This document shows positions 1 to 40,877 of a stretch of 40,877 bases of DNA, in pieces. Below the pieces are notes generated by a model, which was given only the letters and a program-made list of their open reading frames with translations, made no database searches and was not told where the DNA came from. A program made the translations under genes and the position numbers. Positions within the stretch are counted from its first letter, which is position 1. Every line of letters begins with the position of its first letter. The DNA comes from a virus. The DNA is taken from the UHGV virus genome UHGV-1515682. One strand, given 5' to 3'.

Positions 1-46
1 TTAACAGCTAACTCATAGCAACTCATTCCTATTCAGATACTAATTT

Positions 47-73
47 AACCCTCTGTTTTTACAGAGGGTTTTT
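47..73 (+). other. Candidate attL core / terminator-like hairpin (aaccctctgt-tttt-acagaggg + T-run)
   Basis: 8-bp stem ccctctgt/acagaggg followed by T-run; 25/27 identical to 40742-40768 at the other end of the phage gene block. Confidence 0.45.
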
Positions 74-135
74 GTTTTTATGTATTCATTTCTATTCACT
101 CTACACCATATTTTTTGGCGGTACAGGTGACGGTA

Positions 136-150
136 TTACCTTAAAGGTAT
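136..150. promoter_or_regulatory. Dyad operator-like site ttaccttaaaggtat upstream of integrase
   Basis: Matches recurring TTACC-N5-GGTAA motif (one mismatch); flanked by inverted copies of tgacggtat (128-136) and ataccgtca (159-167). Confidence 0.45.
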
Positions 151-192
151 ACTCTCATACCGTCATGAAAATGGTTTCTATACGGGTGAATT

Positions 193-1443
193 GTGCTTAC
201 CGATACAAAATTAAAGAACCTCAAGCCACAGGACAAACTGTACAAAGTTTCCGATCGTGACGGGCTGTATGTAGCTGTGCTTACGTCAGGTACGGTCTCG
301 TTTCGCTATGACTACCGTATCAACGGTCGCCGCGAAACACTGGTAATCGGGCAGTATGGGCGTGACGGTATCAGCCTGGCAGAAGCGCGAGAAGAACTGA
401 TTGCTGCAAAGAAGCTGCTTAAAGCAGGCCAGTCGCCGGCTGCGGCTAAACGTGACGGTATCAAAAAGATTCGTGGTGCCGAGACGTTTGCGGTACATAC
501 CGACAGTTATATGAAACACGTCATCCTGGCTGACAGTACCCGCGCAATGAAGCAGGCGGTGATCGACCGTGACATACTTCCGGTTCTTGGCAACAAAATG
601 ATGACTGAAATTACCACATCGATGGTTCGTGATTTGTGTGACCGGATTGTCGAACGCGGTGGTCGGGCAACAGCAGTACAGGCAAGGGAGATCATCAGCA
701 GCGTATACCGTCACGCCAATGACCGTGGTCATGGTTTGTTTAATCCTGCGGCTGACATTAAACCTTCGTCTATCGCCATATTTAAACCAAGAGAGCGAAC
801 ACTGACACCAGAAGAAATTGGCCTGTTCTTCCGCACGCTGGATGCCATTGGTGCTATGGGCACTATGAAAATGGCTTTAAAGCTGGTGCTTATCACTATG
901 GTTCGTAAAGGCGAATTCACCAACGCAACGTGGGATGAAATAGATTTTAAAAAATGGACATGGACAATTCCTTCAGACCGCATGAAGGGAAGCCGGGCGC
1001 ACGTTATTTACCTGCCTAAACAGGCTCAGGATATATTGGTCGGGTTGCAGATGTGCGCTGGTGGAAGTGAATATCTGGTTCCTGGTCGTTACAATTTCCG
1101 GAAGCCATTATCTAATGCCGCGTTGAACTCTCTGATCGACAGAACGGTGAAAATAATAAATGAAGATGGTGAGCATATTCAGGGCTTCACCGTACACGAT
1201 ATGCGCCGTACAGCCAGTACGTTGTTGCATGAGGCTGGTTATCCTTCAGACTGGATTGAAAAGGCTCTGGCACATGAGCAGAAAGGTGTGCGCGCCGTAT
1301 ATAACAAAGCGGAATACGCCAGACAGCGCGCCTACATGTTGCAGCAGTGGGCCGATATGATTGATTCCTGGATTAACGGGGAGCATACGGATCTGATTCC
1401 GTTCTCCCCGTCGAAGTTTGAGAAGTGGATGGCGGGGGAATAA
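193..1443 (+). CDS. int: Phage tyrosine integrase (site-specific recombinase), GTG start
   Basis: 416 aa ORF; C-terminal HDMRRTASTLL...YNKAEY region typical of tyrosine recombinase catalytic domain; N-terminal arm-binding-like domain; position at prophage edge. Confidence 0.9.
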   Translation: MLTDTKLKNLKPQDKLYKVSDRDGLYVAVLTSGTVSFRYDYRINGRRETLVIGQYGRDGISLAEAREELIAAKKLLKAGQSPAAAKRDGIKKIRGAETFAVHTDSYMKHVILADSTRAMKQAVIDRDILPVLGNKMMTEITTSMVRDLCDRIVERGGRATAVQAREIISSVYRHANDRGHGLFNPAADIKPSSIAIFKPRERTLTPEEIGLFFRTLDAIGAMGTMKMALKLVLITMVRKGEFTNATWDEIDFKKWTWTIPSDRMKGSRAHVIYLPKQAQDILVGLQMCAGGSEYLVPGRYNFRKPLSNAALNSLIDRTVKIINEDGEHIQGFTVHDMRRTASTLLHEAGYPSDWIEKALAHEQKGVRAVYNKAEYARQRAYMLQQWADMIDSWINGEHTDLIPFSPSKFEKWMAGE

Positions 1444-1446
1444 CGT

Positions 1447-1641
1447 TTAATAGTTCTGCTGATTTTCTTCCATCTCTGCTTCTGCTGCCAGTGATTCAAT
1501 TTTGTTTTCGAATATTGCTGACAGTGTTGCAAATTCAGCATCAGTGACAGCGGGAATTGGAACAAACCTGATCCCGCTGTGTGCAAGCATGTTTGCAGTT
1601 TCAAGGCATTTTCTTAAATCTGCTGGTGATGCCCTGTTCAT
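1447..1641 (-). CDS. Hypothetical small protein (64 aa) translationally coupled to methyltransferase
   Basis: ATG at 1641-1639 overlaps methyltransferase stop (ATGA); shorter version of ORF 1447..1761. Confidence 0.35.
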   Translation of the reverse strand: MNRASPADLRKCLETANMLAHSGIRFVPIPAVTDAEFATLSAIFENKIESLAAEAEMEENQQNY

Positions 1642-2288
1642 GCAGCACGCTCCCGCCCCTGGTTGTCTGTTGGTGACATCGGAGCATTGCTGAATGCATT
1701 TGTTAATCCGCCAATATCCAACGCGTATCCAGGGTGTAGTTGCACTGCCGGGTCTTCGCACTGATTACCCCAAACATCGAAGCCATGAGACGTCTGGCGG
1801 GCGAACAGTTCAATGCGAGAAACATCGCCTAATAATTGCACAAGTTTTTCACGAACGATATCTGGCTTTCTTGAATGCCCAAGCCGCGGTGCGATAAATG
1901 ACTGAACGATCCCTGCATTAATGCGCGTAGGTAGTTTTCCCTTTACCGCAAACAGGCAATCTTCACTATTGGCGCGAGTCATGTGTCCCATACCCATAAC
2001 CAGTTTATCTGGTTGTCGACTACCACATTTTATCCACGTGAAGCCCTTCATCGTCATCAGACGGAATCCCCAGGCTTCAACAACTTTTAGTGCTTCGAGT
2101 GGTTGTGTTGGCACCCACCACATGGCCAACAGACAGTTTTCATCGGCCAAATCCCACACAGGAAGGCGGCAGATATCCAGCACACTCATAACCGGATATT
2201 TAAAACCGGCACCGCGATTACCATCTGCGGCTTTGTCCCGGTATACCCAGGGTGGATCTGCATAGATTAGTGTGTATTTCTTAGTCAT
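1638..2288 (-). CDS. MT-A70 family N6-adenine DNA methyltransferase (orphan, no cognate nuclease seen)
   Basis: N-terminal LIYADPPW motif (DPPW catalytic motif) and overall MT-A70-like sequence; start taken at ATG 2288 (MTKKYTLIYADPPW). Confidence 0.8.
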   Translation of the reverse strand: MTKKYTLIYADPPWVYRDKAADGNRGAGFKYPVMSVLDICRLPVWDLADENCLLAMWWVPTQPLEALKVVEAWGFRLMTMKGFTWIKCGSRQPDKLVMGMGHMTRANSEDCLFAVKGKLPTRINAGIVQSFIAPRLGHSRKPDIVREKLVQLLGDVSRIELFARQTSHGFDVWGNQCEDPAVQLHPGYALDIGGLTNAFSNAPMSPTDNQGRERAA

Positions 2289-2580
2289 AAACCACCCCAC
2301 AACATCCTATGCCGCTATAGTCGCCACGGCGAAGTCCGTTACCTTTTGTGATACATTGGTCCCTGCGAACCGCGATCCTTGCACGTTCAACATCACCAGA
2401 AGCAACATCCATACACTGAAGCCAAAGGTGAGCGGCAATGCGGAATTGCCCTTTTTTCTCTCTTTCAATCGCGCGTTTTTCGATCTCTATCGCCGCAGGA
2501 GTAACGGCGACAATCTTTGACGGACTGCGCATTGAAACCTTATTCATGTGATATTTTTCAAGTCGGCTTAACTTTCTCAC
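2281..2580 (-). CDS. Hypothetical protein (99 aa), GTG start with GAGGG RBS
   Basis: ORF upstream of and overlapping methyltransferase start; no recognisable motif. Confidence 0.45.
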   Translation of the reverse strand: MRKLSRLEKYHMNKVSMRSPSKIVAVTPAAIEIEKRAIEREKKGQFRIAAHLWLQCMDVASGDVERARIAVRRDQCITKGNGLRRGDYSGIGCCGVVYD

Positions 2581-2689
2581 TTAATCCAACCCTCTCTGAA
2601 AATTAATGCCAGCAGATAAAGCCATGCTGAAACAGAGGCCAGGAATAAGTACCATCCTGACCATTTGCTCCAGTGCCTTAGCAGCGCAC

Positions 2690-2938
2690 TCATGCAGCGT
2701 TGCTCACGGGACGATATACACGTTGCTGAACAGGAGGTTTTTTACCCTGGAACTCTGCCGGGCTTGCTGCCTGACGTTCATCAAGCCAACGCTCAACTTC
2801 GTCACGGTTCCATGCGCAGCGTTTGTCAGTGATATACCAGCGTTTAGGAAATTCCCCTGCGCGCTCCATACGGTCGATAGTGCTCCATGACAGTGGCACC
2901 ACCGCCAGGAGTTCCTTCTTACCTAATGCACCTTTCAT
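2690..2938 (-). CDS. AlpA-like / excisionase-like HTH regulator
   Basis: 82 aa; LLAVVPLSWSTIDRMERAGEFPKRWYITDKRCAWNRDEVERWL resembles AlpA/Xis-type winged HTH; strong RBS; near integrase. Confidence 0.7.
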   Translation of the reverse strand: MKGALGKKELLAVVPLSWSTIDRMERAGEFPKRWYITDKRCAWNRDEVERWLDERQAASPAEFQGKKPPVQQRVYRPVSNAA

Positions 2939-2987
2939 AAATACCTCTCTTGGTTGCAGTGCGGCGCGTGTGGCGCCGCGGTGGTGG

Positions 2988-3869
2988 TTACATAGATGTT
3001 TCGTTTAATTCTTCCCGACGAACGCTGTAAACGTCGGTGGCTTTTGCCAGCAGTTCGTCATCATCTGAAAGTTTTTGTGCAATGTATTTGTAAGCCTTAT
3101 CCAGTTCGGAGACAGTGCTGTAATTCATCGCTGCGCTGGTAAAGGCCATCAGCATTTCTTCTGGATCACGGCTATCCGCTTTACGAGTTTGCTCATCAGG
3201 CTTTTTCACTGGTTTAGCGTTGATCAGACTGTTCATTCCCGCAGCAGTAGTTGTTTGCGGAGTAATGTCTCGCTCAACGCGCGGTGCCGTTTCCTGTAAT
3301 TCGTCAGGGGTGTAAACACCGAGAAGCACATCAGGAGCGTGCAGGCGAGCCCATCGTTTCGTGCAAAGATAGGCAAGCTGCTGGCGCGGATCCTGTTCCC
3401 ACAATGGAGAGTTACGCACTCCGGCTTGCGCCATACTGATGGTAAGCTCACGGGGTTCTGCTTCTCCTTTAAGAACTGCTGACACAGTTACCGTCAGATT
3501 CGGTGATTTATCTGTTTTGCCGTTAACATTCGACCAGTCACCGCTCCAGCGATAATTCAGGCGTGTCGCCAGCAGGCTGGAAGAGGATACGACCGCGTTT
3601 ACCAACTGTGCTTCGTAGCCTAACGTTCCGTTTACCACATGCGTTTTCTGCGCCACGGCGAAAGGGTTCATTCCCCACTGTGCCGCCTGCATGGTCACCG
3701 CCAGACAATCGGCAGGTTTGCCTTCAAGATGTTTCGGTACAGTCGCTTTGCTTTGTGACATCAACTCCGCGAAACGCACCAGTTGATTCATGCCCTCCGG
3801 GCTGAAGATTGCCGCAGCAGTACCTACAGTTGCACCTGGTTGTGATGTGATTGCGATATCATTGCTCAT
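2988..3869 (-). CDS. recT: RecT-like single-strand annealing protein
   Basis: 293 aa; SPLWEQDPRQQLAYLCTKRWARL segment resembles the conserved RecT C-terminal region; sits directly downstream of and coupled (ATGA) to a PD-(D/E)XK exonuclease as in recE-recT pairs. Confidence 0.6.
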   Translation of the reverse strand: MSNDIAITSQPGATVGTAAAIFSPEGMNQLVRFAELMSQSKATVPKHLEGKPADCLAVTMQAAQWGMNPFAVAQKTHVVNGTLGYEAQLVNAVVSSSSLLATRLNYRWSGDWSNVNGKTDKSPNLTVTVSAVLKGEAEPRELTISMAQAGVRNSPLWEQDPRQQLAYLCTKRWARLHAPDVLLGVYTPDELQETAPRVERDITPQTTTAAGMNSLINAKPVKKPDEQTRKADSRDPEEMLMAFTSAAMNYSTVSELDKAYKYIAQKLSDDDELLAKATDVYSVRREELNETSM

Positions 3870-4687
3870 ACGTACATATCCTGTTTACGTGCCCAGTCAG
3901 GGCGTTTAATAATTTCCACTCCGCCCCACTCATCGTTGATGCGGCATTCGTGATAGGTATTCAGATCCCGGCGGAACAGAGCGTGCCCGGCATCGACATC
4001 CTGCGCATCCAGCTCGAACACGCGTACCGGATACCGACCACAATCAATGCTTTCGCTCACGGCAAGAAAGAAAAAACCATGCGGCTGACCAGTAACCCTC
4101 ATTGCTCCTTCGCGGTACATTGCGTCCTGCACGTGGTAGCGGAATTCCTCGATGTGGCGTGCAAAACGGTCCATATCTGCAACCTTTTTCACGTCGACGA
4201 TCACGTTGTGCTCGTTCAGCCATTTATCTGGACGAATTCGGCACAACTCACCCGTCTCTTCATCGTTCCAGTACATTGATGCTTCGCAGTAACCAGGTGC
4301 TTCCAGCATCCAGCGTGCCGCCGGGTGAGCCATTGCGCTATCACGCATCAGCTCCAGTTTCCGCCACTGCTCGGCATCAAGTACCGTAATCCCCATATCC
4401 GCTACATCACGAAGAAATGCTTCTTCGTCAGCTTTACCTTGTTTCGTCCGACGATCGAATTTCGGTGAAACAATGAAGCGTTTGTCGAACTCTCCAGGCT
4501 CCAGAAGCAGACAGTGCAATGCGGTTCCCATATCCAGTGCAGACTTTTTCTCTTCGTCTTCTGGTGCTGCCTGAACCCATTTAAGAAGCGCCGGATTCTT
4601 GGCAACCATGTCCAGTTGCGACTTACTCACGCCGTCACCGGCGTGGTAGTCTTCGTTGCTGATGTCGAAATAAATTCCCGGTTTCAT
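3866..4687 (-). CDS. PD-(D/E)XK exonuclease (RecE-like/YqaJ-like recombination exonuclease)
   Basis: 273 aa; acidic/Lys motifs (IVDVKK) consistent with PD-(D/E)XK fold; operon partner of annealase. Confidence 0.6.
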   Translation of the reverse strand: MKPGIYFDISNEDYHAGDGVSKSQLDMVAKNPALLKWVQAAPEDEEKKSALDMGTALHCLLLEPGEFDKRFIVSPKFDRRTKQGKADEEAFLRDVADMGITVLDAEQWRKLELMRDSAMAHPAARWMLEAPGYCEASMYWNDEETGELCRIRPDKWLNEHNVIVDVKKVADMDRFARHIEEFRYHVQDAMYREGAMRVTGQPHGFFFLAVSESIDCGRYPVRVFELDAQDVDAGHALFRRDLNTYHECRINDEWGGVEIIKRPDWARKQDMYV

Positions 4688-4983
4688 GCCGCGTCCCTCT
4701 GTCCATCAAGCTGATCCGCCAGATCCCAGCGGGCGATAATTGCCATTGCCTCGCGCCGGTAGGCATCCATAAGTTCTTCGAACTCAGGGCTGTCTTTAGC
4801 TGCCTCCAGCACTTCCTGGCGAACTCCTTTGCCTGTTACAGCGTCAAAAGTTGAGGCCAGTTGATGAAGCCGGATGCTCTCGATCAGTTCAACTTGTCGG
4901 TCATATAACTGTTCTGACAGGCGGTAGTCCTTGTCGAATGCCAGCATGATTTTTTGAAGATTTTTCTGCTGATTAACGTTCAT
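4684..4983 (-). CDS. Hypothetical protein (99 aa)
   Basis: ATG at 4983 (MNVNQQKN) with GAGGTG RBS; ATGA coupling to exonuclease gene. Confidence 0.5.
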   Translation of the reverse strand: MNVNQQKNLQKIMLAFDKDYRLSEQLYDRQVELIESIRLHQLASTFDAVTGKGVRQEVLEAAKDSPEFEELMDAYRREAMAIIARWDLADQLDGQRDAA

Positions 4984-4990
4984 ACCCACC

Positions 4991-6025
4991 TCAATATTTG
5001 ATATACGCGTCCTGCACTTTGCCGCCAGCGATAGCAAACATTGCTTTCTGCGCGAATTCTTCGGGAATGCCTTGGGCTATCAGATCTGCGATTACTCTGC
5101 GGTTAACGGTACGGCGATGCTCTTTATCTGCAGCTCGGCGCGCTTCTTCGTCGGCGATACGCTTCTGTTCGTCAAGGCGGGCTTTTTCTGCCGCCTCTTG
5201 GCGTCGGCGTTCCTCGGCAACGGCTTCTTCTTTTTCGCGTCGTGCACGCTGCTCTGCTTCAATTCGCTGACGTTCTGCTACTTCAGCACGTGCTTTTTCT
5301 TCCGCCGCCAGGCGTGCCGCAGCCTCAATTTCAGCTTTCGCTTTTTGTTCAGCTTCGAGCCTGGCCTGTTCAGCAGCTTCCCGGCGGATATTCTCTTCTC
5401 GCTCAATGCGCGCTTTTTCCTCCGCTTCTTTGCGAAGTCGCTCCAGCTCAGCGGCTTCATGCTCGTGTTTTTGAGCTACTGCGAGTGATTCTTCCAGTTT
5501 CTGGATGGTTGAATCCTTGGCTACTCCAGCTTCTGCTGCGTACTCCTGCCAACTTTCATCAAGTGCTACTGATTTAGCCTCTTGAATTCGTTCCTGAATA
5601 TCAGATGATGGCAAGTAGTTTCCGGAGAGATCGATCACGTCAGCTAGTGCTCGCAAATTTGTCAGGCGTTGTTGCAGTGCTTCAGTGCGTAATTTCTCAG
5701 CATTTTCCCACTCGGTGAGTGGGCGGCGTACTTCATCACGAAGCCGATCGCATTCGGTTACGAAGCGTCGTAACTCTGCTTCAACTACTTTCGGCTGTTC
5801 TTTCAGGCGTTTCAGATAATCACGTCCTGGTTTTTCTACCGCTGTTTTACTTCTTGAAACCTTCGCAGCCAGAGATGCAATGCGCTTTCTGCCTTTGTCT
5901 GTGCTAATGTCAGGCACTTCATTAACACCTTCACGGATCTGCTCGAGAAACTTTTCCAGCCCTTTTTCAACGTAAATTCTTGGTGCCATGTCTGGTGTGA
6001 TTTCGATGATTGATAATTCACTCAT
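4991..6025 (-). CDS. Hypothetical protein with long Glu/Ala/Arg/Lys-rich coiled-coil segment
   Basis: 344 aa; ~120 aa of EAxRxxAEEKAR-type repeats between N- and C-terminal globular regions; DNA 5040-5500 correspondingly repetitive. Confidence 0.6.
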   Translation of the reverse strand: MSELSIIEITPDMAPRIYVEKGLEKFLEQIREGVNEVPDISTDKGRKRIASLAAKVSRSKTAVEKPGRDYLKRLKEQPKVVEAELRRFVTECDRLRDEVRRPLTEWENAEKLRTEALQQRLTNLRALADVIDLSGNYLPSSDIQERIQEAKSVALDESWQEYAAEAGVAKDSTIQKLEESLAVAQKHEHEAAELERLRKEAEEKARIEREENIRREAAEQARLEAEQKAKAEIEAAARLAAEEKARAEVAERQRIEAEQRARREKEEAVAEERRRQEAAEKARLDEQKRIADEEARRAADKEHRRTVNRRVIADLIAQGIPEEFAQKAMFAIAGGKVQDAYIKY

Positions 6026-6183
6026 TTGCTAACTTCCTCCCATATCTCGTTATCGTTGGCCACATCGCGAGCTTCTTTGCTGACGAAAGCCCACTTAATG
6101 CCTTCCTGTAAGGTGCTGAACTTCCAGCTCATGAATCCGCATGCAGTAACGCAGTACCAACCGTTGATGATTTTCCACTGCAT
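6021..6183 (-). CDS. Small hypothetical protein (53 aa), first gene of leftward early operon
   Basis: ATG 6183 preceded by GAGGT; stop overlaps next start (ATGA at 6022-6025); below 60-aa cutoff of ORF track. Confidence 0.4.
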
Positions 6184-6202
6184 AACTTGTTACCTCGGTC
6201 TG

Positions 6203-6217
6203 TTACCGTTGAGGTAA
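6203..6217. promoter_or_regulatory. Dyad operator-like site ttaccgttgaggtaa (OL-proximal)
   Basis: Perfect TTACC-N5-GGTAA; overlaps -10/+1 of predicted leftward promoter. Confidence 0.55.
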
Positions 6218-6245
6218 TAATTATGCTTATTTGGTTTGGTGTCAA
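6217..6245 (-). promoter_or_regulatory. Putative leftward early promoter (PL-like): TTGACA-17-AATTAT
   Basis: Minus-strand TTGACA (6245-6240) and AATTAT (6222-6217) with 17-nt spacer, flanked by two dyad sites 62 bp apart. Confidence 0.45.
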
Positions 6246-6264
6246 TAGATATGAGTTAAAAAAA

Positions 6265-6279
6265 TTACCCGTAAGGTAA
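6265..6279. promoter_or_regulatory. Dyad operator-like site ttacccgtaaggtaa (OL-distal)
   Basis: Perfect TTACC-N5-GGTAA upstream of putative PL -35. Confidence 0.55.
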
Positions 6280-6292
6280 TCTATCTGGCAAT

Positions 6293-6316
6293 AAAAAAGC
6301 CGCCATGAGGCGGCTT
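6293..6316 (-). terminator. Rho-independent terminator after repressor gene
   Basis: Minus-strand hairpin GCCGCC-TCAT-GGCGGC followed by T6 (A-run 6293-6298 on + strand). Confidence 0.6.
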
Positions 6317-6336
6317 ACTTGCTGAAAACTATAGTT

Positions 6337-6921
6337 TTATTGTTTGCTTTTTTCGTTCTGGTTGATGACAAATTCAATGTAACTTTCGATCTTTGCTTTC
6401 TCTGTTTCAGGTAACAATGCGTAGCGCGAGCGGTCATAGTTGATAGTTGCAGGGTCGTGCGGGTGAATCAGTAGTTCATATCCGTGACGCCCGAATGCAG
6501 ATGCAACATTCTCCAGGGTGGAAATGGAAACGCTGACCTCATTGTTTAACAGGCGGCTGATTGTCACCTGGGCTACGCCGGATGCGCGGTGAAGTTTTCC
6601 CTGTGTTGAAAGGTCGCGGCTTTCGCTCATCCAGCGTTCCAGGTTGTGAGCCGCCAGCTGGCCAATGTCGCTTGGGCCGACAGGCTGAAAACCTTCCTGA
6701 GAAAGCGAGCGATCGATATCAAGCCAGTTACGGGGTTTATTGGCGGCAGCTTCAATTTTTCGTGCAACCTGGTCGCCGATAACCTTCTTGCCAAGAGCCC
6801 AGCGGTTTACCAGATTTGCCTGAGTTCCAAGTTTTTCTGCCATCCGCGTCTGAACACCATTGAATTCACGGTCGATCAAGTCGTTGAGATTTTGCCTGCG
6901 GACGTCCTGGATACTTTTCAT
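6337..6921 (-). CDS. CI-like repressor with two HTH (XRE-type) regions and no recognisable S24 peptidase domain
   Basis: 194 aa; two XRE-like HTH stretches (…TRMAEKLGTQANLVNRWALGKK… and …ASGVAQVTISRLLNNEVSVSISTLENVA…); divergent from cro-like gene across an operator-rich intergenic region; no S24-like Ser/Lys motifs. Confidence 0.65.
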   Translation of the reverse strand: MKSIQDVRRQNLNDLIDREFNGVQTRMAEKLGTQANLVNRWALGKKVIGDQVARKIEAAANKPRNWLDIDRSLSQEGFQPVGPSDIGQLAAHNLERWMSESRDLSTQGKLHRASGVAQVTISRLLNNEVSVSISTLENVASAFGRHGYELLIHPHDPATINYDRSRYALLPETEKAKIESYIEFVINQNEKSKQ

Positions 6922-6976
6922 TTTCTGGAAAATCGCCTCATATATGAATCAGTAGATGATTCAATTTAAAGCAATA

Positions 6977-6991
6977 TTACCCAACAGGTAA
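6977..6991. promoter_or_regulatory. Dyad operator-like site ttacccaacaggtaa (OR region)
   Basis: Perfect TTACC-N5-GGTAA in repressor/cro intergenic region. Confidence 0.55.
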
Positions 6992-6993
6992 AT

Positions 6994-7008
6994 GCACCTC
7001 ATGGGTAA
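6994..7008. promoter_or_regulatory. Degenerate dyad site gcacctcatgggtaa (OR region)
   Basis: Half-site GGTAA with weak left half, 17 bp from site at 6977. Confidence 0.25.
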
Positions 7009-7021
7009 CTATCCTTGATTT

Positions 7022-7050
7022 TTGTTACCTTATGGGTGAATATTTATTAT
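7022..7050 (+). promoter_or_regulatory. Putative rightward early promoter (PR-like): TTGTTA-17-TATTAT
   Basis: -35 7022-7027, -10 7045-7050; dyad site 7025-7039 lies between the hexamers. Confidence 0.4.
7025..7039. promoter_or_regulatory. Dyad operator-like site ttaccttatgggtga (OR region)
   Basis: TTACC-N5-GGTGA (one mismatch), overlapping predicted PR spacer. Confidence 0.5.
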
Positions 7051-7075
7051 CTGAAATAAATATCAGGCAATAGCT

Positions 7076-7306
7076 ATGAGCGATAACGGACATTTCGATT
7101 TCAAAAAGCACTGGCTTGCACTTACTCCGGATGAGCGTGAAGCCTTCGCACAGGAAGCCGGAACGACGAGTCACTATATCCAGACTCACTTAACAGGTAA
7201 GCGCAAAATGCCAGGTAAAGTATTGATGAATGGGCTTTTTAAAGCCTGTAAAACAAGACAATGGCTGCGCTCAAAAGCAGAACTGGCATACTTCTTCTAC
7301 TCATGA
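7076..7306 (+). CDS. Cro-like small HTH regulator (YdaS/Cro-type)
   Basis: 76 aa; first rightward gene opposite repressor; HTH-like segment AFAQEAGTTSHYIQTHLTGKRKMPG. Confidence 0.55.
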   Translation: MSDNGHFDFKKHWLALTPDEREAFAQEAGTTSHYIQTHLTGKRKMPGKVLMNGLFKACKTRQWLRSKAELAYFFYS

Positions 7307-7327
7307 TATCCAGCTACAACCCTCTGT

Positions 7328-7351
7328 AGACCGCCACCCGGCGGTCTTTTC
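7328..7351 (+). terminator. Rho-independent terminator after cro-like gene
   Basis: agaccgcc-accc-ggcggtct hairpin followed by tttt. Confidence 0.65.
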
Positions 7352-7361
7352 ATATCTATTC

Positions 7362-7376
7362 GTACCTCAAAGGTAA
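7362..7376. promoter_or_regulatory. Dyad operator-like site gtacctcaaaggtaa
   Basis: GTACC-N5-GGTAA (one mismatch) just after cro terminator, upstream of replication genes. Confidence 0.45.
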
Positions 7377-7456
7377 TAAATAACCAAATCTGGTTGATAT
7401 TTTTTTTGTGTCAGCACAAAATAACCGTAATCCCAATACTAATAGCAGGGCTTACC

Positions 7457-7657
7457 ATGGAAATCATTACACGTATTGATGCCGCAAAGCGCGGACTTAA
7501 ACGCTACTACACCGGAAAAACATGTAAGCACGGACATGACAGTGAACGCTGGGTTTACAACGGACACTGTGTTGAGTGCACCATGGAATCAAACCGTCGT
7601 ATCAGGGCAGAGATTAAGCAGATCATGATTAATTCCTCCCCACAACATTCAAGCTGA
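7457..7657 (+). CDS. Hypothetical small zinc-binding protein (66 aa)
   Basis: C-x-H...C-x2-C ligand pattern (CKHGHDSERWVYNGHCVEC); start at internal ATG 7457. Confidence 0.45.
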   Translation: MEIITRIDAAKRGLKRYYTGKTCKHGHDSERWVYNGHCVECTMESNRRIRAEIKQIMINSSPQHSS

Positions 7658-7672
7658 TAGCGGAGATTAATC

Positions 7673-8464
7673 ATGAGCAGACATGCAACAGATTGGGCCT
7701 GGGAGACAGATCCAGGTAGCTCGTCATTAAAGCTCATACTGCTCTCGATGGCTGACAGAGCCGATGAATATAACCTCTGCTACCCCAGCATAGAACGCCT
7801 CGTTAAAGACACTTGCCTGAATAAAAAAACCGTGCAGGCCGGACTTATATCGCTCATGAAAATGGGGCTTATTTCAGATACCGGAGAGAGAAAGGGAGCG
7901 ACGAAAAGAGTGCGGGTTTTCTCTCTTAATATAACCAAAAACGGGAACATTAAAGGCAACCGGGAAGGGGGTAATGAACCCGAAAACGGTAATGTTACCG
8001 AAAACGGGAATATACCCAAAAACGGGATGTTGAATGATCCCAAAAACGGGATCCAGAACCAGTCATATAACCAGTCATTTAACCAAGAGAGGGAGAGCAG
8101 GACAAAAACCGGGGATTCTGTTCCTCATGACCCCGGCGCAAACAACGCCGTGATGAATAACTTTGTTCCTCCTGGTGGGATAGGGCAATTAGGAAAATTT
8201 GTCATGCATGAACAATGGCAGCCATCAGATGACTTTCTTCGGAAAAGCTCATTGCAGGGAATCTACCTGGACAGTCTGCCAACGGCACAGGAACTTGCAG
8301 AGTTCAGAATTTACTGGATGGCTGAGGGTAAGGCATACCATCAGGCACAGTGGGAGCAGAAGCTGGCAAGGCGGCTGCAGATTAGCAGACAGAAGCAATC
8401 AACATTACCTGATAACAACGTTCCGCACTGGAACAGCCCTGAAGCATGGGAGGATTTCTTGTGA
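7673..8464 (+). CDS. Replication initiator, lambda O-like, with iteron-encoded repetitive linker
   Basis: 263 aa; N-terminal winged-helix-like region resembling lambda O N-terminus; central NGN/KNG repeats encoded by DNA iterons; followed by P-like gene. Confidence 0.65.
   Translation: MSRHATDWAWETDPGSSSLKLILLSMADRADEYNLCYPSIERLVKDTCLNKKTVQAGLISLMKMGLISDTGERKGATKRVRVFSLNITKNGNIKGNREGGNEPENGNVTENGNIPKNGMLNDPKNGIQNQSYNQSFNQERESRTKTGDSVPHDPGANNAVMNNFVPPGGIGQLGKFVMHEQWQPSDDFLRKSSLQGIYLDSLPTAQELAEFRIYWMAEGKAYHQAQWEQKLARRLQISRQKQSTLPDNNVPHWNSPEAWEDFL
7935..8052. repeat. Origin-like iteron array (five copies of CC(C/G)AAAACGG(G/T)A) inside the O-like gene
   Basis: Copies at 7935, 7978, 7997, 8015, 8038 followed by two accagtcat repeats; same arrangement as ori-lambda inside gene O. 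Confidence 0.6.
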
Positions 8465-9246
8465 ACAACGTTTTTACCGCGATACAAAACCGTGACGGAG
8501 AAGCCCTTTCTCGCATGTCAGGTTATGAGCATCAGTACGTCAACAATGACAATGTGGTTAACATGTCAGCAGAGAGGCTTGTTGATGCCCTTTTCAAACA
8601 GCTGAAACAACTGTTTCCGGCGGCAGTGGTAACCAACCTGAAGACGCCAGAGCAGGAAGTAGCTGCAAAACAGCAGTGGATTGCTGCGTTTGCCGAAGGG
8701 GGGATCCGAACCCGTGAACAGGTTTCTGCTGGTATGCGCCACGCCCGCGCCAGTGAATCTCCGTTCTGGCCGTCGCCTGGGCAATTCATCAAGTGGTGTA
8801 AAGACAGCAAGATGGTTCTTGGCGTCACCATTGACGATGTGATGGCGGAGTTTCACCGGTACAGCAAGGAAAAAAGTTTATATCCTGGTGGTCCCGAAAG
8901 ATTCCCGTGGCGACATCCGGTTATGTACTGGGTCGTATGTGATACCCGCCGTGCAATGTATCAGCGCCAGCTTAGCGAGATTGAGGTTGAGAAACACGCG
9001 CGCAGGCTGCTCGATGATTGGGCGAAAAAGGTGGCTTCCGGACAGCAGATACCCGATCCGGTGATCAGCATACAGGCAAAGCCAGAACCCATGAGTACAC
9101 CTCCGGACACAGGGAGAGACGTTTACCATCCACCAGGGCGAAGTTTCGGGTGCATGCCTAACGCCGCCACCCTAGGGGGAATAACACCGGCGCAGTGGCT
9201 GATGGAGGAATACAGGCGGGGAAAGGCGGCAGGATTTATCAAGTAA
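8461..9246 (+). CDS. Replication protein P-like helicase loader
   Basis: Recalled similarity to lambda P (FPAAVVTNL…QQWIAAFAEGGIRTREQVSAGMRHARASESPFWPSPGQFIKWCKD); GTG 8461 with GGGAGG RBS preferred over ATG 8446. Confidence 0.65.
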   Translation: MNNVFTAIQNRDGEALSRMSGYEHQYVNNDNVVNMSAERLVDALFKQLKQLFPAAVVTNLKTPEQEVAAKQQWIAAFAEGGIRTREQVSAGMRHARASESPFWPSPGQFIKWCKDSKMVLGVTIDDVMAEFHRYSKEKSLYPGGPERFPWRHPVMYWVVCDTRRAMYQRQLSEIEVEKHARRLLDDWAKKVASGQQIPDPVISIQAKPEPMSTPPDTGRDVYHPPGRSFGCMPNAATLGGITPAQWLMEEYRRGKAAGFIK

Positions 9247-9251
9247 TACCA

Positions 9252-9270
9252 GCGCGATAGCGCATTTTTT
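9252..9270 (+). terminator. Possible terminator after P-like gene
   Basis: Short gcgc-gata-gcgc hairpin followed by T7. Confidence 0.4.
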
Positions 9271-9283
9271 TACGTCTCAATGA

Positions 9284-9298
9284 TTACCTGATGGGTAA
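9284..9298. promoter_or_regulatory. Dyad operator-like site ttacctgatgggtaa
   Basis: Perfect TTACC-N5-GGTAA; 62 bp upstream of site 9346. Confidence 0.5.
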
Positions 9299-9317
9299 TA
9301 AAATATCCTAAAATCTA

Positions 9318-9346
9318 TTGATTTCGTGTCTTATGTGGTTTTTAAT
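9318..9346 (+). promoter_or_regulatory. Putative promoter TTGATT-17-TTTAAT for nin-like operon
   Basis: -35 9318-9323, -10 9341-9346, bracketed by two dyad sites. Confidence 0.4.
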
Positions 9347-9360
9347 TACCTTAGAGGTAA
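9346..9360. promoter_or_regulatory. Dyad operator-like site ttaccttagaggtaa overlapping -10/RBS of gene at 9364
   Basis: Perfect TTACC-N5-GGTAA; right half doubles as GAGGT Shine-Dalgarno. Confidence 0.5.
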
Positions 9361-9363
9361 ATC

Positions 9364-9708
9364 ATGAGAAAACAGATACAGGCTCTTGGTCGACTCAAAA
9401 CAGGCCAGATGAACAAAACAGAATCTGCGTATTGCCAGCACCTTGAGCAGCGTAAACGTGCAGGGGAAATCGCCTGGTATCGATTCGAGGGTATCAAGCT
9501 GCGGTTAGCTGATAACACGTTCTATACGCCAGATTTTGCTGTGATGCTCGCCACCGGAGAGATGGAACTGCACGAAGTGAAAGGTTTCTGGACCGACGAC
9601 GCCAGGGTGAAAACCAAAGTCGCCGCAGATCAGTATCCGTTCCGAATCATCGGTGTAACGGTTAAACCAAAGAAAGCAGGTGGTGGCTGGAACATCGAAG
9701 AGTTCTGA
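9364..9708 (+). CDS. Hypothetical phage protein, possibly DUF1064-like
   Basis: 114 aa ORF with RBS; domain assignment from recalled family resemblance only. Confidence 0.45.
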   Translation: MRKQIQALGRLKTGQMNKTESAYCQHLEQRKRAGEIAWYRFEGIKLRLADNTFYTPDFAVMLATGEMELHEVKGFWTDDARVKTKVAADQYPFRIIGVTVKPKKAGGGWNIEEF

Positions 9709-9769
9709 ATCGACGATCTTTTTAGTTATCAATGTAATCAATAAGTTATGTGGATAAGCGAGGGTAAAG

Positions 9770-10213
9770 ATGGAAAGTAATATCAAAGGGTTAGTTTCCG
9801 CCTGGCATGAGATGGCTTCGGAACTGAAAGCAGAATGTGGTGCCGTTGATATGCGCAGTGTGGCAAAGCTGATCAGCGATTTGGCAACGCAACTGGAAGT
9901 GCAACTGGTGCGTGCTAATGCGCTGGCAGCGGAGAATGCGGGGCTAAAGGCGATATGTGATGACCGTCGCAGGTTCATCATGAATGGGGTGCAGATGGGT
10001 TATATCAAGGTGCCAGCAGCGGAAACAGATCCAGACCTTGAGACAATTCGCATTGCTATATCACCACAAAAGCCCATTCCAGCCACCGATGCTTTCCTGG
10101 CTGAAGTACGGGCGCAGGGCGTGGAGATGTTTGCGGAGTGTGCATACACGCTTGAACATCATGATCACGCAGTAGCCTTCGCCGCTGAGCTTCGCAAAGG
10201 AGGCAACCAGTGA
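9770..10213 (+). CDS. Hypothetical protein (147 aa)
   Basis: ORF with GAGGG RBS; no recognisable motif. Confidence 0.5.
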   Translation: MESNIKGLVSAWHEMASELKAECGAVDMRSVAKLISDLATQLEVQLVRANALAAENAGLKAICDDRRRFIMNGVQMGYIKVPAAETDPDLETIRIAISPQKPIPATDAFLAEVRAQGVEMFAECAYTLEHHDHAVAFAAELRKGGNQ

Positions 10214-10695
10214 GCGAAATTAATTACCAGGCACTGCGTGAGGTGGCGGAACGTGCAATTCCAGCAATGGAACGCCTGTTAATGTTGCCAGCTGATGATG
10301 ACTTGTTAAGTGAACAGGAACTTAAAGACTACGGTGTGGATATTGATGCGCTCAACGCCTTCAAATTTCTGACCGGACCAGAAACCGTGCTGGCACTGCT
10401 GGATGAACGGGAAAGAAACCTGCAATACATCAAAAGCCGCGATCAGGAGAACGAGGATATTGCGCTAACGGTAGGGAAGCTGCGCGTTGAGCTTGAAGCA
10501 GAAAAACAGCGGGCAAAAGTTCTATTTATGGAAAATGCTCGGCTTAAGTCAGGCATAGCCGGTCTGATACACCTCGGTATTCGATATGCAGATGTTGAGG
10601 TCATGAAAATTGCTGGAGATGCCCAGCTTTCTACCCCATGCACTGACAGCATCATAAACAGCATTGCAACAGGCATTCGCATCAAAGGAGAGTGA
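10210..10695 (+). CDS. Hypothetical protein, possibly Ead/Ea22-like
   Basis: 161 aa; GTG start with AGGAGG RBS; coiled-coil-rich; weak recalled resemblance to ead/Ea22 proteins. Confidence 0.4.
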   Translation: MSEINYQALREVAERAIPAMERLLMLPADDDLLSEQELKDYGVDIDALNAFKFLTGPETVLALLDERERNLQYIKSRDQENEDIALTVGKLRVELEAEKQRAKVLFMENARLKSGIAGLIHLGIRYADVEVMKIAGDAQLSTPCTDSIINSIATGIRIKGE

Positions 10696-10696
10696 T

Positions 10697-11212
10697 ATGG
10701 CGTTAACACACCACGAACTATGTCAGATTGCGTACAAGTTCCTTAAGCGCAACGGGTTCAAGGTTTGCTTTCATGACCGCTTTGTTGCTGTAACCAGTAC
10801 CGGAGAACAGCCAGATGCTATGGGATTCAGAAATTCAGCATCATGCCTGATAGAGGCGAAGTGTTCTCGTGCTGACTTGTTGGCAGATAGAAAAAAGCGT
10901 TTCCGTAAAAATCCCTCACTTGGCATGGGCGACTGGCGATTCTTTATTAGTGAGCCGGAAATTATTTCAGTTGAGGATTTACCTCCCGGCTGGGGATTAC
11001 TTCACGTTGTTAACGGAAGAGTACGGAAAGTACATGGGTGGCCCAAGGGTAATTGCTGTTGGGGTAATCCTGACGATAAGCCATTTACTGGAAATAAGCA
11101 GGTTGAATGCGATTACATGTTATCTGCATTAAGGCGCATGGAGTTGAGAGGGCACCTTAATGAAATATATGACGGTGTAATTGTTAATAAGAAAGAAGGA
11201 AATGCGGCATGA
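10697..11212 (+). CDS. Hypothetical protein with possible PD-(D/E)XK-like motif
   Basis: 171 aa; …EQPDAMGF…LIEAKCSRADL… resembles D…ExK nuclease signature; AGGAG RBS. Confidence 0.4.
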   Translation: MALTHHELCQIAYKFLKRNGFKVCFHDRFVAVTSTGEQPDAMGFRNSASCLIEAKCSRADLLADRKKRFRKNPSLGMGDWRFFISEPEIISVEDLPPGWGLLHVVNGRVRKVHGWPKGNCCWGNPDDKPFTGNKQVECDYMLSALRRMELRGHLNEIYDGVIVNKKEGNAA

Positions 11213-11805
11213 CCACTTTTACCGACAAAGAAATGATTAAAGAAATCAAAGAGCGCATAGGCAGCTTGGATGTGCGAGACAATATTGAGCGCCGGGCTTA
11301 TGAAATAGCATTAGCCTCGCTGGAAGCAGAACCGGTGGCATGGCTGCATTCAGACAATGGCTTGGGTATTCCAGCAATAACCAGAAGTAAAAACGTTGCT
11401 GACAGTTGGTTATCAAAGGGCTGGTATGTTCAGCCGCTATATATAGCCAAGCCAGTGCCGGTGGTGCCAGATGCTCGTCCGTCTTTAAATAATGGCATAG
11501 TCGGCTTTGATGAAGGCTGGAACGCCTGCCGCGCCACCATGCTTCATGGTGCCAAACCTGTAAGCCAGACTTACAAGTTGAACGAGCTATCGGGCAACTC
11601 TCCGGTAACTCCGGATGGTTGGATAAGCTGTAGTGAGCGAATGCCCCCTCAAGATGATTGGATTTTAATTTATTCAAAGCACGGCGAGTATATGGCAGGA
11701 CAGGTACAAGGGGAATACGTGGAGTTGAGCGACGGCACTTTATCGTGGTTAGGGAACGCCTTGTTCTGGATGCCGCTACCAGAACCGCCGCAGGAGGTGA
11801 AGTGA
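11209..11805 (+). CDS. Hypothetical protein with DUF551-like C-terminal domain
   Basis: 198 aa; C-terminal WISCSERMPPQDDWILIY…WMPLPEPP typical of the phage DUF551 domain. Confidence 0.5.
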   Translation: MTTFTDKEMIKEIKERIGSLDVRDNIERRAYEIALASLEAEPVAWLHSDNGLGIPAITRSKNVADSWLSKGWYVQPLYIAKPVPVVPDARPSLNNGIVGFDEGWNACRATMLHGAKPVSQTYKLNELSGNSPVTPDGWISCSERMPPQDDWILIYSKHGEYMAGQVQGEYVELSDGTLSWLGNALFWMPLPEPPQEVK

Positions 11806-12089
11806 TGGACTCCTTCGCGAAATATACGATTATTGACTGGATAGCATTCCTTCAGGTTTTGCTCATCTGGTTTTATATGGCTTACAGGAGTGGACAGTGG
11901 ATTGTCAGTGTAGCCTGTAGCAAGGGATGGCGTTGGTGGAACCGAAAGAATAAAAAAGCACTGGCATTGGATTCGTTTTACGAAGCATTCAATCTTAACA
12001 GCCTTCAGCCTGGTTCTGTCATTGTAGTCACCACTCAAAGCGGCATGACGATACAAATTCACAAGCCAAAGGAGGAAGGTCGTGGCTAA
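11805..12089 (+). CDS. Hypothetical small membrane protein
   Basis: 94 aa; hydrophobic segment IIDWIAFLQVLLIWFYMAY; ATGA coupling to upstream gene. Confidence 0.45.
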   Translation: MDSFAKYTIIDWIAFLQVLLIWFYMAYRSGQWIVSVACSKGWRWWNRKNKKALALDSFYEAFNLNSLQPGSVIVVTTQSGMTIQIHKPKEEGRG

Positions 12090-12363
12090 CCTTCAACTTG
12101 CCGTCAAAGGTGAATACTTCGATGCCATGATTCGTGGAGAGAAAACGGAAGAGTATCGTCTGTGTAATGACTACTGGAATAAACGCCTCGTTAATCGTAA
12201 GTATGACCGCCTGATTATCACAAAGGGATATCCGAAGCGCGACGATTCCAGCCGCAGAATTGATGTTCCGTATGACGGATATGAAATCAAGACAATCACA
12301 CATCCTCACTTCGGCGATAAACCGGTAAATGTGTTCGCGATAAAGGTAAATATTGATGGCTAA
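12082..12363 (+). CDS. Hypothetical protein, ASCH/PUA-like fold suspected
   Basis: 93 aa; N-terminal LAVKGEYFDAMIRGEKTEEYR pattern; GTG start with GGAGG RBS. Confidence 0.4.
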   Translation: MANLQLAVKGEYFDAMIRGEKTEEYRLCNDYWNKRLVNRKYDRLIITKGYPKRDDSSRRIDVPYDGYEIKTITHPHFGDKPVNVFAIKVNIDG

Positions 12364-12694
12364 ATCAGCAGCAGAGCGCAAAGCCGCTCAGAGAGCCAGA
12401 CAAGCTGCATCTGGTGTGCGTAAGCTGGAAATTGTGCTTGATGCTCAGGAAATTGAAATGCTGGAGCGTAACTGTGCCACGCGTCGCCCCGGGCGTGCGC
12501 CTTACGAATTTGGTGAGTATATAGCGTTACTGATCCGCCAGGATGATGCACGCGTGCGCGGGCGTATAAAATCGATCAGCAGAAAACGTTGCGGTAAGTG
12601 CGGCGAGAGAGTTCCAGTTAATTCATGCCCGTGTAATGGTGACTCGCAATGCTGGGTGACTAAAGGCTGGCATGAAACGAAATTAATAGTGTGA
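12356..12694 (+). CDS. Hypothetical zinc-ribbon protein at the Q-antiterminator position
   Basis: 112 aa; CGKCGERVPVNSCPCNGDSQC cysteine cluster; last early gene before a terminator and the terminase genes. Confidence 0.45.
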   Translation: MAKSAAERKAAQRARQAASGVRKLEIVLDAQEIEMLERNCATRRPGRAPYEFGEYIALLIRQDDARVRGRIKSISRKRCGKCGERVPVNSCPCNGDSQCWVTKGWHETKLIV

Positions 12695-12702
12695 CATGTC
12701 AC
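12691..12702. repeat. Perfect 12-bp palindrome GTGACATGTCAC (copy 1)
   Basis: Overlaps stop codon of 12356-12694; identical copy at 32686-32697; both followed by a terminator hairpin. Confidence 0.5.
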
Positions 12703-12742
12703 GAGTAGATTATGCATGATGAATTTGATGGTTTTGAATACT

Positions 12743-12768
12743 GCCGCCAACTATGGCGGCTTTATTTT
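12743..12768 (+). terminator. Rho-independent terminator upstream of terminase genes (tR'-like)
   Basis: gccgcc-aactat-ggcggc hairpin followed by tttatttt. Confidence 0.6.
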
Positions 12769-12811
12769 GCATGGTACTATTACCACAACGGTAACTATTA
12801 CCACGGTGGTT

Positions 12812-13408
12812 ATGATGCCTGCTGAACCTAAAACCTATAAACGCAAATCAACGCAATTTAAGCCGCTCACAGCAATGCAGGAGGCTTATTGCCAGTCATA
12901 CATCAAAACGCCTGAAAACCAGACTCAGGCAGCGATTAACGCAGGATTCTCCCCAAATACAGCGGCAGTTAAAGCCAGTGTCATGATGCGCGATGAACGC
13001 ATTCAAAAACGGATTGCCGAGTTGATGGAGGAGCGCAACAAACGAATGCGCGTCAGTGCTGATTACGTTCTCATGCGCCTGGTGGAGATCGACCAGATGG
13101 ACGTGATCGACATCCTCAACGACGATGGGAGCCTTAAGCCAATCCGCGAGTGGCCGAAAATCTGGCGCACTACGCTTAGTGGCTTTGATCTGTCATCGAC
13201 CATCATGAACATGAACGAGGATTCGATAGAGACAATCCTCAAAAAAATTAAATGGCCTGACAAGGTGAAGAACCTCGAACTGATTGGTAAGCATGTTGAT
13301 GTCAACGCGTTCAAAGAACGTCTGGATGTTAATGTGAATGTGACAATTGCTGATCGCATAGCAGCAGCCAGGAAGCGACTCAAAGAACGTCAGGATGGTA
13401 ATCAGTGA
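12812..13408 (+). CDS. Terminase small subunit
   Basis: ~198 aa; motif QEAYCQSYIKTPENQTQAAINAGFSPNTAAVKASVMMR typical of phage small terminase; immediately upstream of and overlapping large terminase; start at ATG 12812. Confidence 0.65.
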   Translation: MMPAEPKTYKRKSTQFKPLTAMQEAYCQSYIKTPENQTQAAINAGFSPNTAAVKASVMMRDERIQKRIAELMEERNKRMRVSADYVLMRLVEIDQMDVIDILNDDGSLKPIREWPKIWRTTLSGFDLSSTIMNMNEDSIETILKKIKWPDKVKNLELIGKHVDVNAFKERLDVNVNVTIADRIAAARKRLKERQDGNQ

Positions 13409-14880
13409 AAGATACAGCGTTATCTCCTGAAGAGCAGTTGATCGAGGATATTGCAGGGTTCACTCACGATCCGCTTGGTTATGCCCTCTATGCGTTCCCG
13501 TGGGGGGAAGAGGGGACTGAACTGGCACATGCCACCGGTCCACGTCAGTGGCAGGCCGATGCGTTCCGAGAGATACGTGATCACCTGCAGAATCCAGAGA
13601 CGCGCTATCAGCCGCTTATGCTGGCACGCGCTTCTGGTCACGGTATTGGTAAATCCGCATTCATCTCAATGCTGATCAACTGGGGCATGTCCACTTACGA
13701 GGATTGTAAGGTCGTGGTGACCGCCAACACCGACAACCAGCTACGAACGAAGACCTGGCCGGAAATTATCAAGTGGTCGAACCTTGCTATCACGAAAGAC
13801 TGGTTTACCTGTACCGCTACCGCGATGTACAGCAATGACCTAGGGCACGACAAGCGGTGGCGGGCTGACGCAATACCCTGGTCTGAGCACAACACCGAGG
13901 CATTCGCCGGACTACACAACGAGCGCAAACGCATCATCGTGGTGTTTGATGAAGCGTCGAACATTGCGGATCTGGTGTGGGAAGTTGCCGAGGGTGCGCT
14001 TACGGACGAAGACACTGAGATTATTTGGGTGGCGTTCGGAAACCCTACACGTAACACCGGGCGTTTTCGCGAATGTTTCCGCAAATATAAACACCGCTGG
14101 AAAACTGCGCAGATTGACAGCCGGACGGTGGAAGGCACTAACAAACAGCAGTTGCAGAAATGGGTTGATGACTACGGGGAAGACAGCGACTTCGTTAAAA
14201 TCCGTGTGCGCGGCATATTCCCTGATGCATCTGAATTGCAGTTTATCCCTACCGGTCTTACTGATGAGGCAATGAAACGGGTGGTAACCGCTGCGCAGGT
14301 TGCACATGCTCCGGTGATAATCGGCGTTGACCCGGCATACTCCGGCGTTGATGACGCTGTGATATACCTGCGGCAGGGGCTGCACAGTAAGGTGCTGTGG
14401 ACCGGCAACAAGACCACTGACGATCTGATTATGGCAAAGCGTATCGCTGACTTTGAAGACCAGTATCAGGCTGACGCGGTGTTCATCGACTTCGGTTACG
14501 GTACCGGGCTGAAGTCAATCGGTGACGGTTGGGGGCGCACATGGCAACTTGTTCCGTTCGGTGGCGCGTCTACTGACCCGCAGATGCTCAACAAGCGTGG
14601 GGAGATGTTCAACTCATGCAAGACATGGCTGAGGCTGGGCGGCATGCTGGATGACCAGGAAACAGCGGACGACCTGTCGGCGGCAGAGTACAAAGTTCGC
14701 GTGGACGGTAAAATCGTTATCGAACCGAAGGAAGATATCAAAGAGCGGCTTGGGCGTTCTCCTGGTAAAGGCGATGCGCTACTGCTGACGTTTGCGTTCC
14801 CTGTGTCGAAGCGTCTGCGAATTCCCGGGCAGCAGAACCAGCAAGGCAAGGCGCTTACCGAGTACGATCCATATGCTTAG
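13405..14880 (+). CDS. Terminase large subunit
   Basis: 491 aa; Walker A-like ASGHGIGKS, ATPase plus nuclease regions; GTGA overlap with small subunit. Confidence 0.9.
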   Translation: MKDTALSPEEQLIEDIAGFTHDPLGYALYAFPWGEEGTELAHATGPRQWQADAFREIRDHLQNPETRYQPLMLARASGHGIGKSAFISMLINWGMSTYEDCKVVVTANTDNQLRTKTWPEIIKWSNLAITKDWFTCTATAMYSNDLGHDKRWRADAIPWSEHNTEAFAGLHNERKRIIVVFDEASNIADLVWEVAEGALTDEDTEIIWVAFGNPTRNTGRFRECFRKYKHRWKTAQIDSRTVEGTNKQQLQKWVDDYGEDSDFVKIRVRGIFPDASELQFIPTGLTDEAMKRVVTAAQVAHAPVIIGVDPAYSGVDDAVIYLRQGLHSKVLWTGNKTTDDLIMAKRIADFEDQYQADAVFIDFGYGTGLKSIGDGWGRTWQLVPFGGASTDPQMLNKRGEMFNSCKTWLRLGGMLDDQETADDLSAAEYKVRVDGKIVIEPKEDIKERLGRSPGKGDALLLTFAFPVSKRLRIPGQQNQQGKALTEYDPYA

Positions 14881-15695
14881 TCTTTATTTTTATCATCGAA
14901 ACCTGATAATCCAGATAGAACACCAAAGTTATTAAAAACGTTTGGCTTACCAGATTTTAATCCGGATAAGTTGTGTTGCTCCAAAAAGTTGCTAATTGTT
15001 TGGCCGTTGCCAAGTGCAAGGCTTTTTATTTGAGATTTTTCAGGGTATTTGAGTTTGTATTCGTCGAAATCATTTTGGAGGGTCTTATATGCCTCATTCA
15101 TTCTTCCCAGAGTTTCCGATATCTCTTTTAATGAATGATTTAGAGCTGCTAACTGAGCACTGGCGGATCTCAATTCGTCATCTTTAGCTTTCAACTCGGC
15201 AGTCAATTCCCCCATACTATTCTTTGATCGAATAATCTCTTCTTTCATCTCTTGGATGTCTTTTTCCGCGCCAGTCTTAACTTTGTCGTATGTAACATCT
15301 TTTTTAGCCAATAACCTCTGCAGTCTGGTTTCACGCTGGATTTTTCTTGCCTTCAGGTGATTTTCGATTGAGTCATTATTATCAAGAGGCTTTGCTTGCC
15401 ATACGTTAATGATATTGTTTACCCATGGTAATAGGCAGCAGATAGCAATTACAGATAAGCATGGATAAAACATAACAGTTTTCCATGTGCTGTTATCTGA
15501 GATATATGAAATTTTATCTATTATGTTTGATTTGCTAAAAAATAGATAAAGAATTGATTTCCAGTTGAAGGCGCACCAGGACATAACAAAAGCACCAAGC
15601 ACAGGGTTTTTGGCTCGATTCACGGCAGTATTGGCAGTAGATAAAAACAGCTCTTTAAACGATTCAAACATGCTAATTACCTTGAAGTTTTTCAT
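14877..15695 (-). CDS. AT-rich cargo gene: membrane-anchored coiled-coil protein of unknown function
   Basis: 272 aa from ATG 15695 (MKNFKVISMF); two predicted TM helices then long coiled coil; opposite strand to flanking late genes; low GC. Confidence 0.6.
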   Translation of the reverse strand: MKNFKVISMFESFKELFLSTANTAVNRAKNPVLGAFVMSWCAFNWKSILYLFFSKSNIIDKISYISDNSTWKTVMFYPCLSVIAICCLLPWVNNIINVWQAKPLDNNDSIENHLKARKIQRETRLQRLLAKKDVTYDKVKTGAEKDIQEMKEEIIRSKNSMGELTAELKAKDDELRSASAQLAALNHSLKEISETLGRMNEAYKTLQNDFDEYKLKYPEKSQIKSLALGNGQTISNFLEQHNLSGLKSGKPNVFNNFGVLSGLSGFDDKNKD

Positions 15696-15699
15696 GATT

Positions 15700-15714
15700 A
15701 TACCTTTAAGGTAA
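15700..15714. promoter_or_regulatory. Dyad operator-like site atacctttaaggtaa adjacent to cargo gene start
   Basis: ATACC-N5-GGTAA (one mismatch) 5 bp upstream of ATG 15695. Confidence 0.45.
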
Positions 15715-15767
15715 TTTGCGGTCATCAAGCAAAAAAATGCCCGGCGAACCGGGCGAACTGGAAGCAA

Positions 15768-15790
15768 TGAGTTATGCCTTCCGTGGCTGT
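15768..15790 (-). terminator. Rho-independent terminator downstream of tRNA (minus strand)
   Basis: Minus-strand GCCCGG-TTCG-CCGGGC followed by T7 (A-run 15768-15774 on + strand). Confidence 0.55.
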
Positions 15791-15917
15791 ACGGGTTTAC
15801 AGCATGAAGTCATCGCAATGGCGTCCTGCTGTAAAAAGGGCGGTGATAGTCCTTCAAGGGAAACCATCACCGCCAAGCACCTGGAACTTCTGGCATCACG
15901 GTCCTTAGGCGTGATTC

Positions 15918-15994
15918 TGGCGTGGCATGCAGGATTCGAACCTGCGACCAACCGCTTAGAAGGCGGTTGCTCTGTCCAACTGAGCTAATGCCAC
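15918..15994 (-). tRNA. tRNA-Arg (anticodon UCU)
   Basis: Hand-folded cloverleaf: acceptor GTGGCAT/ATGCCAC, D-arm GCTC…GAGC, anticodon stem ACCGC/GCGGT with loop CTTCTAA, T-arm GCAGG-TTCGAAT-CCTGC, discriminator G, encoded CCA. Confidence 0.85.
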
Positions 15995-16315
15995 AACGCT
16001 GAGAGCACTTAGCCTGTTAAGGCGCCACACTTTGTCGCGGCTCCATAAATGCTCTCATCGTTGTACCCTCGTCTCTTCCGAGGCGTCACACCGAATCGCC
16101 GGGATGGTGAATCCCGTGCGCGGAATAAAACCGCTCGACTTGCACATTCCGGCTACCTGGTTCGTTTGCCCGAGCAAGGGAGGGTGCCCCTTAAACGGAT
16201 CCAGACCGCTATCGGCGCATGTGCCATACGCCGTACTGCTCAAAATAAAAGCTCACTCCACCTGTTTAATTTAACGACAAGCCAGTCAGGTTAGTAACCA
16301 GAATGAGCTCTTTAG

Positions 16316-16330
16316 TTACCTGAAAGGTAA
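16316..16330. promoter_or_regulatory. Dyad operator-like site ttacctgaaaggtaa upstream of head gene operon
   Basis: Perfect TTACC-N5-GGTAA; same sequence as site 35925. Confidence 0.5.
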
Positions 16331-16420
16331 TAATTCACGCGTTAAATGTCAACTTTCTACGATAAATAAATCATATGTGGTTAAATTGGTAATAATTTAA
16401 TTGCGTACGGAGTCATTGAT

Positions 16421-16627
16421 ATGTGCATGGGTAGCTCACCATCAGTGCCTGCAACACCAGAAGTTCAGGCAGCACCACAGGAGCAGGATGCCGCCGTTGT
16501 TGATGCCCGCGACGAAGAAACACGTCGCCGTCGCGCTGCTGCTGGTCGTAGTTCTACGCTGCTTACCGGTTCTCAGGGCGACACATCAACCGCTAATACC
16601 AGCGGTAAAACGCTGCTTGGTCAGTAA
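16421..16627 (+). CDS. Hypothetical small protein preceding portal
   Basis: 68 aa; ACGGAG RBS identical in context to the portal RBS. Confidence 0.45.
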   Translation: MCMGSSPSVPATPEVQAAPQEQDAAVVDARDEETRRRRAAAGRSSTLLTGSQGDTSTANTSGKTLLGQ

Positions 16628-16641
16628 CCGGAGTCATTGAA

Positions 16642-18321
16642 ATGGCGGAAACAACTAAAGAGCGATTGAACAAACAGTTCGCACAACTTGAAAGCGAGCG
16701 TCAGTCGTTCGAGCCGCACTGGCGCGAGTTGAGTGATTACATCAACCCGCGTGGTTCCCGCTTTCTGACTTCTGAGGTCAACCGTAACGATCGACGCAAT
16801 ACACGCATTATTGATTCGACCGGGACTATGGCGGCGCGAACTCTCGCCAGCGGCATGATGTCAGGCATCACAAGCCCCGCGCGTCCGTGGTTTCGCCTGG
16901 CTACGCCAGATCCTGAAATGATGGATTATGGCCCTGTTAAGTTGTGGCTTGAGGCGGTGCAGAACCGCATGAACGATATGTTCAATAAGTCGAATCTCTA
17001 CCAGTCTCTTCCGCAGTTATACGGAAGCCTCGGCACATACAGCACCGGTGCAATGGCGGTACTGGAGGATGACGAGGACATCATTCGCACAATGCCATTC
17101 CCGATAGGCAGTTACTACCTGGCTAACTCACCTCGTGGCAGTGTGGACACCTGTTTTCGCAAGTTCTCTATGACTGTTCGTCAGCTTGTTCAGGAGTTCG
17201 GGCTAAATAACGTCAGCGAATCCGTAAAAAGCATGTGGGAAAGCGGCACCTACGAGAAGTGGATTGAAGTGATGCATTCGGTTTACCCGAACATTGACCG
17301 CGATACATCGAAGCTGGATAGCAAGAACAAGCCATTCAAATCGGTTTATTACGAGGTTGGTGGCGATAACGACAAGTTGTTGCGTGAGTCCGGATTCGAT
17401 GAGTTTCCAATTATGGCTCCGCGCTGGGAAGTTAACGGCGAAGATGTTTATGGATCATCATGCCCGGGTATGCTGGCGCTTGGACCTGTTAAGGCATTGC
17501 AGCTTCTCCAGAAGCGCAAGTCGCAGTTGATTGATAAAGCCACCAATCCGCCGATGGTTGCTCCGACTTCCCTCAAGAATCAGCGCGCCTCCCTTCTTCC
17601 TGGCGACATCACGTATATCGATCAGATTACTGGTCAGGATGGTTTCAGGCCTGCTTATCTGGTTAACCCCAGTACAGCAGATCTGGTAGCAGACATTCAG
17701 GACACTCGCCAAATCATTAACAGCGCCTACTTTGTCGATCTGTTCATGATGTTGCAGAACATCAATACCCGCTCGATGCCTGTTGAAGCAGTGATCGAAA
17801 TGAAAGAAGAAAAGCTTCTGATGTTGGGGCCGGTTCTGGAGCGTCTGAACGACGAATGTCTTAATCCTCTCATTGACCGCGCTTTCTCGATGATGGTGCG
17901 TAAAAACATGCTGCCGCCACCGCCTGACGCGATGGAAGGCATGCCCCTGAAGGTCGAATACATTTCCGTCATGGCTCAGGCGCAGAAGTCTATCGGCCTG
18001 TCCAGTCTGGCGTCTACGGTCAACTTCATTGGTCAACTTGCGCAAGCGAAACCAGAAGCTCTCGACAAACTCAACGTTGATCAGGCGATCGATGCATTCG
18101 CTGATATGTCCGGAGTGTCTCCAACCGTCATTGTTCCGCAGGAACAGGTTGAGCAGGCTCGCCAGCAACGGGCACAGCAGCAACAGCAGCAACAAATGAT
18201 GGCGATGGGAATGGCGGCGGCACAGGGCGCCAAGACGCTAAGCGAAGCTAAAACTTCGGATCCGAGTGTTTTGTCAGCTATGGCGAATGCAGTTAGTGGT
18301 CAGGGTGGGCAATCACAATGA
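16642..18321 (+). CDS. Portal (head-to-tail connector) protein
   Basis: 559 aa; size and position ahead of scaffold/capsid; C-terminal Gln/Ala-rich tail. Confidence 0.65.
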   Translation: MAETTKERLNKQFAQLESERQSFEPHWRELSDYINPRGSRFLTSEVNRNDRRNTRIIDSTGTMAARTLASGMMSGITSPARPWFRLATPDPEMMDYGPVKLWLEAVQNRMNDMFNKSNLYQSLPQLYGSLGTYSTGAMAVLEDDEDIIRTMPFPIGSYYLANSPRGSVDTCFRKFSMTVRQLVQEFGLNNVSESVKSMWESGTYEKWIEVMHSVYPNIDRDTSKLDSKNKPFKSVYYEVGGDNDKLLRESGFDEFPIMAPRWEVNGEDVYGSSCPGMLALGPVKALQLLQKRKSQLIDKATNPPMVAPTSLKNQRASLLPGDITYIDQITGQDGFRPAYLVNPSTADLVADIQDTRQIINSAYFVDLFMMLQNINTRSMPVEAVIEMKEEKLLMLGPVLERLNDECLNPLIDRAFSMMVRKNMLPPPPDAMEGMPLKVEYISVMAQAQKSIGLSSLASTVNFIGQLAQAKPEALDKLNVDQAIDAFADMSGVSPTVIVPQEQVEQARQQRAQQQQQQQMMAMGMAAAQGAKTLSEAKTSDPSVLSAMANAVSGQGGQSQ

Positions 18322-18614
18322 CAGATTACGAAGATGATCAACTGAAAGAAGAAAACGCCCGTAAGCAACGTGACATGGCACAGCGTGAAATTGATGACAT
18401 TCGCTTTGTCATGAGCAGTGAACAGGGGCGTCGCGTTGTCTGGTCGGTGCTGGAGAAAGGCCGTGTGTTTTCCGCTATCTCACCGATGGACGCTATGGCA
18501 ATGGCATTTAATGAGGGGCAACGCAATCTGGCGCTGGAACTGTTTCAGCGCGTTATGGCGCATTGCCCTGAACAGTATTTGAAGATGGCCAAAGAGGCCA
18601 GTGAACAGGAGTGA
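18318..18614 (+). CDS. Hypothetical head-module protein
   Basis: 98 aa; ATGA coupling to portal. Confidence 0.5.
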   Translation: MTDYEDDQLKEENARKQRDMAQREIDDIRFVMSSEQGRRVVWSVLEKGRVFSAISPMDAMAMAFNEGQRNLALELFQRVMAHCPEQYLKMAKEASEQE

Positions 18615-18616
18615 TC

Positions 18617-19312
18617 ATGAATTTATTTGAGCGTTTGCTGTATCGCCGTCTTTGCAATGAGCAACCAGTCGATGGTGGAGCAGCTCCGGCTGCGTCAGAA
18701 CCGTCAGCGCCTGCAGGTGATAACCCTGCTCCAGTTGGTGATCCATCACAATCGGAAGGTGATAAGCCACAACCTGTTGCTGATGGCGATAAACCTGCTG
18801 ATGACAAAAAGCCTGAAAACGATAAGCAGGATGAAAAAAAGGACGGCGATAAACCAGAGGGTGCGCCTGAGAAGTACGAGTTTCAGGCTGCCGAAGGCGT
18901 AGAGCTGGATACAGAAGCGTTGAAGGAATTCGAGCCGGTGGCGCGAGAACTTAACCTGACCAACGAGCAAGCGCAAAAGCTGGTTGATGCTTATCCGAAG
19001 ATTCTGGCAGGTGTGCAGCAGCGCCAGGCAGAAGCCTGGCAGAAAACAACCGAGCAGTGGGCTGCTGATGTAAAAGCTGACAAAGAAATCGGTGGCGACA
19101 AGTTGATTTCTAACCTTAGCGCCGCACAGCGTGCGCTTGACCAGTTCGGGACACCTGAACTCAAAGAATATCTGAACACCACCGGGCTGGGTAATCACCC
19201 TGATCTGGTCAAAACGTTCGTGAAAATCGGAAAGGCGATGTCTGAAGATGGCATGGTCACCGGTGGTAATGAAGGCCAGCGTAGTGCGGCCGAAGTGCTC
19301 TATGGCAAATAA
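18617..19312 (+). CDS. Putative scaffolding protein
   Basis: 231 aa; acidic low-complexity N-terminus and helical C-terminus; between portal and capsid; AGGAG RBS. Confidence 0.5.
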   Translation: MNLFERLLYRRLCNEQPVDGGAAPAASEPSAPAGDNPAPVGDPSQSEGDKPQPVADGDKPADDKKPENDKQDEKKDGDKPEGAPEKYEFQAAEGVELDTEALKEFEPVARELNLTNEQAQKLVDAYPKILAGVQQRQAEAWQKTTEQWAADVKADKEIGGDKLISNLSAAQRALDQFGTPELKEYLNTTGLGNHPDLVKTFVKIGKAMSEDGMVTGGNEGQRSAAEVLYGK

Positions 19313-19320
19313 GAGAGGAA

Positions 19321-20313
19321 ATGACAATGGCTGTTAAAGGCTTAACTGCGCTAACGCTGGCTGACTGGGGTAAGCGCGTCGATCCAAACGGGAAAGTCGA
19401 TAAGATTATCGAGCTTCTCGGTCAAACTAACCCGATCCTTCAGGATATGCCTTTTGTCGAAGGGAACCTTCCTACCGGACACCGAACCACCATTCGTTCT
19501 GGTTTACCTTCAGCTACCTGGCGTTTGCTGAACTATGGCGTACAGCCAAGCAAATCAACCACAGTGCAGGTAACCGATTACGTTGGCATGCTGGAAACCT
19601 ATGCTGAAGTCGATAAGTCACTGGCTGATCTGAACGGCAATACCGCCGAATTCCGCCTGTCTGAAGACCGCGCATTTATTGAAGCGATGAATCAGCAGAT
19701 GGCGCAGACGCTGTTTTATGGTGATTCCAGCGTTAACCCTCAGCAGTTTATGGGACTGTCCTCCCGCTATTCCAGCCTGTCTGCAGGTAATGCTCAGAAC
19801 ATCATTGATGCTGGTGGCACGGGTACAGATAACACCTCAATCTGGTTAGTGGTGTGGGGCGAAAACACAGTGCATGGCATCTTCCCGAAAGGGCAGAAGG
19901 CTGGCATTCAGATGGAAGATAAAGGCCAGGTGACACTGGAAGATGCTAATGGCGGCAAGTACGAAGGCTACCGTACCCATTACAAATGGGACAACGGACT
20001 TGCTCTGCGTGACTGGCGTTATGTTGTTCGCATTGCAAACATCGATGTCAGCAATCTTTCAGAACCTTCCTCTGCCGCAAATATTGCGAAGTTGATGGTT
20101 AAAGCACTGCATCGCATTCCAAATCGTGGCATGGGTCGCCCGGTGTTCTACATGAACCGCACTGTAGGCCAGGCTCTTGATCTGCAATCTCTGGAGAAAA
20201 CATCTCTGGCGATCAGCGTAAAAGAGACAGAAGGCGAGTGGTGGACTTCATTCCGTGGTGTACCAATCCGTGAAACTGATGCGCTTCTGGAAACAGAAGC
20301 CCGCGTGGTGTAA
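19321..20313 (+). CDS. Major capsid protein
   Basis: 330 aa; position after scaffold, strong RBS, followed by terminator region. Confidence 0.65.
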   Translation: MTMAVKGLTALTLADWGKRVDPNGKVDKIIELLGQTNPILQDMPFVEGNLPTGHRTTIRSGLPSATWRLLNYGVQPSKSTTVQVTDYVGMLETYAEVDKSLADLNGNTAEFRLSEDRAFIEAMNQQMAQTLFYGDSSVNPQQFMGLSSRYSSLSAGNAQNIIDAGGTGTDNTSIWLVVWGENTVHGIFPKGQKAGIQMEDKGQVTLEDANGGKYEGYRTHYKWDNGLALRDWRYVVRIANIDVSNLSEPSSAANIAKLMVKALHRIPNRGMGRPVFYMNRTVGQALDLQSLEKTSLAISVKETEGEWWTSFRGVPIRETDALLETEARVV

Positions 20314-20364
20314 CGCCTGTTATTAACCTGTGGGTCGTAACAGACCCACTAATGGAGAAAGAAG

Positions 20365-20802
20365 ATGATCACCGACAAACTGTTGATGTTCTCCGAAGCT
20401 CAGGCGGTTACGAATACCGCGGCTTCTACTGACGTAATCGATCTCGGTCCAATTGATGGAAACCGTCGCGATATCGGTGTGGGTTACCCGCTTGAGTTTT
20501 GGGTGCTGGTTAACGAAGCCGCCACGGCAAGTGGTGAGGCAACTGTAAACATCCAGTTGCAGACGAGTGAGAATAACAGCTCTTGGACCACTATTTATGA
20601 TAGTGGTGCGTTGGCAAAGGCCACCCTGACAGCAGGTAAGCGAGTTGTTTCTGCAAAGGTGCCAGCCGGTGTTCAGCGATATCTGCGTGTTAACTACTCC
20701 GTCGCAACTGGCCCACTAACGGCCGGCAAATTCACTGCGGGTATCAGTCTGGATGTTGATGCCAATACGCCGTACCCGATCCGCTCAAAAGTAACTGGTT
20801 AA
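20365..20802 (+). CDS. Putative capsid decoration/accessory protein
   Basis: 145 aa; immediately after capsid gene. Confidence 0.4.
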   Translation: MITDKLLMFSEAQAVTNTAASTDVIDLGPIDGNRRDIGVGYPLEFWVLVNEAATASGEATVNIQLQTSENNSSWTTIYDSGALAKATLTAGKRVVSAKVPAGVQRYLRVNYSVATGPLTAGKFTAGISLDVDANTPYPIRSKVTG

Positions 20803-20812
20803 GGTGATATCG

Positions 20813-21148
20813 ATGTCAGGTGAGAAACCAAGATACCGCGTTCTGCGCCTCTCTCATATCCATAACACTCTGTGGCCGGAGGGGGCAGAAATCGAATACG
20901 AAGGTGAGCCTGGTAGCGCACTGGAACCTGTTAACGATGCAGCCAGACAGGCAAAAGCAAAAGTTGCAGGAAAGGTGTCAATGGCAGCAACCAGCACCAA
21001 AATCATCAACGATGTGTCAGATGATGGTGAACTGGATAAGCTCTGTGAAGAGTACGAATTGCTCTTTAACGAGAAGCCACACCATAACGCCAAAGCCGAA
21101 ACGCTACGCGAGAAGATCGCAGATAAGCGTAAAGAACTGGGCGTGTAA
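20813..21148 (+). CDS. Hypothetical virion-module protein
   Basis: 111 aa; AAGGTG RBS; followed by strong terminator. Confidence 0.45.
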   Translation: MSGEKPRYRVLRLSHIHNTLWPEGAEIEYEGEPGSALEPVNDAARQAKAKVAGKVSMAATSTKIINDVSDDGELDKLCEEYELLFNEKPHHNAKAETLREKIADKRKELGV

Positions 21149-21164
21149 GCCTCGCGAATCAGAC

Positions 21165-21186
21165 AAGGGGCTTCGGCCCCTTTATT
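21165..21186 (+). terminator. Rho-independent terminator after capsid block
   Basis: aaggggc-ttcg-gcccctt hairpin followed by T-rich tract. Confidence 0.65.
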
Positions 21187-21204
21187 GCAGGAGTATAGAA
21201 ACTT

Positions 21205-21810
21205 ATGGCCTCTGTAGTAGAGATCTGCAATCGTGCGCTGTCCAATATTGGCAACAGCCGCAGCATTAACAGCCTGACGGAAGCCAGCAAGGAAGCGGGG
21301 GAATGTTCGCTGCACTTTGAGGCCTGCCGTGATGCTGTGCTTTCTGATTTTGACTGGAACTTTGCTACCAAACGCGTGGCGCTTGCAGATACGAGCAATC
21401 CACCACCTGACTGGGAATATGCGTACCAGTACCCGTCAGATTGTCTGCGCATTACTGAAATTATGCTTCCTGGTGTACGCAATCCAACAGCAGCAATGCG
21501 CGTTCAGTACGAAGTTGGTGCAGACACCAACGGAACAGGAAAGTTGATCTACACAGACCAGCCTCAGGCATGGCTCAAGTATGTCTCTCGCGTTACAGAT
21601 GTGAACATGTTTGATGCCATTTTTATGGAGGCGTTGGCCTGGCGTCTTGCGGCAGCTATTAACATGGCGCTGACTGGGAATGCAGACCTCGGTACGTTTG
21701 CCCTCAATATGTACAATCGCGTGATTCTTAGTGCTGGCTCGCATAGCCAGAATGAATCACAGGAACCACAGCCACCGGTTGACGAGTTTACCATTGCGAG
21801 GTTGTCCTGA
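21205..21810 (+). CDS. Tail tubular protein A-like (T7 gp11-like)
   Basis: 201 aa; size and N-terminal pattern resemble podovirus tail tubular protein A; precedes ~820-aa protein. Confidence 0.45.
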   Translation: MASVVEICNRALSNIGNSRSINSLTEASKEAGECSLHFEACRDAVLSDFDWNFATKRVALADTSNPPPDWEYAYQYPSDCLRITEIMLPGVRNPTAAMRVQYEVGADTNGTGKLIYTDQPQAWLKYVSRVTDVNMFDAIFMEALAWRLAAAINMALTGNADLGTFALNMYNRVILSAGSHSQNESQEPQPPVDEFTIARLS

Positions 21811-24281
21811 TGGCTATCAGTTGGATCCAGCCCAGCTTTGCTGGTGGTGAGATTGGACCGTCGTTGTACGGACGTATCGACATGGCGAAGTACCAGGTGG
21901 CATTGCGCAAGTGCGATAACTTTATCGTGCGGCAGTATGGCGGCGTTGAGAATCGACCTGGTACGCGTTTTGTCGGTGCCGCCAAATATCCAAATCGGAA
22001 ATGCCGCCTGATCCCGTTCCAGTTCTCGACGGTTCAGACTTATGCTCTGGAGTTCGGACACCAGTACATGCGCGTTATCAAAGATGGTGCGTTGGTGCTG
22101 AACAGCAGCAATGTTATTTATGAAATTTCCACGCCATATACTGAAGCCGATCTGTTCCGAATTAAATTCACGCAAAGCGCAGACGTGCTTACGCTGGTTC
22201 ATCCGGCATACCCGCCGAAAGAGTTGCGCCGCTATGCGCATGACAACTGGCAACTGGTTGATGTGGTAACGAAGAACGGGCCATTTGAAGATATCAATAT
22301 TGACGAGTCAGTGACGGTTTATGCCAGCGCCAGCACCGGGACAATTACGCTAACGGCAAGCGCCTCTATTTTTGGCGCGGAGCAGGTAGGCAAATTGTTC
22401 TATCTGGAACAGCCTGCAGTGGATTCTGTGCCGGTATGGGAAACCAGTAAGAGTACGTCGATTGGCGATATTCGCCGAGCAGACAGTAACTACTATCGCG
22501 CCGTTAAAGCAGGCAAAACAGGTACTTTGCGCCCTTCGCATACAGAAGGCACATCATGGGATGGCTGGGGCGGATCCGGTGATGATGATACTGGCATTGA
22601 GTGGGAATATCTGCACAGTGGTTTTGGCATTGCCCGTATCACTGCTGCAAATGGAACTACTGCAACTGCCGAGGTGATTTCCTATATCCCTTCGCAGGTA
22701 GTTGGCGAGGATAATGCCAGCTATAAATGGGCTAAATATGCCTGGAACAGTGTTAATGGTTATCCTGGCACTGTTGTTTATTATCAACAACGTCTTTACT
22801 TCGCCGCATCGACTGCGTTTCCTCAGACTATCTGGGCCAGCCGTACCGGGGATTATAAGGATTTTGGCAAAAGCAATCCTACGCAGGATGACGACAGAAT
22901 TATCTACACCTATGCCGGGCGTCAGGTTAATGAGATCCGTCACCTGATTGATGTTGGTTCGCTGGTGGCGCTGACTTCCGGAGGTGAGTACGTCATCACT
23001 GGCGACCAGAACAAAGTGCTTACCCCATCATCATTTGCATTCAGCTCTCAGGGATCAAATGGCTCGAGCAATGTCCCACCAATTGCCGTGGCGAATATTG
23101 CTCTGTTCGTCCAGGAGAAAGGCAGTGTTGTCCGTGATCTGGCCTACTCATTCGATGTTGACGGCTATCAGGGGAACGACCTGACCATCCTTGCCAATCA
23201 TCTTTTTCAGAAGCACAGTATTGTTGACTGGTGCTTCTCTATTGTCCCTTACTCCAGCGCCTTCTGCATTCGTGATGACGGTAAATTACTGGTGATGACC
23301 TATTTGCGTGATCAGCAGGTTTTTGCATGGGCACCACAATCCAGTACCGGAAAATATGAAAGCACATGCAGTATCAGCGAAGGAAATGAAGATGCGGTGT
23401 ATTTCGTCGTTAACCGAACCGTTAACGGGCAAACAGTGAGATACATCGAGCGACTGTCCAGCCGTTTATTTACCAGCGATGAAGATGCTTTCTTTGTTGA
23501 TTCTGGCCTTAGCTATGATGGAAGAAATACGTCTGACAGAACGATGACCATCACTGGTGGTTCTGGTGAATGGGATTACCGCGCGGAATATACAATCAGT
23601 ATTTCTGGTGGTGCGTACTTCACCAGTAGTGATGTCGGCGCGCAACTACAGTTCCCTTATGCCGGAACTGATCCTGGTACTGGCGATGAAGTGTCAAAAG
23701 AATTACGTTGCGACATTATTTCTGTAACCAGCAATACCGCTGTAGTGGTTCGTGCTAACAGGAACGTCCCGCCATCCCTCAGGAATGTGGCCACCACGAA
23801 CTGGCAGATGGCGCGCCGGACATTTGGAGGCCTGTCTCATCTTGAAGGCCAGACCGTAAACATTCTCTCTGATGCGAACGTGGAACCACAGAAAGTGGTT
23901 TCCGGAGGTGCCGTCACGCTGGAATCACCGGGGGCTGTAGTGCACATCGGCCTGCCAATAACTGCTGAATTCGAAACACTGGATATCAACATTAACGGAC
24001 AGGAAACGCTGCTGGACAAAAAACAGGTGATCCCCTCCGTTACTCTGGTTGTGAATGCCAGTCGCGGCATCTGGGCGACTACGCCCGGCGGTAAATGGTA
24101 CGAATATCCACAGCGTGAATTCGAGTTCTACGATGATCCTGTTGATGATGCTACCGGAAAAGTAGAAGTGAAACTGGACAGTAACTGGGGCAAAAACGGA
24201 CGTGTAAAAATCCGTCAGCTTGATCCGTTGCCGCTGTCTGTTCTTGCCGTTATTCCTCGCCTTACTGTTGGGGGATTCTGA
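21810..24281 (+). CDS. Tail tubular protein B-like (T7 gp12-like)
   Basis: 823 aa; position and size; ATGA coupling. Confidence 0.5.
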   Translation: MAISWIQPSFAGGEIGPSLYGRIDMAKYQVALRKCDNFIVRQYGGVENRPGTRFVGAAKYPNRKCRLIPFQFSTVQTYALEFGHQYMRVIKDGALVLNSSNVIYEISTPYTEADLFRIKFTQSADVLTLVHPAYPPKELRRYAHDNWQLVDVVTKNGPFEDINIDESVTVYASASTGTITLTASASIFGAEQVGKLFYLEQPAVDSVPVWETSKSTSIGDIRRADSNYYRAVKAGKTGTLRPSHTEGTSWDGWGGSGDDDTGIEWEYLHSGFGIARITAANGTTATAEVISYIPSQVVGEDNASYKWAKYAWNSVNGYPGTVVYYQQRLYFAASTAFPQTIWASRTGDYKDFGKSNPTQDDDRIIYTYAGRQVNEIRHLIDVGSLVALTSGGEYVITGDQNKVLTPSSFAFSSQGSNGSSNVPPIAVANIALFVQEKGSVVRDLAYSFDVDGYQGNDLTILANHLFQKHSIVDWCFSIVPYSSAFCIRDDGKLLVMTYLRDQQVFAWAPQSSTGKYESTCSISEGNEDAVYFVVNRTVNGQTVRYIERLSSRLFTSDEDAFFVDSGLSYDGRNTSDRTMTITGGSGEWDYRAEYTISISGGAYFTSSDVGAQLQFPYAGTDPGTGDEVSKELRCDIISVTSNTAVVVRANRNVPPSLRNVATTNWQMARRTFGGLSHLEGQTVNILSDANVEPQKVVSGGAVTLESPGAVVHIGLPITAEFETLDININGQETLLDKKQVIPSVTLVVNASRGIWATTPGGKWYEYPQREFEFYDDPVDDATGKVEVKLDSNWGKNGRVKIRQLDPLPLSVLAVIPRLTVGGF

Positions 24282-24745
24282 TGATCGACGTTCAAATTAT
24301 TCCCGCTACCGAAGAGCATCTTCAGATGATTTTGCCGGATGTTCGTCAGGCTGATATTGACGAACTGTATGCGGTATCGCTGATGACTACCGAAGATGCG
24401 CTGCGTGTTGGTCTGCGTACTGCGACTATGGCCTGGTCAGGATTTGCGAACGGAGAACTGGTAACCATGTTTGGCGTATCTCCGGCGTCAATGATCGGTG
24501 GCAATGGTACGCCCTGGCTGGTAGGAACCAGCCGTATTGAAAAATATCAGAAGACATTTCTTCGCCACTGCCGCCCTGTATTGCAGCAGATGCTGGCAGT
24601 TTATCCGCGCCTGGAAAACTACGTCGACGAGCGAAACCATGTTGCCAAAGCATGGCTGCACTGGCTTGGATTCAGGCTTGAAGAAGCCGCGCCTTATGGT
24701 GCTCTTGGTCTTAATTTCCACAGATTTCACATGGAGAGAAAATAA
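24281..24745 (+). CDS. Hypothetical virion protein
   Basis: 154 aa; coupled within tail gene string. Confidence 0.5.
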   Translation: MIDVQIIPATEEHLQMILPDVRQADIDELYAVSLMTTEDALRVGLRTATMAWSGFANGELVTMFGVSPASMIGGNGTPWLVGTSRIEKYQKTFLRHCRPVLQQMLAVYPRLENYVDERNHVAKAWLHWLGFRLEEAAPYGALGLNFHRFHMERK

Positions 24746-25284
24746 TGTGTAACCCAGCCATCGCTTTGGTTGCCGTCACAGTGGCATCCACAGCCGCGTC
24801 AATGTACAGCCAGAGCAAGCAGGCAAAATACCAGTCAGCCATAGCTGATCGGAATGCTGAAATTGCTGAAGCTCAGGCACAGGATTCAATCAATCGTGGG
24901 AATATTGAAGCGGATCAGCGTCGTCGTGAAATGCGTCAACGCTCAGGCACTGCGGCGGCCACTATGGGGGCTACCGGTGCGGAATTAAGTAGCGGAACAG
25001 CTCTTGACGTTTTTGCGGATAATGCTCAGTTCGGCACTCTTGATGCGTTAACGACAGTGAATAATGCTCAGCGTGAGGCATATGGGTATCAGGTTCAGGG
25101 AATGAATGCTCAGGCACAGGGGGCTGCTGCTCAGTCGGCTGCTAAATCATCGATGACCAGCACTTTGTTAACGGCACCACTAAAAGCATACGGTGCATAC
25201 CAGATGGGCGGCGGAACGTGGAGCCCGTTCTCTCAGAAGGCTGCGCCGATTTCTGCTGCTGTTGGCACTCCAACCGGTCGATAA
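24745..25284 (+). CDS. Putative internal virion protein (gp14-like position)
   Basis: 179 aa; N-terminal hydrophobic segment, Ala/Gln-rich. Confidence 0.45.
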   Translation: MCNPAIALVAVTVASTAASMYSQSKQAKYQSAIADRNAEIAEAQAQDSINRGNIEADQRRREMRQRSGTAAATMGATGAELSSGTALDVFADNAQFGTLDALTTVNNAQREAYGYQVQGMNAQAQGAAAQSAAKSSMTSTLLTAPLKAYGAYQMGGGTWSPFSQKAAPISAAVGTPTGR

Positions 25285-25296
25285 GGGGATAATAAG

Positions 25297-27810
25297 ATGC
25301 CAGTTGTACCAACAACATCGGGCCGTCAGGTTCAGAGCAGAGGGATTTCGACGCAGGGATTCTCATCGTTTCAGACACCAAATGTCGGTGATGTACTTGG
25401 CGATGTTGCAGAGCAATATGCAGGTATTATTGCGCAGGCAAAACAGCGTGCGAATGTTGCTATGGCTCAGGATGCTTCTCTTAGCTTAAGCCAGATAAGC
25501 AGCGATCTGCTGAATAACCCTGAAACAGGTTTGCTTAACCTGAAAGGGAAAAATGCTATTGGAAAAGGTCAGGAGTATACGCAGCAGTTTGATGCTCAGG
25601 TCGAACAACTGGCTATGTCGCTGCCGGATGAACAGGCTCGTAATGCTTTCATGCAGCAGGCGCAGCAGCAGCGCATTCAGTTCACTACGCAGGCCGGGCG
25701 GCACGAGATAGGGCAAATAAATGCCTACGAAGAAGGCCAGTTTCAGGCTACGCTGCTGAACAATGGTAAAAATGCCGCAGCATTGTATGGCGACAACGCC
25801 GCATACGTATTGGCTAATAAGCAAACTTTCCAGCAAATTGAGGATTACGGCATTGCACATGGCTGGAGTGACGAGCAAATCCAGGCCAAGAAAATCGAGT
25901 TTAAAGAAGCAACAGCAAAAGCAACTGCTCAAAATGCTATTGGAGCAAACTATCTTCAGGTAAGACAGCAAAACGGCGAGTTAAGCGATACTGCTGCTGG
26001 TTCTCGCCGTGCTGTAGCAGATAGTGGCTCTTCCGATCGTACCCGCGGTATACGCAACAATAACCCCGGCAATCTTGAATACAGCAAAACTAATCCGTGG
26101 GTTGGGCAGACTGGTGATGATGGTCGCTTTGCCAAATTCGAAACCCCTGAACACGGTATTCGTGCATTAGGGCGGAACCTGATGTCGTATCAGCGGCAGG
26201 GTATTGATACCGTCAGCGAGATAATTAATCGCTGGGCACCGCCTACTGATAAAAATGACACTATGTCGTATATCAAAGCAGTGTGCGAACAACTTGGCGT
26301 TTCTGCTGATGAGCCTCTCGATGCATCAAATCCTGATACCCTGAAGGCGCTTTGTGCAGCCATTATCCATCATGAAAACGGTAGCCAGCCATACAGTGAT
26401 CAGCAGTTAACTGCAGGTGTTAGTGCTGCGCTGGGGCTTTCTCAGCTACCGACAAAAAATAAACGTTATACCGGTGTAGCCTGGTTCGATGCTTTAAGTG
26501 AATCAGATCAGGCCAGCGTGTTGCGACAGACTGATGCACTAGCCAGACAACAGCAGGCTGAATATAAAACGATGCTCGACAGCCGGGTTCGCGATGCGAC
26601 GGCTGCGTATATGCGTGGCATTGAATTTCCTAACCCACCTGGTGAGGATGATTTTATTGCAGCTTATGGAGTCAGAGAAGGAAACCTGCGATATACCGAG
26701 TTTAAGAATACGCAGATCGCCGGACAGTATATAGGCTCTTTCCGCAACATGCCGACAAGCAGCATTACAGCATATGTTGAGCAATTACGCCCGGATACTG
26801 GTGATACAGGGGAGGGGTATGCGGCACGCGCAACTCTTTATGACAACGTTGTTTCGGCTGCAAATCAGGTGATAAAGCAGCGGCAGTCGGATCCTGTGCA
26901 GTTCTCTCTTGCCTCCGGACAGGCAAAGCCTATCGACATGAGCAATAAGGATAACTTTGGACAGAGCGTTGCCTTGCGTGCCGCTCAGGTCAGTGACCTT
27001 GCTAAGTCATATGGCACTCCACTGACGTTCTTTTCCAAAGACGAGGCCAATCAGATCGGTGTTTTCTTTCGTGATGCTCCAGTTTCCCAACAGGCAGCAT
27101 ATCTCGATACCATCAGGCAGAGCACTGGTGGTGGGCAGGTGTATATGTCAGCACTACAGCAGATCAGTGCCAACGCTCCATCTGCTGCCGTTGCCGGGAT
27201 ACTGATGGATAAGCCTGGTGGTATTTTGGCAGAAAAAAACTGGTTTAATCCAGATGTTTCCGTGTCTCCTGAAACCGCTGCGCAGACAATTCTTGCTGGC
27301 GCGGCGGCTCGTAAAGGTACTGATGATGCGAAAGGTATTCCGATGCCTAAAGATGCTGATCTTCGCCTTGAGTTTTCTGACATGGTGAAGAATGCATTTG
27401 CTGGTGACGCTCAGGGCGCATCAATGGCATACGAGATCGCAAAGGATTATTACGCTGGTGTGATGGCGAAAAAAGGCGTGGTATCAGGCGAAATTGACAA
27501 TGATGTCTGGAAACAGGCTGTTAACGTAGCTACAGGTGGCGTGCATGACTATAACGGAATGGGGAATGTCCTTTTGCCGTGGGGAATGTCTGCAGAGCAA
27601 TTCGATAAGCAGGTTAATCAGGCTTGGAATGAACAAGTTGTCGGCTCCGGGATAAAAACACCGCCTGGTCAGTATGGTTTGCAAAGTTACGGCGATAGTC
27701 AGTACCTGGTGAAACTTGGTACTGGTTATCTGCTGAAAGATGATGGTTCTCCCGTTGTTCTTAATCTGACACAGAAGCGTCAGAGATTCTCCGGAGATAT
27801 TCCGCAATGA
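25297..27810 (+). CDS. Large internal virion/ejection protein
   Basis: 837 aa; first of three large proteins before tailspike; central GIRNNNPGNLEY region of uncertain assignment. Confidence 0.55.
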   Translation: MPVVPTTSGRQVQSRGISTQGFSSFQTPNVGDVLGDVAEQYAGIIAQAKQRANVAMAQDASLSLSQISSDLLNNPETGLLNLKGKNAIGKGQEYTQQFDAQVEQLAMSLPDEQARNAFMQQAQQQRIQFTTQAGRHEIGQINAYEEGQFQATLLNNGKNAAALYGDNAAYVLANKQTFQQIEDYGIAHGWSDEQIQAKKIEFKEATAKATAQNAIGANYLQVRQQNGELSDTAAGSRRAVADSGSSDRTRGIRNNNPGNLEYSKTNPWVGQTGDDGRFAKFETPEHGIRALGRNLMSYQRQGIDTVSEIINRWAPPTDKNDTMSYIKAVCEQLGVSADEPLDASNPDTLKALCAAIIHHENGSQPYSDQQLTAGVSAALGLSQLPTKNKRYTGVAWFDALSESDQASVLRQTDALARQQQAEYKTMLDSRVRDATAAYMRGIEFPNPPGEDDFIAAYGVREGNLRYTEFKNTQIAGQYIGSFRNMPTSSITAYVEQLRPDTGDTGEGYAARATLYDNVVSAANQVIKQRQSDPVQFSLASGQAKPIDMSNKDNFGQSVALRAAQVSDLAKSYGTPLTFFSKDEANQIGVFFRDAPVSQQAAYLDTIRQSTGGGQVYMSALQQISANAPSAAVAGILMDKPGGILAEKNWFNPDVSVSPETAAQTILAGAAARKGTDDAKGIPMPKDADLRLEFSDMVKNAFAGDAQGASMAYEIAKDYYAGVMAKKGVVSGEIDNDVWKQAVNVATGGVHDYNGMGNVLLPWGMSAEQFDKQVNQAWNEQVVGSGIKTPPGQYGLQSYGDSQYLVKLGTGYLLKDDGSPVVLNLTQKRQRFSGDIPQ

Positions 27811-29609
27811 GTTACTTTGGCCTTAATCCAGTAAACCAGAATCAGCAGCTTGACGAAGCAGCATCAAATCCAGCTGGCTTTAACAGCGATGTTGGTTTTT
27901 TCGACAATGCTGTAGGAGCGGCATTGTCTGGTTTGTACTCCGGGCTGGTGGCAAAGCCAGATCAGTTGCTATGGGCAGGGATGGATAAAATCGTATCCCC
28001 GATTGCTCAGTTTGTTAACGAAAACACCTCGATCAATGACACTTCAGTTTCATACATTGCTGAGCAGAGAAAACTAGCAGAGCAGCAGGTTAAGCGGCTG
28101 ACGCCTGATGCCGCGACAACCGGAACCGCCGGGCAGGTCCTTTATGGGTTGTTCGATATGGGCGGGCAGGCTGTTGTCGGTACAACGCTCGGTGGTCCGG
28201 TCGGAGGTGCTGCGGCGGTAACTTCTCTACAGGGTTTTTCTGAGTTTGAACGGCTTACAGCACAGGGTGTTGATTTCAGGACGGCGCAGGAAGCGGGATT
28301 AGTGCAGGGTATTACTGCTGGTGCCGGAACACTGATCCCTATGAGCCTCGGGTTACGTGCTGGTGGTGCGCTGGCGGAAGGTGTGGCGGCTCAGCTTGCG
28401 CGGACGGGTGAAAGTTCAGTGCGACGCGCCGCAGCAACAGCAGTACGTGCAACGCCAGATATTGCCTATGCCGCAGGTACAAATATTGCGTTCGGTATGG
28501 CACAGCGTGGGCTTACTGCAAAAACGCTTCGTGATGGTGGCTATAGCGAAATGGCTAACCAGTATGATGTGTTGGATCGACAGGCAATTGCTATTGATGC
28601 TGTTCTTGGGGTGGCGTTTGGTGGTGTCGGCAGATTTATTAACTCTCGCGGCGAGTCTACAAGCGCACCAAATTTTTCACCAGTTGATATCGATGCTGCA
28701 CTGGCGGCGAATGCCGCTCATCATGCTGAAATTGATATTGCTCCCGGCGTGCCGATCAACGTGCTTTCGCGTAATTCGCACATTCAGGCTCTGCGAAAAG
28801 CCATGTCTGATGTTAGCCAGGGGAGACCTGTAGACGTTGCCAGCATTGTTGAGTCTGCATCTTTCAGTGAAATTCCTGGACGCAAGAGTCTGCTGTCTCA
28901 GGCAGTTAATGAGGCTCTGTCATCTGTAGATGATGGAGTAACGGCGCGCGCTATAGAAAATCGGTTGCTTGAAGAACAGGCCGCGCAGCTTTTGCCGCGT
29001 GGCGATAGACAGGTTTACCAGTCTGAAATCGCTAATAGCCAACGAATTATTGAAAATCTCACTGAACAGCGCGCACAAATTCTTGCAGAAGATCCAGCCG
29101 GTAGCGGTAAGGCTTTATCTCGTGCTCGATCAGATAAACAGGCCAGACTTCGCGATATTGACCAACGAATCCGGCAGGCACAAGAACGCCTGGAATTTTC
29201 TCGTAACGCGTTGGCACCGCATGAGCCTGGCGGTCAGTTTTTTGAAGCTCGAGCAGAACTGGCTCGGAGACAGCAGGCAGAAAGTGAACTTAATGCTCAG
29301 GCTGTTTCATTCTATAAAACAGCAGAGGTCAGGACGCCAGACGAAGTAGCTCCTTTTGAGCCTGATAAAATATTGCAACAGGCAGAACAAAAAATGATGT
29401 CAGATCAGGCAGGAGATATTGATTTGCGCATAGCTGAAGACTCGCTGCTTGAATCACCTGACATGATAATCACCGTGCTGGATGATGATGGTAATCCACA
29501 ATCGCGCAGTGCGCGTGAAGCACTGGATGAAGCGAACAGGGAAAGTGAGCAGGCAATACAGGATTCCAGCCTGTTTGATGTCGCTGTGGCGTGTTTCTTG
29601 AGAGGTTAA
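27807..29609 (+). CDS. Large internal virion/ejection protein
   Basis: 600 aa; Gly/Ala-rich N-terminal half; ATGA coupling. Confidence 0.55.
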   Translation: MSYFGLNPVNQNQQLDEAASNPAGFNSDVGFFDNAVGAALSGLYSGLVAKPDQLLWAGMDKIVSPIAQFVNENTSINDTSVSYIAEQRKLAEQQVKRLTPDAATTGTAGQVLYGLFDMGGQAVVGTTLGGPVGGAAAVTSLQGFSEFERLTAQGVDFRTAQEAGLVQGITAGAGTLIPMSLGLRAGGALAEGVAAQLARTGESSVRRAAATAVRATPDIAYAAGTNIAFGMAQRGLTAKTLRDGGYSEMANQYDVLDRQAIAIDAVLGVAFGGVGRFINSRGESTSAPNFSPVDIDAALAANAAHHAEIDIAPGVPINVLSRNSHIQALRKAMSDVSQGRPVDVASIVESASFSEIPGRKSLLSQAVNEALSSVDDGVTARAIENRLLEEQAAQLLPRGDRQVYQSEIANSQRIIENLTEQRAQILAEDPAGSGKALSRARSDKQARLRDIDQRIRQAQERLEFSRNALAPHEPGGQFFEARAELARRQQAESELNAQAVSFYKTAEVRTPDEVAPFEPDKILQQAEQKMMSDQAGDIDLRIAEDSLLESPDMIITVLDDDGNPQSRSAREALDEANRESEQAIQDSSLFDVAVACFLRG

Positions 29610-29614
29610 ATTAA

Positions 29615-32089
29615 ATGAGACAGGAATGTATACAAGCGGTTCAGCAGGCGGCGCAGCGCATGTTAACGGCGCGAGAAATACAGAACATTGAAGACCGCAT
29701 TTATCGAAATATGCGCTCCATTGCTCGTGATGACCCTATGTCGTGGCGACAACTTTCCGAATCAGAGCGGCTATATCGAGCAGCACAATTGGCATCTGAA
29801 GAATTACAGCGAGAAGCGGCATTAAAGAAACGTCGTGTGGCTCTCACTATAGCCGCGCGTCAGAGATTGGATAAATTTATCAATAGCTATCAAGGGGCTG
29901 ATGGGAAACTTGGCGCTCTTAACCGTACTATAGCTTTTAATGCAGACGGTAAATCTAATTTCCTCTCTGTTGAATCCAGAACAAAAGCCACCCGTGATTA
30001 TGCATTGAGTCAATTGCAGGAGGCATTCGAAGCAGTTGATCCTCGCTTTTTTGGTCTGTTTGAAGATGAAGCGGGCGTACGTGACCTGGTATATGAAATG
30101 CGGGGGCAAAATACTGGCAATGCTAAAGCAAGAAACGGTGCTAAGGCGTGGAGAGAAGTTACAGAGCTGCTGCGCCGCCGGTTTAATGATGCTGGTGGGG
30201 ACATTGGCTATCTCGAAAACTGGGGGATCCCTCAACATCATTCTATGGAAAAGGTTGGGGCAGTATCAAAGGATAAGTGGGTTAGCGATGTTATAGGTAA
30301 GCTGGATCGCAAATATTATATCCGAGCCGATGGACAACTGATGAACGATGCCGAGTTGTCTTCATTTCTTGGAGAGGCTTATAACACGATCGCTACTGGT
30401 GGGCTGAATAAGCTTACTGATACCGGAATGCGAATTTCCGGCGCACGTGCTAACCGTGGTAATGCATCACGACAGATACATTTCAAAGATGCAGATTCCT
30501 ATCTGCAATATCAGCAACTTTATGGCGATCGCTCTCTATGGGAAATCATGGTCGGTCACCTGGAAGGTATCAGTAAAGATATTGCACTGGTGGAAACATA
30601 TGGCCCAAACCCCGATCATGTTTTCCGCTCTCTTCTTGATCAGGTGAAGGCAGAAACGGCAACAGCTAACCCGAGTAAAACCGGTAAAGTCGAGCGGCTG
30701 GCGAACAACACAGAGAATCTGTACAACTTTATTTCCGGAAAGACACAGCCTGTAGCGAATCCGCACATCGCGCGATGGTCTGACAATATCCGCAACTGGC
30801 TGGTTGCCAGCAGACTCGGATCCGCGTTGCTGTCATCGTTCTCTGATCTTGGAACCATGTATCTGTCTGCGAAGGTTACCAACCTTCCAATGAACCAGTT
30901 ATTCCGCAACCAGCTTGAAGCTATGGACCCAACGAACCGTACAGAACTTGCGCGGGCGCGCCGCGCTGGTCTGGCGATGGAATCTCTACTTGGCAGCGTT
31001 AACCGCTGGGCGATGGATAATATGGGGCCGTCAGTGTCTCGTTGGGCGGCAACGGCGGTAATGCGTGCCAGTGGGCTTACAGCATGGTCAGATGCGCACA
31101 AGCGCGCCTATGGCGTAACCATGATGGGAAGCCTGGGAGAAGTAGTGTCACGGACACCAGACCTTCGTAGCCTCGATGACTCTGATTTTCGTATCCTGAA
31201 AAGCAAAGGGATTACTGACATAGACTGGAGCGTATGGAAGCTGGCGAAACAGGAGGACTGGGGGAACGGTAATAATACGATGCTGACACCGGAAAGCATT
31301 ATGCGTATCCCTGATTCAGCAGTTAAACATCTTGGTGAGCCTGAACGCGTGAAATTTGAGGCAATGCGTAAACTGCTCGGTGCCGTAACTGAAGAAGTTG
31401 ATATGGCTGTTATTACACCGGGAGCACGTGAGCAACTGATAACCGGTTCTGGTATTCAGCGTGGAACATGGAAAGGTGAATTAACGAGAAGTGTTTTCCT
31501 GTTTAAATCGTTCCCTATCTCGGTTGTTATGCGTCACTGGTCACGCGCTATGGGTATGCCGTCTGCTGGTGGGCGTGCGGCATATATTGCGACGTTTATT
31601 GCCAGTACGACCATTCTTGGCGCTTTGTCGCAGCAACTTAACGACCTTGCGTCTGGTCGTAATCCTCGAGAGATGACAGGAGAAGATGCCGCAAAATTCT
31701 GGCTTGGTGCTCTACTGAAAGGTGGTGGTCTTGGCCTTTACGGTGACTTTTTATTGTCAGATCACACTAGGTACGGAAGCGGCGCGCTGGCGTCGATGCT
31801 TGGCCCGGTAGCTGGTCTGGTTGATGACGTAGTGAAGATTGCTCAGGGCATACCGTTAAATGCTGTGGAAGGGAAGAGTGAGCAGACTGGTGGTGATCTG
31901 GTGAAGCTGGGGAAAGGTTTGATGCCTGGTGCGAATCTCTGGTACTTGAAGGCGGCTCTCGATCACATGATCTTTAACCAGATGCAGGAGTATTTTTCAC
32001 CAGGCTATTTGCGTAAAATGGAGCAACGTTCGAAGAAAGAGTTTAACCAGACATACTGGTGGCGACCACAGGATGTCACTCCGCAATAA
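29615..32089 (+). CDS. Large internal virion/ejection protein
   Basis: 824 aa; C-terminal Gly-rich hydrophobic region. Confidence 0.55.
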   Translation: MRQECIQAVQQAAQRMLTAREIQNIEDRIYRNMRSIARDDPMSWRQLSESERLYRAAQLASEELQREAALKKRRVALTIAARQRLDKFINSYQGADGKLGALNRTIAFNADGKSNFLSVESRTKATRDYALSQLQEAFEAVDPRFFGLFEDEAGVRDLVYEMRGQNTGNAKARNGAKAWREVTELLRRRFNDAGGDIGYLENWGIPQHHSMEKVGAVSKDKWVSDVIGKLDRKYYIRADGQLMNDAELSSFLGEAYNTIATGGLNKLTDTGMRISGARANRGNASRQIHFKDADSYLQYQQLYGDRSLWEIMVGHLEGISKDIALVETYGPNPDHVFRSLLDQVKAETATANPSKTGKVERLANNTENLYNFISGKTQPVANPHIARWSDNIRNWLVASRLGSALLSSFSDLGTMYLSAKVTNLPMNQLFRNQLEAMDPTNRTELARARRAGLAMESLLGSVNRWAMDNMGPSVSRWAATAVMRASGLTAWSDAHKRAYGVTMMGSLGEVVSRTPDLRSLDDSDFRILKSKGITDIDWSVWKLAKQEDWGNGNNTMLTPESIMRIPDSAVKHLGEPERVKFEAMRKLLGAVTEEVDMAVITPGAREQLITGSGIQRGTWKGELTRSVFLFKSFPISVVMRHWSRAMGMPSAGGRAAYIATFIASTTILGALSQQLNDLASGRNPREMTGEDAAKFWLGALLKGGGLGLYGDFLLSDHTRYGSGALASMLGPVAGLVDDVVKIAQGIPLNAVEGKSEQTGGDLVKLGKGLMPGANLWYLKAALDHMIFNQMQEYFSPGYLRKMEQRSKKEFNQTYWWRPQDVTPQ

Positions 32090-32097
32090 AAGGAGAT

Positions 32098-32232
32098 ATG
32101 ATGGTTCAAATAACTTTTATTGTACTAATATGTGCAGCGTTTTTATGCTATTCATACATTTTGATAAAAATGGGTTTCAATTGGAATCTCTGTTGCGTGC
32201 AGCGGCATGGTTCGGCTTTGTAGTATTCGGAA
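32098..32232 (+). CDS. Small hydrophobic peptide (44 aa)
   Basis: ATG 32098/32101 preceded by AGGAG; hydrophobic product; AT-rich; below ORF-track cutoff. Confidence 0.3.
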
Positions 32233-32308
32233 TTGTATTGTTCGGAAGAATAATAAAATAACTAGTTAATTTGTGGATTGGTGCTGTTTTTCCATGATAG
32301 GGGTAATT

Positions 32309-32689
32309 ATGAGAAAAGTATTTTTGATTTTTGGATTTATGCTTCTCGTTGGATGCCAGTCAGCTGCACAGTTTGAAAGAAATATGCTTACGTGGCGCGG
32401 GCAGAGTATAGACGCAATGGTTCAGCAGTGGGGGTATCCTCAGGGAGAGCTTACATCTCCAGATGGAAACAGAGTGTATGTTTACTCAAGCTCTGGTAGT
32501 TATAACGTACCACAAACCACAACGTATAATACTACGTCTAATCTAATTGGTAATACTATATATTCAAACACATACGCAACAACTGATGGCGGTTATACAC
32601 TCCATTTCAGTTGCTCTGTTTACGTTGAGTTTGGTGCTGATAAGATTATTAAAAATGTTACATGGCGCGGTAATAATTGCGTTGCGTGA
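32309..32689 (+). CDS. Cargo lipoprotein
   Basis: 126 aa; signal peptide with lipobox (MRKVFLIFGFMLLVGC); AT-rich; Ser/Thr/Asn/Tyr-rich mature region. Confidence 0.6.
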   Translation: MRKVFLIFGFMLLVGCQSAAQFERNMLTWRGQSIDAMVQQWGYPQGELTSPDGNRVYVYSSSGSYNVPQTTTYNTTSNLIGNTIYSNTYATTDGGYTLHFSCSVYVEFGADKIIKNVTWRGNNCVA

Positions 32690-32697
32690 CATGTCAC
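32686..32697. repeat. Perfect 12-bp palindrome GTGACATGTCAC (copy 2)
   Basis: Overlaps stop codon of lipoprotein gene; immediately followed by terminator. Confidence 0.5.
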
Positions 32698-32722
32698 AGG
32701 CCGCTTTCGCGGCCTTGTTTTT
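32698..32722 (+). terminator. Rho-independent terminator after lipoprotein gene
   Basis: aggccgc-tttc-gcggcct hairpin followed by tgttttt. Confidence 0.65.
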
Positions 32723-32882
32723 AACGAATGCCACCGCCACCCGGGCGGGAATCCGCAGAACGCCCACCGCAGCGGGAGCCGTCAGCGGCAGTATCGCTGT
32801 CGTGCTGACAACGACCGGCAAAGGCCTGAGTTGAAGCTACCAGAGACAACAAAACGAACAGTGCAGCAAATGCTTTTTTCAT
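32721..32882 (-). CDS. Possible small secreted peptide (53 aa)
   Basis: Internal ATG gives MKKAFAALFVLLSLVASTQAFA signal-peptide-like N-terminus; mature part low-complexity and GC-rich, so may be spurious. Confidence 0.25.
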   Translation of the reverse strand: MKKAFAALFVLLSLVASTQAFAGRCQHDSDTAADGSRCGGRSADSRPGGGGIR

Positions 32883-32943
32883 TGTGACATTTCCATCTAT
32901 AAGCCACCTCAATGTGGCGTCAATGAGTGTAGCACTGACTTTT

Positions 32944-32966
32944 GTTTCGTCCACAAAAAAGCCCGC
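32944..32966 (-). terminator. Rho-independent terminator after 32981-33613 gene
   Basis: Minus-strand AGAAGCCCGC-AGCG-CGGGCTT followed by T6. Confidence 0.6.
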
Positions 32967-32980
32967 GCTGCGGGCTTCTA

Positions 32981-33613
32981 TTAATGCAGTTTATCTTTGC
33001 TTATAACCAGTAGTCTGTGGGTATGCACATCTTTATCACTGCCCCAACAGAAATCAGCCCACTGGCTATAGAAATCATCCCATGATGTCATGAAGCTAAG
33101 AGGTCTATCTTCTTCAGAGCCATCTGAAACGTATACATTATATCCTGGGGTGTTTATAGCCCAAGAAATCATTCTTTCCCAGAATCTTCTCCCATCGATT
33201 GTTTGTTGCTCATCAGATACAACGATCGCATATTGCTCTAGGAAGAACTGAAAAAAAATCTGAGGCAAACCATGAACAGCACGGTCATGAATAACATTAG
33301 GCGTACGCCATACCATGATCTGCGTACATGTTCTTTTGGCTTCGACGATATCTTCCCGAAAGATTAACTTAACCGCATACACCGTTTCTGGAGTATCGCT
33401 GGTAGTAATCATTCTGTAATGATCGCCATTACAAGATTTTACAAGGCGATAACCATAAGGTGTTGTGAATCCCGGAAGAACGAAGTCAACCACACCTTTC
33501 GCTAAGTAGCTTTCGGTGTGACTAGTGTTCTTCTCAGACATGTTCAGTTTTCTATCGAAATCTGCTTCTGGGATAATGTATGGCATCGCTTTTCTTGTTG
33601 TATTTGTTCTCAT
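32981..33613 (-). CDS. Cargo protein of unknown function (210 aa)
   Basis: AT-rich ORF with own terminator and operator-like site 60 bp upstream; no recognisable motif. Confidence 0.55.
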   Translation of the reverse strand: MRTNTTRKAMPYIIPEADFDRKLNMSEKNTSHTESYLAKGVVDFVLPGFTTPYGYRLVKSCNGDHYRMITTSDTPETVYAVKLIFREDIVEAKRTCTQIMVWRTPNVIHDRAVHGLPQIFFQFFLEQYAIVVSDEQQTIDGRRFWERMISWAINTPGYNVYVSDGSEEDRPLSFMTSWDDFYSQWADFCWGSDKDVHTHRLLVISKDKLH

Positions 33614-33672
33614 TTCGTCCTCCCATGTTTGGCTACAGGACGCGTTTTGAAGGGAAGATTAAAAATGCTTTC

Positions 33673-33687
33673 TTACCCTTGAGGTAA
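33673..33687. promoter_or_regulatory. Dyad operator-like site ttacccttgaggtaa
   Basis: Perfect TTACC-N5-GGTAA upstream of 33613 gene start. Confidence 0.5.
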
Positions 33688-33758
33688 TAGTACGCTATTC
33701 ACCCCAAGTCTGCAATCTGTACAGAATTATTTAAAGGTACGTCCCTGTGCCGCCGCCG

Positions 33759-34445
33759 TCAGAAGAACCCTGCCTTGTCGTTGATGTACTCCGCGTGCGT
33801 CTGGATATCACGCAGGCATTTGCTCACACCAACGATGTAACAGAACATGGTGGTCAGCTCCGCCGCCGCGCCCGATACGTCGTGCCCGTCTTCCTGTAAC
33901 TGGTTCAGCAGATTCATCAGCAGTGAGTTCTCCGTCAGGCCGAGAACACCAGACGGCGAATGAATCAGGCTACGGTAGCCTGGCTTCAGTGGGGCACTGT
34001 AGGTTTTGTTCTCTATCTTCATCGCCTGCATTACTGCTGACGCCGTGGCGTTGGCTACCTGGTCGGCAACCATCTTTATGCGTTCTTCCTGCGGGAGCGA
34101 GTTTTTAATGTAACTTCCGGTGCGGCGGATCTGAGGAAGAACCTCACCTGTAACCCATTTACGAAAGCGGTATGGGATAGTGCCTGGTGTCACCGCATCG
34201 CGGCAGCGGAGGATCAGTGTGTAGAGGCCTGACTCGTTGATAATATTGGTTTCGCCTTGACGGCCTAAGTTAAATTTAGCCCTTTCATCATCATCAAGAG
34301 ATTTTATTGACATAGTGGGGTTTGTCAGTTGAAGAGCTTTAATAACGTCTTTGGCAACAAACCAAGGATTTCCATCAATAACAATGGCTCGAATGGTTGC
34401 TTCTGATTCAAAATGAAAAACAGATGGGGTTACGTTAGCAGTCAT
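33759..34445 (-). CDS. Bro-N domain antirepressor-like protein
   Basis: 228 aa from ATG 34445; N-terminal Bro-N signature (FHFESEATIRAIVIDGNPWFVAKDV…GLYTLILR…RFRKWVTGEVLPQIRRTGSY); C-terminal ~70 aa homologous to the product of 35591-35848. Confidence 0.75.
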   Translation of the reverse strand: MTANVTPSVFHFESEATIRAIVIDGNPWFVAKDVIKALQLTNPTMSIKSLDDDERAKFNLGRQGETNIINESGLYTLILRCRDAVTPGTIPYRFRKWVTGEVLPQIRRTGSYIKNSLPQEERIKMVADQVANATASAVMQAMKIENKTYSAPLKPGYRSLIHSPSGVLGLTENSLLMNLLNQLQEDGHDVSGAAAELTTMFCYIVGVSKCLRDIQTHAEYINDKAGFF

Positions 34446-34721
34446 AGTGATCACCTTTGTAGTTAGGTTAATCACCACTACCGACGCCAATCGGTTGGTG
34501 GTGAACTGTGCAGGGTTGGCGTAACCGGCTACAAAGGACCCGGCGCACCTTTCGGTGCCCCCACACAGCCCACCATAGAATAGGTGCGCTTTACACATAA
34601 AAAAACCGCTTATGCGGCATATGTGCCTCTGTAGTAATCCGGGACGCCAATCCCGGCACTGGATTTTGCCAGTGCCCGATTACTATGGCACAAGAGGAGT
34701 GCGATGTAAATTTACCGTAAA

Positions 34722-34736
34722 GGTAATGATAAGCGC
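34722..34736. promoter_or_regulatory. Dyad operator-like site ttaccgtaaaggtaa
   Basis: Perfect TTACC-N5-GGTAA in divergent region between ant and 34840 gene. Confidence 0.5.
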
Positions 34737-34804
34737 GAAGAAACATTAAAATCAACCGTATTTGGTTGATTGCGTTTAACGCTTGATCACCTGAAAGCAA
34801 GATA

Positions 34805-34819
34805 TTACCTTTAAGGTAA
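34805..34819. promoter_or_regulatory. Dyad operator-like site ttacctttaaggtaa
   Basis: Perfect TTACC-N5-GGTAA 21 bp upstream of ATG 34840. Confidence 0.5.
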
Positions 34820-34839
34820 TGTTATTGTGAGGAAAAGCA

Positions 34840-35568
34840 ATGGAAGTTTTCTGGATAGTTGTTGGTGTGGTTGCGGTGATTATTTACGTTATCAACCAGA
34901 ACAAGACTAAGATCTCTGATCGTACGGTCGTTAATCATAACAAAACGATAAAGACCGAAGATGGGGAGATAACGATTAATCGTACACAGGTGATAGAACA
35001 CACCTCTACTCAGTTTCAAAAAACTGGAGGTAATGCGCCTAATATTTCCGCACCTCCTGCTTATGATAGTGCGGTAATCCAGACATATTATAAACAGCAG
35101 GAGTTAGCAAAAGAGAGGCAACTGATTCAGCCAAAGCCGTTTACAGCTGAGATTCCACCTGGAGTGTCAACGCGTCCGGCATATCATGGAAGATTCCCTG
35201 GTGATGACATATCGTCTCAGTCATCTAAAAAAGCACCTCAGGCAATATCAGAGCCAGCAAGAATACCTTCTGTATCGCCGCCAAAAGAAGAATCAGCTAA
35301 CAGAGTTTCAAGTGGTAGCAAGCAGTGCTTGCGATGCAGAATAAACCTTCCATATGAAAAATTCAGGAAATCGTCAAAAAATCCAGATGGATTGACTAAA
35401 TGGTGTGCAAGGTGTCTCGATGGCCCAAAGAATACACGCCATATGAAGTGGTGCCCAATTTGTAATGTCCGCAGAAAACGAACCAGCTTTTACCCTAATA
35501 ATCAAAATGCGGACGGCTTAATGGCATGGTGCAAAACGTGCTGGGATGAGCACAAAGCGAAACGATAG
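34840..35568 (+). CDS. Membrane-anchored protein with two C-terminal zinc-ribbon-like repeats
   Basis: 242 aa; N-terminal TM helix; repeated C-x2-C…DG…W-C-x2-C units. Confidence 0.55.
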   Translation: MEVFWIVVGVVAVIIYVINQNKTKISDRTVVNHNKTIKTEDGEITINRTQVIEHTSTQFQKTGGNAPNISAPPAYDSAVIQTYYKQQELAKERQLIQPKPFTAEIPPGVSTRPAYHGRFPGDDISSQSSKKAPQAISEPARIPSVSPPKEESANRVSSGSKQCLRCRINLPYEKFRKSSKNPDGLTKWCARCLDGPKNTRHMKWCPICNVRRKRTSFYPNNQNADGLMAWCKTCWDEHKAKR

Positions 35569-35584
35569 GCCGCTCTTGCGGCCT
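35567..35584. terminator. Hairpin between convergent genes
   Basis: aggccgc-tctt-gcggcct stem-loop overlapping stop of 34840-35568. Confidence 0.45.
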
Positions 35585-35590
35585 TTAAAT

Positions 35591-35848
35591 TTACCGGGTT
35601 TGTTTTCGTAATTGTTCGGCACAATAGTCGAGATGTGTTTGCAGATCCCGCATAGACATCTGTGAGCTGGTGACGTAGTTAATCAGTGCAGTCAGTTCGG
35701 CAAGTGGGCCATCGACATTAAATCCATCCTTATCGAGATCCCGGAGTAATTTCATCAAGTGCGATCCCTCCACCAGTGACCTGACGCCTCCCGGCGTGTG
35801 AATCCTTTCGGTAAATCCGTCTTCCAGTGGATAGTGATACTGCTGCAT
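35591..35848 (-). CDS. Small antirepressor-like protein behind a LexA box
   Basis: 85 aa from ATG 35848 (MQQYHYPLEDGF…) with GGAGAAG RBS; homologous to C-terminal domain of Bro-N protein; near-consensus LexA box 20 bp upstream. Confidence 0.6.
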   Translation of the reverse strand: MQQYHYPLEDGFTERIHTPGGVRSLVEGSHLMKLLRDLDKDGFNVDGPLAELTALINYVTSSQMSMRDLQTHLDYCAEQLRKQTR

Positions 35849-35867
35849 CTTATCTTCTCCATGCAAT

Positions 35868-35887
35868 AACTGTATGTTTATACAGTA
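35868..35887. promoter_or_regulatory. LexA (SOS) box AACTGTATGTTTATACAGTA
   Basis: CTGT-N8-ACAG with AT-rich spacer, 17/20 to TACTGTATATATATACAGTA; overlaps TATAAA -10-like hexamer on minus strand. Confidence 0.65.
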
Positions 35888-35924
35888 ACAAATAATTTGT
35901 TTGCTATCCAGCACGTTTTGCAAA

Positions 35925-35939
35925 TTACCTGAAAGGTAA
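35925..35939. promoter_or_regulatory. Dyad operator-like site ttacctgaaaggtaa
   Basis: Perfect TTACC-N5-GGTAA upstream of LexA box. Confidence 0.5.
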
Positions 35940-36043
35940 TATCTATTCGTATTTACAGCATTTCTATCCATATGTGGTTTTTCAGGTAATAGAATAACCA
36001 GATATGCGGCGCAACGGGTGCTGCGACTATCTGGAGATTTAAC

Positions 36044-38695
36044 ATGACGGTCTCAACCGAAGTTGACCACAACGAATACACTGGTAACGGAGCTACGACA
36101 TCATTTCCGTATACCTTCCGTATTTTCAAAAAATCCGACCTGGTTGTTCAGGTGTCTGACCTGAACGGGAACGTAACAGAATTGGTTCTGGATACTGACT
36201 ACACAGTAACCAATGCTGGAGGATATAATGGCGGTAATGTAATTCTGTCGAAGGCGTTGGCTAACGGTTATCATATTTCTATATCACGAGAACTCCCGGT
36301 TACGCAGGATACTGATTTGCGTAATCAGGGTAAGTTCTTCGCTGAGGTACATGAAGACGCGTTCGATAAACTGACAATGCTTATTCAAAAGTGTTTTTCA
36401 TGGATGAGGTTAGCACTTATAAAACCAAGCATTCTGGCTAACTATTATGATGCAAAAAATAATAAGATATCAAATCTAGCAAATGCCACTGACAGAAACG
36501 ATGCTGTCAATAAAGGTTATGTTGATGATCTTTTTACTGGAGGTGTAACGCCTACACCTAACAGCGCTAAAAACGATATTTTTACAAATCACCAAAGAAA
36601 GATTGTAGCTACGATGCCGCTTCTTTTTCCTGAATATGATGCGATTATGGCTGCTAACCCGTCAGCAACTTATATGTATCCTCAAGGATTCTGCGTTAGC
36701 GAAGATTTGATATACATCACTTATCCATTTGAGCCTAAACAGACGAATAATGTCGTCGCAGTATTTAACATATCTGGTATTTATCAAGGTTATTTCTATG
36801 TTCAGGCTGGCGGCCCAGGCTTCGCTGCTGAAGGAATCGTGGTTACGTCAGACTATGGCCCCAAAAAAATGTTTGTTGGTCACACAAACGGAATACTGCG
36901 TGAATTTAATATGGAGGGGGCATTATACGGAAGCAATCTGCCTCTTGTACAAAACCATGATGTTGGATTATTCAACCAGTTCAGCTACAGAAGAGGTATA
37001 TGGCTCGTTGAGCAGAATGCGCCAGAAGTAGGACAGAAAATCACAAGAACTGTACTTGCAGTGTTCGACAGTGGTTTCAATCGCCTGTCAACTATAACGC
37101 TGCCGTTACATGATGTTGGGTATGTAACTAAAAGCACCTCACCTTATGCGCCTTATTTCAACAAGCGTCAGGGTATTGCGGTAGGTGATAACTACTTTGT
37201 CTGTGGCTATGGCGGCTTCATAGCTGATGGGGCAGGAAGCGCAGGATATAACGAATATCAGGGCAGCAAAGTTTTTAACCCTGACGGTACAAAGCGAACT
37301 GAATCAATGCTTCATCCTCAGGCCATGATGGATTTAATGAAAGCCGCAGGATTGAACGTCACTCGCATAGAAAATGAAGGCGTTTGTGTTTCTCAGGATG
37401 GAAAATCCATTTATTCACTTTACATTCATCAGGAAAGAACTGGCTCTGAACCTTACAATTCAGGTTTGGTTATTTTCGAAGATTTCTCCACTGATAAAGA
37501 TGCTATCGATTTTACACCTGCATCCAGGCTTTACCGCGGATTTGATATCGATCACGCGAGCATTGGGGTATATCCCCGTAGTGCGAAGGGGATTGTTAAC
37601 CCTGTAGATGGTACGTTGTTCACTAACATGACTGAAATTCTTCGCTATATGCAGGAGATGAGTCAGAAGGCATTTAATTTTTACACAGGGACTGTCAGCA
37701 TTGCTGATATATCTGGCGTGGCAATCCCTTCCAGCACATATGTTGAAATACTGAATGCGAATAATCAGACTTTTATAGTCAACTATTATTCATCTGATAG
37801 TGGTATTAGTTATTTGGTTGCAACTAATCCTTCTGGTGACTTTGTATTTGTGCGCCAGCGACCGGCACAGTGGGCATCTAACTTAACCATTCAGCAAAAC
37901 GCAGATCCTGATACAAACCAATTAAACCGCATCACTGCATCATCATATGCCGGTGCAACTACAAACTCTCAGAAAATATTGGTCCTTGACCAGCAGGCTA
38001 CAGCTAGCGCAAATAGCTTGGTATTGGGCGGTAGTTCTTCTGTGTTTAGGTCTGCCACCACGGTGGATATTGCATGCAACAGCGACCCGACAGCATTGGG
38101 AGGAACCATACGCTGGCGGTTTTATGATACAGGTCTTCGCCCGTTTGCTGACAATACCTATAATTTTGGTCAGGCATCGTTTCGTATTAAAGACGCCTAC
38201 TTTGCAAATGCCCCAACCGTTTCATCAGATGCCACGCTGAAAACCAATCCCGAGGCAATATCAGATTTAAGTGAAATGCTTTCTTCTGATAGAGACAGCA
38301 TTCTTGATGCCTGGGGCGATATTTCTGTTGTGGCGTATCGATGGCTCGACGCTATATCCATGAAGGGCGATGGTGCCAGATGGCATTTTGGCGTCATGGC
38401 TCAGCAGGTAAGGGATGTATTCTTGGCGCACGGAATTGATGGAACCAGATTTGGCCTTCTTTGCTATGACGAGTGGGACGATATTTTTGAGCCGGTAATC
38501 GCGACTAAAGAGATTACCGATACGTCTGGTGAGTTGGTCACCGTCGAATATGACACCGGAGAACAGAGGCTGGTTAAAAAAGCGGGTAGTTCATGGGGTA
38601 TACGGCCTGACCAGTGCGCTTGGCTTGAGGCTGCATATCAGCGCCGTCGATGCGATCGTATTGAAGAGCGACTCGAACTATTGGAATCAAAATAA
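36044..38695 (+). CDS. Tailspike/tail fibre with C-terminal intramolecular chaperone (S74-like) domain
   Basis: 883 aa; conserved tail-fibre N-terminus; C-terminal SDATLKTN…HFGVMAQQV…GLLCYDEWDD resembles the autoproteolytic chaperone domain; GGAG RBS. Confidence 0.75.
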   Translation: MTVSTEVDHNEYTGNGATTSFPYTFRIFKKSDLVVQVSDLNGNVTELVLDTDYTVTNAGGYNGGNVILSKALANGYHISISRELPVTQDTDLRNQGKFFAEVHEDAFDKLTMLIQKCFSWMRLALIKPSILANYYDAKNNKISNLANATDRNDAVNKGYVDDLFTGGVTPTPNSAKNDIFTNHQRKIVATMPLLFPEYDAIMAANPSATYMYPQGFCVSEDLIYITYPFEPKQTNNVVAVFNISGIYQGYFYVQAGGPGFAAEGIVVTSDYGPKKMFVGHTNGILREFNMEGALYGSNLPLVQNHDVGLFNQFSYRRGIWLVEQNAPEVGQKITRTVLAVFDSGFNRLSTITLPLHDVGYVTKSTSPYAPYFNKRQGIAVGDNYFVCGYGGFIADGAGSAGYNEYQGSKVFNPDGTKRTESMLHPQAMMDLMKAAGLNVTRIENEGVCVSQDGKSIYSLYIHQERTGSEPYNSGLVIFEDFSTDKDAIDFTPASRLYRGFDIDHASIGVYPRSAKGIVNPVDGTLFTNMTEILRYMQEMSQKAFNFYTGTVSIADISGVAIPSSTYVEILNANNQTFIVNYYSSDSGISYLVATNPSGDFVFVRQRPAQWASNLTIQQNADPDTNQLNRITASSYAGATTNSQKILVLDQQATASANSLVLGGSSSVFRSATTVDIACNSDPTALGGTIRWRFYDTGLRPFADNTYNFGQASFRIKDAYFANAPTVSSDATLKTNPEAISDLSEMLSSDRDSILDAWGDISVVAYRWLDAISMKGDGARWHFGVMAQQVRDVFLAHGIDGTRFGLLCYDEWDDIFEPVIATKEITDTSGELVTVEYDTGEQRLVKKAGSSWGIRPDQCAWLEAAYQRRRCDRIEERLELLESK

Positions 38696-38792
38696 GACCA
38701 AATTTAGGTAATTATTATCCGTAAATGGTTTATTGTGTATGATGGACCTCATCTTCTAAGGGGGTTTTTATGCACAATAAACGGTGGTTACC

Positions 38793-39194
38793 ATGAATGG
38801 CACGGTTACGGCGGATTCACTGAATCAAGGGTTAAGCTTGGGTGCGCTGGCCTCTGTCGTCTACGGCGTTCCGCCAGAGGTGGCTCTCGGTGCTCTGGCT
38901 GGTGCGGTAATATTTGTTACCTCTGCTGTAGAGTATCCTGTTCGTCGTCGTGTACTCTTGTCGATACTCAGCTTTCTTTGTGGTCTTCTCTTTTACAAAC
39001 CAACAACATCAATTCTTATCGGAATAGCCAGCATGATACCTACCATCACGCAGGACTCTTTCGAGAAAGGGATCGTTTTCTCTGCTGGCGCATTCGTGTC
39101 AGCAATTGTCGCAGTGCGAATTGGTATATGGCTCTATCACCGTTCTGATAATCCACGCCAGTTAATTCCTGGGAGAAAAGGCGATGGTAACTAA
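38793..39194 (+). CDS. Holin-like membrane protein
   Basis: 133 aa with several hydrophobic helices; first gene of lysis cassette. Confidence 0.5.
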   Translation: MNGTVTADSLNQGLSLGALASVVYGVPPEVALGALAGAVIFVTSAVEYPVRRRVLLSILSFLCGLLFYKPTTSILIGIASMIPTITQDSFEKGIVFSAGAFVSAIVAVRIGIWLYHRSDNPRQLIPGRKGDGN

Positions 39195-39492
39195 TGAGCT
39201 TGTTTTGCTTATCACCAATGCAATTATTTGTACTGGCATAGCAATTCGCGTTGTCACATTCCGGCGTAACGGCTCTCAACATCGAAGATGGGGAGGGTGG
39301 CTTGCTTATTTCCTTATTGTTGCTGCGGCCAGTATTCCTGTTCGTGTCGCCTATGCAATCTGGTTACGTACGCCAATGGCTGTGGATTTATCTGAGGTCA
39401 TTATCAACGCTGTCATGCTTGCCGCGGTTATTAAAACACGCGGTAACGTTGTTCAGATTTTCAAAACATCGAGGTCTAAACATGGAGATTAA
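39184..39492 (+). CDS. Second holin/antiholin-like membrane protein
   Basis: 102 aa; TM segments; overlaps neighbours on both sides. Confidence 0.45.
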
Positions 39493-40111
39493 ACAATTCC
39501 AGCGAGCTGCTGGTATTAGCGAGGCTCTGGCCGCACGCTGGTTCTCGCATATAACTTCTGCGATGAAAGAGTTTGGTATCAGAAAACCCGAAGATCAGGC
39601 AATGTTTATTGCTCAGGTCGGGCATGAGTCTGGTGGCTTCACCAGGTTGCAGGAGAATTTCAATTACAGCGTCACCGGACTGGCTAACTTCGTTCGTGCC
39701 GGTCGTCTTACTCAGGGACAGGCTAACGCATTGGGTCGTCGTGCAGGCGAGCCACCATTGCCACCTGAGCGCCAGCGTGCGATTGCCAATCTGGTGTACA
39801 GCAAACGCATGGGGAACAATGCCTCTGGTGATGGCTGGAATTACCGTGGCCGCGGACTTATCCAGATTACCGGTTTGAATAACTATCGTGATTGCGGAAA
39901 CGGCCTGAAAGTGGACCTGCTGGAGAATCCTGAACTGTTGGTGCAGGACGAATACGCGGCTCGTAGCGCGGCGTGGTTCTTCTCCAGCAAAGGTTGCATG
40001 AAGTATACCGGCGATATTGCACGTGTAACTCTGATTATCAATGGTGGCAGGAATGGCATCGACGACCGGCGCGTGCGGTACATCACTGCCAGTAAGGTGC
40101 TGGCGGTATGA
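39482..40111 (+). CDS. Endolysin, glycoside hydrolase family 19-like
   Basis: 209 aa; [12 protein letters not shown] and [16 protein letters not shown] motifs typical of GH19 lysozyme/chitinase-type endolysins. Confidence 0.75.
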
Positions 40112-40590
40112 TCTGGGCATTCGCAAAAGCATACTGGAAACAGTTGGTTGTCATGGCGATGCTTGCTGTTCTGGTCATATCAGGAGTTGTTGCCTGGAAT
40201 GTGCACGGCAGTCGTCAGTACGACGCTGGGTATGCACAGGCGAAAGAAGACCGCAAAACCGAAGATGAGAGAGTTCGTCAGCACTACGAACAGGAGAAAT
40301 CGATCAATGAACGTGAAGCGCAGCAGAGGATCGACCAGGCGCGCAATGATGCTCTTGATGCTGCCGCTCGCGCTGGCCGGTTGCAGCAACAGCTCGTTGC
40401 CATCCGTGAGCAGCTCAGGCACTATAACGCCATTGTCGGCGCTGGGTCGTCAGCCGCAGACACCGGAGTTTTGCTTGCCGACGTGTTCAGCAAATCTCTC
40501 GAGAGAAATAGACAACTGGCAGAGTATGCTGACCGGGCAGCCGAAGCCGGAAGAGTCTGCGAAAAACAGTACGACACCCTGACCAGATAG
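40108..40590 (+). CDS. Rz-like i-spanin
   Basis: 160 aa; N-terminal TM helix then coiled-coil periplasmic domain; ATGA coupling to endolysin. Confidence 0.65.
40346..40582 (+). CDS. Rz1-like o-spanin embedded in +1 frame of Rz
   Basis: Lipobox [13 protein letters not shown] followed by Pro/Ser-rich short mature peptide; entirely within Rz-like gene. Confidence 0.55.
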   Translation: MMLLMLPLALAGCSNSSLPSVSSSGTITPLSALGRQPQTPEFCLPTCSANLSREIDNWQSMLTGQPKPEESAKNSTTP

Positions 40591-40741
40591 CATGGCATTT
40601 TTCATGGTACTGATTTCCGGTGACGGTATATAAAACGGTACGAGAAAAATTCATCTTTGGAAAAATGTTATCACTCAATTGGTTATGTGTGTCGTAAATA
40701 ATTGAGTGGGAATGATTTGACCCTGCACTATGAATGAACAA

Positions 40742-40768
40742 AACCCTCTGTTACTACAGAGGGTTTTT
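40742..40768 (+). other. Candidate attR core / terminator hairpin (aaccctctgt-tact-acagaggg + T-run)
   Basis: 25/27 identical to 47-73; follows last phage gene. Confidence 0.45.
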
Positions 40769-40877
40769 TGTGCACAGAAAACCCCCAGCTAGGCTGGGGG
40801 TTCCGGAAAGCTTTCAGCTTTGAGCCAGTTATTAAAACCCCTTTTGATTTGTTAAAACACCTTGCGGTCTGGCAACT

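Follow-up and report, generated by a model that had tools for sequence, protein, structure and literature searches.

A Conserved 12-bp Palindrome at Operon 3' Ends of Epsilon15-Like Phages Is a Candidate DNA Site for a Predicted Ribbon-Helix-Helix Protein Encoded Just Upstream

Results

The Palindrome Recurs at Operon Ends in the Window and in Related Phages

We found that a perfect 12-bp palindrome, GTGACATGTCAC, which overlaps the stop codon of a small gene in an epsilon15-like prophage, recurs exactly at equivalent sites of clearly diverged phages and, as judged from this conservation, is a genuine, strongly selected cis element, functional rather than a product of chance. Since the motif travels with the gene across many unrelated temperate phages, it is probably the candidate site of the gene product, and we lean slightly towards the view that its general form, GTGAC-NN-GTCAC, is a DNA site for a dimer of the predicted ribbon-helix-helix (RHH), four-cysteine protein encoded just upstream.

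The window, i.e., the whole 40,877-nucleotide stretch of DNA analysed (UHGV virus genome UHGV-1515682), is an integrated epsilon15/phiV10-like podophage prophage of the genus Uetakevirus, with int at its left end and the lysis genes at its right. An exact search of the window gave two copies of GTGACATGTCAC, at 12691-12702 and 32686-32697, and at both of them motif positions 2-4 form the TGA stop of an ORF. The first of these ORFs (12356-12694, + strand) closes the early-right operon and encodes a 112-aa protein of the epsilon15 gp49/phiV10 gp55/N15 gp46 family (PHROG 536), so that copy 1 is the gene-proximal site of the module. The second (32273-32689, + strand) is an accessory ORF of 138 aa (PHROG 3716) in the variable slot that closes the structural operon, and copy 2 marks the 3' end of this late operon. 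A further, decayed copy, counted as the fourth by comparison with relatives, was recognised at the Rz stop (ATAGCATGGCAT, 40587-40598), and the window thus retains two motif copies, the gene-proximal one and that at the late-operon end.

Both copies lie next to an intrinsic terminator on the + strand. The terminator of the early-right operon (12743-12768; hairpin GCCGCCAACTATGGCGGC at 12743-12760, with a T-run to ~12768) begins 40 bp past copy 1, upstream of the terminase small subunit gene terS, and that of the late operon (32698-32722; hairpin AGGCCGCTTTCGCGGCCT at 32698-32715, with a T-run to ~32722) directly abuts copy 2. A preliminary description of this DNA had reported the palindrome over the stop codon, its identical, likewise stop- and terminator-associated second copy, and a strong terminator less than 50 bp past the first copy and before the terminase genes, all of which the analysis bore out. 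The gene terS was assigned to 12815-13408 (+ strand), with a start at ~12815 set by homology, because Pfam Terminase_2 begins at residue 51 of the ORF 12716-13408 and the ATG of epsilon15 terS is equivalent. The first terminator is conserved in epsilon15, SPN1S and other relatives; the second, detected as a terminator on the + strand only, sits between the late operon and a convergent leftward ORF, and its equivalent is annotated in the phiV10 and epsilon15 records. In alignments, the stems of these GC-rich hairpins carry compensatory changes among relatives. The convergent ORF beyond copy 2 is small (77 aa, 32721-32954, minus strand) and ends 26 bp from the palindrome, the terminator lying between; its N-terminus, on our own inspection of the DNA, presumably resembles a signal peptide.

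A repeated perfect 12-bp palindrome was present in only 1.7% of 5000 shuffles of the window (p ~0.017), and GTGACNNGTCAC was observed twice against 0.02-0.03 expected; the number of perfect 12-bp palindromes in the window (nine) was about that expected. The early caution that a lone repeated 12-mer can arise by chance was well placed, as repeated 12-mers are common; a repeated palindrome is not. The window statistics alone therefore give the palindrome modest support, suggestive and not decisive. A one-mismatch copy, GTGACATGGCAC, lies at 18370-18381 inside the ORF after the portal gene; phiV10 has it (at 5306) and epsilon15 has no counterpart, so it is probably coding sequence without a site function.

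The comparison with relatives was decisive. In epsilon15 and SPN1S, Salmonella phages whose DNA has clearly diverged, the exact 12-mer occupies three equivalent sites, namely, the gp49 stop, a position just past the terL terminator and a position just before the structural-operon terminator, and a degenerate fourth copy is found at the Rz stop (GTGACATGGCAT in epsilon15 and GTGACATGTCAT in SPN1S). In phiV10, the second and third sites are exact and the gene-proximal site has one mismatch. The search for the palindrome in related phages, which the preliminary description had proposed as a check, was accordingly positive. Across the three-site alignments the motif is 100% identical, as compared with 37-78% in the flanks. 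Copy 1, identical in position and sequence in epsilon15 and SPN1S, is 100% conserved against 60-78% in its flanks, and the left flank of copy 2 (counterparts at 19493 in phiV10, 19517 in epsilon15 and 19662 in SPN1S) is only 37% identical. In epsilon15-like phages, the copies beyond the gene-proximal one thus stand at the 3' boundaries of the terminase, structural and (decaying) lysis operons, 0-40 bp from intrinsic terminators, and genomes carry 2-4 motif copies each.

The post-terL slot, which holds a terminator and the palindrome in phiV10, epsilon15 and SPN1S, is taken in the window by a convergent ORF of 296 aa together with a tRNA-Arg gene, and the window has no copy there. At this site, unlike the others, the terminator precedes the motif for rightward transcription. 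The 296-aa ORF (14877-15767, minus strand) has no Pfam match and its stop overlaps that of terL; the tRNA-Arg(tct) gene lies at 15918-15994 on the minus strand. In the searchable literature we found no paper with the 12-mer; the original epsilon15 genome paper lies outside that search, and an earlier mention is possible. The text of the paper on the phage vB_EcoP_ZX5 (PMC9782041) does not contain the palindrome element.

The Motif and the Gene Are Inherited Together

Homologs of the 12356-12694 product in distant phages are accompanied by the same motif. In the Pectobacterium myovirus ZF40, gp22 is 67% identical to this product, and the genome has three exact motif copies, one of them 3 bp past the gp22 stop. 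The stop codon of N15 gp46 is contained in GTGACTGGTCAC, and two further copies of this 12-mer or its complement are present in the genome. Vibrio phage K233 has a homolog and three GTGACNNGTCAC copies, and a Yersinia P2-like phage a homolog and one exact copy. Comparison of the sites in these four phages defined the motif as GTGAC-NN-GTCAC, with invariant half-sites and an unconstrained 2-bp centre. Of the two other N15 copies, at 28550 and 33237, one separates gene 33 from the terminator that precedes gene 32 of the antirepressor locus, and the other is in the 5' third of repA.

To go from the protein to the motif, we took 33 loci from ~30 species, in contigs representing one genome per species and chosen only by the presence of a homolog. 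GTGAC-NN-GTCAC occurred 50 times in these 612 kb, against 0.58 expected; 32 of the 33 loci had at least one copy, and in 24 a copy lay within 100 bp of the homolog's end, as copy 1 does in the window. When all homolog-bearing loci examined were counted, the motif lay no more than 320 bp downstream of the gene in 44/56 and had the stop codon inside it in 31/56, and 12/56 had no motif near the gene. Lambda and P22 are without the gene and without the motif. Gene and motif are paired in podo-, myo- and siphoviruses, from Vibrio to Escherichia, and the commonest order across groups is gene stop, motif and then terminator within 0-40 bp. The enrichment, the gene-end position in 24/33 loci and the cases of N15, ZF40 and Vibrio all describe a two-fold symmetric site co-inherited with the gene, and the two would form a module moving together between phages, in which the gene's stop usually falls within the first half-site. 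The preliminary description had seen in the palindrome a possible site for a late regulator or antiterminator; co-inheritance does link the site to the 12356-12694 product, and the part that finds no support is a Q-type antiterminator, this protein having no Q signature.

The motif was also found away from the gene. An IMG/VR search for TGTGACATGTCACA returned 120 fragments, and a homolog was inside the fragment in only 32. In one lambdoid group, represented among complete genomes by SaltyDalty, a cro gene of the YdaS type ends in the motif, which has seven different flank contexts there and so marks a mosaic junction once more, and a second copy lies inside Q; no homolog of the 12356-12694 product was found in this group, the complete SaltyDalty genome included. 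The cro-end copies of these homolog-free phages show that the gene need not be present in cis for the motif to persist, and the copy inside Q may be a coding coincidence (VTCH). In the lambdoid group, the next ORF sometimes begins at the motif's central ATG, and the same is seen in locus L195. In ZF40-type phages, two motif copies 1.9-3.7 kb apart flank the immunity switch (cI-cro), a geometry that recalls lambda OL-OR; the homolog lies 3.5-7 kb downstream in 20 of the 27 loci, and none was found in the other seven, six of which include the full 10 kb downstream. Two unrelated genes of these phages, a YdaT-type cII and an early-left 180-aa ORF, share the 15 nt TGTGACATGTCACAG, which encode CDMSQ in both (L084, i.e., ZF40, at 5125 and 7622; L166 at 1191 and 3380; L321-L347).

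Mosaic Junctions Coincide with the Motif

We further found that mosaic junctions coincide with the edge of the motif in all groups compared. Between the window and phiV10, homology restarts exactly at the second palindrome, phiV10 having a different gene in the 32273-32689 slot. Among 80 near-identical IMG/VR relatives, at least seven unrelated sequence forms follow the post-terL motif and two follow the gp49-stop motif. In three loci (L088, ~10350-10400; L089, ~10350-10672; L095, ~1120-1180), an accessory gene has been inserted between the palindrome and a retained terminator, and there 2-7 bp separate the motif from the -35 of the LexA-box promoter that follows it (consensus TACTGT-N8-ACAGTA). 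The accessory gene of L089, downstream of which the equivalent of the 12743-12768 terminator is kept, encodes an 85-aa protein to which no function was assigned.

These junctions bear on an alternative that we regard as unlikely, yet the strongest of those considered, namely, that the motif is bound by a host factor or by some other phage factor, or is a recombination linker kept by module exchange, the link with the gene being only one recurrent junction. It fits the junctions lying exactly at the motif in every group, and the SaltyDalty-type phages, which carry the motif without the gene, at the cro stop and between many left and right flanks. Having TGA on both strands and a central ATG, the motif could also serve as a stop/start junction, as the ORF start in L195 illustrates. 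Moreover, its half-sites are those of matS, the MatP site. On the other hand, a host factor leaves unexplained why the motif sits at the 3' end of one gene family in the 24 species-level loci and in N15, ZF40 and Vibrio; outside two fixed positions, lambdoid DNA is not generally enriched for the motif, and no copy is present in lambda or P22. A mere scar would not stay 12/12 identical while its flanks drift to ~40%, and the matS version is countered by the 3-bp spacer of matS and by the lack of sequence homology to MatP. The outer GTGA/TCAC of the motif are presumably common to CRP, SlmA and LacI-type sites as well, in which the spacing or key inner bases differ. The lambdoid copies without a homolog and the 32 of 120 IMG/VR fragments are what keep the host-factor or linker alternative in consideration.

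The Adjacent Gene Encodes a Predicted RHH Protein

Alignment and structure prediction gave the 12356-12694 product a conserved basic N-terminal arm, a predicted RHH core and four invariant Cys, and the predicted structure has the ribbon-helix-helix fold. The family comprises ~242 clusters at 50% identity. The product itself has no Pfam family match; NCBIfam gave a weak resemblance to YbfE, a LexA-regulated RHH protein, some Vibrio members of the family match Pfam RepB-RCR_reg, and searches of solved structures and BFVD returned no informative named relatives. The predicted RHH core, the basic arm, the invariant Cys and the RepB-RCR_reg match of Vibrio members suggest that the protein is suited to a two-fold symmetric DNA site. 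When the motif centre was compared with the β-strand, we saw a clade-level correlation only, the same strand sequence occurring with AT and CT centres. No sequence homology to MatP was detected (hhalign probability 0.2%), and superposition on MatP covered the generic RHH part only.

Features of the Motif Favour a Duplex-DNA Site

The motif occurs in varied reading frames and genes, encoding CDMSQ both in a cII gene of the YdaT type and in an early-left gene, VTCH in Q and RDMS at the start of another Q. As RNA, it would form a hairpin with a 4-bp stem and -1.2 kcal/mol, which is no different from shuffled sequences (z = 0), and neither palindrome site in the window matched an Rfam family. Neither did we find at these sites a boxB-like stable hairpin with boxA, as in the N/nut system. 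The invariant half-sites, the mixed frames, the stop codon inside the motif, the marginal hairpin and the lack of an Rfam match at the two sites favour a duplex-DNA site for a dimer.

It is, in our estimate, improbable that the element acts as RNA, i.e., that GUGACAUGUCAC in the 3' UTR is a hairpin or protein site, nut-like or concerned with mRNA processing or stability, which the arginine-rich N-terminus of the protein may recognise. The order of stop, motif and terminator does place the motif in transcripts just 5' of terminator hairpins; as a palindrome it reads alike in both transcript directions, and the ZF40-type copies in both early operons may be compared with nutL/nutR. The protein also has an arginine-rich stretch near its N-terminus (AERKAAQRARQ), in which we presume a likeness to the arginine-rich motifs of N proteins. 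Against this, the hairpin is no better than shuffles, positions 5 and 8 are invariant though they would lie in the loop, and the predicted fold is that of a dsDNA-binding RHH protein. With the stop codon frequently within the motif, an RNA site would be hidden under ribosomes that terminate there, and the lack of an Rfam match at either site points the same way.

Late Operons Are Preceded by Repressor-Operator-Like Sites

Two prophage-repressor operator-like sites, TTACCACAACGGTAA and TTACCACGGTGGTTA, were found just upstream of terS, at 12780-12812. The corresponding pattern TTACC-N5-GGTAA occurs 16 times in the window (136-35939) against 0.65 expected, including at 6203, 6265, 6977, 9284, 9346, 12780, 12798, 16316, 33673, 34712, 34805 and 35925. 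Copies directly precede terS (12780 and 12798), the head operon (16316) and the tail-fibre gene (35925), and the epsilon15 annotation describes the equivalent site as repressor binding. These positions and the annotation suggest that every late operon has its own repressor-controlled promoter.

The preliminary description had likened the region to lambda, with a late promoter and a downstream terminator to be read through, and this part of it found no support: no conserved promoter and no Q signature were found, ZF40 and N15 have a Q of their own, and operators stand before the late operons. We consider it quite improbable that a late promoter or Q site coincides with the palindrome or overlaps it and that the 12356-12694 product is a Q-type antiterminator acting into the terminase genes. 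The comparison is an understandable one, the gene being the last of the early-right operon and directly before terS with a terminator between, the late genes all being co-directional with that operon, GTGACA resembling a -35 hexamer, and the motif preceding the terminator, for rightward transcription, at three of the four epsilon15 sites. However, the sole sigma-70 promoter-like match at the first site is 9/12 with an 18-bp spacer, and neither this match nor the sequence downstream of the motif is conserved in epsilon15 and SPN1S. The protein has no Q-family domain and its fold is predicted to be RHH; ZF40 gp25 and N15 gp40 are Q-like and coexist with homolog-motif pairs. Genomes have 2-4 sites rather than one, and many copies lie away from early/late boundaries: they are found at the late-operon end, past terL, and within genes such as cII/YdaT-like ones and repA, none of them at a promoter. 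Repressor operators directly precede terS and other late operons.

As for a 12-mer shared by chance between two unrelated terminators, the window-only probability and the commonness of repeated 12-mers are what could be said for it, and conservation and enrichment across dozens of genomes refute it, leaving it a negligible prospect. In epsilon15-like phages, terS-terL has motif copies on either side, and Vibrio K233 has one 30 bp ahead of terS; a pac or terminase recognition site was nevertheless rejected, as the copies of ZF40 and N15 lie far from the terminase genes and each genome has 2-4 of them. The start of the phiV10 record was considered as a clue to the genome end or cos and set aside as uninformative, since the record merely opens after the gp55 stop.

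Discussion

A Possible Mode of Action

In the reading that we favour, that of a DNA site for the predicted RHH protein encoded beside it, the protein would bind the motif and, once bound, would control the behaviour of RNA polymerase at transcription-unit boundaries. We prefer the version in which the motif would be a boundary or roadblock element, reinforcing the insulation between units and giving feedback on the end of the protein's own operon; an effect of the opposite sign, in which the bound protein would help read-through, is conceivable. Both sites in the window lie at 3' ends by terminators and not over a promoter, in L088, L089 and L095 the motif stands close to the -35 of a LexA-box promoter, and the mode of action is an extrapolation, because RHH regulators normally act at promoters and not at 3' ends. 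The invariant 12-mers would, in addition, act as short-identity crossover points for the exchange of accessory genes. A wider proposal, that the gp49/gp46-family protein and the motif make up a widespread phage boundary-element system, in which protein bound at the ends of transcription units, or on both sides of the immunity switch in ZF40-type phages, would bridge or insulate genome domains and gate read-through between them, with the sites doubling as crossover points for modules and accessory genes, is speculative and in our view rather unlikely.

Comparison with Known Systems

The closest parallels are RHH regulators such as P22 Arc and Mnt, MetJ, CopG/RepB-type plasmid regulators and type II antitoxins, which are alike in the predicted RHH fold, the small dimeric-type protein, the 12-bp symmetric site and the adjacency of gene and site. 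The system described here differs in several respects: its sites lie at gene 3' ends and terminators or inside genes and not over a regulated promoter, the protein is extended by a C-terminal region that four invariant Cys hold, each genome has 2-4 dispersed sites, and phages from those of Vibrio to those of Escherichia retain one and the same half-site.

In E. coli, MatP recognises the 13-bp matS (GTGACRNYGTCAC; structures 3vea and 4d8j). The spacer of matS is 3 bp, as compared with 2 bp here; the four-helix bundle and coiled coil of MatP are absent from the phage protein, and MatP acts on a chromosomal macrodomain, whereas the scale here is that of a phage genome. Every motif-defining site is 12 bp with a 2-bp centre, and the only 13-bp form seen was one extra GTGACACCGTCAC in Vibrio K233.

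A protein roadblock is known from LacI at the O3 operator, which overlaps the 3' end of lacI. The likeness lies in a regulator's site over the 3' end of its own gene, where, by analogy, binding could truncate the protein's own mRNA and so lead to autoregulation; LacI is a helix-turn-helix protein with its main operator at the promoter, unlike the predicted RHH protein here. Lambda Q with qut, PR' and tR' is a further parallel, since both systems have a small regulator gene where early genes meet late ones, a DNA site, and a terminator ahead of the late genes. Here, the regulator has no Q domain, we found no conserved promoter, the sites are several and extend to the end of the late operon, and ZF40 and N15 have a true Q as well.

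The modular theory of lambdoid phage evolution proposed boundary or linker sequences, and the motif resembles these as a short conserved sequence exactly at the junctions of exchangeable modules. It differs in being a defined 12-bp palindrome with a DNA-binding-type gene, and its conservation is stronger than a passive linker needs.

Implications

The motif gives a function-level handle on a role-less protein family of ~240 clusters at 50% identity, with members in the model phages epsilon15, phiV10, N15 and ZF40, and it is an unannotated cis element marking operon ends in epsilon15-like phages. Annotators could use it as a simple sign of where transcription units meet and where accessory genes insert. 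If the proposed binding is true, this would be an unusual RHH protein, whose place of action is not the promoter but the 3' boundary and the terminator, and there would be a testable reason why accessory slots and mosaic junctions share exact nucleotides. The boundary-element reading, if true, would give a concrete molecular form to the long-postulated linker sequences of phage mosaicism.

Other Features of the Prophage

Matches to the Rfam families of C4 antisense RNA and isrK were found at 34494-34675 (minus strand), adjoining a gene with a Bro-N domain at 33759-34598, and together they look like a P1/P7-type c4-antirepressor immunity module in an epsilon15-like prophage. The sequence attgagtgggaatgatt at 40701-40717 is the attP/attB core published for vB_EcoP_ZX5, at the 3' end of guaA (PMC9782041). 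Just beyond the prophage end, at 40780-40877, lies the Hfq-binding sRNA STnc490.

Follow-up and report, generated by a model that had tools for sequence, protein, structure and literature searches.

What does a solitary AT-rich gene do on the minus strand of a late region that otherwise reads on the plus strand, and when would it be expressed? We addressed this question for a gene lying between the terminase and portal genes of the virus genome UHGV-1515682, which was analysed over its whole 40,877 nucleotides (the window) and is an epsilon15/phiV10-like (Uetakevirus) prophage of E. coli. A first-pass annotation had seen here the signature of a moron expressed in the lysogen, and had proposed that its product, a membrane coiled-coil protein, could plausibly act in superinfection exclusion or abortive infection. 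The unusual setting is real: terS/terL and the portal gene are on the plus strand, and the GC content of the gene, which we call the cargo gene, is 36.7% as against 54.6% for terL and 51.8% for the portal gene (GC3 0.37 versus 0.62 and 0.59 in the flanking phage genes). The overlap noted earlier between its stop and that of the terminase was also borne out, the terL TAG occupying 14878-14880 and the cargo TAA being the reverse complement of 14877-14879.

Table 1. Features of the cargo locus, in window coordinates.
Feature	Position	Strand	Basis and remarks
terS/terL	12716-14880	+	flanking late genes
terL, terminase large subunit	13405..14880	+	ORF list and annotation of 99.8% identical record; convergent with cargo gene
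Cargo gene, most likely CDS	14877..15671	-	264 aa plus stop TAA (14877-14879)
Alternative annotated cargo start	ATG 15695	-	272 aa
Variable distal coiled coil and tail, residues 161-264	14880..15191	-	heptad periodicity; discordant divergence
Conserved basic stalk, predicted cytoplasmic, residues 96-160	15192..15386	-	KPLDNNDSIEN...TRLQRL...TGAEKDIQ; alignment
Conserved membrane module, residues 1-95	15387..15671	-	hydropathy, AF2, invariant columns, charge distribution
Parts of membrane module			amphipathic helix 2-20; kinked hydrophobic helix 23-35 and 37-45; loop helix 50-60; TM2 from 63
Longer inverted repeat	15672..15719	.	16-nt arms, 88%; arms 15672-15687 / 15704-15719; spans -10, upstream ATG and SD
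Shine-Dalgarno-like AAGG	15680..15683	-	8 nt upstream of ATG 15671; read from sequence
Sigma-70-like promoter	15697..15725	-	-35 ATGACC (15725-15720), 17-nt spacer, -10 TATAAT (15702-15697); 10/12 matches
Operator-type 17-mer ATTACCTTAAAGGTATA	15699..15715		sequence on minus strand; core palindrome TACC-N5-GGTA 15701-15713; overlaps spacer and -10
Terminator-like hairpin GCCCGGTTCGCCGGGC and T run	15732..15754	-	terminator scan; hairpin 15754..15739, then T run; immediately upstream of promoter
Second terminator-like hairpin, 14 pairs	15839..15874	-	terminator scan; just downstream of tRNA
tRNA-Arg, anticodon TCT, reads AGA	15918-15994	-	ARAGORN; Rfam tRNA, 73 bits
Portal	16642-18321	+	flanking late gene

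The length of the protein probably needs revision. The minus-strand ORF spans 14877..15767 and the ORF list counts 272 aa from ATG 15695, the length given in the first-pass annotation; RefSeq/PGAP calls the same 272-aa CDS in an E. coli prophage that is 99.8% identical. Nearly all homologues begin at the equivalent of Met9 (MLES...), the phrog_4780 alignment to the cargo protein begins at residue 9, and the upstream ATG is found in this lineage alone, where it originated by a change from CAGAAAAAA to CATGAAAAA, 1 nt past the -10 hexamer. Since homologues start at Met9 and the upstream ATG is lineage-specific, the cargo protein most likely has 264 aa and starts at ATG 15671: the ORF stands, its length probably does not. 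Homologous loci keep AAGG(G) or AAGAG at the Shine-Dalgarno position. That the frame is no gene at all, having arisen by chance opposite a spacer without coding function, can hardly be true. The only point in its favour is the lack of an annotated function, against which stand thousands of homologues with common conserved motifs, saturated synonymous sites with a non-synonymous divergence of 0.14-0.25, and the conservation of both promoter and Shine-Dalgarno sequence; the homologue searches and the divergence analysis refute it.

To place the protein, we turned to sequence and structure databases. A word search gave 177 homologous clusters and a profile search 2,453 representative clusters (50% identity), ranging from Enterobacteriaceae to Bacteroidota and having the same architecture throughout. 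By sequence the protein belongs to phrog_4780 (E 6e-137 over residues 9-272, with weaker matches to phrog_13369 and phrog_35327), and since no function is assigned to that family, membership is silent on mechanism. The gene belongs to a large unannotated family without recognised function. Matches to PADLOC-DB v2 fell on the coiled-coil arms of DndD, PbeC, LmuB and JetC (E 2e-5 to 0.3; residues 92-260), with nothing significant outside coiled-coil or low-complexity regions, and we rejected the sub-threshold Pfam, NCBIfam and PADLOC matches (SMC, DndD, LmuB, JetC and similar) as compositional coiled-coil similarity. Pfam gave no match for 10 distant family members, the N-terminal profile had no match under E 0.47 among PDB sequences, and the full-length AF2 model had no match with E<1 in BFVD. 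Nor did we find homology to known Sie/Abi families, or Pfam or PHROG matches to holin, spanin or other lysis families; the gene lies between terL and the portal gene, outside the lysis cassette. Clear homology to a virion assembly protein, named beforehand as a finding that would speak against the proposal, was likewise not found: the PHROG matches to virion and assembly proteins (major head, tape-measure; E 0.004-0.025) are coiled-coil noise, and the gene is absent from related phages. A profile search of genome contigs with the N-terminal alignment and narrow patterns confirmed no locus. In the literature searched we found no mention of accession WP_021542590, and a lead from work on phiV10 morons proved to be neaT, an unrelated acyltransferase. 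The family motif is absent from the DefensePredictor validated tables, and the TM/coiled-coil proteins in those tables are unrelated.

We then compared the locus across genomes. Some part of a 1.3-kb segment comprising the terL end, the gene and the tRNA is matched in 513 of 5,426 E. coli genomes, with at least 80% of the segment covered in 37 of the 513. Twelve slot variants occur among 79 phiV10-like contigs; one (L120) carries nothing in the slot, and four different minus-strand genes take the place of the cargo gene in others. The slot from terL to tRNA-Arg/portal is a cargo hotspot of epsilon15/phiV10-like prophages. The tRNA-Arg gene is backbone, not cargo, and is also present in slots that carry other cargo. 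In epsilon15 and phiV10 the same slot holds p50/p03 (PF13876, the N4 Gp49/Sf6 gene 66 family), also on the minus strand and with the same terminator upstream. Its product is an unrelated small soluble protein, unlike the cargo protein, and epsilon15 p50/p03 has neither promoter nor operator of its own between terminator and start codon. None of the slot's other cargo genes is known to act in defence, an observation that weighs against a defence function for this one.

Klebsiella and Citrobacter have lambdoid prophages in which the same gene, with the same promoter, is inserted between replication and nin genes and faces the other way; a 31%-identical relative at the same kind of lambdoid position is without that promoter. 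Copies outside the phiV10-like slot, the lambdoid ones included, carry terL 3' fragments downstream, and approximately 130 nt of phiV10 backbone are conserved upstream of the Klebsiella copy and in part upstream of the Citrobacter copy. The comparison shows that the cassette is horizontally mobile and has moved into lambdoid prophages, and the family is found as a solitary opposite-strand gene in several prophage types. Of the features that define a Hendrix-type moron, presence or absence between collinear relatives and a deviating base composition were both observed, and a conserved promoter lies upstream. The terminators are upstream of that promoter, with none at the 3' end. The moron signature thus holds as regards variable slot and foreign composition, and the gene has a promoter of its own; expression in the lysogen does not follow from the operator-like site.

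That site lies within the promoter. A single promoter-like match is not above chance in this region, where 4 were found and 3.3 expected, but homologues in phiV10-like, lambdoid and chromosomal settings are preceded by the same architecture, and this conservation makes the promoter credible. The core palindrome of the operator-like site, TACC-N5-GGTA, has 14 sites in the window as against 0.53 expected, and is the motif annotated as protein_bind 'repressor' in epsilon15 (NC_004775.2), where the consensus is the 17-bp ATTACC-N5-GGTAAT and perfect palindromes are annotated as repressor sites. The 17-mer of the cargo site recurs unchanged ahead of the integrase gene (core 137-149), again overlapping the spacer and the -10 hexamer. 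When compared with the consensus, the cargo site is perfect in its left half and core and deviates in the right half (GGTATA). Because of this deviation from GGTAAT, repressor binding at the cargo site is uncertain; the repressor of the window (194 aa, 6337-6921) is 43% identical to that of epsilon15. With 14 copies across the prophage, we rejected the palindrome as an isolated, gene-specific operator. The longer window-specific inverted repeat was rejected as an operator too: conservation is confined to the core palindrome, and the repeat is lineage-specific, its downstream arm being missing from most other alleles. The operator-like site seen at the start of the gene is therefore a real conserved palindrome, but one that represents a phage-wide repressor-site motif rather than a sign of lysogen expression. 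Since the promoter carries the repressor-operator motif of the phage, the gene may not be expressed in the lysogen; the simplest prediction is that the promoter would be repressed or damped there and active at infection or induction. Classical prophage exclusion acts in the stable lysogen, and an operator over the -10 hexamer, which disfavours expression in that state, speaks against an exclusion function. Whatever the function, an opposite-strand AT-rich gene is not automatically lysogen-expressed, and the operator decays after transfer of the cassette to other phage types: the left half-site is retained in 23 of 24 upstream variants from the phiV10 slot versus 7 of 13 elsewhere.

On the upstream side, the hairpin at 15732..15754 insulates the cargo gene from tRNA-side transcription. 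Hairpins with differing stem sequences lie upstream of homologues in other contexts, and the second hairpin (15839..15874) is conserved in phiV10-like loci. The terminator expected between cargo gene and tRNA is thus present, in the form of two terminator-like hairpins, both upstream of the promoter; an A-rich leader with the Shine-Dalgarno sequence precedes the ORF. The terminator scan found none after the 3' end of the cargo gene itself, where its stop overlaps that of terL. As Rfam gave the tRNA alone over 14500-16800, the conserved upstream hairpins correspond to no known RNA family.

This arrangement could also point to a helper of the phage's own infection cycle, expressed when repressor is absent and possibly acting in lysis timing, anchoring of replication or injection complexes, host shutdown or counteracting host defence. 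The operator-type 17-mer shared with the integrase promoter and centred over spacer and -10, the retention of its left half-site in the native slot, and a Chryseobacterium homologue that lies inside a prophage, co-oriented in the head-gene module, all fit such a role. We nevertheless consider it unlikely: the gene is dispensable, relatives having an empty slot or unrelated alternatives, and the terL transcription unit runs towards it and overlaps it, so that late expression should suffer interference. In addition, the family has members in defence islands outside phages and shows no likeness to holins, spanins or other lysis or assembly families.

To characterize the protein itself, we combined alignment, hydropathy and AF2 modelling. 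Of the two N-terminal transmembrane helices seen at first pass, the second is a strong transmembrane helix by both hydropathy and AF2; the first is weakly hydrophobic (Kyte-Doolittle 1.23) and modelled as a helix kinked at the invariant Asn36-Trp37. AF2 gave pLDDT 89 for the membrane module with a diverse alignment and 67.7 for the full-length model. The stalk runs on from the TM2 helix (AF2 helix 63-133), and the long coiled coil was confirmed: hydrophobic residues are enriched at heptad positions a/d of residues 134-212 (0.727 versus 0.169 in shuffles, a value reached by 0 of 2000 shuffles), and AF2 models the region as one long helix with pLDDT >90. Approximately 11 uninterrupted heptads are followed by a short tail. 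The charge distribution favours a topology with N-terminus in, loop out and C-terminus in, so far as predictions go, and most of the protein is predicted to lie in the cytoplasm and not at the surface; its oligomeric state is likewise a matter of prediction. With dN/dS of 0.06-0.09 over residues 1-160, the N-terminal 160 residues are under strong purifying selection. The N- and C-terminal halves diverge discordantly (for example L035/37/42 versus L009/45/47), and 27 tail classes occur among 115 homologues, a pattern indicating that recombination has exchanged the distal coiled coil and tail among alleles, which include versions of 246 and 274 aa besides that of 264 aa.

The small membrane hairpin, the invariant polar Asn-Trp(-Lys) motif within one of its hydrophobic helices, and what seems tight control, with a terminator ahead of the promoter and the operator covering the -10, might suggest a selfish toxin or addiction module that stabilises the prophage, the two-helix module being toxic when derepressed. 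Such a role is very improbable. We identified no antitoxin partner or antisense RNA, Rfam giving only the tRNA; its 264 aa and its long coiled coil do not fit a type I toxin, and the gene stands alone in many contexts.

We also looked at the neighbours of distant homologues, taking seven from Bacteroidota (E 1e-10 to 1e-20 against the N-terminal profile). Four of the seven adjoin known defence or restriction genes: NACHT, GmrSD_N and HEPN in Pedobacter, McrBC and an AAA_21 protein in Sphingobacterium, Lamassu LmuB_C/MC3 in Capnocytophaga, and Mrr in Abyssalbus. One more is the prophage-borne copy from Chryseobacterium. The remaining two lie among housekeeping genes with no defence neighbour, which in this small sample counts against a defence role. 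These two are also what one might expect of a lysogenic-conversion gene without any part in phage defence, which would change how the lysogen's envelope works, how it tolerates stress or how it interacts with its host; lambda bor/lom and other morons are examples of lysogenic conversion. The moron layout with foreign composition agrees with this, as do the lambdoid copies, whose promoter, without a cognate operator network, would be constitutive. In our view the balance makes such a function improbable. Most of the protein is predicted to be cytoplasmic, and a hypervariable, recombining tail is less usual in physiology genes than in conflict systems; in addition, defence genes adjoin four of the seven distant homologues, and the operator points to weak expression of the gene in its native lysogen.

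Among known systems, one that is close in layout is SieB of lambda and P22 (PF14163), a prophage-encoded abortive-exclusion protein. Lambda SieB and the cargo protein are alike in having, by prediction, two N-terminal hydrophobic or TM helices and, after a basic juxtamembrane segment, a C-terminal part in the cytoplasm. Lambda sieB too stands alone on the strand opposite to its operon neighbours and ends back-to-back with N (sieB 34482-35036 (+), N 35037-35438 (-)). PF14163 gave no match to the cargo protein even at E<=1, while the lambda SieB control scored 1e-29, and lambda SieB was rejected as a homologue by a family alignment (hhalign probability 1.7%). The long coiled coil and the modular tail set the cargo protein apart from SieB, as does, it appears, the control of its expression. 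The virulent phage T4 makes two small inner-membrane superinfection exclusion proteins, Imm and Sp, during active infection; they block entry of secondary phage genomes and have no coiled coils. Their timing would fit the cargo gene if the operator represses in the lysogen, although there is no sequence relation (no Pfam match). PdpSau of S. aureus and AbiP of Lactococcus are also prophage accessory proteins with an N-terminal membrane anchor and a positively charged cytoplasmic domain, and PdpSau causes membrane permeabilisation upon Kayvirus infection (PMC10127798). Both are anchored by one TM helix and carry an OB-fold-like nucleic-acid-binding domain, whereas in the cargo protein a two-helix hairpin is combined with a coiled coil, with no OB fold and no homology to either.

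A defence or exclusion role is plausible given the solitary opposite-strand prophage genes and the defence or restriction genes beside four of seven distant homologues. Our preferred reading, which may well be right but which we put forward tentatively, is that the membrane coiled-coil protein of this mobile accessory cassette is a single-gene phage-exclusion or abortive-infection factor, probably held down by repressor in the phiV10-like setting. The variable cytoplasmic end would recognise a component of an invading phage, and the conserved membrane module would act as effector, by stopping the incoming genome at the inner membrane or by making that membrane permeable or depolarised. As the prophage repressor probably keeps the native promoter low, most of the protein would be produced at establishment or following induction, with a timing like that of T4 Imm and Sp. 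Copies moved to lambdoid prophages would be constitutive, since those prophages are without other copies of the operator.

A broader proposal, which we regard as speculative and rather doubtful, is that the ERxKNPxxGxFxxSWxxFNWK two-helix module and the stalk define a large unrecognised class of single-gene anti-phage proteins, with the tail as specificity determinant and the hairpin as effector, and with deployment at establishment or in the lytic phase in phiV10-like prophages. Such a class would span Enterobacteriaceae prophages and Bacteroidota defence islands, with a coiled-coil tail exchangeable by recombination. Plugged into the epsilon15/phiV10-like repressor-operator network, the gene would serve to exclude competitors at that stage rather than to guard the lysogen. 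If the protein is indeed an exclusion or abortive-infection factor, a widespread family without annotation (2,453 clusters at 50% identity) would join the defence repertoire, and its modular design, a conserved membrane effector with swappable tails, would make specificity-swap experiments straightforward. Finally, with about 9% of complete E. coli genomes matching part of the 1.3-kb segment, the Uetakevirus terL-to-tRNA slot is a cargo hotspot that seems worth mining.

The window is an epsilon15/phiV10-like prophage of E. coli (genus Uetakevirus). Over a 1.3-kb segment around the cargo gene it is 99.8% identical to a prophage adjoining guaA in NZ_CP095086, which is ordered terS, terL, an opposite-strand 272-aa 'hypothetical protein', tRNA-Arg, a 68-aa gene, portal, protease and major capsid; phiV10 and related phages match at the terL end and over the tRNA segment, with the gene in between missing. 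The ORF is AT-rich and opposite-strand as first described (GC 36.7% and GC3 0.37, versus 54.6%/0.62 for terL and 51.8%/0.59 for portal), its stop codon, a minus-strand TAA at 14877-14879, shares bases with the terL TAG (14878-14880), and the terminator said to part it from the tRNA is present as two terminator-like hairpins. The left end of the window (1-1443) is unlike that of the otherwise near-identical NZ_CP095086 prophage, and the early/left-arm gene content is not collinear with that record; the integrase ORF begins at 193, with an operator-bearing promoter at 137-149.

Positions of the cargo gene, neighbouring elements, operator cores and PF13876 genes
Feature	Position	Strand	Remark
Cargo ORF	14877..15767	-	272 aa counted from ATG 15695
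tRNA-Arg(TCT)	15918-15994	-	
Terminator-like hairpin	15874..15839	-	between tRNA and cargo gene
Terminator-like hairpin + T run	15754..15739	-	between tRNA and cargo gene
Promoter-like site	-10 TATAAT at 15702-15697	-	-35 ATGACC, 17-nt spacer; score 10/12
13-bp TACC-N5-GGTA cores (window)	137, 6204, 6266, 6978, 7363, 9285, 9347, 12781, 15701, 16317, 33674, 34713, 34806, 35926		
PF13876 slot gene, phiV10 (L001)	2278-2649		
PF13876 slot gene, epsilon15 (L176)	2181-2546		

The slot between terL and the tRNA is a cargo hotspot. Among 79 phiV10-like viral contigs the terL-to-portal stretch takes 12 forms, holding the cargo gene (264/246-aa alleles), a PF13876 gene (phiV10, epsilon15), three other small unknowns, combinations of these, or nothing (L120), and this varying occupancy supports the reading of the gene as accessory cargo. 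All slot cargo is minus-strand, bounded on one side by the terL stop and on the other by a conserved terminator-plus-tRNA block; PADLOC gave no match for any alternative slot gene. At least five unrelated minus-strand genes occur there, the PF13876 (Gp49/Sf6 gp66-like) gene and 140-aa, 113-aa and 115-aa unknowns among them; the variants span contigs L093-L159, with double occupancy in L093 and L159, and the epsilon15 PF13876 gene stands directly 3' of the terminator without a promoter of its own. The phage tRNA-Arg(UCU) reads AGA, which makes up 4 of the 8 Arg codons of the cargo gene and is absent from terL and portal; it belongs to the backbone, being found with every cargo type, and may serve AT-rich cargo in general. 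A second low-GC region (0.40-0.44) at the right end of the prophage (window 32000-38000), with minus-strand genes, four operator copies and an antirepressor-like gene (in a related record), is probably further accessory or regulatory cargo.

The most informative result concerns the operator: the site at the cargo promoter appears to belong to the operator class of the phage itself and extends over the spacer and -10. Strict TACC-N5-GGTA occurs 14 times in the window, far more often than expected (0.53 sites; maximum 4 in 300 shuffles), and a palindrome search allowing at most two mismatches found 11 sites against 0.41 expected, a count unmatched by shuffles. The palindrome is often the 17-mer ATTACC-N5-GGTAAT, and most copies sit right beside a -10-like TAnnnT. 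The 17-mer of the cargo site (ATTACCTTAAAGGTATA) recurs unchanged upstream of the integrase gene; the repressor gene is flanked by two palindromes on its 3' side, and another lies between repressor and cro. Further sites precede replication genes and the 68-aa/portal genes, lie at the terS start and surround the antirepressor. In the RefSeq record of epsilon15, ATTACC-N5-GGTAAT sites are labelled protein_bind 'repressor / lysogeny': three are situated to the left of the repressor gene, and others precede terS, gp3, the tail-fibre gene and the resolvase gene. The epsilon15 interval between repressor and gp39 holds two more copies, and the epsilon15 repressor is 43% identical to that of the window. 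The palindrome of the window matches these annotated sites, and the pattern suggests that one repressor directly controls many promoters genome-wide, late ones included.

The surroundings of the cargo operator are conserved. Enterobacterial homologues at least 49% identical carry upstream, in every context, a hairpin terminator, a -35-like element (TGATGACC/TGGTGAC), a spacer with TACC-N5-GGTA (usually TACCTTAAAGGTA), a TAnAAT/TATACT -10, and an SD preceded by an A-rich leader; this region is missing from the 31%-identical relatives L084-L087. Promoter-like matches in the cargo region are alone no better than chance (4 found versus 3.3 expected). Among distinct upstream sequences the palindrome core is intact in 23 of 24 phiV10-slot copies versus 7 of 13 others, and lambdoid carriers of the gene have a single motif copy, at the cargo promoter. 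Since the operator covers the spacer and -10, bound repressor should, we predict, block RNA polymerase there. The operator-like site noted at the gene start in the first-pass annotation is thus real, but as one of 14 copies of a phage-wide repressor-type palindrome it suggests repression rather than the lysogen expression proposed. Its right half-site is GGTATA, versus the GGTAAT consensus. A caveat to the repression reading is that a weaker version of the motif precedes the epsilon15 serotype-conversion genes, which are expressed in lysogens. Given the operator at its promoter, the protein may in its native phage be made mainly at infection or induction, a timing that we liken to that of T4 Imm/Sp, and constitutive production may follow only upon transfer to other phage types.

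The annotated ORF stands, while its product is probably 264 rather than 272 aa. Almost all of 120 listed homologues open with MLES(L/F)KE..., aligning with Met9 of the annotated protein, and the 8-residue N-terminal extension is confined to very close relatives. At the upstream ATG other alleles have TAnAATCAGAAAAAA versus TATAATCATGAAAAA in the window, so this ATG is read as a lineage-specific change, one base past the -10 hexamer; at 15695 it would sit 5' of any plausible transcription start. From the homologue starts, this position and an AAGG located 8 nt upstream of ATG 15671, we took 15671 as the start, and residue numbers below follow it. The leader of the window's allele lineage (15672-15719) also holds a second operator half-site copy (CTTCAAGGTAAT), which with the promoter palindrome makes a 16-nt-arm inverted repeat covering the -10 and the annotated ATG and missing in most other alleles; in read-through RNA it would mask the SD that serves ATG 15671.

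Of the proposed two N-terminal TM helices and long coiled coil, the coiled coil and the second segment were borne out, whereas the first segment is weakly hydrophobic and modelled as kinked. Hydropathy shows a strong segment at ~66-92 and a weak one at ~27-45 (Kyte-Doolittle 1.23). AF2, run on the N-terminal 134 residues with an alignment of 44 diverse sequences (pLDDT 89), predicted helices at 2-20, 23-35, 37-45 (after a kink at 36) and 50-60 and a single long helix at 63-133, which in the full-length model (pLDDT 67.7) extends to ~residue 208 with pLDDT >90. Heptad periodicity is strong over residues 134-212 (a/d hydrophobic enrichment 0.727 versus 0.169 shuffled; 0/2000 shuffles reach 0.727). 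N36 and W37 are invariant across the wide family, and R19, P23, G26, F28, P70 and P82 nearly so. Over 44 diverse members the net charge is basic at the N-terminus and after TM2 and acidic in the loop between the helices, a distribution that favours a predicted N-in, loop-out, C-in topology.

A word-based search gave 177 homologous clusters, every one from Enterobacteriaceae and 'hypothetical'. With the N-terminal 165 residues as profile query, 2,453 representatives were found at E<=1e-3, of which 377 pass E<=1e-10, sharing an N-terminal module, coiled coil and variable end; Bacteroidota proteins (Pedobacter, Capnocytophaga, Chryseobacterium, Sphingobacterium, Flavobacteriia), recruited via a distant member, reach E-values of 1e-10 to 1e-20 with the enterobacterial profile when scaled to the whole library. 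Pfam gave no match above noise for any family member tested, PHROGs places the cargo protein in phrog_4780 (function unknown), and its NCBIfam and PADLOC matches were dismissed as coiled-coil noise. When the window gene was compared with 25 homologous genes, synonymous sites of the N-terminal 160 codons were saturated (pS 0.73-0.93, three closest alleles excepted) with pN 0.14-0.31, and dN/dS was 0.06-0.09 where measurable. The history of the C-terminal part differs from this: alleles L035/37/42 are near in the N-terminal part (pS 0.33, pN 0.04) and unrelated in the tail (pN 0.54), L009/45/47 show the reverse, and the tails of 115 enterobacterial homologues sort into 27 classes. The distal coiled coil and tail therefore behave as an exchangeable module riding on a conserved membrane-and-stalk base.

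Three of seven Bacteroidota homologues examined have clear defence systems less than 7 kb away (NACHT+GmrSD_N+HEPN; McrBC+AAA_21; Lamassu LmuB_C/MC3 with an HNH nuclease); of the other four, one adjoins an Mrr-type nuclease, one is in a prophage and two have housekeeping genes around them. These neighbours, the solitary occurrence in several prophage types and the hypervariable recombining tail on a base under strong constraint argue for a candidate conflict role. The closest analogue is lambda SieB, in which two N-terminal TM helices are followed by a basic juxtamembrane stretch and then a cytoplasmic domain, and which is encoded like the cargo gene on the opposite strand and ending back-to-back with its neighbour, N; homology to it was ruled out by an alignment test. 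In our best model the protein would be a membrane-anchored coiled-coil oligomer whose variable cytoplasmic end would sense a component of an incoming phage and whose conserved hairpin would block genome entry or permeabilise the membrane. The gene might instead provide a conversion function other than defence, which we consider unlikely, or, with equally modest probability, help the phage through its own cycle; that it encodes an addiction toxin is highly improbable. Prophage accessory membrane proteins are a known kind of candidate exclusion/Abi factor; as far as libraries and literature were searched, the family, its Asn-Trp membrane module, modular tails, breadth and epsilon15-type operator wiring are undescribed.

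Finally, the gene travels. A 1.3-kb query (terL end, cargo gene and tRNA) matches in some part 513 of 5,426 complete E. coli genomes, and over at least 80% of its length 37. In lambdoid prophages of Klebsiella and Citrobacter a lone opposite-strand cargo gene sits between the replication and nin genes, another lambdoid prophage has a 31%-identical relative at this nin-region position, and the Cronobacter copy lies in a degraded island. Fragments of a phiV10-type terL 3' end (36-150 aa, 43-82% identity) trail copies outside the slot, lambdoid ones included, and are relics of the recombination that exported the cassette; such terL C-terminus remnants lie downstream of the homologue in L015 (7717-7818), L047, L048, L049, L051 and L057. 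Together with ~130 nt of phiV10-type upstream sequence, which the Klebsiella copy retains and the Citrobacter copy retains in part, they indicate that recombination carried the cassette out of a phiV10-like slot. A ~130-nt hairpin-rich non-coding stretch (window 15755-15880, minus strand) separates tRNA and cargo promoter, with counterparts in L007 (7840-7950), L009 and L003; it is conserved in phiV10-like phages, accompanies the gene into a Klebsiella lambdoid prophage and has no match in Rfam. An RNase III site is annotated at the equivalent place in epsilon15, and the stretch may be a small RNA or else a leader or trailer that undergoes processing.

Follow-up and report, generated by a model that had tools for sequence, protein, structure and literature searches.

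A conserved structured RNA upstream of a phage tRNA-Arg(UCU) gene belongs to a large family in unrelated temperate phages

Introduction

The put RNAs of phages HK022 and HK639 suppress terminators in cis without phage proteins and need the beta' zinc-binding domain. They are approximately 70 nt long, consist of two stems, and are encoded after both pL and pR, with terminators downstream, in lambdoid phages in which no N has been found. Nut sites and the rrn leader are characterized by boxA (CGCUCUUA-like), boxB, and GU-rich boxC elements that work with Nus factors; a lambda-type nut site has a boxB hairpin and a cognate N protein encoded downstream, and nut sites lack a large structured core. 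Other RNAs are embedded in the transcripts of repressor-controlled phage operons and released by host RNases, including the 77-nt C4 antisense RNA of P1/P7 (RF01695), which is matured from the operon leader by RNase P and has known targets within its own operon, and DicF, which is processed out of an early-left operon. T4 makes the stable RNAs C and D (species 1 and 2) from tRNA transcripts, and small ribozymes of known classes are often found close to tRNAs in phage genomes.

We analyzed a 40,877-nucleotide stretch of viral DNA (UHGV virus genome UHGV-1515682), referred to here in its full length as the window. The 320 bp upstream of its tRNA-Arg(UCU) gene are the minus-strand template for a structured RNA of approximately 240 nt (here, the element) that belongs to a large phage family. 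Like the put RNAs, the element is cis-encoded just after pL in lambdoid phages without a detected N and is followed by terminators, and its first hairpin shares CGGCG...AUGCGUCG with an older model of put stem I. Unlike them, it has a core of 155 to 185 nt with five helices and a pseudoknot, lies on the pL side only at one place per phage record, and also occurs in P1-like and epsilon15-like phages, where it adjoins tRNAs. BLAST comparison with HK022/HK639 put returned only chance matches, and the covariance model of the family found nothing in the putL regions at E<=10. The position directly past pL is a feature of the lambdoid members and is not a comparison that applies to the podophage context of the window.

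With nut sites and the rrn leader, the element shares the pL-leader position in lambdoids, GU-rich boxC-like segments (GGUGUGAC and the downstream GCUGUGUGUAGUC), and a boxA-like strand (UGCUCUC/UGCUCUU), which is, however, paired in helix P5. It also differs from lambda-type nut sites in that the window has no boxB-like hairpin, because the tRNA takes that place, and in that no N-like domain is encoded by the first downstream genes of its relatives. C4 and DicF resemble the element in being embedded in repressor-controlled operon transcripts, but neither has sequence or model similarity to it. T4 RNAs C and D, compared by description, are structured non-tRNA RNAs cotranscribed with phage tRNAs, as is proposed for the element; they are 120 to 140 nt long and confined to T4-like phages, whereas most of the element family is not tRNA adjacent. 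In the literature on put-like RNAs, structured prophage RNAs, P1 ban transcripts, and N-less lambdoids, we found no description of this RNA.

Results

A tRNA-Arg(UCU) unit with a predicted early promoter

The window contains the following features of the tRNA unit and its downstream neighborhood:

16316-16352, minus strand: predicted early promoter of the RNA-tRNA unit, read from the sequence
15918-15994, minus strand: tRNA-Arg(UCU) with an encoded CCA end (ARAGORN; Rfam RF00005, 73.3 bits)
15839-15874, minus strand: first terminator-like hairpin, a 14-pair stem followed by CUUUUU (consensus scan; -17.2 kcal/mol in a separate scan)
15731-15754, minus strand: second terminator, GCCCGGUUCGCCGGGC followed by AUUUUUUU (consensus scan)
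14880-15725, minus strand: downstream cargo unit (palindrome, promoter-like sequence, AT-rich open reading frame [ORF])

The single tRNA that ARAGORN detected in the window has the anticodon TCT and lies on the minus strand; its RF00005 score compares with a gathering threshold of 29 bits, and the two methods agree with the tRNA call of the original prediction. The same prediction had placed the gene on the strand opposite to the late genes and given it a terminator of its own; the terminase and portal genes indeed run the other way, and two minus-strand terminator-like hairpins lie 3' of the tRNA. The tRNA itself is routine, with no unusual feature: an ordinary phage-type tRNA-Arg(UCU) that reads AGA, comparable to argO of Stx phages and E. 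coli argU, and annotated in O157 typing phages 9 and 10 and in phiv142-3. AGA accounts for 8.1 per 1,000 codons and 12.7% of Arg codons in the window ORFs and is clustered in genes of high AT content, where it makes up 4 of the 8 Arg codons of 14877-15725 and 10 of the 14 of 32981-33613; in E. coli, it occurs at approximately 2 per 1,000 codons. Given this overuse of AGA in the AT-rich genes, the suggestion that the tRNA aids translation of AT-rich cargo genes is plausible.

The predicted promoter consists of a -35 TTGACA (16352-16347), a 17-nt spacer, and a -10 TACCTT (16329-16324), the last overlapped by an operator-like palindrome, TTACCTTTCAGGTAA (16330-16316). Both TTGACA-17-TACCTT and the palindrome are conserved in SPN1S and epsilon15, and in the epsilon15 record, the matching intergenic region carries annotations for a repressor site and an IHF site. 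In the window, the palindrome TTACCnnnnnGGTAA is present in 16 copies versus 0.65 expected. Downstream of the tRNA, the hairpin of the second terminator (15754-15739) is conserved in phiV10-like loci. Beyond it, the cargo unit combines an operator-like palindrome (15714-15700) with a promoter-like ATGACC-17-TATAAT (15725-15697); its AT-rich ORF starts at 15695 or 15671 and has its stop codon at 14877-14879. A Pfam search with this ORF gave only sub-threshold coiled-coil-type matches, and other epsilon15-like phages have different genes at this position. The cargo gene is what read-through from the early promoter would reach.

Architecture of the element

The core of the RNA (16236-16059, minus strand) comprises hairpins P1 to P4, a pseudoknot, and approximately 50 invariant junction bases. 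Together with its flanks, it has the following parts in the window:

16234-16315, minus strand: 5' leader, from the predicted transcription start to P1 (inferred from the promoter position)
16213-16233, minus strand: P1, a 9-bp hairpin, CGGCGUAUG-GCA-CAUGCGCCG (covariation and single-sequence fold)
16152-16210, minus strand: invariant AGCGGUC followed by the variable hairpin P2 (covariation)
16139-16157, minus strand: invariant 19-nt junction GGUAGCCGGAAUGUGCAAG (alignment A1 of 28 representatives)
16098-16139, minus strand: P3 three-way junction with P3a and P3b (covariation)
16134-16120, minus strand: P3a, a variable hairpin
16115-16101, minus strand: P3b, hairpin GGGAuucaccaUCCC (98% paired)
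16085-16100, minus strand: conserved junction GGCGnnnnGGUGUGAC
16067-16083, minus strand: P4, hairpin CCUCG-GAAGAGA-CGAGG (covariation)
15993-16064, minus strand: P5, a long helix, ACAACGAUGAGAGCA ... UGCUCUCAGCGUUGU (compensating changes)

The 5' leader is partly conserved, among epsilon15-like phages only. In P1, pair 8/20 is GC in 65 sequences and AU in 32, pair 6/22 appears as G.U, G-C, and A-U, and 97.4% of the cells are paired. RNAalifold offered as an alternative a long-range GCACAU/AUGUGC pairing, which was dropped in favor of the local hairpin because the latter covaries, whereas the two strands of the former are both invariant and hence uninformative. P2 is closed by GC..UCUG / CAGG..GC around an interior that varies in length and sequence; at its closing pair (34/88), 49 sequences have C-G, 48 have U-A, and 1 is unpaired, and the helix is 99.8% paired. 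The junction GGUAGCCGGAAUGUGCAAG is identical throughout alignment A1 except in RCS47, which has one A versus G in the other 27, and one of seven new loci retrieved with a 5' anchor deviates within it (L260, ...GGGAUG...).

P3 is 99.3% paired, and three pairs of P3b are altered on both sides. The pseudoknot joins GGUG (16092-16089) of GGCGnnnnGGUGUGAC to CACC (16109-16106) of the P3b loop; its helix is 99.5% paired, and at pair 145/165, 75 sequences have CG, 19 have AU, and none is unpaired, although the AU cases may all belong to one clade. P4 contains five pairs with both sides altered (e.g., CG in 49 and GC in 41; UA in 65 and CG in 25), and GGUGUGAC, which comes ahead of P4 in the family definition, resembles boxC. 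P5 encloses a variable insert (16049-16008), which in some relatives holds true T-loop hairpins, and its final two bases are the first two of the tRNA. Eleven of 12 sequence variants of P5 give 17- to 19-bp duplexes through compensating changes (strand pairs AAGAGCA/UGCUCUU, GGAAAAGGCG/CGCCGUUUCC, and AUCAAAGAGCG/CGCUCUUUUUGAU). Its 3' strand in the window, UGCUCUC (family consensus UGCUCUY), is boxA-like; D6-type members have an unrelated sequence there, and phage P1 itself lacks P5.

Statistical support for the fold

The region upstream of the tRNA had been described as GC rich and rich in hairpins, and both properties hold: the GC content of 15900-16299 is 0.54 to 0.57, versus 0.33 to 0.42 on the flanks, and the minus strand of 15995-16240 folds at -101.6 kcal/mol (z = -3.46), a stability reached by none of 200 shuffles. 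For the plus strand of the same interval, z is -2.75. G.U pairs are consistent with the minus strand only.

With 28 representatives as input, the resulting covariance model gave the window copy a score of 141 bits (16236-16059, minus strand) and covered all 160 model positions. Among 98 distinct homologs, 95.8% of pair cells are paired, compared with 87.1% in shuffles, and double-change cells number 282, compared with 99.4 in shuffles, with 0 of 500 shuffles reaching 282; in slid controls, 28 to 46% of cells are paired. All helices of the RNA are backed by covariation. The window copy contains P1, AGCGGUC, P2, GGUAGCCGGAAUGUGCAAG, P3 (P3a and P3b), the pseudoknot, GGUGUGAC, and P4, i.e., every part of the proposed family definition. 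The covariance scans set in advance confirmed the tRNA-Arg and, through the new model, supported a structured RNA upstream of it; among the identities that the original prediction had proposed, a processed leader or another small RNA agrees with this conserved structured RNA on the tRNA strand.

Comparison with Rfam families

The element family, present in many unrelated temperate phages, matches no Rfam 15 family: in the window, cmscan gave no family overlapping the core even at E<=10. The single overlap with 15995-16330 is a chance-level hit to the nematode snoRNA model ceN46 on the other strand (16190-16328; 15.4 bits, E of 2.2), and in four relatives (L014, L001, L004, and L017), no Rfam hit at E<=1 overlaps the element. 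The Rfam scan also located a C4/isrK pair elsewhere in the window.

Distribution and genomic settings

Homologs of the element occur in more than 119 viral contigs and in 1,838 of 5,426 complete E. coli genomes (about a third), and 39 of 40 sampled records have nothing annotated under the match. The phages carrying it have hosts in Escherichia, Salmonella, Klebsiella, Enterobacter, and Kosakonia. In a loose gapped-pattern scan of genome contigs, the locus of Kosakonia sacchari is the sole real one among the 120 matches listed, the other 119 being chance occurrences in GC-rich genomes.

Three phage groups carry the element, always co-oriented with the flanking genes: (i) epsilon15/phiV10-like podophages, where it lies just 5' of tRNA-Arg; (ii) P1-like phage-plasmids, where it lies just 3' of tRNA-Ile and ahead of ban; and (iii) lambdoid phages, where it comes straight after cI and pL, with at least nine repressor sequence types. 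Across these groups, members are approximately 70% identical, and the fold is held by compensating changes. tRNA-Arg lies at +164 to +305 from the invariant motif in 28 loci, and tRNA-Ile(CAU) ends 14 nt upstream in 20 loci; most family members have no tRNA nearby. Each phage record has one copy, and no second copy was found near pR. Phage P1 carries the element inside the C1-controlled ban operon, together with a dicF-like region and three tRNAs. Most of the element is deleted in epsilon15, which is viable.

In the lambdoid relatives, the element starts 45 to 60 nt past a promoter-operator that directly follows cI and its terminator. Of the 107 loci with a co-oriented ORF upstream, 62 have, as the nearest one, a member of a single BLAST-linked CI-like cluster, and each of the nine divergent repressor types has a helix-turn-helix domain, an S24 peptidase domain, or both. 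Several lambdoid leaders have an RprA-like Hfq-type 3' module following the element, and many lambdoid members have a conserved hairpin, GCGCA-GGCUGA-UGCGC, after P5 at the expected boxB place. A perfect or near-perfect rrn boxA lies just after the core at two loci (perfect in L098).

Discussion

Our leading interpretation, held tentatively and drawn from the position of the element, is that it is a put-like leader RNA that acts in cis and renders RNA polymerase resistant to terminators. More tentatively still, the family may be a new large class of processive antiterminator, consisting of RNA only or of RNA with Nus factors, or another RNA polymerase-binding RNA, distributed over three unrelated temperate lineages. 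Transcription would start at the repressor-controlled sigma-70 promoter (16352-16324), so that the element and then the tRNA would come first in the early transcript. The nascent RNA would fold and remain bound to its own RNA polymerase, as HK022 put RNAs do, possibly with the help of host Nus factors through the boxA-like and boxC-like segments. The polymerase would thereby be resistant to downstream terminators: in the window, the two that precede the cargo gene (15874-15839 and 15754-15739), and in lambdoids, the one between pL and the first early-left gene. An RNase P cut at the 5' end of the tRNA would part the two RNAs.

Several observations favor antitermination. The element has an early-leader position, directly past pL in lambdoids and in a C1-controlled operon in P1, and the predicted promoter in the window bears an operator-like palindrome. 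In 68 nonredundant contexts, 56 terminator-like hairpins lie within 600 nt downstream on the sense strand versus 26 on the antisense strand, and 39 of the 68 have at least one. In mEp460, terminators lie between the element and the first pL gene, and in epsilon15, a terminator abuts the ribosome-binding site of gene 50 and leaves no room for a promoter. No recognizable N-like domain was found among the first pL genes checked. The lambdoid phage LLS lacks N and has been guessed to use a put-like RNA, and its Q is closest to that of 2H10 (PMC12315714); phage 2H10 carries the element. Sequence resemblances point in the same direction: UGCUCUY of P5 is boxA-like, GGUGUGAC is boxC-like, an rrn boxA follows the core at two loci, and the P1 hairpin (CGGCGUAU...AUGCGUCG) is similar to put stem I as drawn in the older model.

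Other observations count against antitermination. The resemblance to put is a short post hoc match, and the element is a single copy without a counterpart on the pR side, which sets it apart from putL/putR and nutL/nutR. The boxA-like segment is base paired in P5 and replaced in D6-type members. Read-through would gain little in the window because the unit ends in two strong terminators and the cargo gene is apparently served by a promoter and operator of its own; P1 has no evident terminator between the element and ban. Epsilon15 is viable with most of the element gone, and terminators on the sense strand downstream would equally fit a stand-alone RNA gene.

In the main rival reading, which is more doubtful, the element is a processed, stable, trans-acting early RNA whose invariant junctions would bind and divert a conserved host component (candidates include the RNA polymerase holoenzyme, Rho, RNase E, Hfq/ProQ, and a tRNA-targeting defense nuclease). 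Its ends would be made by RNase P at the 5' end of tRNA-Arg in the window, by tRNA-Ile 3' processing in P1, and by the transcription start and P5 or a terminator in lambdoids. The RNA-tRNA unit of the window has its own predicted promoter and two terminators, and the approximately 50 invariant bases persist in phages without a shared neighboring protein, which suggests a conserved host partner. Also consistent with a trans-acting RNA are the abutting tRNA genes in two unrelated phage groups, the richness of the P1 operon in RNA genes, the one copy per record, the RprA-like module of several lambdoid leaders, and the precedents of C4, DicF, and T4 RNAs C and D. This reading leaves unexplained both the constant first place after pL across nine repressor types and the passage of the pL terminator ahead of the genes in lambdoids without a recognized N-like protein. 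Complementarity to the rrnH operon transcript (16S, 23S, and 5S rRNA, spacer tRNAs, and the rrn leader) is not above chance, the longest antisense runs of the invariant segments being 6 to 8 nt versus 6.7 to 7.6 in shuffles.

It is improbable that the element serves RNA processing, whether as a self-cleaving ribozyme of a new kind or by directing cleavage or stabilizing the transcript, and that it would part or shield pieces of polycistronic early transcripts, the adjacent tRNA included. A pseudoknotted fold with strict junction nucleotides and variable peripheral stems is typical of ribozymes, the settings inside transcripts are varied and often beside tRNAs, and the leader of epsilon15 that is homologous to this one has an RNase III site in its record, although on the other strand and as a prediction only. 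However, no ribozyme family of Rfam matches the element, the core of 155 to 185 nt exceeds most self-cleaving classes, and no position stands out as a candidate cleavage site.

It is very improbable that the early leader contains a riboswitch-like sensor through which a metabolite or ion would control the terminator downstream. Lambdoid members do combine a conserved, aptamer-like multistem fold in a 5' leader with an intrinsic terminator downstream, but that terminator lies 100 to 250 nt past the core without overlap, the downstream genes have no shared theme, and there is no common expression platform, because the tRNA follows directly in the window and ban follows in P1.

The degenerate second tRNA of the original prediction is already refuted, with neither ARAGORN nor the Rfam tRNA model (RF00005) giving a match in 15995-16330, even at E<=10, and a tRNA cluster remnant or a functionless relic spread by recombination is scarcely credible. 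The adjacent tRNA, a hairpin with a 7-nt loop, and the true T-loop hairpins in the P5 insert of some relatives are compatible with such an origin, but most members have no tRNA nearby, and compensating changes keep the fold at approximately 70% identity in three phage groups. The T-arm-like stem-loop previously noted, cgggatggtgaatcccg (16100-16116), corresponds to P3b on the minus strand; the plus-strand hairpin is real and conserved, but the minus-strand loop (UUCACCA/CUAACCA) is not a T-loop, lacking A58 of the T-loop (UUCRANY) and pairing with the downstream GGUG/GGUU as a pseudoknot. A small protein-coding gene has practically no chance of being the explanation: ORFs of 62 to 81 aa overlap the element in the window and a few records annotate hypothetical coding sequences over it (e.g., mEp460_037 and UTI89_C5094), but, as had been claimed, there is no credible ORF, since among 96 distinct cores, the lengths are spread evenly over all three classes modulo 3 (34, 38, and 24 sequences), any frame set by the invariant motif stays open in about a third of them at most, and conservation tracks helices and junctions rather than codons.

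The original prediction missed a large family that spans lambdoid, P1-like, and epsilon15-like phages and is mostly free of tRNAs. With five covarying helices, a pseudoknot, and approximately 50 invariant bases, the element is among the better supported uncatalogued structured RNAs of E. coli phages, and it merits an entry in RNA family databases, whichever reading holds. Should the element prove to be a trans-acting RNA or a ribozyme, a conserved host target or a new catalytic fold would be implied. As an antiterminator, it would be only the second RNA-only class known in phages, after put, and would explain the expression of the early-left operon in lambdoids that seem to lack N.

The tRNA-Arg(UCU) locus

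The window is a phiV10/epsilon15-type prophage (Uetakevirus), in which a minus-strand unit sits between the terminase and portal genes, a place where the small gene content differs among epsilon15-like phages. The 721 bp around the tRNA and the adjoining element are 98% identical to phiV10, O157 typing phages 9 and 10, TL-2011b, and relatives. The locus is arranged as follows.

Layout of the locus
End at 14880, plus strand: large terminase gene
14880-15695, minus strand: AT-rich cargo ORF (GC 0.37)
15754-15739, minus strand: second terminator-like hairpin after the tRNA
15874-15839, minus strand: first terminator-like hairpin after the tRNA
15918-15994, minus strand: tRNA-Arg(TCT), the only tRNA found by ARAGORN in the window (73.3 bits with the Rfam tRNA model)
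Start at 16642, plus strand: portal gene

The original prediction of this tRNA, its own terminator, and a GC-rich, hairpin-rich stretch upstream was correct as written: GC content is 0.54-0.57 across 15900-16299 with AT-rich flanks, and the minus-strand fold of 15995-16240 has a z score of -3.46. The suggested role of the tRNA in supplying AGA decoding is plausible, given that AGA accounts for 8.1 per 1000 codons (12.7% of Arg codons) in the window ORFs and for 4/8 and 10/14 of the Arg codons in two AT-rich genes, the former being the cargo ORF. The N-terminal part of this ORF is hydrophobic, and its only Pfam matches are weak ones of the coiled-coil type; its position in other epsilon15-like phages is occupied by unrelated genes (a Phage_gp49_66 family gene in phiV10 and a DUF551 gene in Tyrion). 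The tRNA itself is ordinary, and the object of interest is the neighboring structured RNA.

Caution about the identity of the upstream region was justified. A degenerate second tRNA had been raised as one possibility there, but neither ARAGORN nor the Rfam tRNA model matched the region, which rules out a tRNA. A conserved ORF was also ruled out, as the lengths of 96 distinct homologous cores are evenly spread over the three classes modulo 3, and frames anchored to the invariant motif are open in at most approximately one-third of these cores. No Rfam 15 family matched the element in the window at an E value of ≤10 or in four relatives at an E value of ≤1. Elsewhere in the window, gathering-level Rfam matches were obtained for C4 antisense RNA (34494-34580, minus strand; 79.5 bits), isrK (34599-34675, minus strand; 76.8 bits), and STnc490 (40780-40877, plus strand; 102 bits; truncated at the end of the window). 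mEp460 has the C4/isrK pair as well, on its pR side (L001, 4851-5039).

A conserved RNA fold in three groups of phages

A sensitive BLAST search of phage genomes identified homologs of 15995-16330 in 86 phage records, which fall into three groups: (i) epsilon15-like podophages of Escherichia, Salmonella, Klebsiella, and Enterobacter; (ii) unrelated lambdoid phages, including mEp460, cdtI, 2H10, Ayreon, Stx2c and Stx2a phages, mEp390, and a phage whose recorded host is Stenotrophomonas; and (iii) P1, P7, D6, SJ46, and RCS47. An exact scan of IMG/VR found the 18-mer GTAGCCGGAATGTGCAAG in at least 119 contigs. A match is present in 1838 of 5426 complete E. coli genomes, at 1921 chromosomal and 548 plasmid positions, and no annotation underlies the match in 39 of 40 sampled records. 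Literature searches, which covered the older literature in part and leave room for an earlier description, turned up no account of this RNA family. The alignments have the pattern of a structured RNA, with invariant blocks between hairpins of variable length and sequence.

Elements of the fold (all minus strand)
16233-16213: P1, a 9-bp hairpin
Between P1 and P2: invariant AGCGGUC
Closing at 16209/16152: P2, with a variable interior
16157-16139: invariant GGUAGCCGGAAUGUGCAAG, the 19-mer
16115-16101: hairpin P3b of the P3 three-way junction, which also has a variable P3a; the "T-arm-like" stem-loop of the original prediction
16100-16085: GGCGnnnnGGUGUGAC, whose GGUG pairs with CACC of the P3b loop
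16083-16067: P4
16064-16050 with 16007-15993: P5, a 17- to 19-bp helix around a variable insert

In a MAFFT-based alignment of 28 hand-picked representatives, 94.4% of pair cells were paired (28 to 46% in slid controls), and 60 cells had double changes versus 19.2 in shuffles, a number reached in 0 of 500 shuffles. With a covariance model built from this alignment, the window scored 141 bits, and the scores of all family members lay between 112 and 163 bits. Among 98 distinct model-aligned sequences, 95.8% of cells were paired, with 282 double-change cells versus 99.4 in shuffles (0 of 500 reaching 282); this alignment was fitted to the structure and leans towards it, a bias from which the 28-sequence count is free. 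Pairs changed on both sides occur in the 98 sequences in every helix but the 3-bp P3 stem. The pseudoknot pair is CG in 75 sequences, AU in 19 (which may represent a single clade), and unpaired in none, and P5 is maintained in 11 of 12 variants with pairing strands that differ considerably in sequence. When members were retrieved via 5' anchors instead of the 19-mer, the 19-mer was altered in only one of seven new loci. The frequent G.U pairs are compatible with the minus strand only, and all annotated neighboring genes and tRNAs share its direction; the active molecule is therefore the minus-strand transcript.

The P5 insert of four loci (L008, L009, L014 [SPN1S], and L022) holds two perfect T-loop hairpins, CTGGTTCAATTCCAG and GTCCGTTCGATTCGGAC, which ARAGORN did not call as tRNAs and which might be either remnants of tRNAs or structural modules of the T-loop kind. 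One prophage (L036) carries two copies of the element (4960-4799, 157.6 bits; 4155-3992, 118.1 bits; both minus strand). Between them is an ORF on the opposite strand, an insertion in the pL leader downstream of a cI-like gene.

Genomic contexts of the RNA

In 28 epsilon15-like loci, including the window, tRNA-Arg(UCU) directly follows P5, and its first two bases are the last two of P5. Upstream of the element is a conserved sequence, TTGACA-17-TACCTT, the predicted promoter from which the RNA and tRNA would be cotranscribed, probably with processing by RNase P. The palindrome TTACCTTTCAGGTAA overlaps its -10 box. Palindromes of this type (TTACCnnnnnGGTAA) occur at 16 sites in the window with at most one mismatch, versus 0.65 expected (e.g., 6203-6217, 9284-9298, 12780-12794, 15700-15714, 16316-16330, 34712-34726, and 35925-35939); one copy overlaps the -10 box of the predicted RNA-tRNA promoter, and another precedes the cargo ORF. 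The palindrome looks like the operator of the phage repressor, scattered over many promoters, and a repressor site is annotated in the matching intergenic region of the epsilon15 record. The leader in that record also carries, on its opposite strand, a predicted RNase III site. In epsilon15 itself (L005; 2447-2537, minus strand; 39.5 bits), the RNA is reduced to P1 and the 5' half of P2; the deletion responsible also took out the tRNA and the first terminator and joined what is left directly to the terminator before gene 50. In 20 loci of P1-like phage-plasmids, the RNA begins 14 nt past tRNA-Ile(CAU), ahead of ban, and lies inside the C1-controlled ban operon.

Lambdoid phages are the largest group of carriers. 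Their RNA begins 45 to 60 nt past a promoter-operator located after cI and the cI terminator, i.e., at the very start of the pL transcript. Of the 107 loci that have a co-oriented ORF upstream, 62 have as the nearest one a member of a single BLAST-linked CI-like cluster. Nine divergent repressor sequence types examined all have an HTH domain, an S24 peptidase domain, or both; therefore, the link between the RNA and pL survived many immunity-region exchanges. A terminator, in many cases with a conserved GCUGUGUGUAGUC ahead of it, separates the RNA from the first pL gene.

Many lambdoid pL leaders contain a second conserved module downstream of the element, composed of a hairpin, GCUGUGUGUAGUCUU, and an intrinsic terminator (27 loci, e.g., L017 [1855-1974, minus strand], L023, L025, L047, L088, and L106). 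The L017 module aligned with the whole Rfam RprA model at 50.2 bits (E = 1.8e-5), not reaching the gathering score of 70, and 23 of 24 bases match the 3' region of E. coli RprA. The module may be an RprA-like phage sRNA, or one may have given rise to the other. A further conserved hairpin, UGAAU-GCGCA-GGCUGA-UGCGC, lies just past P5 in L001, L007, L008, L016, L025, L034, L067, L068, and L082, with compensating variants GCACA/UGUGC and GGCGG/CCGCC. It comes after GUUGUGG in lambdoids and Tyrion, occupies the place of the window tRNA, and resembles boxB in its placement relative to the boxA-like segment. In L098 (approximately +105 to +141 from the motif) and L042 (approximately +100 to +135), a hairpin resembling a bidirectional terminator follows the core, and then an rrn-type boxA, perfect in L098 (GCTCTTTAACAA) and with one mismatch in L042 (GCTCTTTAATAA), adjoins an opposite-strand inserted gene.

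Possible functions

Our best guess, offered tentatively, is that the RNA is a cis-acting antiterminator, similar to the put leaders of HK022 and HK639, that would make the transcribing polymerase resistant to terminators. This reading is suggested by its first position in repressor-controlled early transcripts, the terminators downstream (56 sense versus 26 antisense in 68 nonredundant contexts), and the lack of a recognizable N-like protein among the first pL genes checked. Zheng et al. (Genome Res 2025, PMC12315714) note that the lambdoid phage LLS lacks N and may use a put-like RNA. The Q protein of LLS most closely resembles that of 2H10, which is among the carriers of the element. Slight additional support comes from resemblances of the 3' strand of P5 to boxA, of GGUGUGAC to boxC, and of the first hairpin to put stem I in an older model, as well as from the true rrn boxA just past the core in L098. 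However, neither BLAST nor the covariance model detected similarity to put, the pR side has no copy of the element, and the boxA-like bases are paired and are replaced in D6-type members. Moreover, the cargo gene in the window apparently has a promoter and operator of its own beyond two terminators, and epsilon15 has lost most of the element.

The main rival, almost as good as antitermination if somewhat doubtful in itself, is a processed, stable, trans-acting early RNA, which would account for the adjacency to tRNAs in two lineages, the single copy, the richness of the P1 operon in RNA genes, and the presence, in some lambdoid leaders, of an RprA-like Hfq-type 3' module downstream of the element. 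A ribozyme or processing element is improbable, and a riboswitch is very improbable. The element represents a widespread and well-supported structured RNA family absent from Rfam, which we rate as a phage early-leader or processed regulatory RNA.

Follow-up and report, generated by a model that had tools for sequence, protein, structure and literature searches.

A variable accessory-gene (moron) region with two exchangeable cargo slots in an epsilon15/phiV10-like Escherichia coli prophage

Which genes does a prophage carry between its virion genes and its antirepressor, and whom might they serve? In the window (the whole stretch of DNA that was analysed, 40,877 nucleotides of the virus genome UHGV-1515682) this question is raised by four small genes, here called A, B, C and D, which lie between the last internal-virion gene (29615-32089) and the gene for a Bro-N antirepressor (33759-34415; Table 1). 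According to megablast and annotation, the window groups with phiV10, ZX5 and phiv142-3, all of them Uetakevirus; the left flanking gene is annotated as a virion gene in phiV10 and is kept in all relatives. The open reading frames are present where the initial annotation had placed them, and its proposal of an accessory island is well supported by the mosaic gene content among close relatives and by the independent assortment of the parts. In addition, none of the four genes is a conserved virion component. The island is a variable accessory-gene (moron) region of an epsilon15/phiV10-like (Uetakevirus) E. coli prophage, that is, an ordinary kind of phage feature that belongs to a familiar class and has uncharacterised contents.

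In the ZX5 paper these genes appear only as 'hypothetical proteins' that differ from those of other phages (PMC9782041). Literature searches on WP_001260052 (D) and on Uetakevirus combined with lipoprotein returned no paper, and those on GNAT anti-phage defence and on phiV10/epsilon15 antirepressors returned none that characterises the island genes. Comparison of A to D with Pfam, NCBIfam and PADLOC gave nothing meaningful, with no PADLOC defence family for any gene, and the matches in PHROGs were restricted to families of 'unknown function' or 'membrane associated protein'.

Table 1. Features of the accessory region and its flanks (positions in the window)
Feature	Position	Strand	Remarks
Last internal-virion/ejection gene, left flank	29615..32089	+	824 aa; homologue of phiV10p20 / epsilon15 gp17; phrog_684 'virion structural protein', E=0
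AAGGAG ribosome-binding site	32090..32095	+	Read from sequence; serves the first gene behind the virion gene, whatever its identity
Gene A, hydrophobic peptide (putative coding)	32098..32223	+	41 aa, or 40 from ATG 32101; one transmembrane-grade helix
Cargo slot 1 (A and B here)	32103..32683	+	Stretch exchanged in relatives; blastn breakpoints
Overlapping ORF	32130..32261	+	43 aa; -1 frame relative to A; second transmembrane-grade stretch; Kyte-Doolittle maximum 2.14
Gene B, lipoprotein	32309..32689	+	126 aa; lipobox LVGC; Cys16; Gln at +2; conserved Cys102/Cys124; BamE/OsmE/BLIP-like fold (model)
Palindrome GTGACATGTCAC	32686..32697		Perfect; right boundary of slot 1; includes B stop codon; read from sequence
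Intrinsic terminator ending late operon	32698..32722	+	Hairpin 32698-32715, then T-run; -14.3 kcal/mol, z=-3.0
Gene C, secreted mini-protein	32721..32882	-	53 aa; signal peptide ending AFA, followed by G; two Cys in the mature peptide (about 31 aa); in conserved spacer
Intrinsic terminator, slot 2 resident	32951..32979	-	Hairpin 32957-32979, 10-bp stem and U6; centroid -15.3 kcal/mol, z=-2.85
Cargo slot 2 (D, ribosome-binding site and leader here)	32977..33672	-	blastn breakpoints
Gene D	32981..33613	-	210 aa; cytoplasmic; monocistronic; divergent GNAT-like fold (model); ribosome-binding site GGAGGAC 33617-33623
Promoter flank, slot 2 resident (putative)	33673..33758	-	-35 TTGCAG 33715-33710; 17-nt spacer; -10 TACTAT 33692-33687
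10-bp palindrome TCTGTACAGA	33716..33725	-	Just upstream of the -35 element
Bro-N antirepressor, right flank	33759..34415	-	PF02498, E=4.6e-20; phrog_130 'anti-repressor Ant'; RefSeq 'phage antirepressor Ant'

The island had been described as AT-rich. This holds for the region as a whole, whose GC content of 42.3% against 48.6% for the window corresponds to the 2.8th percentile among segments of equal size, and for A, B and D (38-41%), with A and B together (38.1%) falling in the 0.9th percentile of such segments; gene C, at 57%, is instead GC-rich.

Comparison with relatives by blastn reveals sharp breakpoints, which set two exchangeable cargo slots apart from a conserved spacer (32684-32976) containing the late-operon terminator, gene C and the terminator of D. 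The late operon closes with slot 1, which lies after a common ribosome-binding site and before a common terminator. Its cargo is a cell-envelope protein in every case, and relatives carry different ones: the 46-aa two-helix phiV10p21, the four-helix Orf12 of phiv142-3, or B alone in Salmonella, Klebsiella and E. coli MB07152. Slot 2, occupied here by D, holds a YafO toxin and a small ORF in TL-2011b, HicA and a DUF1902 protein in MB07152, a DUF2335 membrane protein in Salmonella and two small ORFs in phiv142-3, and is empty in phiV10 and Klebsiella. In phiv142-3, TL-2011b, Salmonella, Klebsiella and E. coli MB07152 the other cargo sits at the same breakpoints, and no homology was found between the island proteins and the alternative cargo proteins. 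Moreover, phiV10 is devoid of B, C and D, and strain 2015C-4944 carries C and D without B. The parts assort independently among 5426 complete E. coli genomes, with D present in 93, A with B in 34-35 and the whole island in 16. The division into two slots, one of them with a resident promoter and terminator, had been overlooked by the initial annotation, as had the GNAT-like character of D.

Transcription signals of the region are shared to a large extent with relatives. Specifically, phiV10p21 and the Salmonella lipoprotein gene start 10 nt past the stop of the virion gene and use a ribosome-binding site equivalent to the one found here. Terminator scanning and folding disclosed no terminator between the virion gene and B, and A and B therefore end the late operon. 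Of the terminators that had been attributed to the single genes, two strong intrinsic ones were recovered, after B and after D, but A has none of its own. The element after B is also annotated as a terminator in phiV10, and phiV10, Salmonella and Klebsiella all have the palindrome GTGACATGTCAC at the corresponding junction, whatever the cargo. Despite their different cargo, phiv142-3 and TL-2011b retain the terminator that follows D here; its hairpin also occurs in Salmonella and Klebsiella. On the opposite side of slot 2, the promoter flank is conserved at 92-97% identity in these two relatives, again ahead of other cargo, and a -35/-10 pair is found at the corresponding position upstream of D genes with 83% identity. 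With 8 of 12 positions agreeing with the consensus, the pair in the window is under the threshold of the consensus scan, and it is the conservation of its position that argues for it. Slot 2 is, on these sequence features, an expression socket with a putative resident sigma-70-type promoter and a resident terminator. An 'operator-like site' had also been proposed at the D promoter; it amounts to the 10-bp palindrome TCTGTACAGA, of a kind expected about 0.15 times by chance in the 145-bp spacer according to our estimate, and it is not kept upstream of the 83%-identical D genes. An inverted-repeat scan of the spacer upstream of D found nothing else, and the aligned upstream regions of D from other backgrounds share no conserved palindrome, so that the operator hypothesis was rejected.

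In its location, the island is the positional counterpart of the sieA-immI region of P22, whose annotated map reads genes 7/20/16, sieA, orf59a, mnt, arc, ant and tailspike gene 9. In both phages, accessory or immunity genes are placed between the ejection-protein genes and the antirepressor/tailspike genes, the first gene after the ejection genes codes for an envelope protein, and the antirepressor comes later. The two regions differ in several respects: the present antirepressor belongs to the Bro-N type, the island is free of Arc and Mnt genes, and the envelope cargo shares the strand of the late operon, in contrast to sieA, which is divergent and has its own promoter. At the protein level, A, the ORF overlapping it, B, C and D gave no BLASTP match at E<=10 to P22 SieA (a 164-aa inner-membrane protein), and the island proteins show no homology to P22 orf59a and Mnt. 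Similarities extend to lambdoid morons and prophage defence hotspots, which likewise consist of promoter-gene-terminator units of deviant base composition, with variable content at a fixed genome position and toxin-antitoxin (TA) modules as alternatives. By the classic definition, the regulatory signals of a moron travel with the gene, lambdoid examples being bor and lom; in slot 2, by contrast, exchange is limited to the coding cargo, and promoter and terminator are part of the conserved flanks.

Concerning the envelope cargo, the lipoprotein with lipobox LVGC announced by the initial annotation is borne out: B starts with the signal peptide MRKVFLIFGFMLLVG followed by C16 and Q, and Cys16 is invariant in 21 homologues. 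Lipoproteins with a residue other than Asp at +2 are sorted to Lol export, which is thus predicted for B, making it a predicted outer-membrane lipoprotein; the two further conserved cysteines (C102 and C124) are consistent with export. The AF2 model (pLDDT 85) suggests a small alpha-plus-antiparallel-beta domain of the BamE/OsmE/BLIP (SmpA_OmlA-like) type, with OsmE, beta-lactamase inhibitor protein-like proteins and the T6SS immunity protein BtiO among the fold neighbours. B is a lipoprotein like BamE and OsmE, but it is distinguished from the BamE/OsmE/BLIP proteins by an extra beta-meander rich in Thr, Asn and Tyr, by the conserved C102-C124 pair, by a phage-restricted distribution and by having no match to the Pfam BamE family (PF04355). 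Homology of B to a BamE-annotated 126-aa lipoprotein of a Serratia prophage, located near D, was rejected (hhalign probability 1.4%), and the B profile gave chance-level matches only against PDB sequences. Its best and only family is phrog_3716, of 'unknown function', with no match in Pfam, NCBIfam or PADLOC. An identical B protein occurs alongside different tailspike families in Salmonella, and its role would therefore be independent of O-antigen specificity.

The possible signal-peptide mini-ORF on the opposite strand, gene C, turned out to be real and conserved (RefSeq WP_000708858.1; phrog_14503, 2e-40). It has 57 homologous clusters across Enterobacterales, in which the mature peptide is near-invariant and the signal peptide variable. 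Gene A, first reported as 44 aa long, has 41 codons for amino acids, or 40 from the better-spaced second ATG; the strong ribosome-binding site ascribed to it is present ahead of ATG 32098/32101. The Kyte-Doolittle 17-residue maximum of A is 2.61, and Pfam, PHROGs, NCBIfam and PADLOC returned no family match for it. The ORF that overlaps A is without a ribosome-binding site of its own.

The 210-aa minus-strand protein, D, is the product of a real gene with 63 close clusters. Sensitive homology searching recovered a large family (at least 918 representative clusters at E<=1e-3, clustered at 50% identity) but no match to a curated family. The original remark that no catalytic motif is recognisable holds at the sequence level, whereas the modelled D shows a GNAT-like fold. 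In particular, the AF2 model (pLDDT 78.5, pTM 0.75) has a mixed alpha/beta core with the order beta4-alpha3-beta5-alpha4-beta6, and the fold was indicated by two independent structure searches; against BFVD, Foldseek retrieved viral 'Acyl-CoA N-acyltransferase' / 'NAT_SF' proteins (E=2e-5 to 1e-3). Because these scores are moderate, the assignment applies to the fold level only: the modelled structure of D resembles the GNAT (acyl-CoA N-acyltransferase) fold in a divergent form. No acetyltransferase match was obtained for D in Pfam or NCBIfam, nor for 74 diverse members of its superfamily in Pfam, even weak (E<=1), and D profiles built from 27 and 74 sequences gave chance-level matches only against PDB sequences. 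Motif A, Q/R-x-x-G-x-G/A, which forms the pyrophosphate-binding loop at the start of alpha3, is absent from the D family. At the equivalent beta4-alpha3 junction D reads S-D134-x-x-Q137-T138-x-x-G141-x-R-F144-W145 (family form S-D-x-x-Q-T-x-x-G-x-x-F-W), and this family-specific motif could still bind a phosphate-bearing ligand. With respect to the GNAT superfamily, D has an extra N-terminal beta-sheet and a helical hairpin. Many polar residues are invariant, a pattern more often associated with enzymes or ligand-binding proteins than with proteins whose role is purely structural. D occurs solo in podovirus-like, siphovirus-like and P1-like backgrounds and in phage-plasmids of approximately 100 kb, and Ant/Arc genes often lie no more than 2.5 kb away. 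Members of the superfamily also stand alone on chromosomes and occur in virulent-phage-like contigs, and the family thus need not be defensive. One distant member lies in a HipA/TacA/reverse-transcriptase island.

How, then, could these genes act? We infer lysogen-protective roles for the island genes. The envelope proteins of slot 1 would exclude superinfecting phages at the cell surface or in the periplasm, by masking a secondary receptor or blocking the ejection channel, and they may also shield progeny from cell debris; D would be an enzyme expressed from its own transcript and modifying a host or invading-phage molecule to the benefit of the lysogen. Taken together, the two-slot layout seen in the relatives, lysogen-protective envelope proteins and a lysogen-benefit enzyme D form an account that we consider moderately probable. 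Receptor-masking lipoproteins are encoded by phages such as T5 (Llp) and phi80, N15 and HK022 (Cor). Like these, B is a small lipoprotein encoded among phage late/virion genes, with predicted outer-membrane targeting; it differs in being larger, in its BamE/BLIP-like modelled fold and in showing no homology to them by family searches. No homology to any named exclusion protein emerged from Pfam, PHROGs and BLASTP against P22 SieA. The suggestion that B blocks a receptor against superinfecting phages is plausible, B being a predicted outer-membrane lipoprotein whose modelled BamE/BLIP-type fold is a protein-binding one and whose gene occupies the place of sieA in P22.

B, and perhaps C, might on the other hand be a Bor/Iss-type lysogenic-conversion or virulence factor, or a periplasmic inhibitor or immunity protein directed at the host, competitors or T6SS effectors, and be unrelated to phage exclusion. 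The fold neighbours of B, which include beta-lactamase inhibitor protein-like proteins, BtiO and OsmE, are compatible with such a role, as are its indifference to tailspike type and the origin of the listed carrier genomes, most of which come from human clinical isolates, with the avian pathogen APEC O1 among the others. B is nevertheless bound to a single phage lineage and a single position, in the late operon right after the ejection genes; this position is unchanged in the prophages of three genera (E. coli, Salmonella and Klebsiella), and a role centred on the phage accounts for this better than one centred on the host. In addition, B has no homology to Bor/Iss or other named factors, and we regard the host-centred reading as unlikely. 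It is possible, if doubtful, that part of the island is non-functional debris of past cassette exchange. This applies especially to A, which RefSeq leaves unannotated, and to the ORF overlapping it: their two transmembrane-grade segments lie in different frames and resemble a frameshifted gene of the phiV10p21 type, and speculatively the pair may be a frameshift-split remnant of such a two-helix protein. The 219-bp A segment is missing where B directly follows the virion gene. It is 99.5-100% identical in the 30 listed copies and present in 34 E. coli genomes, at 99% identity or more in all of them. No diverged copies were found in the phage and E. coli collections, and conservation is therefore uninformative on the reading frame of A and selection on it. 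Debris is argued against by the intact ATG and inherited strong common ribosome-binding site of A, by the near-identity of the A copies and, for B, C and D, by clear constraint at the protein level.

As for D, an acyltransferase-like enzyme could serve phage offence rather than the lysogen, inactivating a host immune protein or modifying RNA/tRNA during lytic growth or induction, and the GNAT-fold anti-CRISPR AcrVA5 provides a precedent. Superfamily members in virulent-phage-like contigs fit with this; one of them shares an operon with PhoH, which it directly follows, and has RNA ligase and Macro-domain genes nearby. The closest viral structural neighbours of D, which belong to the jumbo phage Atu_ph07 and uncultured myoviruses, fit as well, as does the frequent vicinity of antirepressor genes, which act at induction. 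What renders an anti-defence or take-over function improbable is that D forms a stand-alone unit oriented against the late operon, with its own terminator and putative promoter, that the same socket elsewhere holds toxin-antitoxin modules, the usual signature of lysogen-expressed cargo, and that D is rare among sequenced phage isolates (4 records). The alternation with YafO and HicAB modules in slot 2 could point to an abortive-infection, toxin-like effector, inactive until infection and with a fold akin to that of the GNAT toxins TacT and AtaT. Two distant relatives of D have links of this sort: P0174, an SRA_ScoMcrA-D fusion directly behind a Phd/YefM antitoxin gene, in which the SRA domain is weak in the Pfam scan (E=0.002), has no match among PDB sequences and appears as PF26348 SRA_ScoMcrA in precomputed matches, and a protein fused to the N-domain of the MqsA antitoxin. 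Both are single contigs, however, and the D-domain fusions and other longer members (231-504 aa) gave no match in PADLOC. At this locus D is monocistronic, and neither its 145-nt upstream nor its 98-nt downstream spacer fully encloses an ORF of at least 25 aa. Unlike TacT and AtaT, D has no antitoxin here: no RHH/DUF1778 antitoxin gene of the TacAT, AtaRT or KacAT type is adjacent and co-transcribed. Neighbour clustering found no conserved partner gene in 42 loci, and an antitoxin partner was rejected here on that ground. Together with solo chromosomal homologues next to minCDE and the missing canonical CoA-binding motif, this makes a toxin-like D very unlikely, and an enzyme benefiting the lysogen is the reading that we retain.

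A broader proposal would have D as the founder of a large family of GNAT-derived enzymes (comprising the clusters counted above, absent from Pfam, NCBIfam and PADLOC, and with SDxxQTxxGxxFW as a new ligand-binding motif) used by mobile elements as a single-gene immune or counter-immune effector, a role at which the rare fusions to an SRA modified-DNA reader behind Phd and to the MqsA antitoxin domain hint; the superinfection-exclusion factor long missing from epsilon15-like podoviruses would be B, acting on a step common to different tailspikes, such as a secondary receptor or the ejection channel. In this full form the proposal is tentative and rather improbable.

The island leaves current concepts unchanged and adds uncharacterised members to a familiar class. 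If the proposed functions hold, slot 2 would be a natural expression socket marking the place where epsilon15-like prophages keep genes of benefit to the lysogen, and it could therefore be mined for new defence or addiction genes. B would be a candidate exclusion lipoprotein, which could help to find the secondary receptor and the entry route of this phage group. Finally, D would represent a widespread, unannotated GNAT-like family distributed across temperate phages, phage-plasmids, virulent phages and some chromosomes.

Genes A to D of UHGV-1515682 form a two-slot moron region at the position occupied in P22 by sieA-immI, where the ejection genes 7/20/16 are followed by sieA, mnt/arc/ant and the tailspike gene in a layout parallel to that of the island. 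By megablast, the flanks of 31900-34000 are matched in phiV10, vB_EcoP_ZX5 and phiv142-3, which are epsilon15-like podoviruses (Uetakevirus), and 16 complete E. coli genomes, APEC O1 and CE10 among them, carry the full stretch at >=99%. Of 5426 complete E. coli genomes, 93 have D, 34-35 have A plus B, 16 have the island in its entirety, and at least a portion of it occurs in 558. This partial carriage, together with the varied cargo at both slots, bears out the reading of the region as an accessory island; all four open reading frames listed in the initial annotation are present and its account was mostly correct, with details corrected as follows. The only publication found to mention the island genes (PMC9782041) does so as hypothetical proteins, and no publication or experiment addressing their function was found.

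Coordinates of the island, its cargo slots and its flanks
Feature	Coordinates	Strand	Length	Remarks
Left-flank gene	29615-32089		824 aa	virion structural protein, phiV10p20 / epsilon15 gp17-type (phrog_684 and phiV10 annotation)
A	ATG at 32098 or 32101	plus	41 or 40 aa	AAGGAG upstream at 32090-95
Slot 1	32103-32683			A+B here (blastn breakpoints)
B	32309-32689	plus	126 aa	begins MRKVFLIFGFMLLVG followed by CQ
Conserved spacer	32684-32976			palindrome GTGACATGTCAC, terminator, C, terminator of D
Terminator	32698-32715 + T-run	plus		strong; same element annotated as terminator in phiV10
C	32721-32882	minus	53 aa	RefSeq-annotated; phrog_14503 match
Terminator of D	32957-32979 + U6	minus		strong
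Slot 2	32977-33672			D here (blastn breakpoints)
D	32981-33613	minus	210 aa	phrog_1349 match
Right flank	33673-33758			TTGCAG, 17-nt spacer, TACTAT; 92-97% identity upstream of other cargo
Right-flank gene	33759-34415	minus		Bro-N antirepressor (PF02498, 4.6e-20)

The GC content of the island is 42.3%, compared with 48.6% for the window, and corresponds to the 2.8th percentile among windows of equal size. Its description as a run of low-GC genes holds for the island as a whole, for A+B (38.1%, 0.9th percentile) and for D (40.9%), but not for C (57.4%). Similarly, the genes were said to have their own terminators, and two strong ones do exist, whereas nothing resembling a terminator separates B from the virion gene. 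In addition, folding of the A-B spacer is not stronger than that of shuffled sequences (z=-1.2), so that A and B are the tail of the late operon. The operator-like site proposed at the D promoter did not hold up: an inverted-repeat scan detected no symmetric site near this promoter other than a palindrome of 10 bp (33716-33725) directly adjoining the -35 element, and this palindrome is not kept upstream of 83%-identical D genes. The leader of D (33625-33690, minus strand) contains a possible hairpin with arms AAGGG...CCCTT, and the 83%-identical loci show at the same place a shorter one of different sequence, AAAGGT...ACCTTT; leader structure may be conserved across D loci.

When seven related loci were compared with the window by blastn, the breakpoints turned out to be sharp, with the left flank ending at 32089/32102. 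Slot 1 holds a 46-aa two-helix membrane protein in phiV10 and E. coli 2015C-4944, a four-helix membrane protein in phiv142-3, and homologues of B in prophages of Salmonella, Klebsiella and E. coli MB07152; these are 68-79% identical to B in Salmonella and Klebsiella, and start 10 nt past the virion gene in Salmonella and MB07152. In the Klebsiella prophage L066 the gap from the virion gene to the B homologue measures 142 bp and contains, on the opposite strand, a 39-aa hydrophobic ORF (3855-3974, minus strand), which may be due to chance or represent another small membrane peptide at slot 1. Whatever the cargo, slot 1 is bounded on its right by a perfect 12-bp palindrome (32686-32697) in prophages of E. 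coli, Salmonella and Klebsiella, possibly a joint left by recombination or a site bound by a protein; GTGACAT, a half-site related to it, is located at 32885-32891, just upstream of C.

Slot 2 is occupied by the YafO toxin and a small ORF in TL-2011b, by HicA and DUF1902 in MB07152, by a DUF2335 membrane protein in Salmonella and by two small ORFs in phiv142-3, while it is empty in phiV10 and Klebsiella. Because the flanks are kept around different cargo, slot 2 can be regarded as a socket with a resident terminator and, by conservation of position, a resident promoter; in diverged D loci, a -35/-10 pair occupies the equivalent relative position. The phiV10 alignments overlap by 11 nt (4395-4405 of its locus, L002, against 32733-32743 and 33749-33759 of the window), and phiV10 appears to be a deletion of 32744-33748 that removed the slot-2 promoter, the entire D gene and the greater part of C. 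What survives of C, its 3' end, probably corresponds to the 29-aa gene annotated as PhiV10p22.

The cellular locations and folds of the island products are predicted. B is a lipoprotein, as originally proposed, with 37 homologous clusters in Enterobacterales, among which Cys16, Cys102 and Cys124 are invariant, and its AF2 model has a pLDDT of 85. According to the established Lol sorting rule, the Gln at +2 predicts that B is sorted to the outer membrane. The signal-peptide mini-ORF noticed on the opposite strand, C, belongs to 57 clusters from E. coli, Klebsiella, Citrobacter, Cronobacter, Salmonella, Pectobacterium and Dickeya, in which a variable signal peptide precedes an almost invariant mature C-x12-C peptide (CQHDSDTAADGSRCGGRSADSRPGG); judged from its sequence, C is a secreted disulfide mini-protein. 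Its stretch D-x-D...DG-x-x-C resembles the Excalibur calcium-binding motif, but C has no match in Pfam.

The 210-aa minus-strand protein D, also correctly recognized, is monocistronic, with the ribosome-binding site GGAGGAC. Its close family (~210 aa) is confined to Enterobacterales, and, in a profile search at E<=1e-3, the wider family extends to 918 representative clusters, the majority of the listed ones measuring ~200 aa. D and 74 diverse relatives find no match in Pfam, nor does D in NCBIfam or PADLOC. The superfamily conserves N29, Y79, Q98, W102, F121, D134, F144 and W145; at the strand-to-helix junction where GNATs have Q/RxxGxG/A, the D family has SDxxQTxxGxxFW instead. The claim that no catalytic motif is recognisable stands as regards family matches and the canonical GNAT motif, which is absent, but a GNAT-like fold is predicted. 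No conserved neighbour gene accompanies D in 42 loci. Its genomic backgrounds are Uetakevirus prophages; siphovirus-like prophages of Serratia, where it adjoins Arc/Ant; P1-like plasmids, where it is flanked by a baseplate gene and sit; and phage-plasmids of ~100 kb, where an ATPase gene of ParA-like (MipZ/AAA_31-type) character is nearby. Among sequenced phage isolates, D is present in only 4. Distant members are known from five settings: fused to SRA_ScoMcrA and preceded by a Phd antitoxin gene, fused to an MqsA N-domain, as a solo chromosomal gene near minCDE, following PhoH on a virulent-phage-like contig, and within a HipA/TacA/reverse-transcriptase island.

As to function, the envelope cargo of slot 1 might act in exclusion or envelope modification. 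B has no homology to SieA or any named exclusion protein (Pfam, PHROGs; BLASTP against SieA), and a Bor-like virulence or immunity role is the alternative; in Salmonella an identical protein stands alongside two different tailspike families, which argues that its role is not tied to O-antigen specificity. For A, the predicted hydrophobic peptide and its ribosome-binding site stand, with the length reduced from 44 aa, and the peptide contains a single stretch of transmembrane grade (Kyte-Doolittle 2.61). The A segment could instead be decaying: in phiV10, both helices of the 46-aa protein encoded at this position are read in a single frame, whereas 32098-32261 encodes two transmembrane-grade segments in frames offset by -1, with an A-AAA-A run (32121-32125) between them. 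This arrangement could result from a mutation that shifted the frame or from ribosomes slipping at a low level, and no diverged copies exist against which to check this. In the Serratia prophages with D beside Arc/Ant (L007, L010), a lipoprotein of 126 aa, matched weakly by Pfam BamE, is encoded nearby (8079-8459), with no homology to B detected (BLASTP E=3.3; hhalign probability 1.4%); given this non-homologous counterpart, BamE-like lipoproteins may be recurrent cargo of immI-type regions.

D, in turn, would be an enzyme-like effector acting to the lysogen's benefit, since its socket elsewhere holds toxin-antitoxin modules. The rival proposals are an anti-defence role and an abortive-infection toxin. 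In the metagenomic contig L073 (4823-6080), a protein of 359 aa combines an SRA_ScoMcrA domain with a D-like one, and the start of its gene overlaps with that of a Phd/YefM antitoxin; on this single contig, the D-like domain thereby takes the place of the toxin/effector in a TA-like pair.

Elsewhere in the window, a 295-aa ORF (14877-15767, minus strand) inside the plus-strand packaging/head region coincides with the lowest GC (36.5-38%) and looks like another moron; it matches phrog_4780 (unknown function), and in PADLOC it is matched only weakly, by long SMC-type defence proteins (DndD, E=2e-5), a result suspected to reflect coiled-coil composition rather than homology. Between the antirepressor and tailspike genes, 34840-35568 (plus strand) encodes a 242-aa protein with a hydrophobic, apparently transmembrane N-terminal segment and two Cys-rich C-terminal repeats, matching phrog_6762 and, more weakly, endonuclease VII, Lar-like families and the Pfam Stc1 domain; the gene is missing from the otherwise near-identical AHB7 prophage. 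A 125-aa ORF (35591-35971, minus strand), whose sole match is the antirepressor C-terminal module (phrog_450, phrog_15539), is a second, free-standing copy of this domain close to the full Bro-N gene.

Taken as a whole, the island represents a further instance of a well-known kind, and its most interesting elements are the fixed-promoter cargo socket and the D family, predicted to be GNAT-like and without database annotation.

Follow-up and report, generated by a model that had tools for sequence, protein, structure and literature searches.

The DNA analysed here (the window; 40,877 nt, UHGV virus genome UHGV-1515682) represents an E. coli prophage of the epsilon15-like (Uetakevirus) group. 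Its minus strand encodes a 228-aa protein that matches Pfam PF02498 (Bro-N) over residues 18–104 (72.3 bits against a gathering threshold of 25.6, E = 5e-20) and PHROG 130, ‘anti-repressor Ant’ (E = 8e-57). The protein shares 82% overall identity with ORF4 of phage vB_EcoP_ZX5, approximately the C-terminal 145 residues being identical. Overexpression of ZX5 ORF4 lowered lysogens ∼1000-fold (PMC9782041). By its family and its likeness to ZX5 ORF4, the Bro-N product is predicted to be an antirepressor of the prophage repressor. The gene and its start at 34445, as originally predicted, are real: besides the Pfam and PHROG matches, a good Shine-Dalgarno (AAGGUG) precedes this ATG, and the homologous ATG is annotated as the start in phiV10, Tyrion, and ZX5.

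Two further genes lie upstream (Table 1). The product of the divergent 242-aa gene belongs to PHROG 6762 (E = 6e-150) and shows weak matches to Zn-ribbon-like families. This gene is found in TL-2011b and is missing from the equivalent place in phiV10 and Tyrion; a consensus scan found no promoter for it. The 85-aa product encoded beyond it aligns with residues 147–224 of the Bro-N protein, whose C-terminal domain covers residues 145–228, at 41% identity (BLASTP, E = 2e-20).

Table 1. Positions of genes, RNAs, and regulatory sites in the window (the minus strand is that of the Bro-N gene)
Feature	Position	Strand	Sequence, structure, or basis
Bro-N antirepressor gene	33759–34445, stop codon included	−	228 aa; Pfam, PHROG
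Shine-Dalgarno of Bro-N gene	34452–34457	−	AAGGUG; 6 nt before ATG 34445; read from the sequence
Target site b2	34454–34462	−	CUACAAAGG; fully complementary to b′; overlaps Shine-Dalgarno
Target site a2	34484–34490	−	UUGGCGU; complementary to a′; 4 nt after C4 3′ end
C4-type antisense RNA (Rfam RF01695)	34494–34580	−	Rfam; compensatory pairs
a′ element	34516–34522	−	ACGCCAA; single-stranded C4 linker
b′ element	34529–34537	−	CCUUUGUAG; loop of C4 hairpin 2; specificity element
IsrK-like small RNA	34599–34675	−	5′ part of read-through transcript; two 5′ hairpins, a1 and b1, terminator; Rfam
Intrinsic terminator of IsrK-like RNA	34599–34618	−	GCCGC/GCGGU stem, then seven U; terminator scan, Rfam isrK alignment
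b1 site	34626–34634	−	CUACAGAGG; duplicate of b2; pairs with b′, including one G-U
a1 site	34644–34650	−	UUGGCGU; loop of IsrK hairpin 2; duplicate of a2
Module promoter	34682–34710	−	−35 TTTACA (34710–34705), 17-nt spacer, TG-CATAGT (34687–34682); scan; predicted start ∼34675
Dyad 1	34711–34727		TTTACCGTAAAGGTAAT; operator-like; abuts −35 of module promoter
Upstream promoter-like site	34726–34755	−	TTGATT, 18 nt, TATCAT; promoter scan only; dyad 1 overlaps −10
Terminator-like hairpin between dyads	34750–34771	−	Terminator scan; partly conserved in alignment
Dyad 2	34804–34820		ATTACCTTTAAGGTAAT; perfect 17-bp palindrome; 20 nt upstream of divergent gene
Divergent 242-aa gene	34840–35568	+	Membrane-anchor-like N terminus, Cys-rich C terminus; outside RNA module
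85-aa antirepressor-like gene	35591–35848	−	Paralogue of C-terminal domain of Bro-N antirepressor; PHROG 450
LexA box	35870–35885		CTGTATGTTTATACAG; 22 nt upstream of 85-aa gene
Third dyad copy	35924–35940		Upstream of LexA box

Operator-like sites and leader of the antirepressor gene

The two antirepressor-like genes had been proposed to be under different control, and the sequence motifs agree. CTGT-N8-ACAG occurs in the window at 15787, 20328, and 35870 only. The last of these is a textbook LexA box before the 85-aa gene; the same search of 34446–34840 found none before the Bro-N gene, just as had been claimed, and LexA (SOS) control of the latter was rejected on this ground. The operator-like sites reported at 34722 and 34805 do lie inside two dyads, but these are not dedicated ant operators, as they belong to a prophage-wide motif. 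With at most two mismatches allowed, the window holds 17 copies of ATTACC-N5-GGTAAT where 1.15 are expected, and none of 100 shuffles reaches 17; ∼14 of the copies are intergenic, dyads 1 and 2 among them. Further sites lie at 6202, 6264, and 6976. The motif is probably the operator of the prophage repressor. Among four Uetakeviruses, the arms of dyad 1 are conserved and its spacer is variable.

Approximately 275 nt without a conserved ORF precede the Bro-N gene. This distance agrees with the ∼275-nt leader first described, although the transcribed part is probably ∼230 nt, with a start near 34675, because dyad 1 sits upstream of the promoter. The description of the leader as GC-rich holds only mildly: its G+C content is 51.4% against 48.6% for the window, and only the C4 part (60.9%) is rich. 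It is, as stated, structured; the 246-nt transcript folds at −106 kcal/mol, compared with −79.6 ± 4.8 kcal/mol for shuffles (z = −5.5). The leader is also conserved in related phages, a lack of conservation having been named beforehand as grounds for abandoning the original prediction.

In the window, the antirepressor frame is open up to ATG 34598, giving a 279-aa ORF. This open frame would allow the antirepressor to begin at ATG 34598, or a leader peptide to be produced, but we give such readings almost no credence. In three relatives an in-frame stop closes the extension, at a distance of 12 nt for phiV10 and TL-2011b and of 27 nt for Tyrion; the view that the leader holds no convincing ORF is therefore correct. 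Moreover, the frame is not maintained across the 1-nt indels in b′ and b2, and ATG 34445, whose homologue is the annotated start in the relatives, is the only one with a good Shine-Dalgarno. A coding leader was accordingly rejected as not conserved. The original suggestion, that the leader might be a source of a small RNA or an attenuator, is supported on both counts: it contains a C4-like RNA and an IsrK-like RNA with a terminator.

A C4-like RNA, an IsrK-like RNA, and candidate C4 target sites

The C4 model (RF01695) matches the strand of the Bro-N gene over its full length (positions 1–87 of 87) with 79.5 bits against a gathering threshold of 45. The minimum-free-energy fold (−45.2 kcal/mol) consists of a long closing stem around two hairpins. 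In the consensus fold of 13 homologues, 12 of the 27 pairs show compensatory changes. ACCA follows the closing stem, and with ends taken from those of P1 C4 in the P1 record, the mature RNA is predicted to span ∼34574–34497, followed by this tRNA-like ACCA tail.

Two single-stranded elements of the C4-like RNA are complementary to sites downstream of it. The b′ loop, where C4 varies most between the loci compared, forms nine Watson-Crick pairs with b2 over the Shine-Dalgarno, and a′ forms seven pairs with a2, to which the position of the annotated a2 of P1 corresponds. We searched the minus strand of the 40.9 kb for the bipartite target TTGGCGT-N(5–35)-CTACARAGG and found it at two places, both in the leader, against 0 expected; the search revealed no other C4 targets in the prophage. 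Single b-type 9-mers occur at 7321, 21209, and 40754 without an a-type partner.

The second leader copy of the bipartite target lies within the IsrK-like RNA. The isrK model (RF01394) matches completely (positions 1–77 of 77, 76.8 bits against a gathering threshold of 50), again on the strand of the Bro-N gene, and seven of the 12 pairs of the isrK consensus fold show compensatory changes. Because of the intrinsic terminator at its end, this RNA could serve as an attenuator; the phiV10 record annotates a terminator at the equivalent place. The same segment matches the c4-a1b1 model (RF03163) in full (34688–34636, positions 1–53 of 53, E = 2.3e-9) at 45.1 bits, 1.6 under the gathering threshold of 46.7, whereas the P1, VT2-Sakai, and PA28 segments score above it. 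The −10 of the module promoter corresponds to positions 2–7 of this model, the same place as the −10 of the mapped P1 promoter P1c4/P51b, and is invariant across four Uetakeviruses. The upstream promoter-like site has a P1 parallel in P2c4/P51a, which is overlapped by the C1 operator. The hairpin between the dyads may shield the module from upstream transcription. Reading of the sequence between the terminator and C4 revealed nothing convincing as a C4 promoter of its own; in Gifsy-1, the downstream RNA relies on the isrK promoter (PMC4825925).

Comparison of close relatives shows that selection acts on these pairings, as the elements co-vary three ways. Relative to phiV10 and TL-2011b, both the window and Tyrion have coordinated 1-nt indels at three sites, b1, b′, and b2 (b′ reads CCUUUGUAG in the window and CCUUUUAG in phiV10), and in Tyrion a coordinated 2-nt substitution affects each of a1, a′, and a2. 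A broader comparison of 14 loci, including APSE-7, VT2-Sakai, PA28, SfV, Mcat4, and P1, places the loop in 11 classes, and both target sites change along with it. Cognate pairing lengths sum to 102 for the downstream site (68.6 ± 4.6 when permuted) and 96 for the upstream site (68.2 ± 3.7), values reached by 0 of 20 000 permutations in either case. The end of b2 lies 6–10 nt ahead of the ATG in 10 of the 14 loci. Specificity was measured here by counts of contiguous complements and a permutation test in place of a duplex-energy matrix of C4 against target regions. In that matrix the cognate pair is not always at the top, and the VT2-Sakai and Mcat4 targets score at least as well as the window's own; it is too crude to resolve specificities because the shared a′ and CCUU cores dominate.

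Known systems, a proposed mechanism, and its alternatives

The original prediction likened the locus to immI of P22, where a small RNA likewise contributes to silencing of the antirepressor gene during lysogeny. That RNA, sar, is cis-antisense and transcribed from the strand opposite the ant leader; P22 also has dedicated repressors, Mnt and Arc, encoded by small genes beside ant. The RNA described here is instead encoded on the same strand as the gene and would act on sites outside its own gene. The Rfam sar model gave no match with an E-value up to 1 in 32500–36500, the promoter scan found no promoter-like site on the plus strand within the leader, and there is no ORF between the promoter and ant. 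A sar match does occur elsewhere in TL-2011b. The P22 analogy thus failed, and sar-type control was rejected; the P1/P7 immI c4, P4, and Gifsy-1 systems fit instead.

The P1 record lists the C1 operator, promoters, a1, b1, C4, a2, b2 at the ribosome-binding site, and the antirepressor, in the same succession as here. P1/P7 immI also shares the C4 fold and the −10 position in the c4-a1b1 model. The C4 loop carries specificity, which underlies the heteroimmunity of P1 and P7 (Citron and Schuster 1990, as cited in PMC7313666). There are several differences. P1 immI has a small ORF, icd, translationally coupled to ant, between C4 and ant; here the ATG directly follows b2, so that b2 falls on the antirepressor's own Shine-Dalgarno. 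A 228-aa Bro-N protein takes the place of Ant1/Ant2. The a1/b1 segment comes with an intrinsic terminator and is recognised as isrK, whereas the P1 segment does not reach the isrK gathering level. The probable operator is a symmetric 17-bp dyad rather than an asymmetric C1 site, and the phage is an integrating podovirus rather than a plasmid prophage.

Identical architecture (isrK, C4, Bro-N gene) is found in the APSE phages of Hamiltonella defensa. The isrK and c4 RNAs were reported there upstream of a BRO gene, with a′ and b′ matching the region upstream of it (PMC7313666), and our comparison confirms the co-variation. The APSE loop (CCUUGUUAG) and linker (GUCUCAA) differ from those of the window, as do phage lineage and host; what the APSE authors name a′ is the loop, which the P1 record implies to be b′. 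P4 immunity (CI RNA; seqA, seqB, and seqC) is similar by description in having a processed RNA within its own leader and complementary sites on both sides, but P4 controls transcription termination of replication genes rather than antirepressor translation.

Experiments have addressed IsrK, orf45/STnc1160, and anrP of Gifsy-1 (PMC4825925). That locus, too, combines a terminated IsrK RNA with a C4-like element and an antirepressor gene, and cis pairing between mid-IsrK and the C4 region is predicted in both cases. Salmonella phage SW-37 shows a C4 match, an Ant-like start, and isrJ, in that order. The Gifsy-1 locus also has isrJ, for which the window yields no Rfam match, and no AntQ-type target was identified here. 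Hfq binding and trans-activation by the short RNA are features of the Gifsy-1 IsrK system, for which activation in trans has been published; the complementarity seen here points instead to occlusion of the antirepressor's Shine-Dalgarno. Finally, translation of the Gifsy-1 antirepressor needs orf45, which the window lacks. Within the 5′ stem of C4, a conserved AUG begins an open frame of 15 codons in the window and Tyrion and of 35 in phiV10 and TL-2011b, out of the ant frame. With these 15 codons in place of a coupled ORF of the icd or orf45 type, translational control must differ in detail.

The makeup of C4 and IsrK elements, their complementarity, and their co-variation place the locus with P1 immI, P4, and Gifsy-1 IsrK rather than with P22 sar. 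The RNA families, their structure, the complementarity, and the joint change of the loop and its two targets are all shown here, and on these grounds we consider it likely that the segment from dyad 1 to the Bro-N start codon is an RNA immunity module of the P1 immI type. The antirepressor gene itself is the most likely direct target of the module, neither icd nor orf45 being interposed.

We propose that the sigma-70 promoter would fire near 34675, and that most transcripts would end at the intrinsic terminator to give a 77-nt IsrK-like RNA with the decoy sites a1 and b1. Read-through would run via the C4-like RNA into the antirepressor mRNA. The C4-like RNA would then be excised as in P1, at its 5′ end by RNase P and at its 3′ end at the tRNA-like stem and ACCA; Hartmann et al. 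are said to have described, in 1995, a role of RNase P in P1 C4 processing. The processed RNA would be stable and act in trans, its linker a′ on a2 and its loop b′ on b2. Because b2 covers the Shine-Dalgarno, the Bro-N antirepressor would remain untranslated in a lysogen or immune cell. The a1/b1 copy would compete for the C4 elements, both in cis, as the predicted full-transcript fold suggests, and in trans, so the ratio of IsrK-like RNA to C4 to ant mRNA would set the switch. The prophage repressor (194 aa, gene 6337–6921) probably sits on dyad 1 at the promoter, where it would add transcriptional control comparable to that by C1 at Oc4 in P1. We infer both the repressive direction of the effect and the binding of the repressor to the dyads.

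The same elements could instead work chiefly by activation, as in Gifsy-1. In that case, cis pairing of a1/b1 with C4 would silence the mRNA, and the terminated IsrK-like RNA, by pairing with the C4 region in trans, would remodel and activate it; the module would be an induction trigger and not an immunity repressor. We regard such dominance of activation as possible rather than probable. The isrK match is full-length and includes the terminator, and in the minimum-free-energy fold predicted for the 246-nt transcript, a1/b1 and b′/a′ pair in cis, matching ‘structure A’ of Gifsy-1. In Gifsy-1, the IsrK substitutions G28A and G31A and their partners C162U and C159U define that helix, and IsrK supplied in trans lifts anrP translation >100-fold (PMC4825925). 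Gifsy-1 control, however, requires orf45 translation coupled to anrP, and the equivalent AUG here opens 15 codons in an unconserved frame. Furthermore, b′ is complementary to the antirepressor's own Shine-Dalgarno and co-varies with it in 14 loci, which predicts direct occlusion as in P1. The P1-type and Gifsy-1-type readings are compatible, as IsrK may simply titrate C4. Since the published net effect of the short RNA in Gifsy-1, the best-studied IsrK system, is to activate antirepressor translation, the Bro-N module could be tipped towards either repression or activation.

Control might also be mainly transcriptional, with C4 acting on nascent a1/b1 and a2/b2 as in P4 to bring about termination at the IsrK terminator, or via Rho after a translation block. 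Searches with the Rfam C4 and isrK models pick up relatives of P4 CI and seqA (PMC10111431), the Gifsy-1 authors drew the same parallel (PMC4825925), the intrinsic terminator lies 8 nt after b1, and a candidate small hairpin (GGCA/UGCC) appears to overlap b1 and the 5′ arm of the terminator stem. We nonetheless consider elongation control of this kind unlikely: b2 lies on the Shine-Dalgarno in most loci, a placement that transcriptional control alone does not need, and constitutive STnc1160 left the IsrK effect in Gifsy-1 unreduced (PMC4825925). Very unlikely, in our view, is a leader that serves solely as a cis-acting structured 5′ UTR or attenuator, with no stable small RNA and with Rfam matches that are relics. 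The blank RefSeq annotation at this place in 941 E. coli genomes is compatible with such a leader, but both Rfam models are fully matched with compensatory pairs, b′/b1/b2 and a′/a1/a2 co-vary three ways in close relatives, and stable RNAs are documented for the homologous elements of P1 and Gifsy-1.

Distribution, significance, and annotation

Related modules occur in 941 of 5426 complete E. coli genomes, at up to three places per genome. E. coli 118UI and ML35 have a leader identical to that of the window. Most share the same a′ and differ only in the b′ loop, and both elements of the window are identical to those of Moraxella phage Mcat4. The mechanism class itself is textbook. Its presence here explains how the widespread E. 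coli and Salmonella prophages of the epsilon15, phiV10, and ZX5 type probably keep their antirepressor silent; the sole experimental study of the repressor and antirepressor of these prophages leaves the RNAs unmentioned (PMC9782041). The Bro-N module is also a simple natural system in which to ask whether repression by C4, as P1 suggests, and activation by IsrK, as Gifsy-1 suggests, are two halves of one switch. It is suited to this because it lacks icd and orf45 and because close relatives carry coordinated 1-nt changes in b1, b′, and b2.

More speculatively, the two paralogous antirepressors may be directed against one non-cleavable repressor, and IsrK-like RNAs may serve as decoys across phages, a combination that we offer tentatively and consider rather unlikely. 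If so, the 85-aa version, under LexA and repressor control, would answer DNA damage, and the Bro-N version would be held off by the C4/IsrK pair; the two have a C-terminal domain in common. Since the modules are widespread and mostly share a′, terminated IsrK-like RNAs could be diffusible decoys for the C4 of other phages, resident or incoming, and unrelated phage lineages would then be linked by cross-induction or cross-immunity at the RNA level.

Although the isrK, C4, and Bro-N arrangement is already known in APSE, it is unannotated or mis-annotated in epsilon15-like (Uetakevirus) prophages. RefSeq annotates nothing at the module in the 941 E. coli genomes, and the C4 region is mis-recorded as an ‘ash family protein’ CDS in ZX5 and as ‘orf34’ in VT2-Sakai. 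The present assignment corrects the annotation of the C4 region in all three cases.

The leader of the Bro-N antirepressor gene

The gene at 34445 is a genuine Bro-N antirepressor gene, as its product matches both Pfam Bro-N (72 bits) and PHROG 130 ('anti-repressor Ant'). The protein shares 82% identity with ORF4 of phage vB_EcoP_ZX5 (ZX5) and is identical to it across roughly the C-terminal 145 residues. When ZX5 ORF4 was overexpressed, prophage titre dropped from 10^9 to 10^6 and repressor transcription fell by 75% (PMC9782041).

The leader between this gene and the operator-like dyad 1 had been described from sequence as GC-rich, structured and free of a convincing ORF, and it had been suggested to encode a small RNA or an attenuator. 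It is indeed strongly structured (z = -5.5) and lacks a conserved ORF, the frame that is open back to 34598 being peculiar to the window, but its G+C content is raised only slightly (51.4% versus 48.6% for the window). The small RNA or attenuator is borne out by an Rfam scan of the window at gathering thresholds, which placed an IsrK-like RNA with an intrinsic terminator and a C4-like antisense RNA in the leader, both on the gene's own minus strand. A permissive scan added c4-a1b1 ('a1, b1 targets of C4 antisense RNA'), which scored 45.1 bits at 34688..34636, 1.6 below threshold. The module belongs to the C4/c4-a1b1/isrK group of RNAs. The c4 and c4-a1b1 motifs were described in Proteobacteria and phages by Weinberg et al. 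(PMC2864571), and, as a 2023 paper notes, relatives of P4 CI and seqA are picked up by the C4 and isrK profiles (PMC10111431). The suggested likeness to control of P22 ant fails, as the module differs from the P22 sar type; no sar match was found in 32500-36500 or in the gathering-threshold Rfam scan of the whole window. Phage TL-2011b carries an Rfam sar match (L002, 399-466, minus strand; 44.8 bits versus a threshold of 43) ∼3 kb from its ant module.

Features of the antirepressor region and of the prophage (coordinates written in descending order are on the minus strand)
Feature	Position	Strand	Sequence or evidence
Integrase gene	193-1443		
Repressor gene, 194 aa	6337-6921	minus	helix-turn-helix
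Bro-N antirepressor gene, 228 aa	34445..33759	minus	Pfam Bro-N, PHROG 130
b2, target of b'	34462..34454	minus	CUACAAAGG; overlaps Shine-Dalgarno AAGGUG
a2, target of a'	34490..34484	minus	UUGGCGU
a', linker after C4 hairpin 2	34522..34516	minus	ACGCCAA
b', loop of C4 hairpin 2	34537..34529	minus	CCUUUGUAG
C4 antisense RNA	34580..34494	minus	Rfam, 79.5 bits (threshold 45); model matched end to end
IsrK terminator	34618..34599	minus	seven-U run
b1, duplicate in IsrK-like RNA	34634..34626	minus	CUACAGAGG; one G-U in pairing with b'
a1, duplicate in IsrK-like RNA, loop of hairpin 2	34650..34644	minus	UUGGCGU
isrK	34675..34599	minus	Rfam, 76.8 bits (threshold 50); model matched end to end
IsrK-like RNA	predicted start near 34675	minus	two hairpins and intrinsic terminator
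Module promoter (predicted)	34710..34705 (-35), 34687..34682 (-10)	minus	TTTACA, 17 nt, TG-CATAGT; promoter scan
Second, upstream promoter-like site	34755..34726	minus	promoter scan; dyad 1 overlaps -10
242-aa gene, between two antirepressor-like genes	34840-35568	plus	PHROG 6762
85-aa antirepressor-like gene	35848..35591	minus	
LexA box before 85-aa gene	35870-35885		near-consensus
Dyad copy before 85-aa gene	35924-35940		
Attachment core, 3' end of guaA	40701-40717		ATTGAGTGGGAATGATT; single copy inside window

The minus strand reads dyad 1, promoter, IsrK-like RNA, C4-like RNA, a 48-nt spacer and ATG 34445, and an alignment of four Uetakeviruses retains the leader from dyad 1 to the ATG. 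The -10 of the predicted promoter occupies positions 2-7 of the c4-a1b1 model. These are the positions held by the -10 of the mapped P1 promoter P1c4 (formerly P51b), supporting a transcription start near 34675. Compensatory changes occur at seven of 12 pairs in the isrK fold and 12 of 27 in the C4 fold, in which a long closing stem surrounds two hairpins and two elements, a' and b', remain single-stranded. Element a' is complementary to a2 and b' to b2, downstream of C4, and both can also pair with the duplicates a1 and b1 upstream. We named the elements after the P1 GenBank record, which has a2 directly behind C4 and b2 at the ribosome-binding site; APSE records call the loop a' instead of b'. 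On the minus strand of the whole window, TTGGCGT-N(5-35)-CTACARAGG, the bipartite target, is present at just two places, both in the leader (0 expected). A conserved GGUGGUGA segment shortly after a2 (34472-34478, and homologous positions in other loci) duplicates the 5' side of the C4 closing stem and could pair with the 3' side, UCACCAC (34504..34498). This alternative helix would place a2 in the loop of a hairpin, and it might compete with the folding or processing of C4.

Co-variation of C4 elements and their targets

Within the four-Uetakevirus alignment, b1/b'/b2 read CUACAGAGG/CCUUUGUAG/CUACAAAGG in the window and Tyrion and CUAAAAGG/CCUUUUAG/CUAAAAGG in phiV10 and TL-2011b, so that three coordinated 1-nt indels separate the two pairs. 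Tyrion alone carries three coordinated 2-nt substitutions in the other element, giving UUGGUCU/AGACCAA/UUGGUCU at a1/a'/a2.

We extended the comparison to 14 loci: the window, Tyrion, phiV10, TL-2011b, APSE-7, VT2-Sakai, PA28, SfV, Moraxella phage Mcat4, Salmonella phages SW-37 and 118970_sal3, Lys8385Vzw, an Stx2c phage, and P1. Among them, C4 varies most in the loop of hairpin 2. When the flanking regions were scanned, the longest contiguous complement of the loop lay 54-81 nt upstream and 29-74 nt downstream of C4 in all 14 loci, and in ten the downstream site stopped 6-10 nt short of the next ATG. Summed cognate pairing length was compared with 20000 permutations, using one locus for each of 11 loop classes. 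The sum was 102 for the downstream site (permuted, 68.6 ± 4.6) and 96 for the upstream site (68.2 ± 3.7), values reached by none of the permutations in either case. The isrK and C4 module with matching targets in the Moraxella catarrhalis phage Mcat4 (L006, 1495-1740) has a b' core and an a' identical to those of the window, and host and phage are unrelated.

A proposed switch and its known counterparts

The immI region of P1 has the same order of parts as the window. Its record lists the C1 operator Oc4, promoters P2c4 and P1c4, a1, b1, C4, a2, b2, icd, and ant1/ant2. The window has no equivalent of P1 icd or Gifsy-1 orf45; a conserved AUG in the C4 5' stem opens 15 codons in the window, in a frame that differs among relatives. 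In P1, b2 is at the icd ribosome-binding site; in the window it overlaps the Shine-Dalgarno sequence of the antirepressor gene. VT2-Sakai and PA28 likewise have ant directly after C4. The APSE phages share this direct arrangement, and it has been noted already that their a'/b' regions match sequence in front of the neighbouring BRO gene (PMC7313666). In P1, processed C4 RNA represses Ant protein synthesis (PMC8546580; PMC8198154; Citron and Schuster 1990, as cited in PMC7313666).

We propose that read-through of the IsrK terminator would yield a precursor from which a ∼78-nt C4 RNA (34574..34497) may be cut. After the closing stem comes ACCA, which resembles the 3' end of a tRNA. RNase P processing has been reported for the C4 RNA of P1, and the position of ACCA fits the same processing here. 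Acting in trans, C4 would pair with a2 and b2 and block the ribosome at the Bro-N gene, and the IsrK-like RNA, through its own a1/b1 copy, would compete for the same C4 elements. When the 246-nt transcript is folded to minimum free energy, a1/b1 pair with b'/a' in cis. This predicted fold corresponds to 'structure A' of Gifsy-1, shown by mutation to be translationally silent. There, short IsrK activates antirepressor translation in trans, and the isrK promoter also gives rise to a stable RNA from further downstream, STnc1160 (PMC4825925). It is therefore probable that the work on P1 and on Gifsy-1 has described a single switch from its two sides.

The novelty is modest: the module has so far been neither annotated nor discussed for Uetakeviruses. 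The phiV10 record annotates only a terminator here, and the C4 region appears as an 'ash family protein' CDS in ZX5 (L014, 1627-1754) and as 'orf34, hypothetical protein' in VT2-Sakai (L004, 1563-1736). The ZX5 repressor/antirepressor paper mentions no RNA (PMC9782041). Of 5426 complete E. coli genomes, 941 contain related leaders, over which RefSeq annotates nothing.

Prophage context, putative operators and neighbouring genes

The window is an integrated epsilon15-like (Uetakevirus) prophage of E. coli. Its 33600-35000 segment is 95.7% identical to TL-2011b and 92% to phiV10, and its repressor is 99.5% identical to those of phiV10 and ZX5. The same attachment core at the guaA 3' end is published for phiV10, epsilon15 and ZX5 (PMC9782041). 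Beyond the core, an Rfam match to STnc490 (40780-40877, 102 bits, truncated at the end of the window) shows where host DNA begins.

Both dyads predicted in front of the Bro-N gene are real (34711-34727 and 34804-34820) and belong to a larger set. With ≤2 mismatches allowed, ATTACC-N5-GGTAAT has 17 matches in the window (1.15 expected), including about 14 intergenic sites (135, 6202, 6264, 6976, 7361, 9283, 9345, 12779, 15699, 16315, 33672, 34711, 34804, 35924). Site 135 precedes the integrase gene; 6202 and 6264 lie on one side of the repressor gene and 6976 on the other; and 7361, 9283 with 9345, 15699, 16315 and 33672 are near other gene starts. The pairs 6202/6264 and 9283/9345 are each spaced exactly 62 bp apart. 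Dyad 1 has conserved arms and a variable spacer in the four Uetakeviruses. We infer that the dyad is a putative operator for the prophage repressor and is spread over many promoters. C1 operators are scattered likewise in P1, and the set in the window looks like a multi-operator regulon of its repressor, of which we found no description in the literature searched. Dyad 1 (34727..34711) adjoins the module promoter at its -35, and its arrangement with the two promoter-like sites resembles P51a/P51b of P1. Dyad sites 15699 and 16315, together with a match to CTGT-N8-ACAG at 15787, are next to a tRNA gene within the prophage (15921-15994, minus strand; Rfam tRNA, 73 bits).

The divergent 242-aa gene starts 20 nt beyond dyad 2, and a consensus promoter scan found no promoter for it. 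Its product has a hydrophobic N terminus, two Cys-rich, Zn-ribbon-like repeats, and weak matches to the endonuclease VII and Lar families. The gene is present in TL-2011b but absent at the same place in phiV10 and Tyrion, and is thus probably an inserted accessory gene. The original prediction that the two antirepressor-like genes are under different control was correct: a LexA box precedes the 85-aa gene and the RNA module precedes the Bro-N gene, pointing to SOS control of one and RNA control of the other. The 85-aa product, probably an SOS-controlled mini-antirepressor, is paralogous to residues 147-224 of the Bro-N protein, its C-terminal domain (41% identity, E 2e-20). That the paralogue holds this domain suggests that the shared part may contact the repressor.

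Follow-up and report, generated by a model that had tools for sequence, protein, structure and literature searches.

What does a temperate phage gain from a gene for a small membrane-anchored protein with two zinc fingers? This question is raised by an open reading frame in UHGV virus genome UHGV-1515682, the 40,877-nucleotide stretch of DNA analyzed here (the window):

34840..35568, + strand: coding sequence of 242 aa with an ATG start; putative membrane-anchored protein with two zinc fingers, PHROG 6762

The open reading frame is preceded by a Shine-Dalgarno sequence, GAGG, at 34829-34832. The only whole-protein family found for its product is PHROG 6762, which is matched over the full length (E = 5.7e-150, residues 1-242 on profile positions 1-242 of 242) and carries the annotation 'unknown function'. 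A sequence-only reading of this DNA had been unable to assign the protein to a known phage function, and our searches lead to the same place: no characterized family covers the whole protein, the defence catalogue searched (PADLOC-DB v2.0.0) gives no family match at E <= 1, PADLOC and NCBIfam return nothing meaningful for the protein or its three neighbours, and the one informative Pfam match is below threshold (see below). Literature searches on Stc1 in combination with zinc ribbon and phage, and on PF12898, returned no papers, and the TL-2011b literature does not mention the gene.

The protein has 33 homologous clusters, and the family amounts to approximately 45 representative clusters at 50% identity. 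Its hosts include Enterobacterales (Escherichia, Serratia, Providencia, Edwardsiella), Acinetobacter, Pasteurellaceae (Haemophilus, Aggregatibacter) and marine Gammaproteobacteria. The gene is present in 129 of 5426 complete E. coli genomes (2.4%), where it is annotated as 'hypothetical'.

Domain architecture and predicted topology

The protein can be divided into the following segments:

34846..34899, + strand: N-terminal transmembrane helix, aa 3-20 (AlphaFold2 model and hydropathy); predicted N-out, C-in
34915..35004, + strand: conserved Thr-rich beta-hairpin beside the membrane, aa 26-55, with a 'TIKTEDGE' turn
35011..35310, + strand: variable Pro/Ser/Ala-rich linker, aa 58-157; mostly disordered, judging by composition, length variation and low pLDDT
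35320..35421, + strand: zinc finger 1, aa 161-194 (C163, C166, C189, C192); predicted Stc1-like treble clef
35446..35547, + strand: zinc finger 2, aa 203-236 (C205, C208, C231, C234); internal repeat with invariant Cys/Trp

The sequence-only reading had described a single N-terminal transmembrane helix, a Pro/Ser-rich linker and two tandem C-x2-C…DG…W-C-x2-C repeats, and all three are recovered in our analysis. The sole hydrophobic segment is aa 1-22 (mean Kyte-Doolittle 2.0-2.3), and AlphaFold2 models a helix at aa 3-20 with a pLDDT of about 90. Lysine and arginine are more numerous after the helix than before it in 47 of the 48 family members, and the tail that precedes the helix has a median length of 2 residues; because nearly all members thus obey the positive-inside rule, the fingers are predicted to lie in the cytoplasm. 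The hairpin that follows (strands 26-39 and 42-55) is modelled with a pLDDT of only about 50, and is conserved in the alignments of 31 close homologues and 48 representatives. A profile of the N-terminal module (transmembrane helix and hairpin) retrieved only truncated fragments of the same protein and no other effector fusions, and so gives no evidence that the anchor is a module common to other proteins. The linker contains 14% Pro, 12% Ser and 11% Ala, has a pLDDT below 50 with the exception of a helix at 77-93, and differs widely in length between aligned homologues.

The two repeats align without gaps over 34 residues with a score of 68, a value reached by none of 1000 shuffles (22 +/- 5, maximum 48). 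In the AlphaFold2 model the finger module (pLDDT 88-95, above 90 in zinc finger 1) consists of strands 160-162, 169-171, 175-177 and 185-189 and a helix at 190-194, and is repeated at 202-241. Each repeat is modelled in the order of a knuckle CxxC, a beta-hairpin and a second CxxC at the N-terminus of a helix. The earlier description of a double zinc ribbon is thus retained as to its two Cys4 modules and revised as to the fold, which in the model is a treble clef (Stc1-like) rather than a classical zinc ribbon; both modules are predicted to bind zinc. The finger domain is strongly basic, with a net charge of +14 (+7 to +18 in the family, mean +13.5), and zinc finger 2 carries a conserved basic patch, R211-R214.

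Conservation and selection

All eight cysteines, together with W188 and W230, are invariant in the 31 close homologues and in the 48 representatives, which reach down to 20-30% identity, so that the cysteines on which the earlier description relied are indeed a constant feature of the family. D183/G184 and D225/G226 are invariant or nearly so in the same sets. A comparison of 38 distinct E. coli alleles finds synonymous variants at 23 codons of the zinc domain and amino-acid variants at only 3, while the linker has synonymous variants at 20 codons and amino-acid variants at 42 of 103; this pattern of substitutions indicates strong purifying selection on the zinc domain. The possibility of a pseudogene was considered because the region is annotated only as a misc_feature in TL-2011b, and was dropped, as the open reading frame is intact there (242 aa) and in 38 of 38 E. 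coli alleles.

Kinship of the zinc fingers

Zinc finger 1 matches the Pfam Stc1 family (PF12898) at aa 160-193 with 21.1 bits (E = 4.7e-4), below the gathering cut-off of 24.8 bits, and the same family is matched at E <= 0.01 by 18 of the 48 representatives (best 1.8e-6). The fingers are best described as a divergent relative of Stc1, and this, with the treble-clef model, is what domain and structure prediction add to the earlier description. A profile built from the fingers retrieves 3223 representative proteins. Of the 95 soluble relatives, 52 have a Pfam Stc1 match (best 2.8e-18), 32 contain HNH-type domains and 11 contain Endonuclease_7, while others carry GIY-YIG-like, Bro-N or KilA-N domains. 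Further relatives include an SF1 helicase, a protein that combines a transmembrane segment, four fingers and an HNH-like domain, and one protein in which the same double module is fused to a DnaJ J-domain. The finger repeat, then, recurs in viral and bacterial HNH, endonuclease VII, GIY-YIG and helicase proteins. The Stc1-like fingers of phage and giant-virus HNH/endonuclease VII proteins share the signature K-x-C-x2-C ... F ... DG ... (W)C-K-x-C with those described here, and the structural Cys4 sites of Hpy99I and PacI appear to resemble them in sequence and fold. In contrast to the HNH/endonuclease VII relatives, the 242-aa protein has exactly two repeats, a membrane anchor and no catalytic domain.

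Foldseek with the full-length model returned nothing from the PDB below E = 1, which can be attributed to the poor handling of small zinc domains and to the disordered linker that dilutes the query. Searches of PDB sequences with phmmer and hmmsearch gave only chance-level RING matches and a weak match to the PacI N-terminus (E = 0.08), and the fold searches gave no OB-fold matches.

One possible reading would make the protein an active beta-beta-alpha-Me (HNH-type) nuclease, bound to the membrane and cutting DNA as it comes in, in effect a miniature SNIPE. We regard this as scarcely credible and dropped it: the protein has no HNH or Endonuclease_7 match in Pfam, the family alignments show neither a His nor an Asn at an invariant or nearly invariant position (H201 and N198 are conserved only within Enterobacterales), and such similarity in fold as there may be is accounted for by the structural Cys4 sites of HNH-type nucleases. 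The residue types that are conserved across the family are Cys, Trp, Gly, Asp, Phe, Lys, Arg and Leu. Since catalytic His and Asn are not conserved and the net charge is +14, the fingers look like a non-catalytic nucleic-acid binder.

A second possibility, suggested by the profile matches, is counter-defence: restriction alleviation of the Lar type, by which the protein would shield the phage from host restriction. PHROG matches to zinc finger 2 (aa 197-242) fall in endonuclease VII, Lar-like and HNH groups, and among them is PHROG 5558, 'Lar-like restriction alleviation protein' (E = 2.7e-9; aa 201-241 align to positions 7-47 of a profile of 130); Pfam Lar_restr_allev (PF14354) is also matched by 2 of the 95 soluble relatives. 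This match, however, spans a single 41-residue finger, nuclease-annotated PHROGs score equally well or better, PF14354 is missing for the 242-aa protein even at E up to 10, and a membrane anchor has no obvious part in restriction alleviation. A Lar-type function is thus quite improbable, if less so than an active nuclease.

An accessory cassette at two recurrent positions

Comparison with phage phiV10 places the gene within a discrete insertion:

34717..35590, no strand: accessory cassette relative to phiV10, in which 41 bp stand at this place (blastn)

The gene is missing from phiV10 and from many collinear phages, phiV10-like phages match the window in two pieces, and the orientation of the cassette differs among phages. 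In the window, the gene for an 824-aa ejection-type protein (29615..32089) is followed by cargo, the 242-aa gene and the tailspike gene (36044..38695), in keeping with the cargo island proposed by the sequence-only reading, which was also right about the divergent orientation of the gene relative to its Bro-N neighbour. Two further ejection proteins have 837 and 600 aa. With a putative promoter and terminator of its own and presence or absence between collinear phages, the cassette has, as far as can be read from the DNA, the hallmarks of a moron.

Two genomic positions recur in the family. The first is that of the window: in 10 epsilon15-like loci, the window included, the stretch from the last ejection-protein gene to the tailspike contains the gene, which can point either way. 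On the P22 map, sieA occupies the position between the ejection-protein genes and the tailspike/immI region. One plasmid clone of P22 contains sieA, orf59a and mnt, and gene 9 is placed downstream of gene 16 (PMC10883804). The synteny with sieA is positional only, and none of the present results connects the two proteins in sequence. The second position is next to the repressor: in at least 8 other gammaproteobacterial prophage lineages the homologue lies 15-55 nt downstream of a CI/S24 repressor gene on the same strand (often 15-18 nt), or tail-to-tail with it. The locus downstream of cI, which houses RexAB and BstA, is a known defence position (PMC8585504). In the window itself the 242-aa gene is not adjacent to a repressor gene.

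Putative promoter, operator and terminator

The following elements can be recognized around the gene:

34712..34726, no strand: second operator-like copy, TTACCGTAAAGGTAA, in the shared intergenic region; straddles the phiV10 homology breakpoint at 34716
34750..34771, no strand: inverted repeat AATCAACC-N6-GGTTGATT, close to the cassette's left edge; resembles a terminator on the minus strand
34783..34811, + strand: putative sigma-70 promoter, -35 TTGATC (34783-34788), 17-nt spacer, -10 TACCTT (34806-34811), from sequence reading
34805..34819, no strand: operator-like palindrome TTACCTTTAAGGTAA, overlapping the putative -10 and +1
35567..35584, no strand: GC-rich hairpin AGGCCGC-TCTT-GCGGCCT, which takes in the final two bases of the stop codon

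The putative promoter was missed by a consensus promoter scan because its -10 is weak; homologues that are 61-63% identical have TTGACC-17-TACCTT upstream in the same layout. The hairpin is likely to be a bidirectional terminator, and Serratia and Providencia homologues have a similar hairpin downstream. A palindrome, TGTGACATGTCACA, upstream of the homologues' promoters was considered as a CRP site and dropped, as its spacing is 4 and not 6.

The operator-like site previously noted before the gene (34805-34819) turns out to be one of 11 perfect copies of TTACC-N5-GGTAA in the window, against 0.01 expected, and the same palindrome stands at the equivalent place before homologues in other prophages. 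At the position of TTACCGTAAAGGTAA, phiV10 also has a copy (L002 5109), and among the E. coli alleles the arms of this site are conserved and its spacer is variable. Whatever the function of the gene, the 11-copy operator set offers a handle on genome silencing in epsilon15/phiV10-like phages. An activating (class II) role of the palindrome was dropped: with its centre just 28 nt before the conserved ATG, it must overlap either the -10/+1 or the leader. As the phage's own operator lies across the putative -10, binding of the 194-aa repressor (6337..6921) to this site would keep the gene off in the lysogen. A Cro-like protein is encoded at 7076..7306.

Such a promoter, overlapped by an operator, suggests expression only after derepression or infection, and would suit a helper in the lytic cycle: anchored in the membrane, it would hold the phage's own DNA or replication complex there and so organize replication or shield the genome. 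The phi29 protein p16.7 offers a precedent, as it shares the N-terminal transmembrane helix and the C-terminal nucleic-acid-binding domain (PMC4974454). Yet the gene is dispensable, as its absence from phiV10 and many collinear phages indicates, it is located in cargo regions and not in replication modules, and its position immediately behind cI, on the same strand, in several lineages implies that it is expressed in the lysogen. We therefore consider a tether for the phage's own DNA unlikely.

The surroundings of the gene can also be read in favour of a regulator of lysis-lysogeny or host takeover, in which the fingers would capture a protein (a repressor, a protease, a chaperone client or an FtsH-type factor) and either sequester it at the membrane or present it there. 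The gene is always found in immunity-type surroundings, with either cI or Ant-like Bro-N/KilA-N genes as neighbours; no role has been assigned to the conserved hairpin next to the membrane, and one relative joins the double module to a J-domain. Stc1-type and other treble-clef fingers, moreover, frequently mediate protein-protein contacts. Against this, the fusion partners of the module are overwhelmingly nucleic-acid enzymes, the charge of +14 suits nucleic acid, and no candidate target gene consistently co-occurs with the gene in the homologue neighbourhoods examined. The probability that we give to such a regulator is low, and the same as for the tether.

A possible role in superinfection exclusion or abortive infection

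Taken together, the architecture, conservation, domain kinship, cassette structure and synteny of the gene lead us to propose, tentatively and at somewhat short of an even chance, that it encodes a single-gene superinfection-exclusion or abortive-infection protein. As a stand-alone prophage accessory gene (moron), it would give rise to a product that inserts into the inner membrane by its single N-terminal helix, with only two residues outside, and displays two strongly basic, non-catalytic Stc1-like fingers in the cytoplasm on a flexible linker. On the cytoplasmic side of the membrane, the most likely ligand of the fingers would be nucleic acid, or else a DNA-delivery complex, and the DNA of a competing phage would be disturbed on entry or shortly after. 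The logic would be that of AbiP and PdpSau, which are membrane-anchored nucleic-acid binders, and of SNIPE, minus its nuclease domain. A more specific version, which we consider doubtful, is that the family is a new and widespread class of nuclease-free exclusion proteins in Gammaproteobacteria, whose tethered fingers, of the homing-endonuclease type, catch the leading end of injected DNA, or the delivery complex, where it emerges on the cytoplasmic side of the inner membrane and stall entry.

Several observations weigh against an exclusion role. Treble-clef fingers can serve protein-protein contacts, as those of eukaryotic Stc1 do, and the fingers could thus contact proteins instead of DNA; one relative carries a J-domain. 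Neither a partner gene nor a nuclease domain accounts for how bound DNA would be neutralized, and PADLOC gives no match. The operator over the putative -10, in the window and in related enterobacterial prophages, would, if occupied by the repressor, be compatible with exclusion during the lytic phase but not with prophage defence of the classical kind, and would be at odds with the cI-operon arrangement of other lineages.

Prophage cargo genes are a main reservoir of unrecognized phage-phage competition and defence functions, and this family sits at both of the classic exclusion/defence positions of temperate phages, the sieA site and the cI-downstream site. It is missing from PADLOC-DB v2.0.0, the single defence catalogue covered by the searches, and its annotation is no more than 'hypothetical'. 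If exclusion without a nuclease were true, a DNA-binding module of homing endonucleases would have been repurposed as a membrane gatekeeper. As a small single gene with mutational handles (the transmembrane helix, the eight cysteines and the basic patch), it is cheap to test.

Comparison with known systems

Among known phage membrane proteins, phi29 p16.7 is an early integral membrane protein with an N-terminal transmembrane helix and a C-terminal DNA-binding domain (PMC4974454). It has another DNA-binding fold and serves the phage's own protein-primed replication, whereas the 242-aa gene is dispensable cargo of temperate phages. RexAB of lambda and BstA of BTP1 resemble the family in locus, directly beside cI in at least 8 lineages (PMC8585504), and BstA also carries a DNA-binding domain (KilA-N). 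Neither is homologous to the 242-aa protein, however; RexAB has two components, and BstA is soluble and comes with a self-immunity element.

P22 SieA is likewise an accessory inner-membrane protein of a prophage, encoded at the same relative position in a short-tailed phage. It has 162-164 aa and three predicted transmembrane helices (PMC10883804), and by its description differs in lacking zinc fingers, in having three transmembrane helices instead of one and in length (approximately 163 versus 242 aa). SieA is expressed from the prophage, whereas the putative promoter of the 242-aa gene bears a phage operator. SieA also acts on ejection proteins from within the membrane, unlike the stalled entry considered above.

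Similar in architecture are two membrane-anchored abortive-infection proteins, the nucleic-acid-binding AbiP of Lactococcus (PMC13064643) and PdpSau of an S. aureus prophage (PMC10127798). Both are encoded by a single gene on a mobile element or prophage, and in both a single N-terminal transmembrane anchor is followed by a positively charged domain in the cytoplasm with known or predicted affinity for nucleic acid. In contrast to the predicted tandem zinc fingers described here, their cytoplasmic domain is OB-fold-like; they are Gram-positive systems with no detected sequence similarity to the 242-aa protein, and PdpSau is predicted to be N-in rather than N-out.

A further counterpart is SNIPE (PD-lambda-1), in which an N-out transmembrane segment is joined to a cytoplasmic DNA binder and a nuclease that cleaves phage DNA during injection (PMC13190303). 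The likeness lies in the N-out single-pass helix, predicted in our case, in the basic cytoplasmic domain that would be held where phage DNA enters, and in the N-terminal and linker parts, which are variable among homologues. SNIPE cleaves the DNA, whereas in the more specific version above the fingers of the 242-aa protein would stall its entry; it contains DUF4041 and a GIY-YIG nuclease that is essential for defence, and Pfam and PADLOC show neither in the 242-aa protein. In other proteins, this type of finger accompanies HNH, endonuclease VII and GIY-YIG nucleases.

A conserved family of membrane-anchored proteins

The window is an ε15/phiV10-like E. coli prophage, and its nearest phage record is TL-2011b (96% identity across the gene region), where the region is annotated as a misc_feature alone, yet the ORF is intact. 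The gene, 34840..35568 (+), stands as the sequence-only reading gave it, with an ATG start and a product of 242 aa; a Shine-Dalgarno sequence (GAGG) lies 7 nt 5' of the ATG. Of the 5426 complete E. coli genomes, 129 carry it, on the chromosome every time and annotated in each case as "hypothetical protein". The ORF is intact in 38/38 distinct E. coli alleles, among which the zinc domain carries synonymous variants in 23 codons and amino-acid variants in 3, and the linker synonymous variants in 20 and amino-acid variants in 42. The ORF is a real gene under selection.

A search of 5.8 billion proteins returned 33 homologue clusters, none with a Pfam domain; those named by organism are Enterobacterales without exception. 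The transmembrane (TM) helix, the hairpin and all eight cysteines, whose conservation had been put forward as a check, are kept across this set, and the linker differs in length and sequence. The family is broader than this search indicated. A profile of the C-terminal domain finds 3223 matches (E ≤ 1e-3) among 1.84 billion representative proteins, and about 45 of the best 150 share the whole-protein architecture at a length of 180-240 aa: an "ME" start and a TM helix, then N-x-N-K/R and a hairpin rich in Thr, and finally two fingers behind a variable linker. In an alignment of 48 family representatives, with identity down to 20-30%, C163, C166, W188, C189, C192, C205, C208, W230, C231 and C234 are invariant, and F175, D183, G184, K203, R212, D225, G226 and L227 nearly so. 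Genome scanning places members in Edwardsiella, Acinetobacter, Marinobacterium, Oceanobacter, Aggregatibacter, Haemophilus, Pseudoalteromonas and Neptunomonas.

Domain organization and topology

Parts of the 242-aa protein, with the AlphaFold2 model
aa 1-22, sole hydrophobic segment; helix at aa 3-20, pLDDT about 90
aa 26-55, β-hairpin, low confidence
aa 58-157, linker, 14% Pro, 12% Ser and 11% Ala
aa 77-93, short helix, with a disordered stretch after it
aa 160-242, compact C-terminal domain, pLDDT above 90

The proposed single N-terminal TM helix and Pro/Ser-rich linker are thus borne out. The two tandem C-x2-C…DG…W-C-x2-C repeats also hold, aligning without gaps across 34 residues with a score of 68 (22±5 in 1000 shuffles, none of which reached 68). 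Each repeat runs in the order knuckle, β-hairpin, helix, and is therefore a treble-clef finger. The net charge of the zinc domain is +14 (+7 to +18 in the family, mean +13.5).

Family members begin with a median tail of 2 residues, mostly "ME" or "MD", and K+R average 0.1 ahead of the helix versus 3.7 within 15 residues past it; 47 of the 48 have the charge distribution that the positive-inside rule expects of an N-out, C-in protein. Reduced, metal-binding cysteines suit the cytoplasm, and a cytoplasmic C-terminal domain fits the eight predicted here. A membrane-held basic domain could also serve as a tether for the phage's own DNA, in the manner of the phi29 membrane DNA-binding protein p16.7 (PMC4974454), a role that we consider unlikely.

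Relationships of the zinc modules

The zinc module belongs to a known, little-studied domain type. The protein matches Pfam Stc1 (PF12898) below threshold (21.1 bits; cut-off 24.8), and 18 of the 48 representatives match it at E ≤ 0.01. Relatives outside the family, recovered with the C-terminal-domain profile, contain 2-10 tandem copies of the module; among 95 of them scanned, Stc1 occurs in 52 (best E 2.8e-18), HNH-type domains in 32 and Endonuclease_7 in 11, and others carry GIY-YIG-like, Bro-N or KilA-N domains. BFVD matches are to HNH, endonuclease VII, "ββα-Me" and "Stc1 domain" proteins from phages and giant viruses.

PHROG profiles matching the modules are annotated as endonuclease VII, HNH endonuclease and Lar-like, and two endonuclease VII profiles align through their N-terminal parts. 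The Lar-like annotation would point to Lar-like anti-restriction, which we regard as improbable. The nuclease annotations raise the reading of an active mini-nuclease; across the 48-representative alignment neither His nor Asn is conserved, so that a catalytic ββα-Me site is unsupported and this reading is very improbable. We infer that the modules are non-catalytic, with a predicted nucleic-acid-binding function.

Several relatives carry the module in other contexts: at the C-terminus of an SF1 helicase (P0105; AAA_11/AAA_12, double module), joined as a double module to a DnaJ J-domain (P0144), and as four modules between a hydrophobic N-terminal helix and an HNH-like C-terminus (P0097), possibly a membrane-anchored HNH nuclease. 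In the window, an 87-aa ORF (7394..7657, +) between the Cro-like gene and a replication gene has the motif C-x2-G-H...C-x2-C (TCKHGH...HCVEC) and is another small putative zinc protein.

The cassette and its regulation

Features of the gene region
32981..33613 (−), cargo ORF, 210 aa, PHROG 1349 (unknown function), own operator copy at 33673
33759..34448 (−), Bro-N/Ant-like antirepressor gene
34600..34716, backbone common to phiV10, Tyrion and others, with a minus-strand terminator-like hairpin at 34618-34605
34717..35590, cassette in place of 41 bp of phiV10
34750-34771, inverted repeat
34783-34811, promoter-like TTGATC-17 nt-TACCTT
34805-34819, operator-like site, overlapping the putative −10 and +1
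35567-35584, GC-rich hairpin overlapping the last two stop-codon bases, probably a bidirectional terminator
35591..35851 (−), 86-aa gene, ε15 gp19-like (PHROG 450), immediately upstream of the tailspike

The gene is divergent from the Bro-N gene, as had been described, and convergent with the 86-aa gene. The product of the latter shares 41% identity (E 2e-20) with the antirepressor's C-terminal domain, and appears from this to be effectively a free-standing antirepressor C-domain. The 210-aa cargo product has no Pfam, PADLOC or NCBIfam match; TL-2011b has other cargo at this place, among it a YafO-family toxin and Arc/Ant genes.

The operator-like site ascribed to the gene is confirmed as one of 11 perfect copies of a 15-bp palindrome, TTACC-N5-GGTAA (0.01 expected).

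Operator copies in the window
Perfect: 6203, 6265, 6977, 9284, 9346, 12780, 16316, 33673, 34712, 34805, 35925
One mismatch (five): 136, 7025, 7362, 12798, 15700

Among the perfect copies, 12780 alone falls within a gene-sized ORF (12716..13408), and the other ten do not. Several copies are paired at a distance of 18-93 bp. There are copies to either side of the 194-aa HTH repressor gene (6337..6921, −) and the Cro-like ORF (7076..7306, +), and copy 35925 sits upstream of the 86-aa gene. The palindrome looks like a candidate genome-wide operator set of an ε15/phiV10-like phage, reminiscent of mycobacteriophage stoperators. In phiV10 (L002 5090..5135) an inverted repeat of much greater length surrounds one copy, GGAGTGCTTATAT-TTACC...GGTAA-ATATAAGCACTCC, pointing to a single element, downstream of the gp19-like gene, that would serve as terminator and operator alike.

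Homologues with 61-63% identity in prophage contigs (protein-level relatives of that identity come from Superficieibacter, Enterobacter, Citrobacter and Salmonella) have the same TTGACC-17-TACCTT layout and palindrome; the Serratia homologue has an upstream copy with one mismatch, and that of Providencia has TTAACC-N5-GGTTAA in the corresponding position. Since this placement is kept, the gene appears to be part of a putative phage repressor/Cro regulon in ε15-like phages. A role for the protein itself in regulating lysis-lysogeny or host takeover, by binding another protein, seems to us unlikely.

The 61-63% identical homologues (L076-L082) also have a perfect 14-bp palindrome, TGTGACATGTCACA, directly upstream of the −35 and about 50-75 nt 5' of the ATG. 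Its spacing is wrong for a CRP site; it is possibly a further site of regulation.

Genomic positions in other phages

Clustering of Pfam-annotated neighbour genes in 28 diverse loci reveals two recurrent positions. In 10 ε15-like loci, the window included, the gene has the last large ejection-type protein gene on one side and the tailspike on the other, often with antirepressor-like genes beside it and in no constant orientation to the structural operon. This is the position of sieA in P22, whose map we take to be 16–sieA–orf59a–mnt–arc–ant–9.

In at least eight further lineages the homologue adjoins a CI-type repressor gene (HTH_3 + Peptidase_S24).

Arrangement relative to cI
Same strand, 15-55 nt downstream: L012, L014, L019, L093/094/097, L103
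One small gene between: L013, L101
Tail-to-tail: L015, L018, L102

Two prophage defence systems, RexAB and BstA, are documented at the locus downstream of cI (PMC8585504). Edwardsiella-type prophages have the homologue near the integrase gene; in Buttiauxella it shares a small island with a CI-type repressor and resolvase genes. No consistent partner gene occurs among the 28 loci, and the gene therefore behaves as a single-gene unit. In Marinobacterium-type prophages, cI and the homologue are followed by a 217-aa gene that overlaps the homologue's 3' end (L014 6654..7307; L103 5654..6307); the L014 product, the one copy scanned, is a staphylococcal-nuclease (SNase) + Excalibur protein, which would make a cI-homologue-nuclease operon in L014.

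Proposed function and comparison with known systems

Because the architecture is that of a known phage-interference design, we propose that the single TM anchor would hold the basic nucleic-acid-binding domain at the cytoplasmic membrane face, where it might bind incoming phage DNA or the DNA-delivery complex and so block or abort infection. This reading is possible, somewhat short of probable; what the alternatives already weighed leave over falls to something else. Its main internal difficulty is timing. With an operator covering its promoter, the gene is predicted to be silent in the lysogen, and any exclusion would then act in lytic growth or just after infection, resembling early-expressed exclusion proteins; the cI-operon arrangement of other lineages predicts lysogenic expression. 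Each is compatible with exclusion.

The whole protein sits in an existing, unannotated phage orthologous group, PHROG 6762; PADLOC has no match for it, and our literature search found no paper mentioning this zinc module in phages. The protein is a solid experimental candidate, short of a demonstrated new system. PdpSau is a prophage-encoded analogue of the membrane-anchored design (PMC10127798). SNIPE, N-out and single-pass, pairs a cytoplasmic DNA-binding DUF4041 with a GIY-YIG nuclease; it cleaves phage DNA during injection, and its confinement to the membrane averts self-damage (PMC13190303). If the functional hypothesis is true, the protein would be a new variant of this membrane-anchored nucleic-acid-binding exclusion/Abi design, with a different fold from the known designs and without a nuclease.
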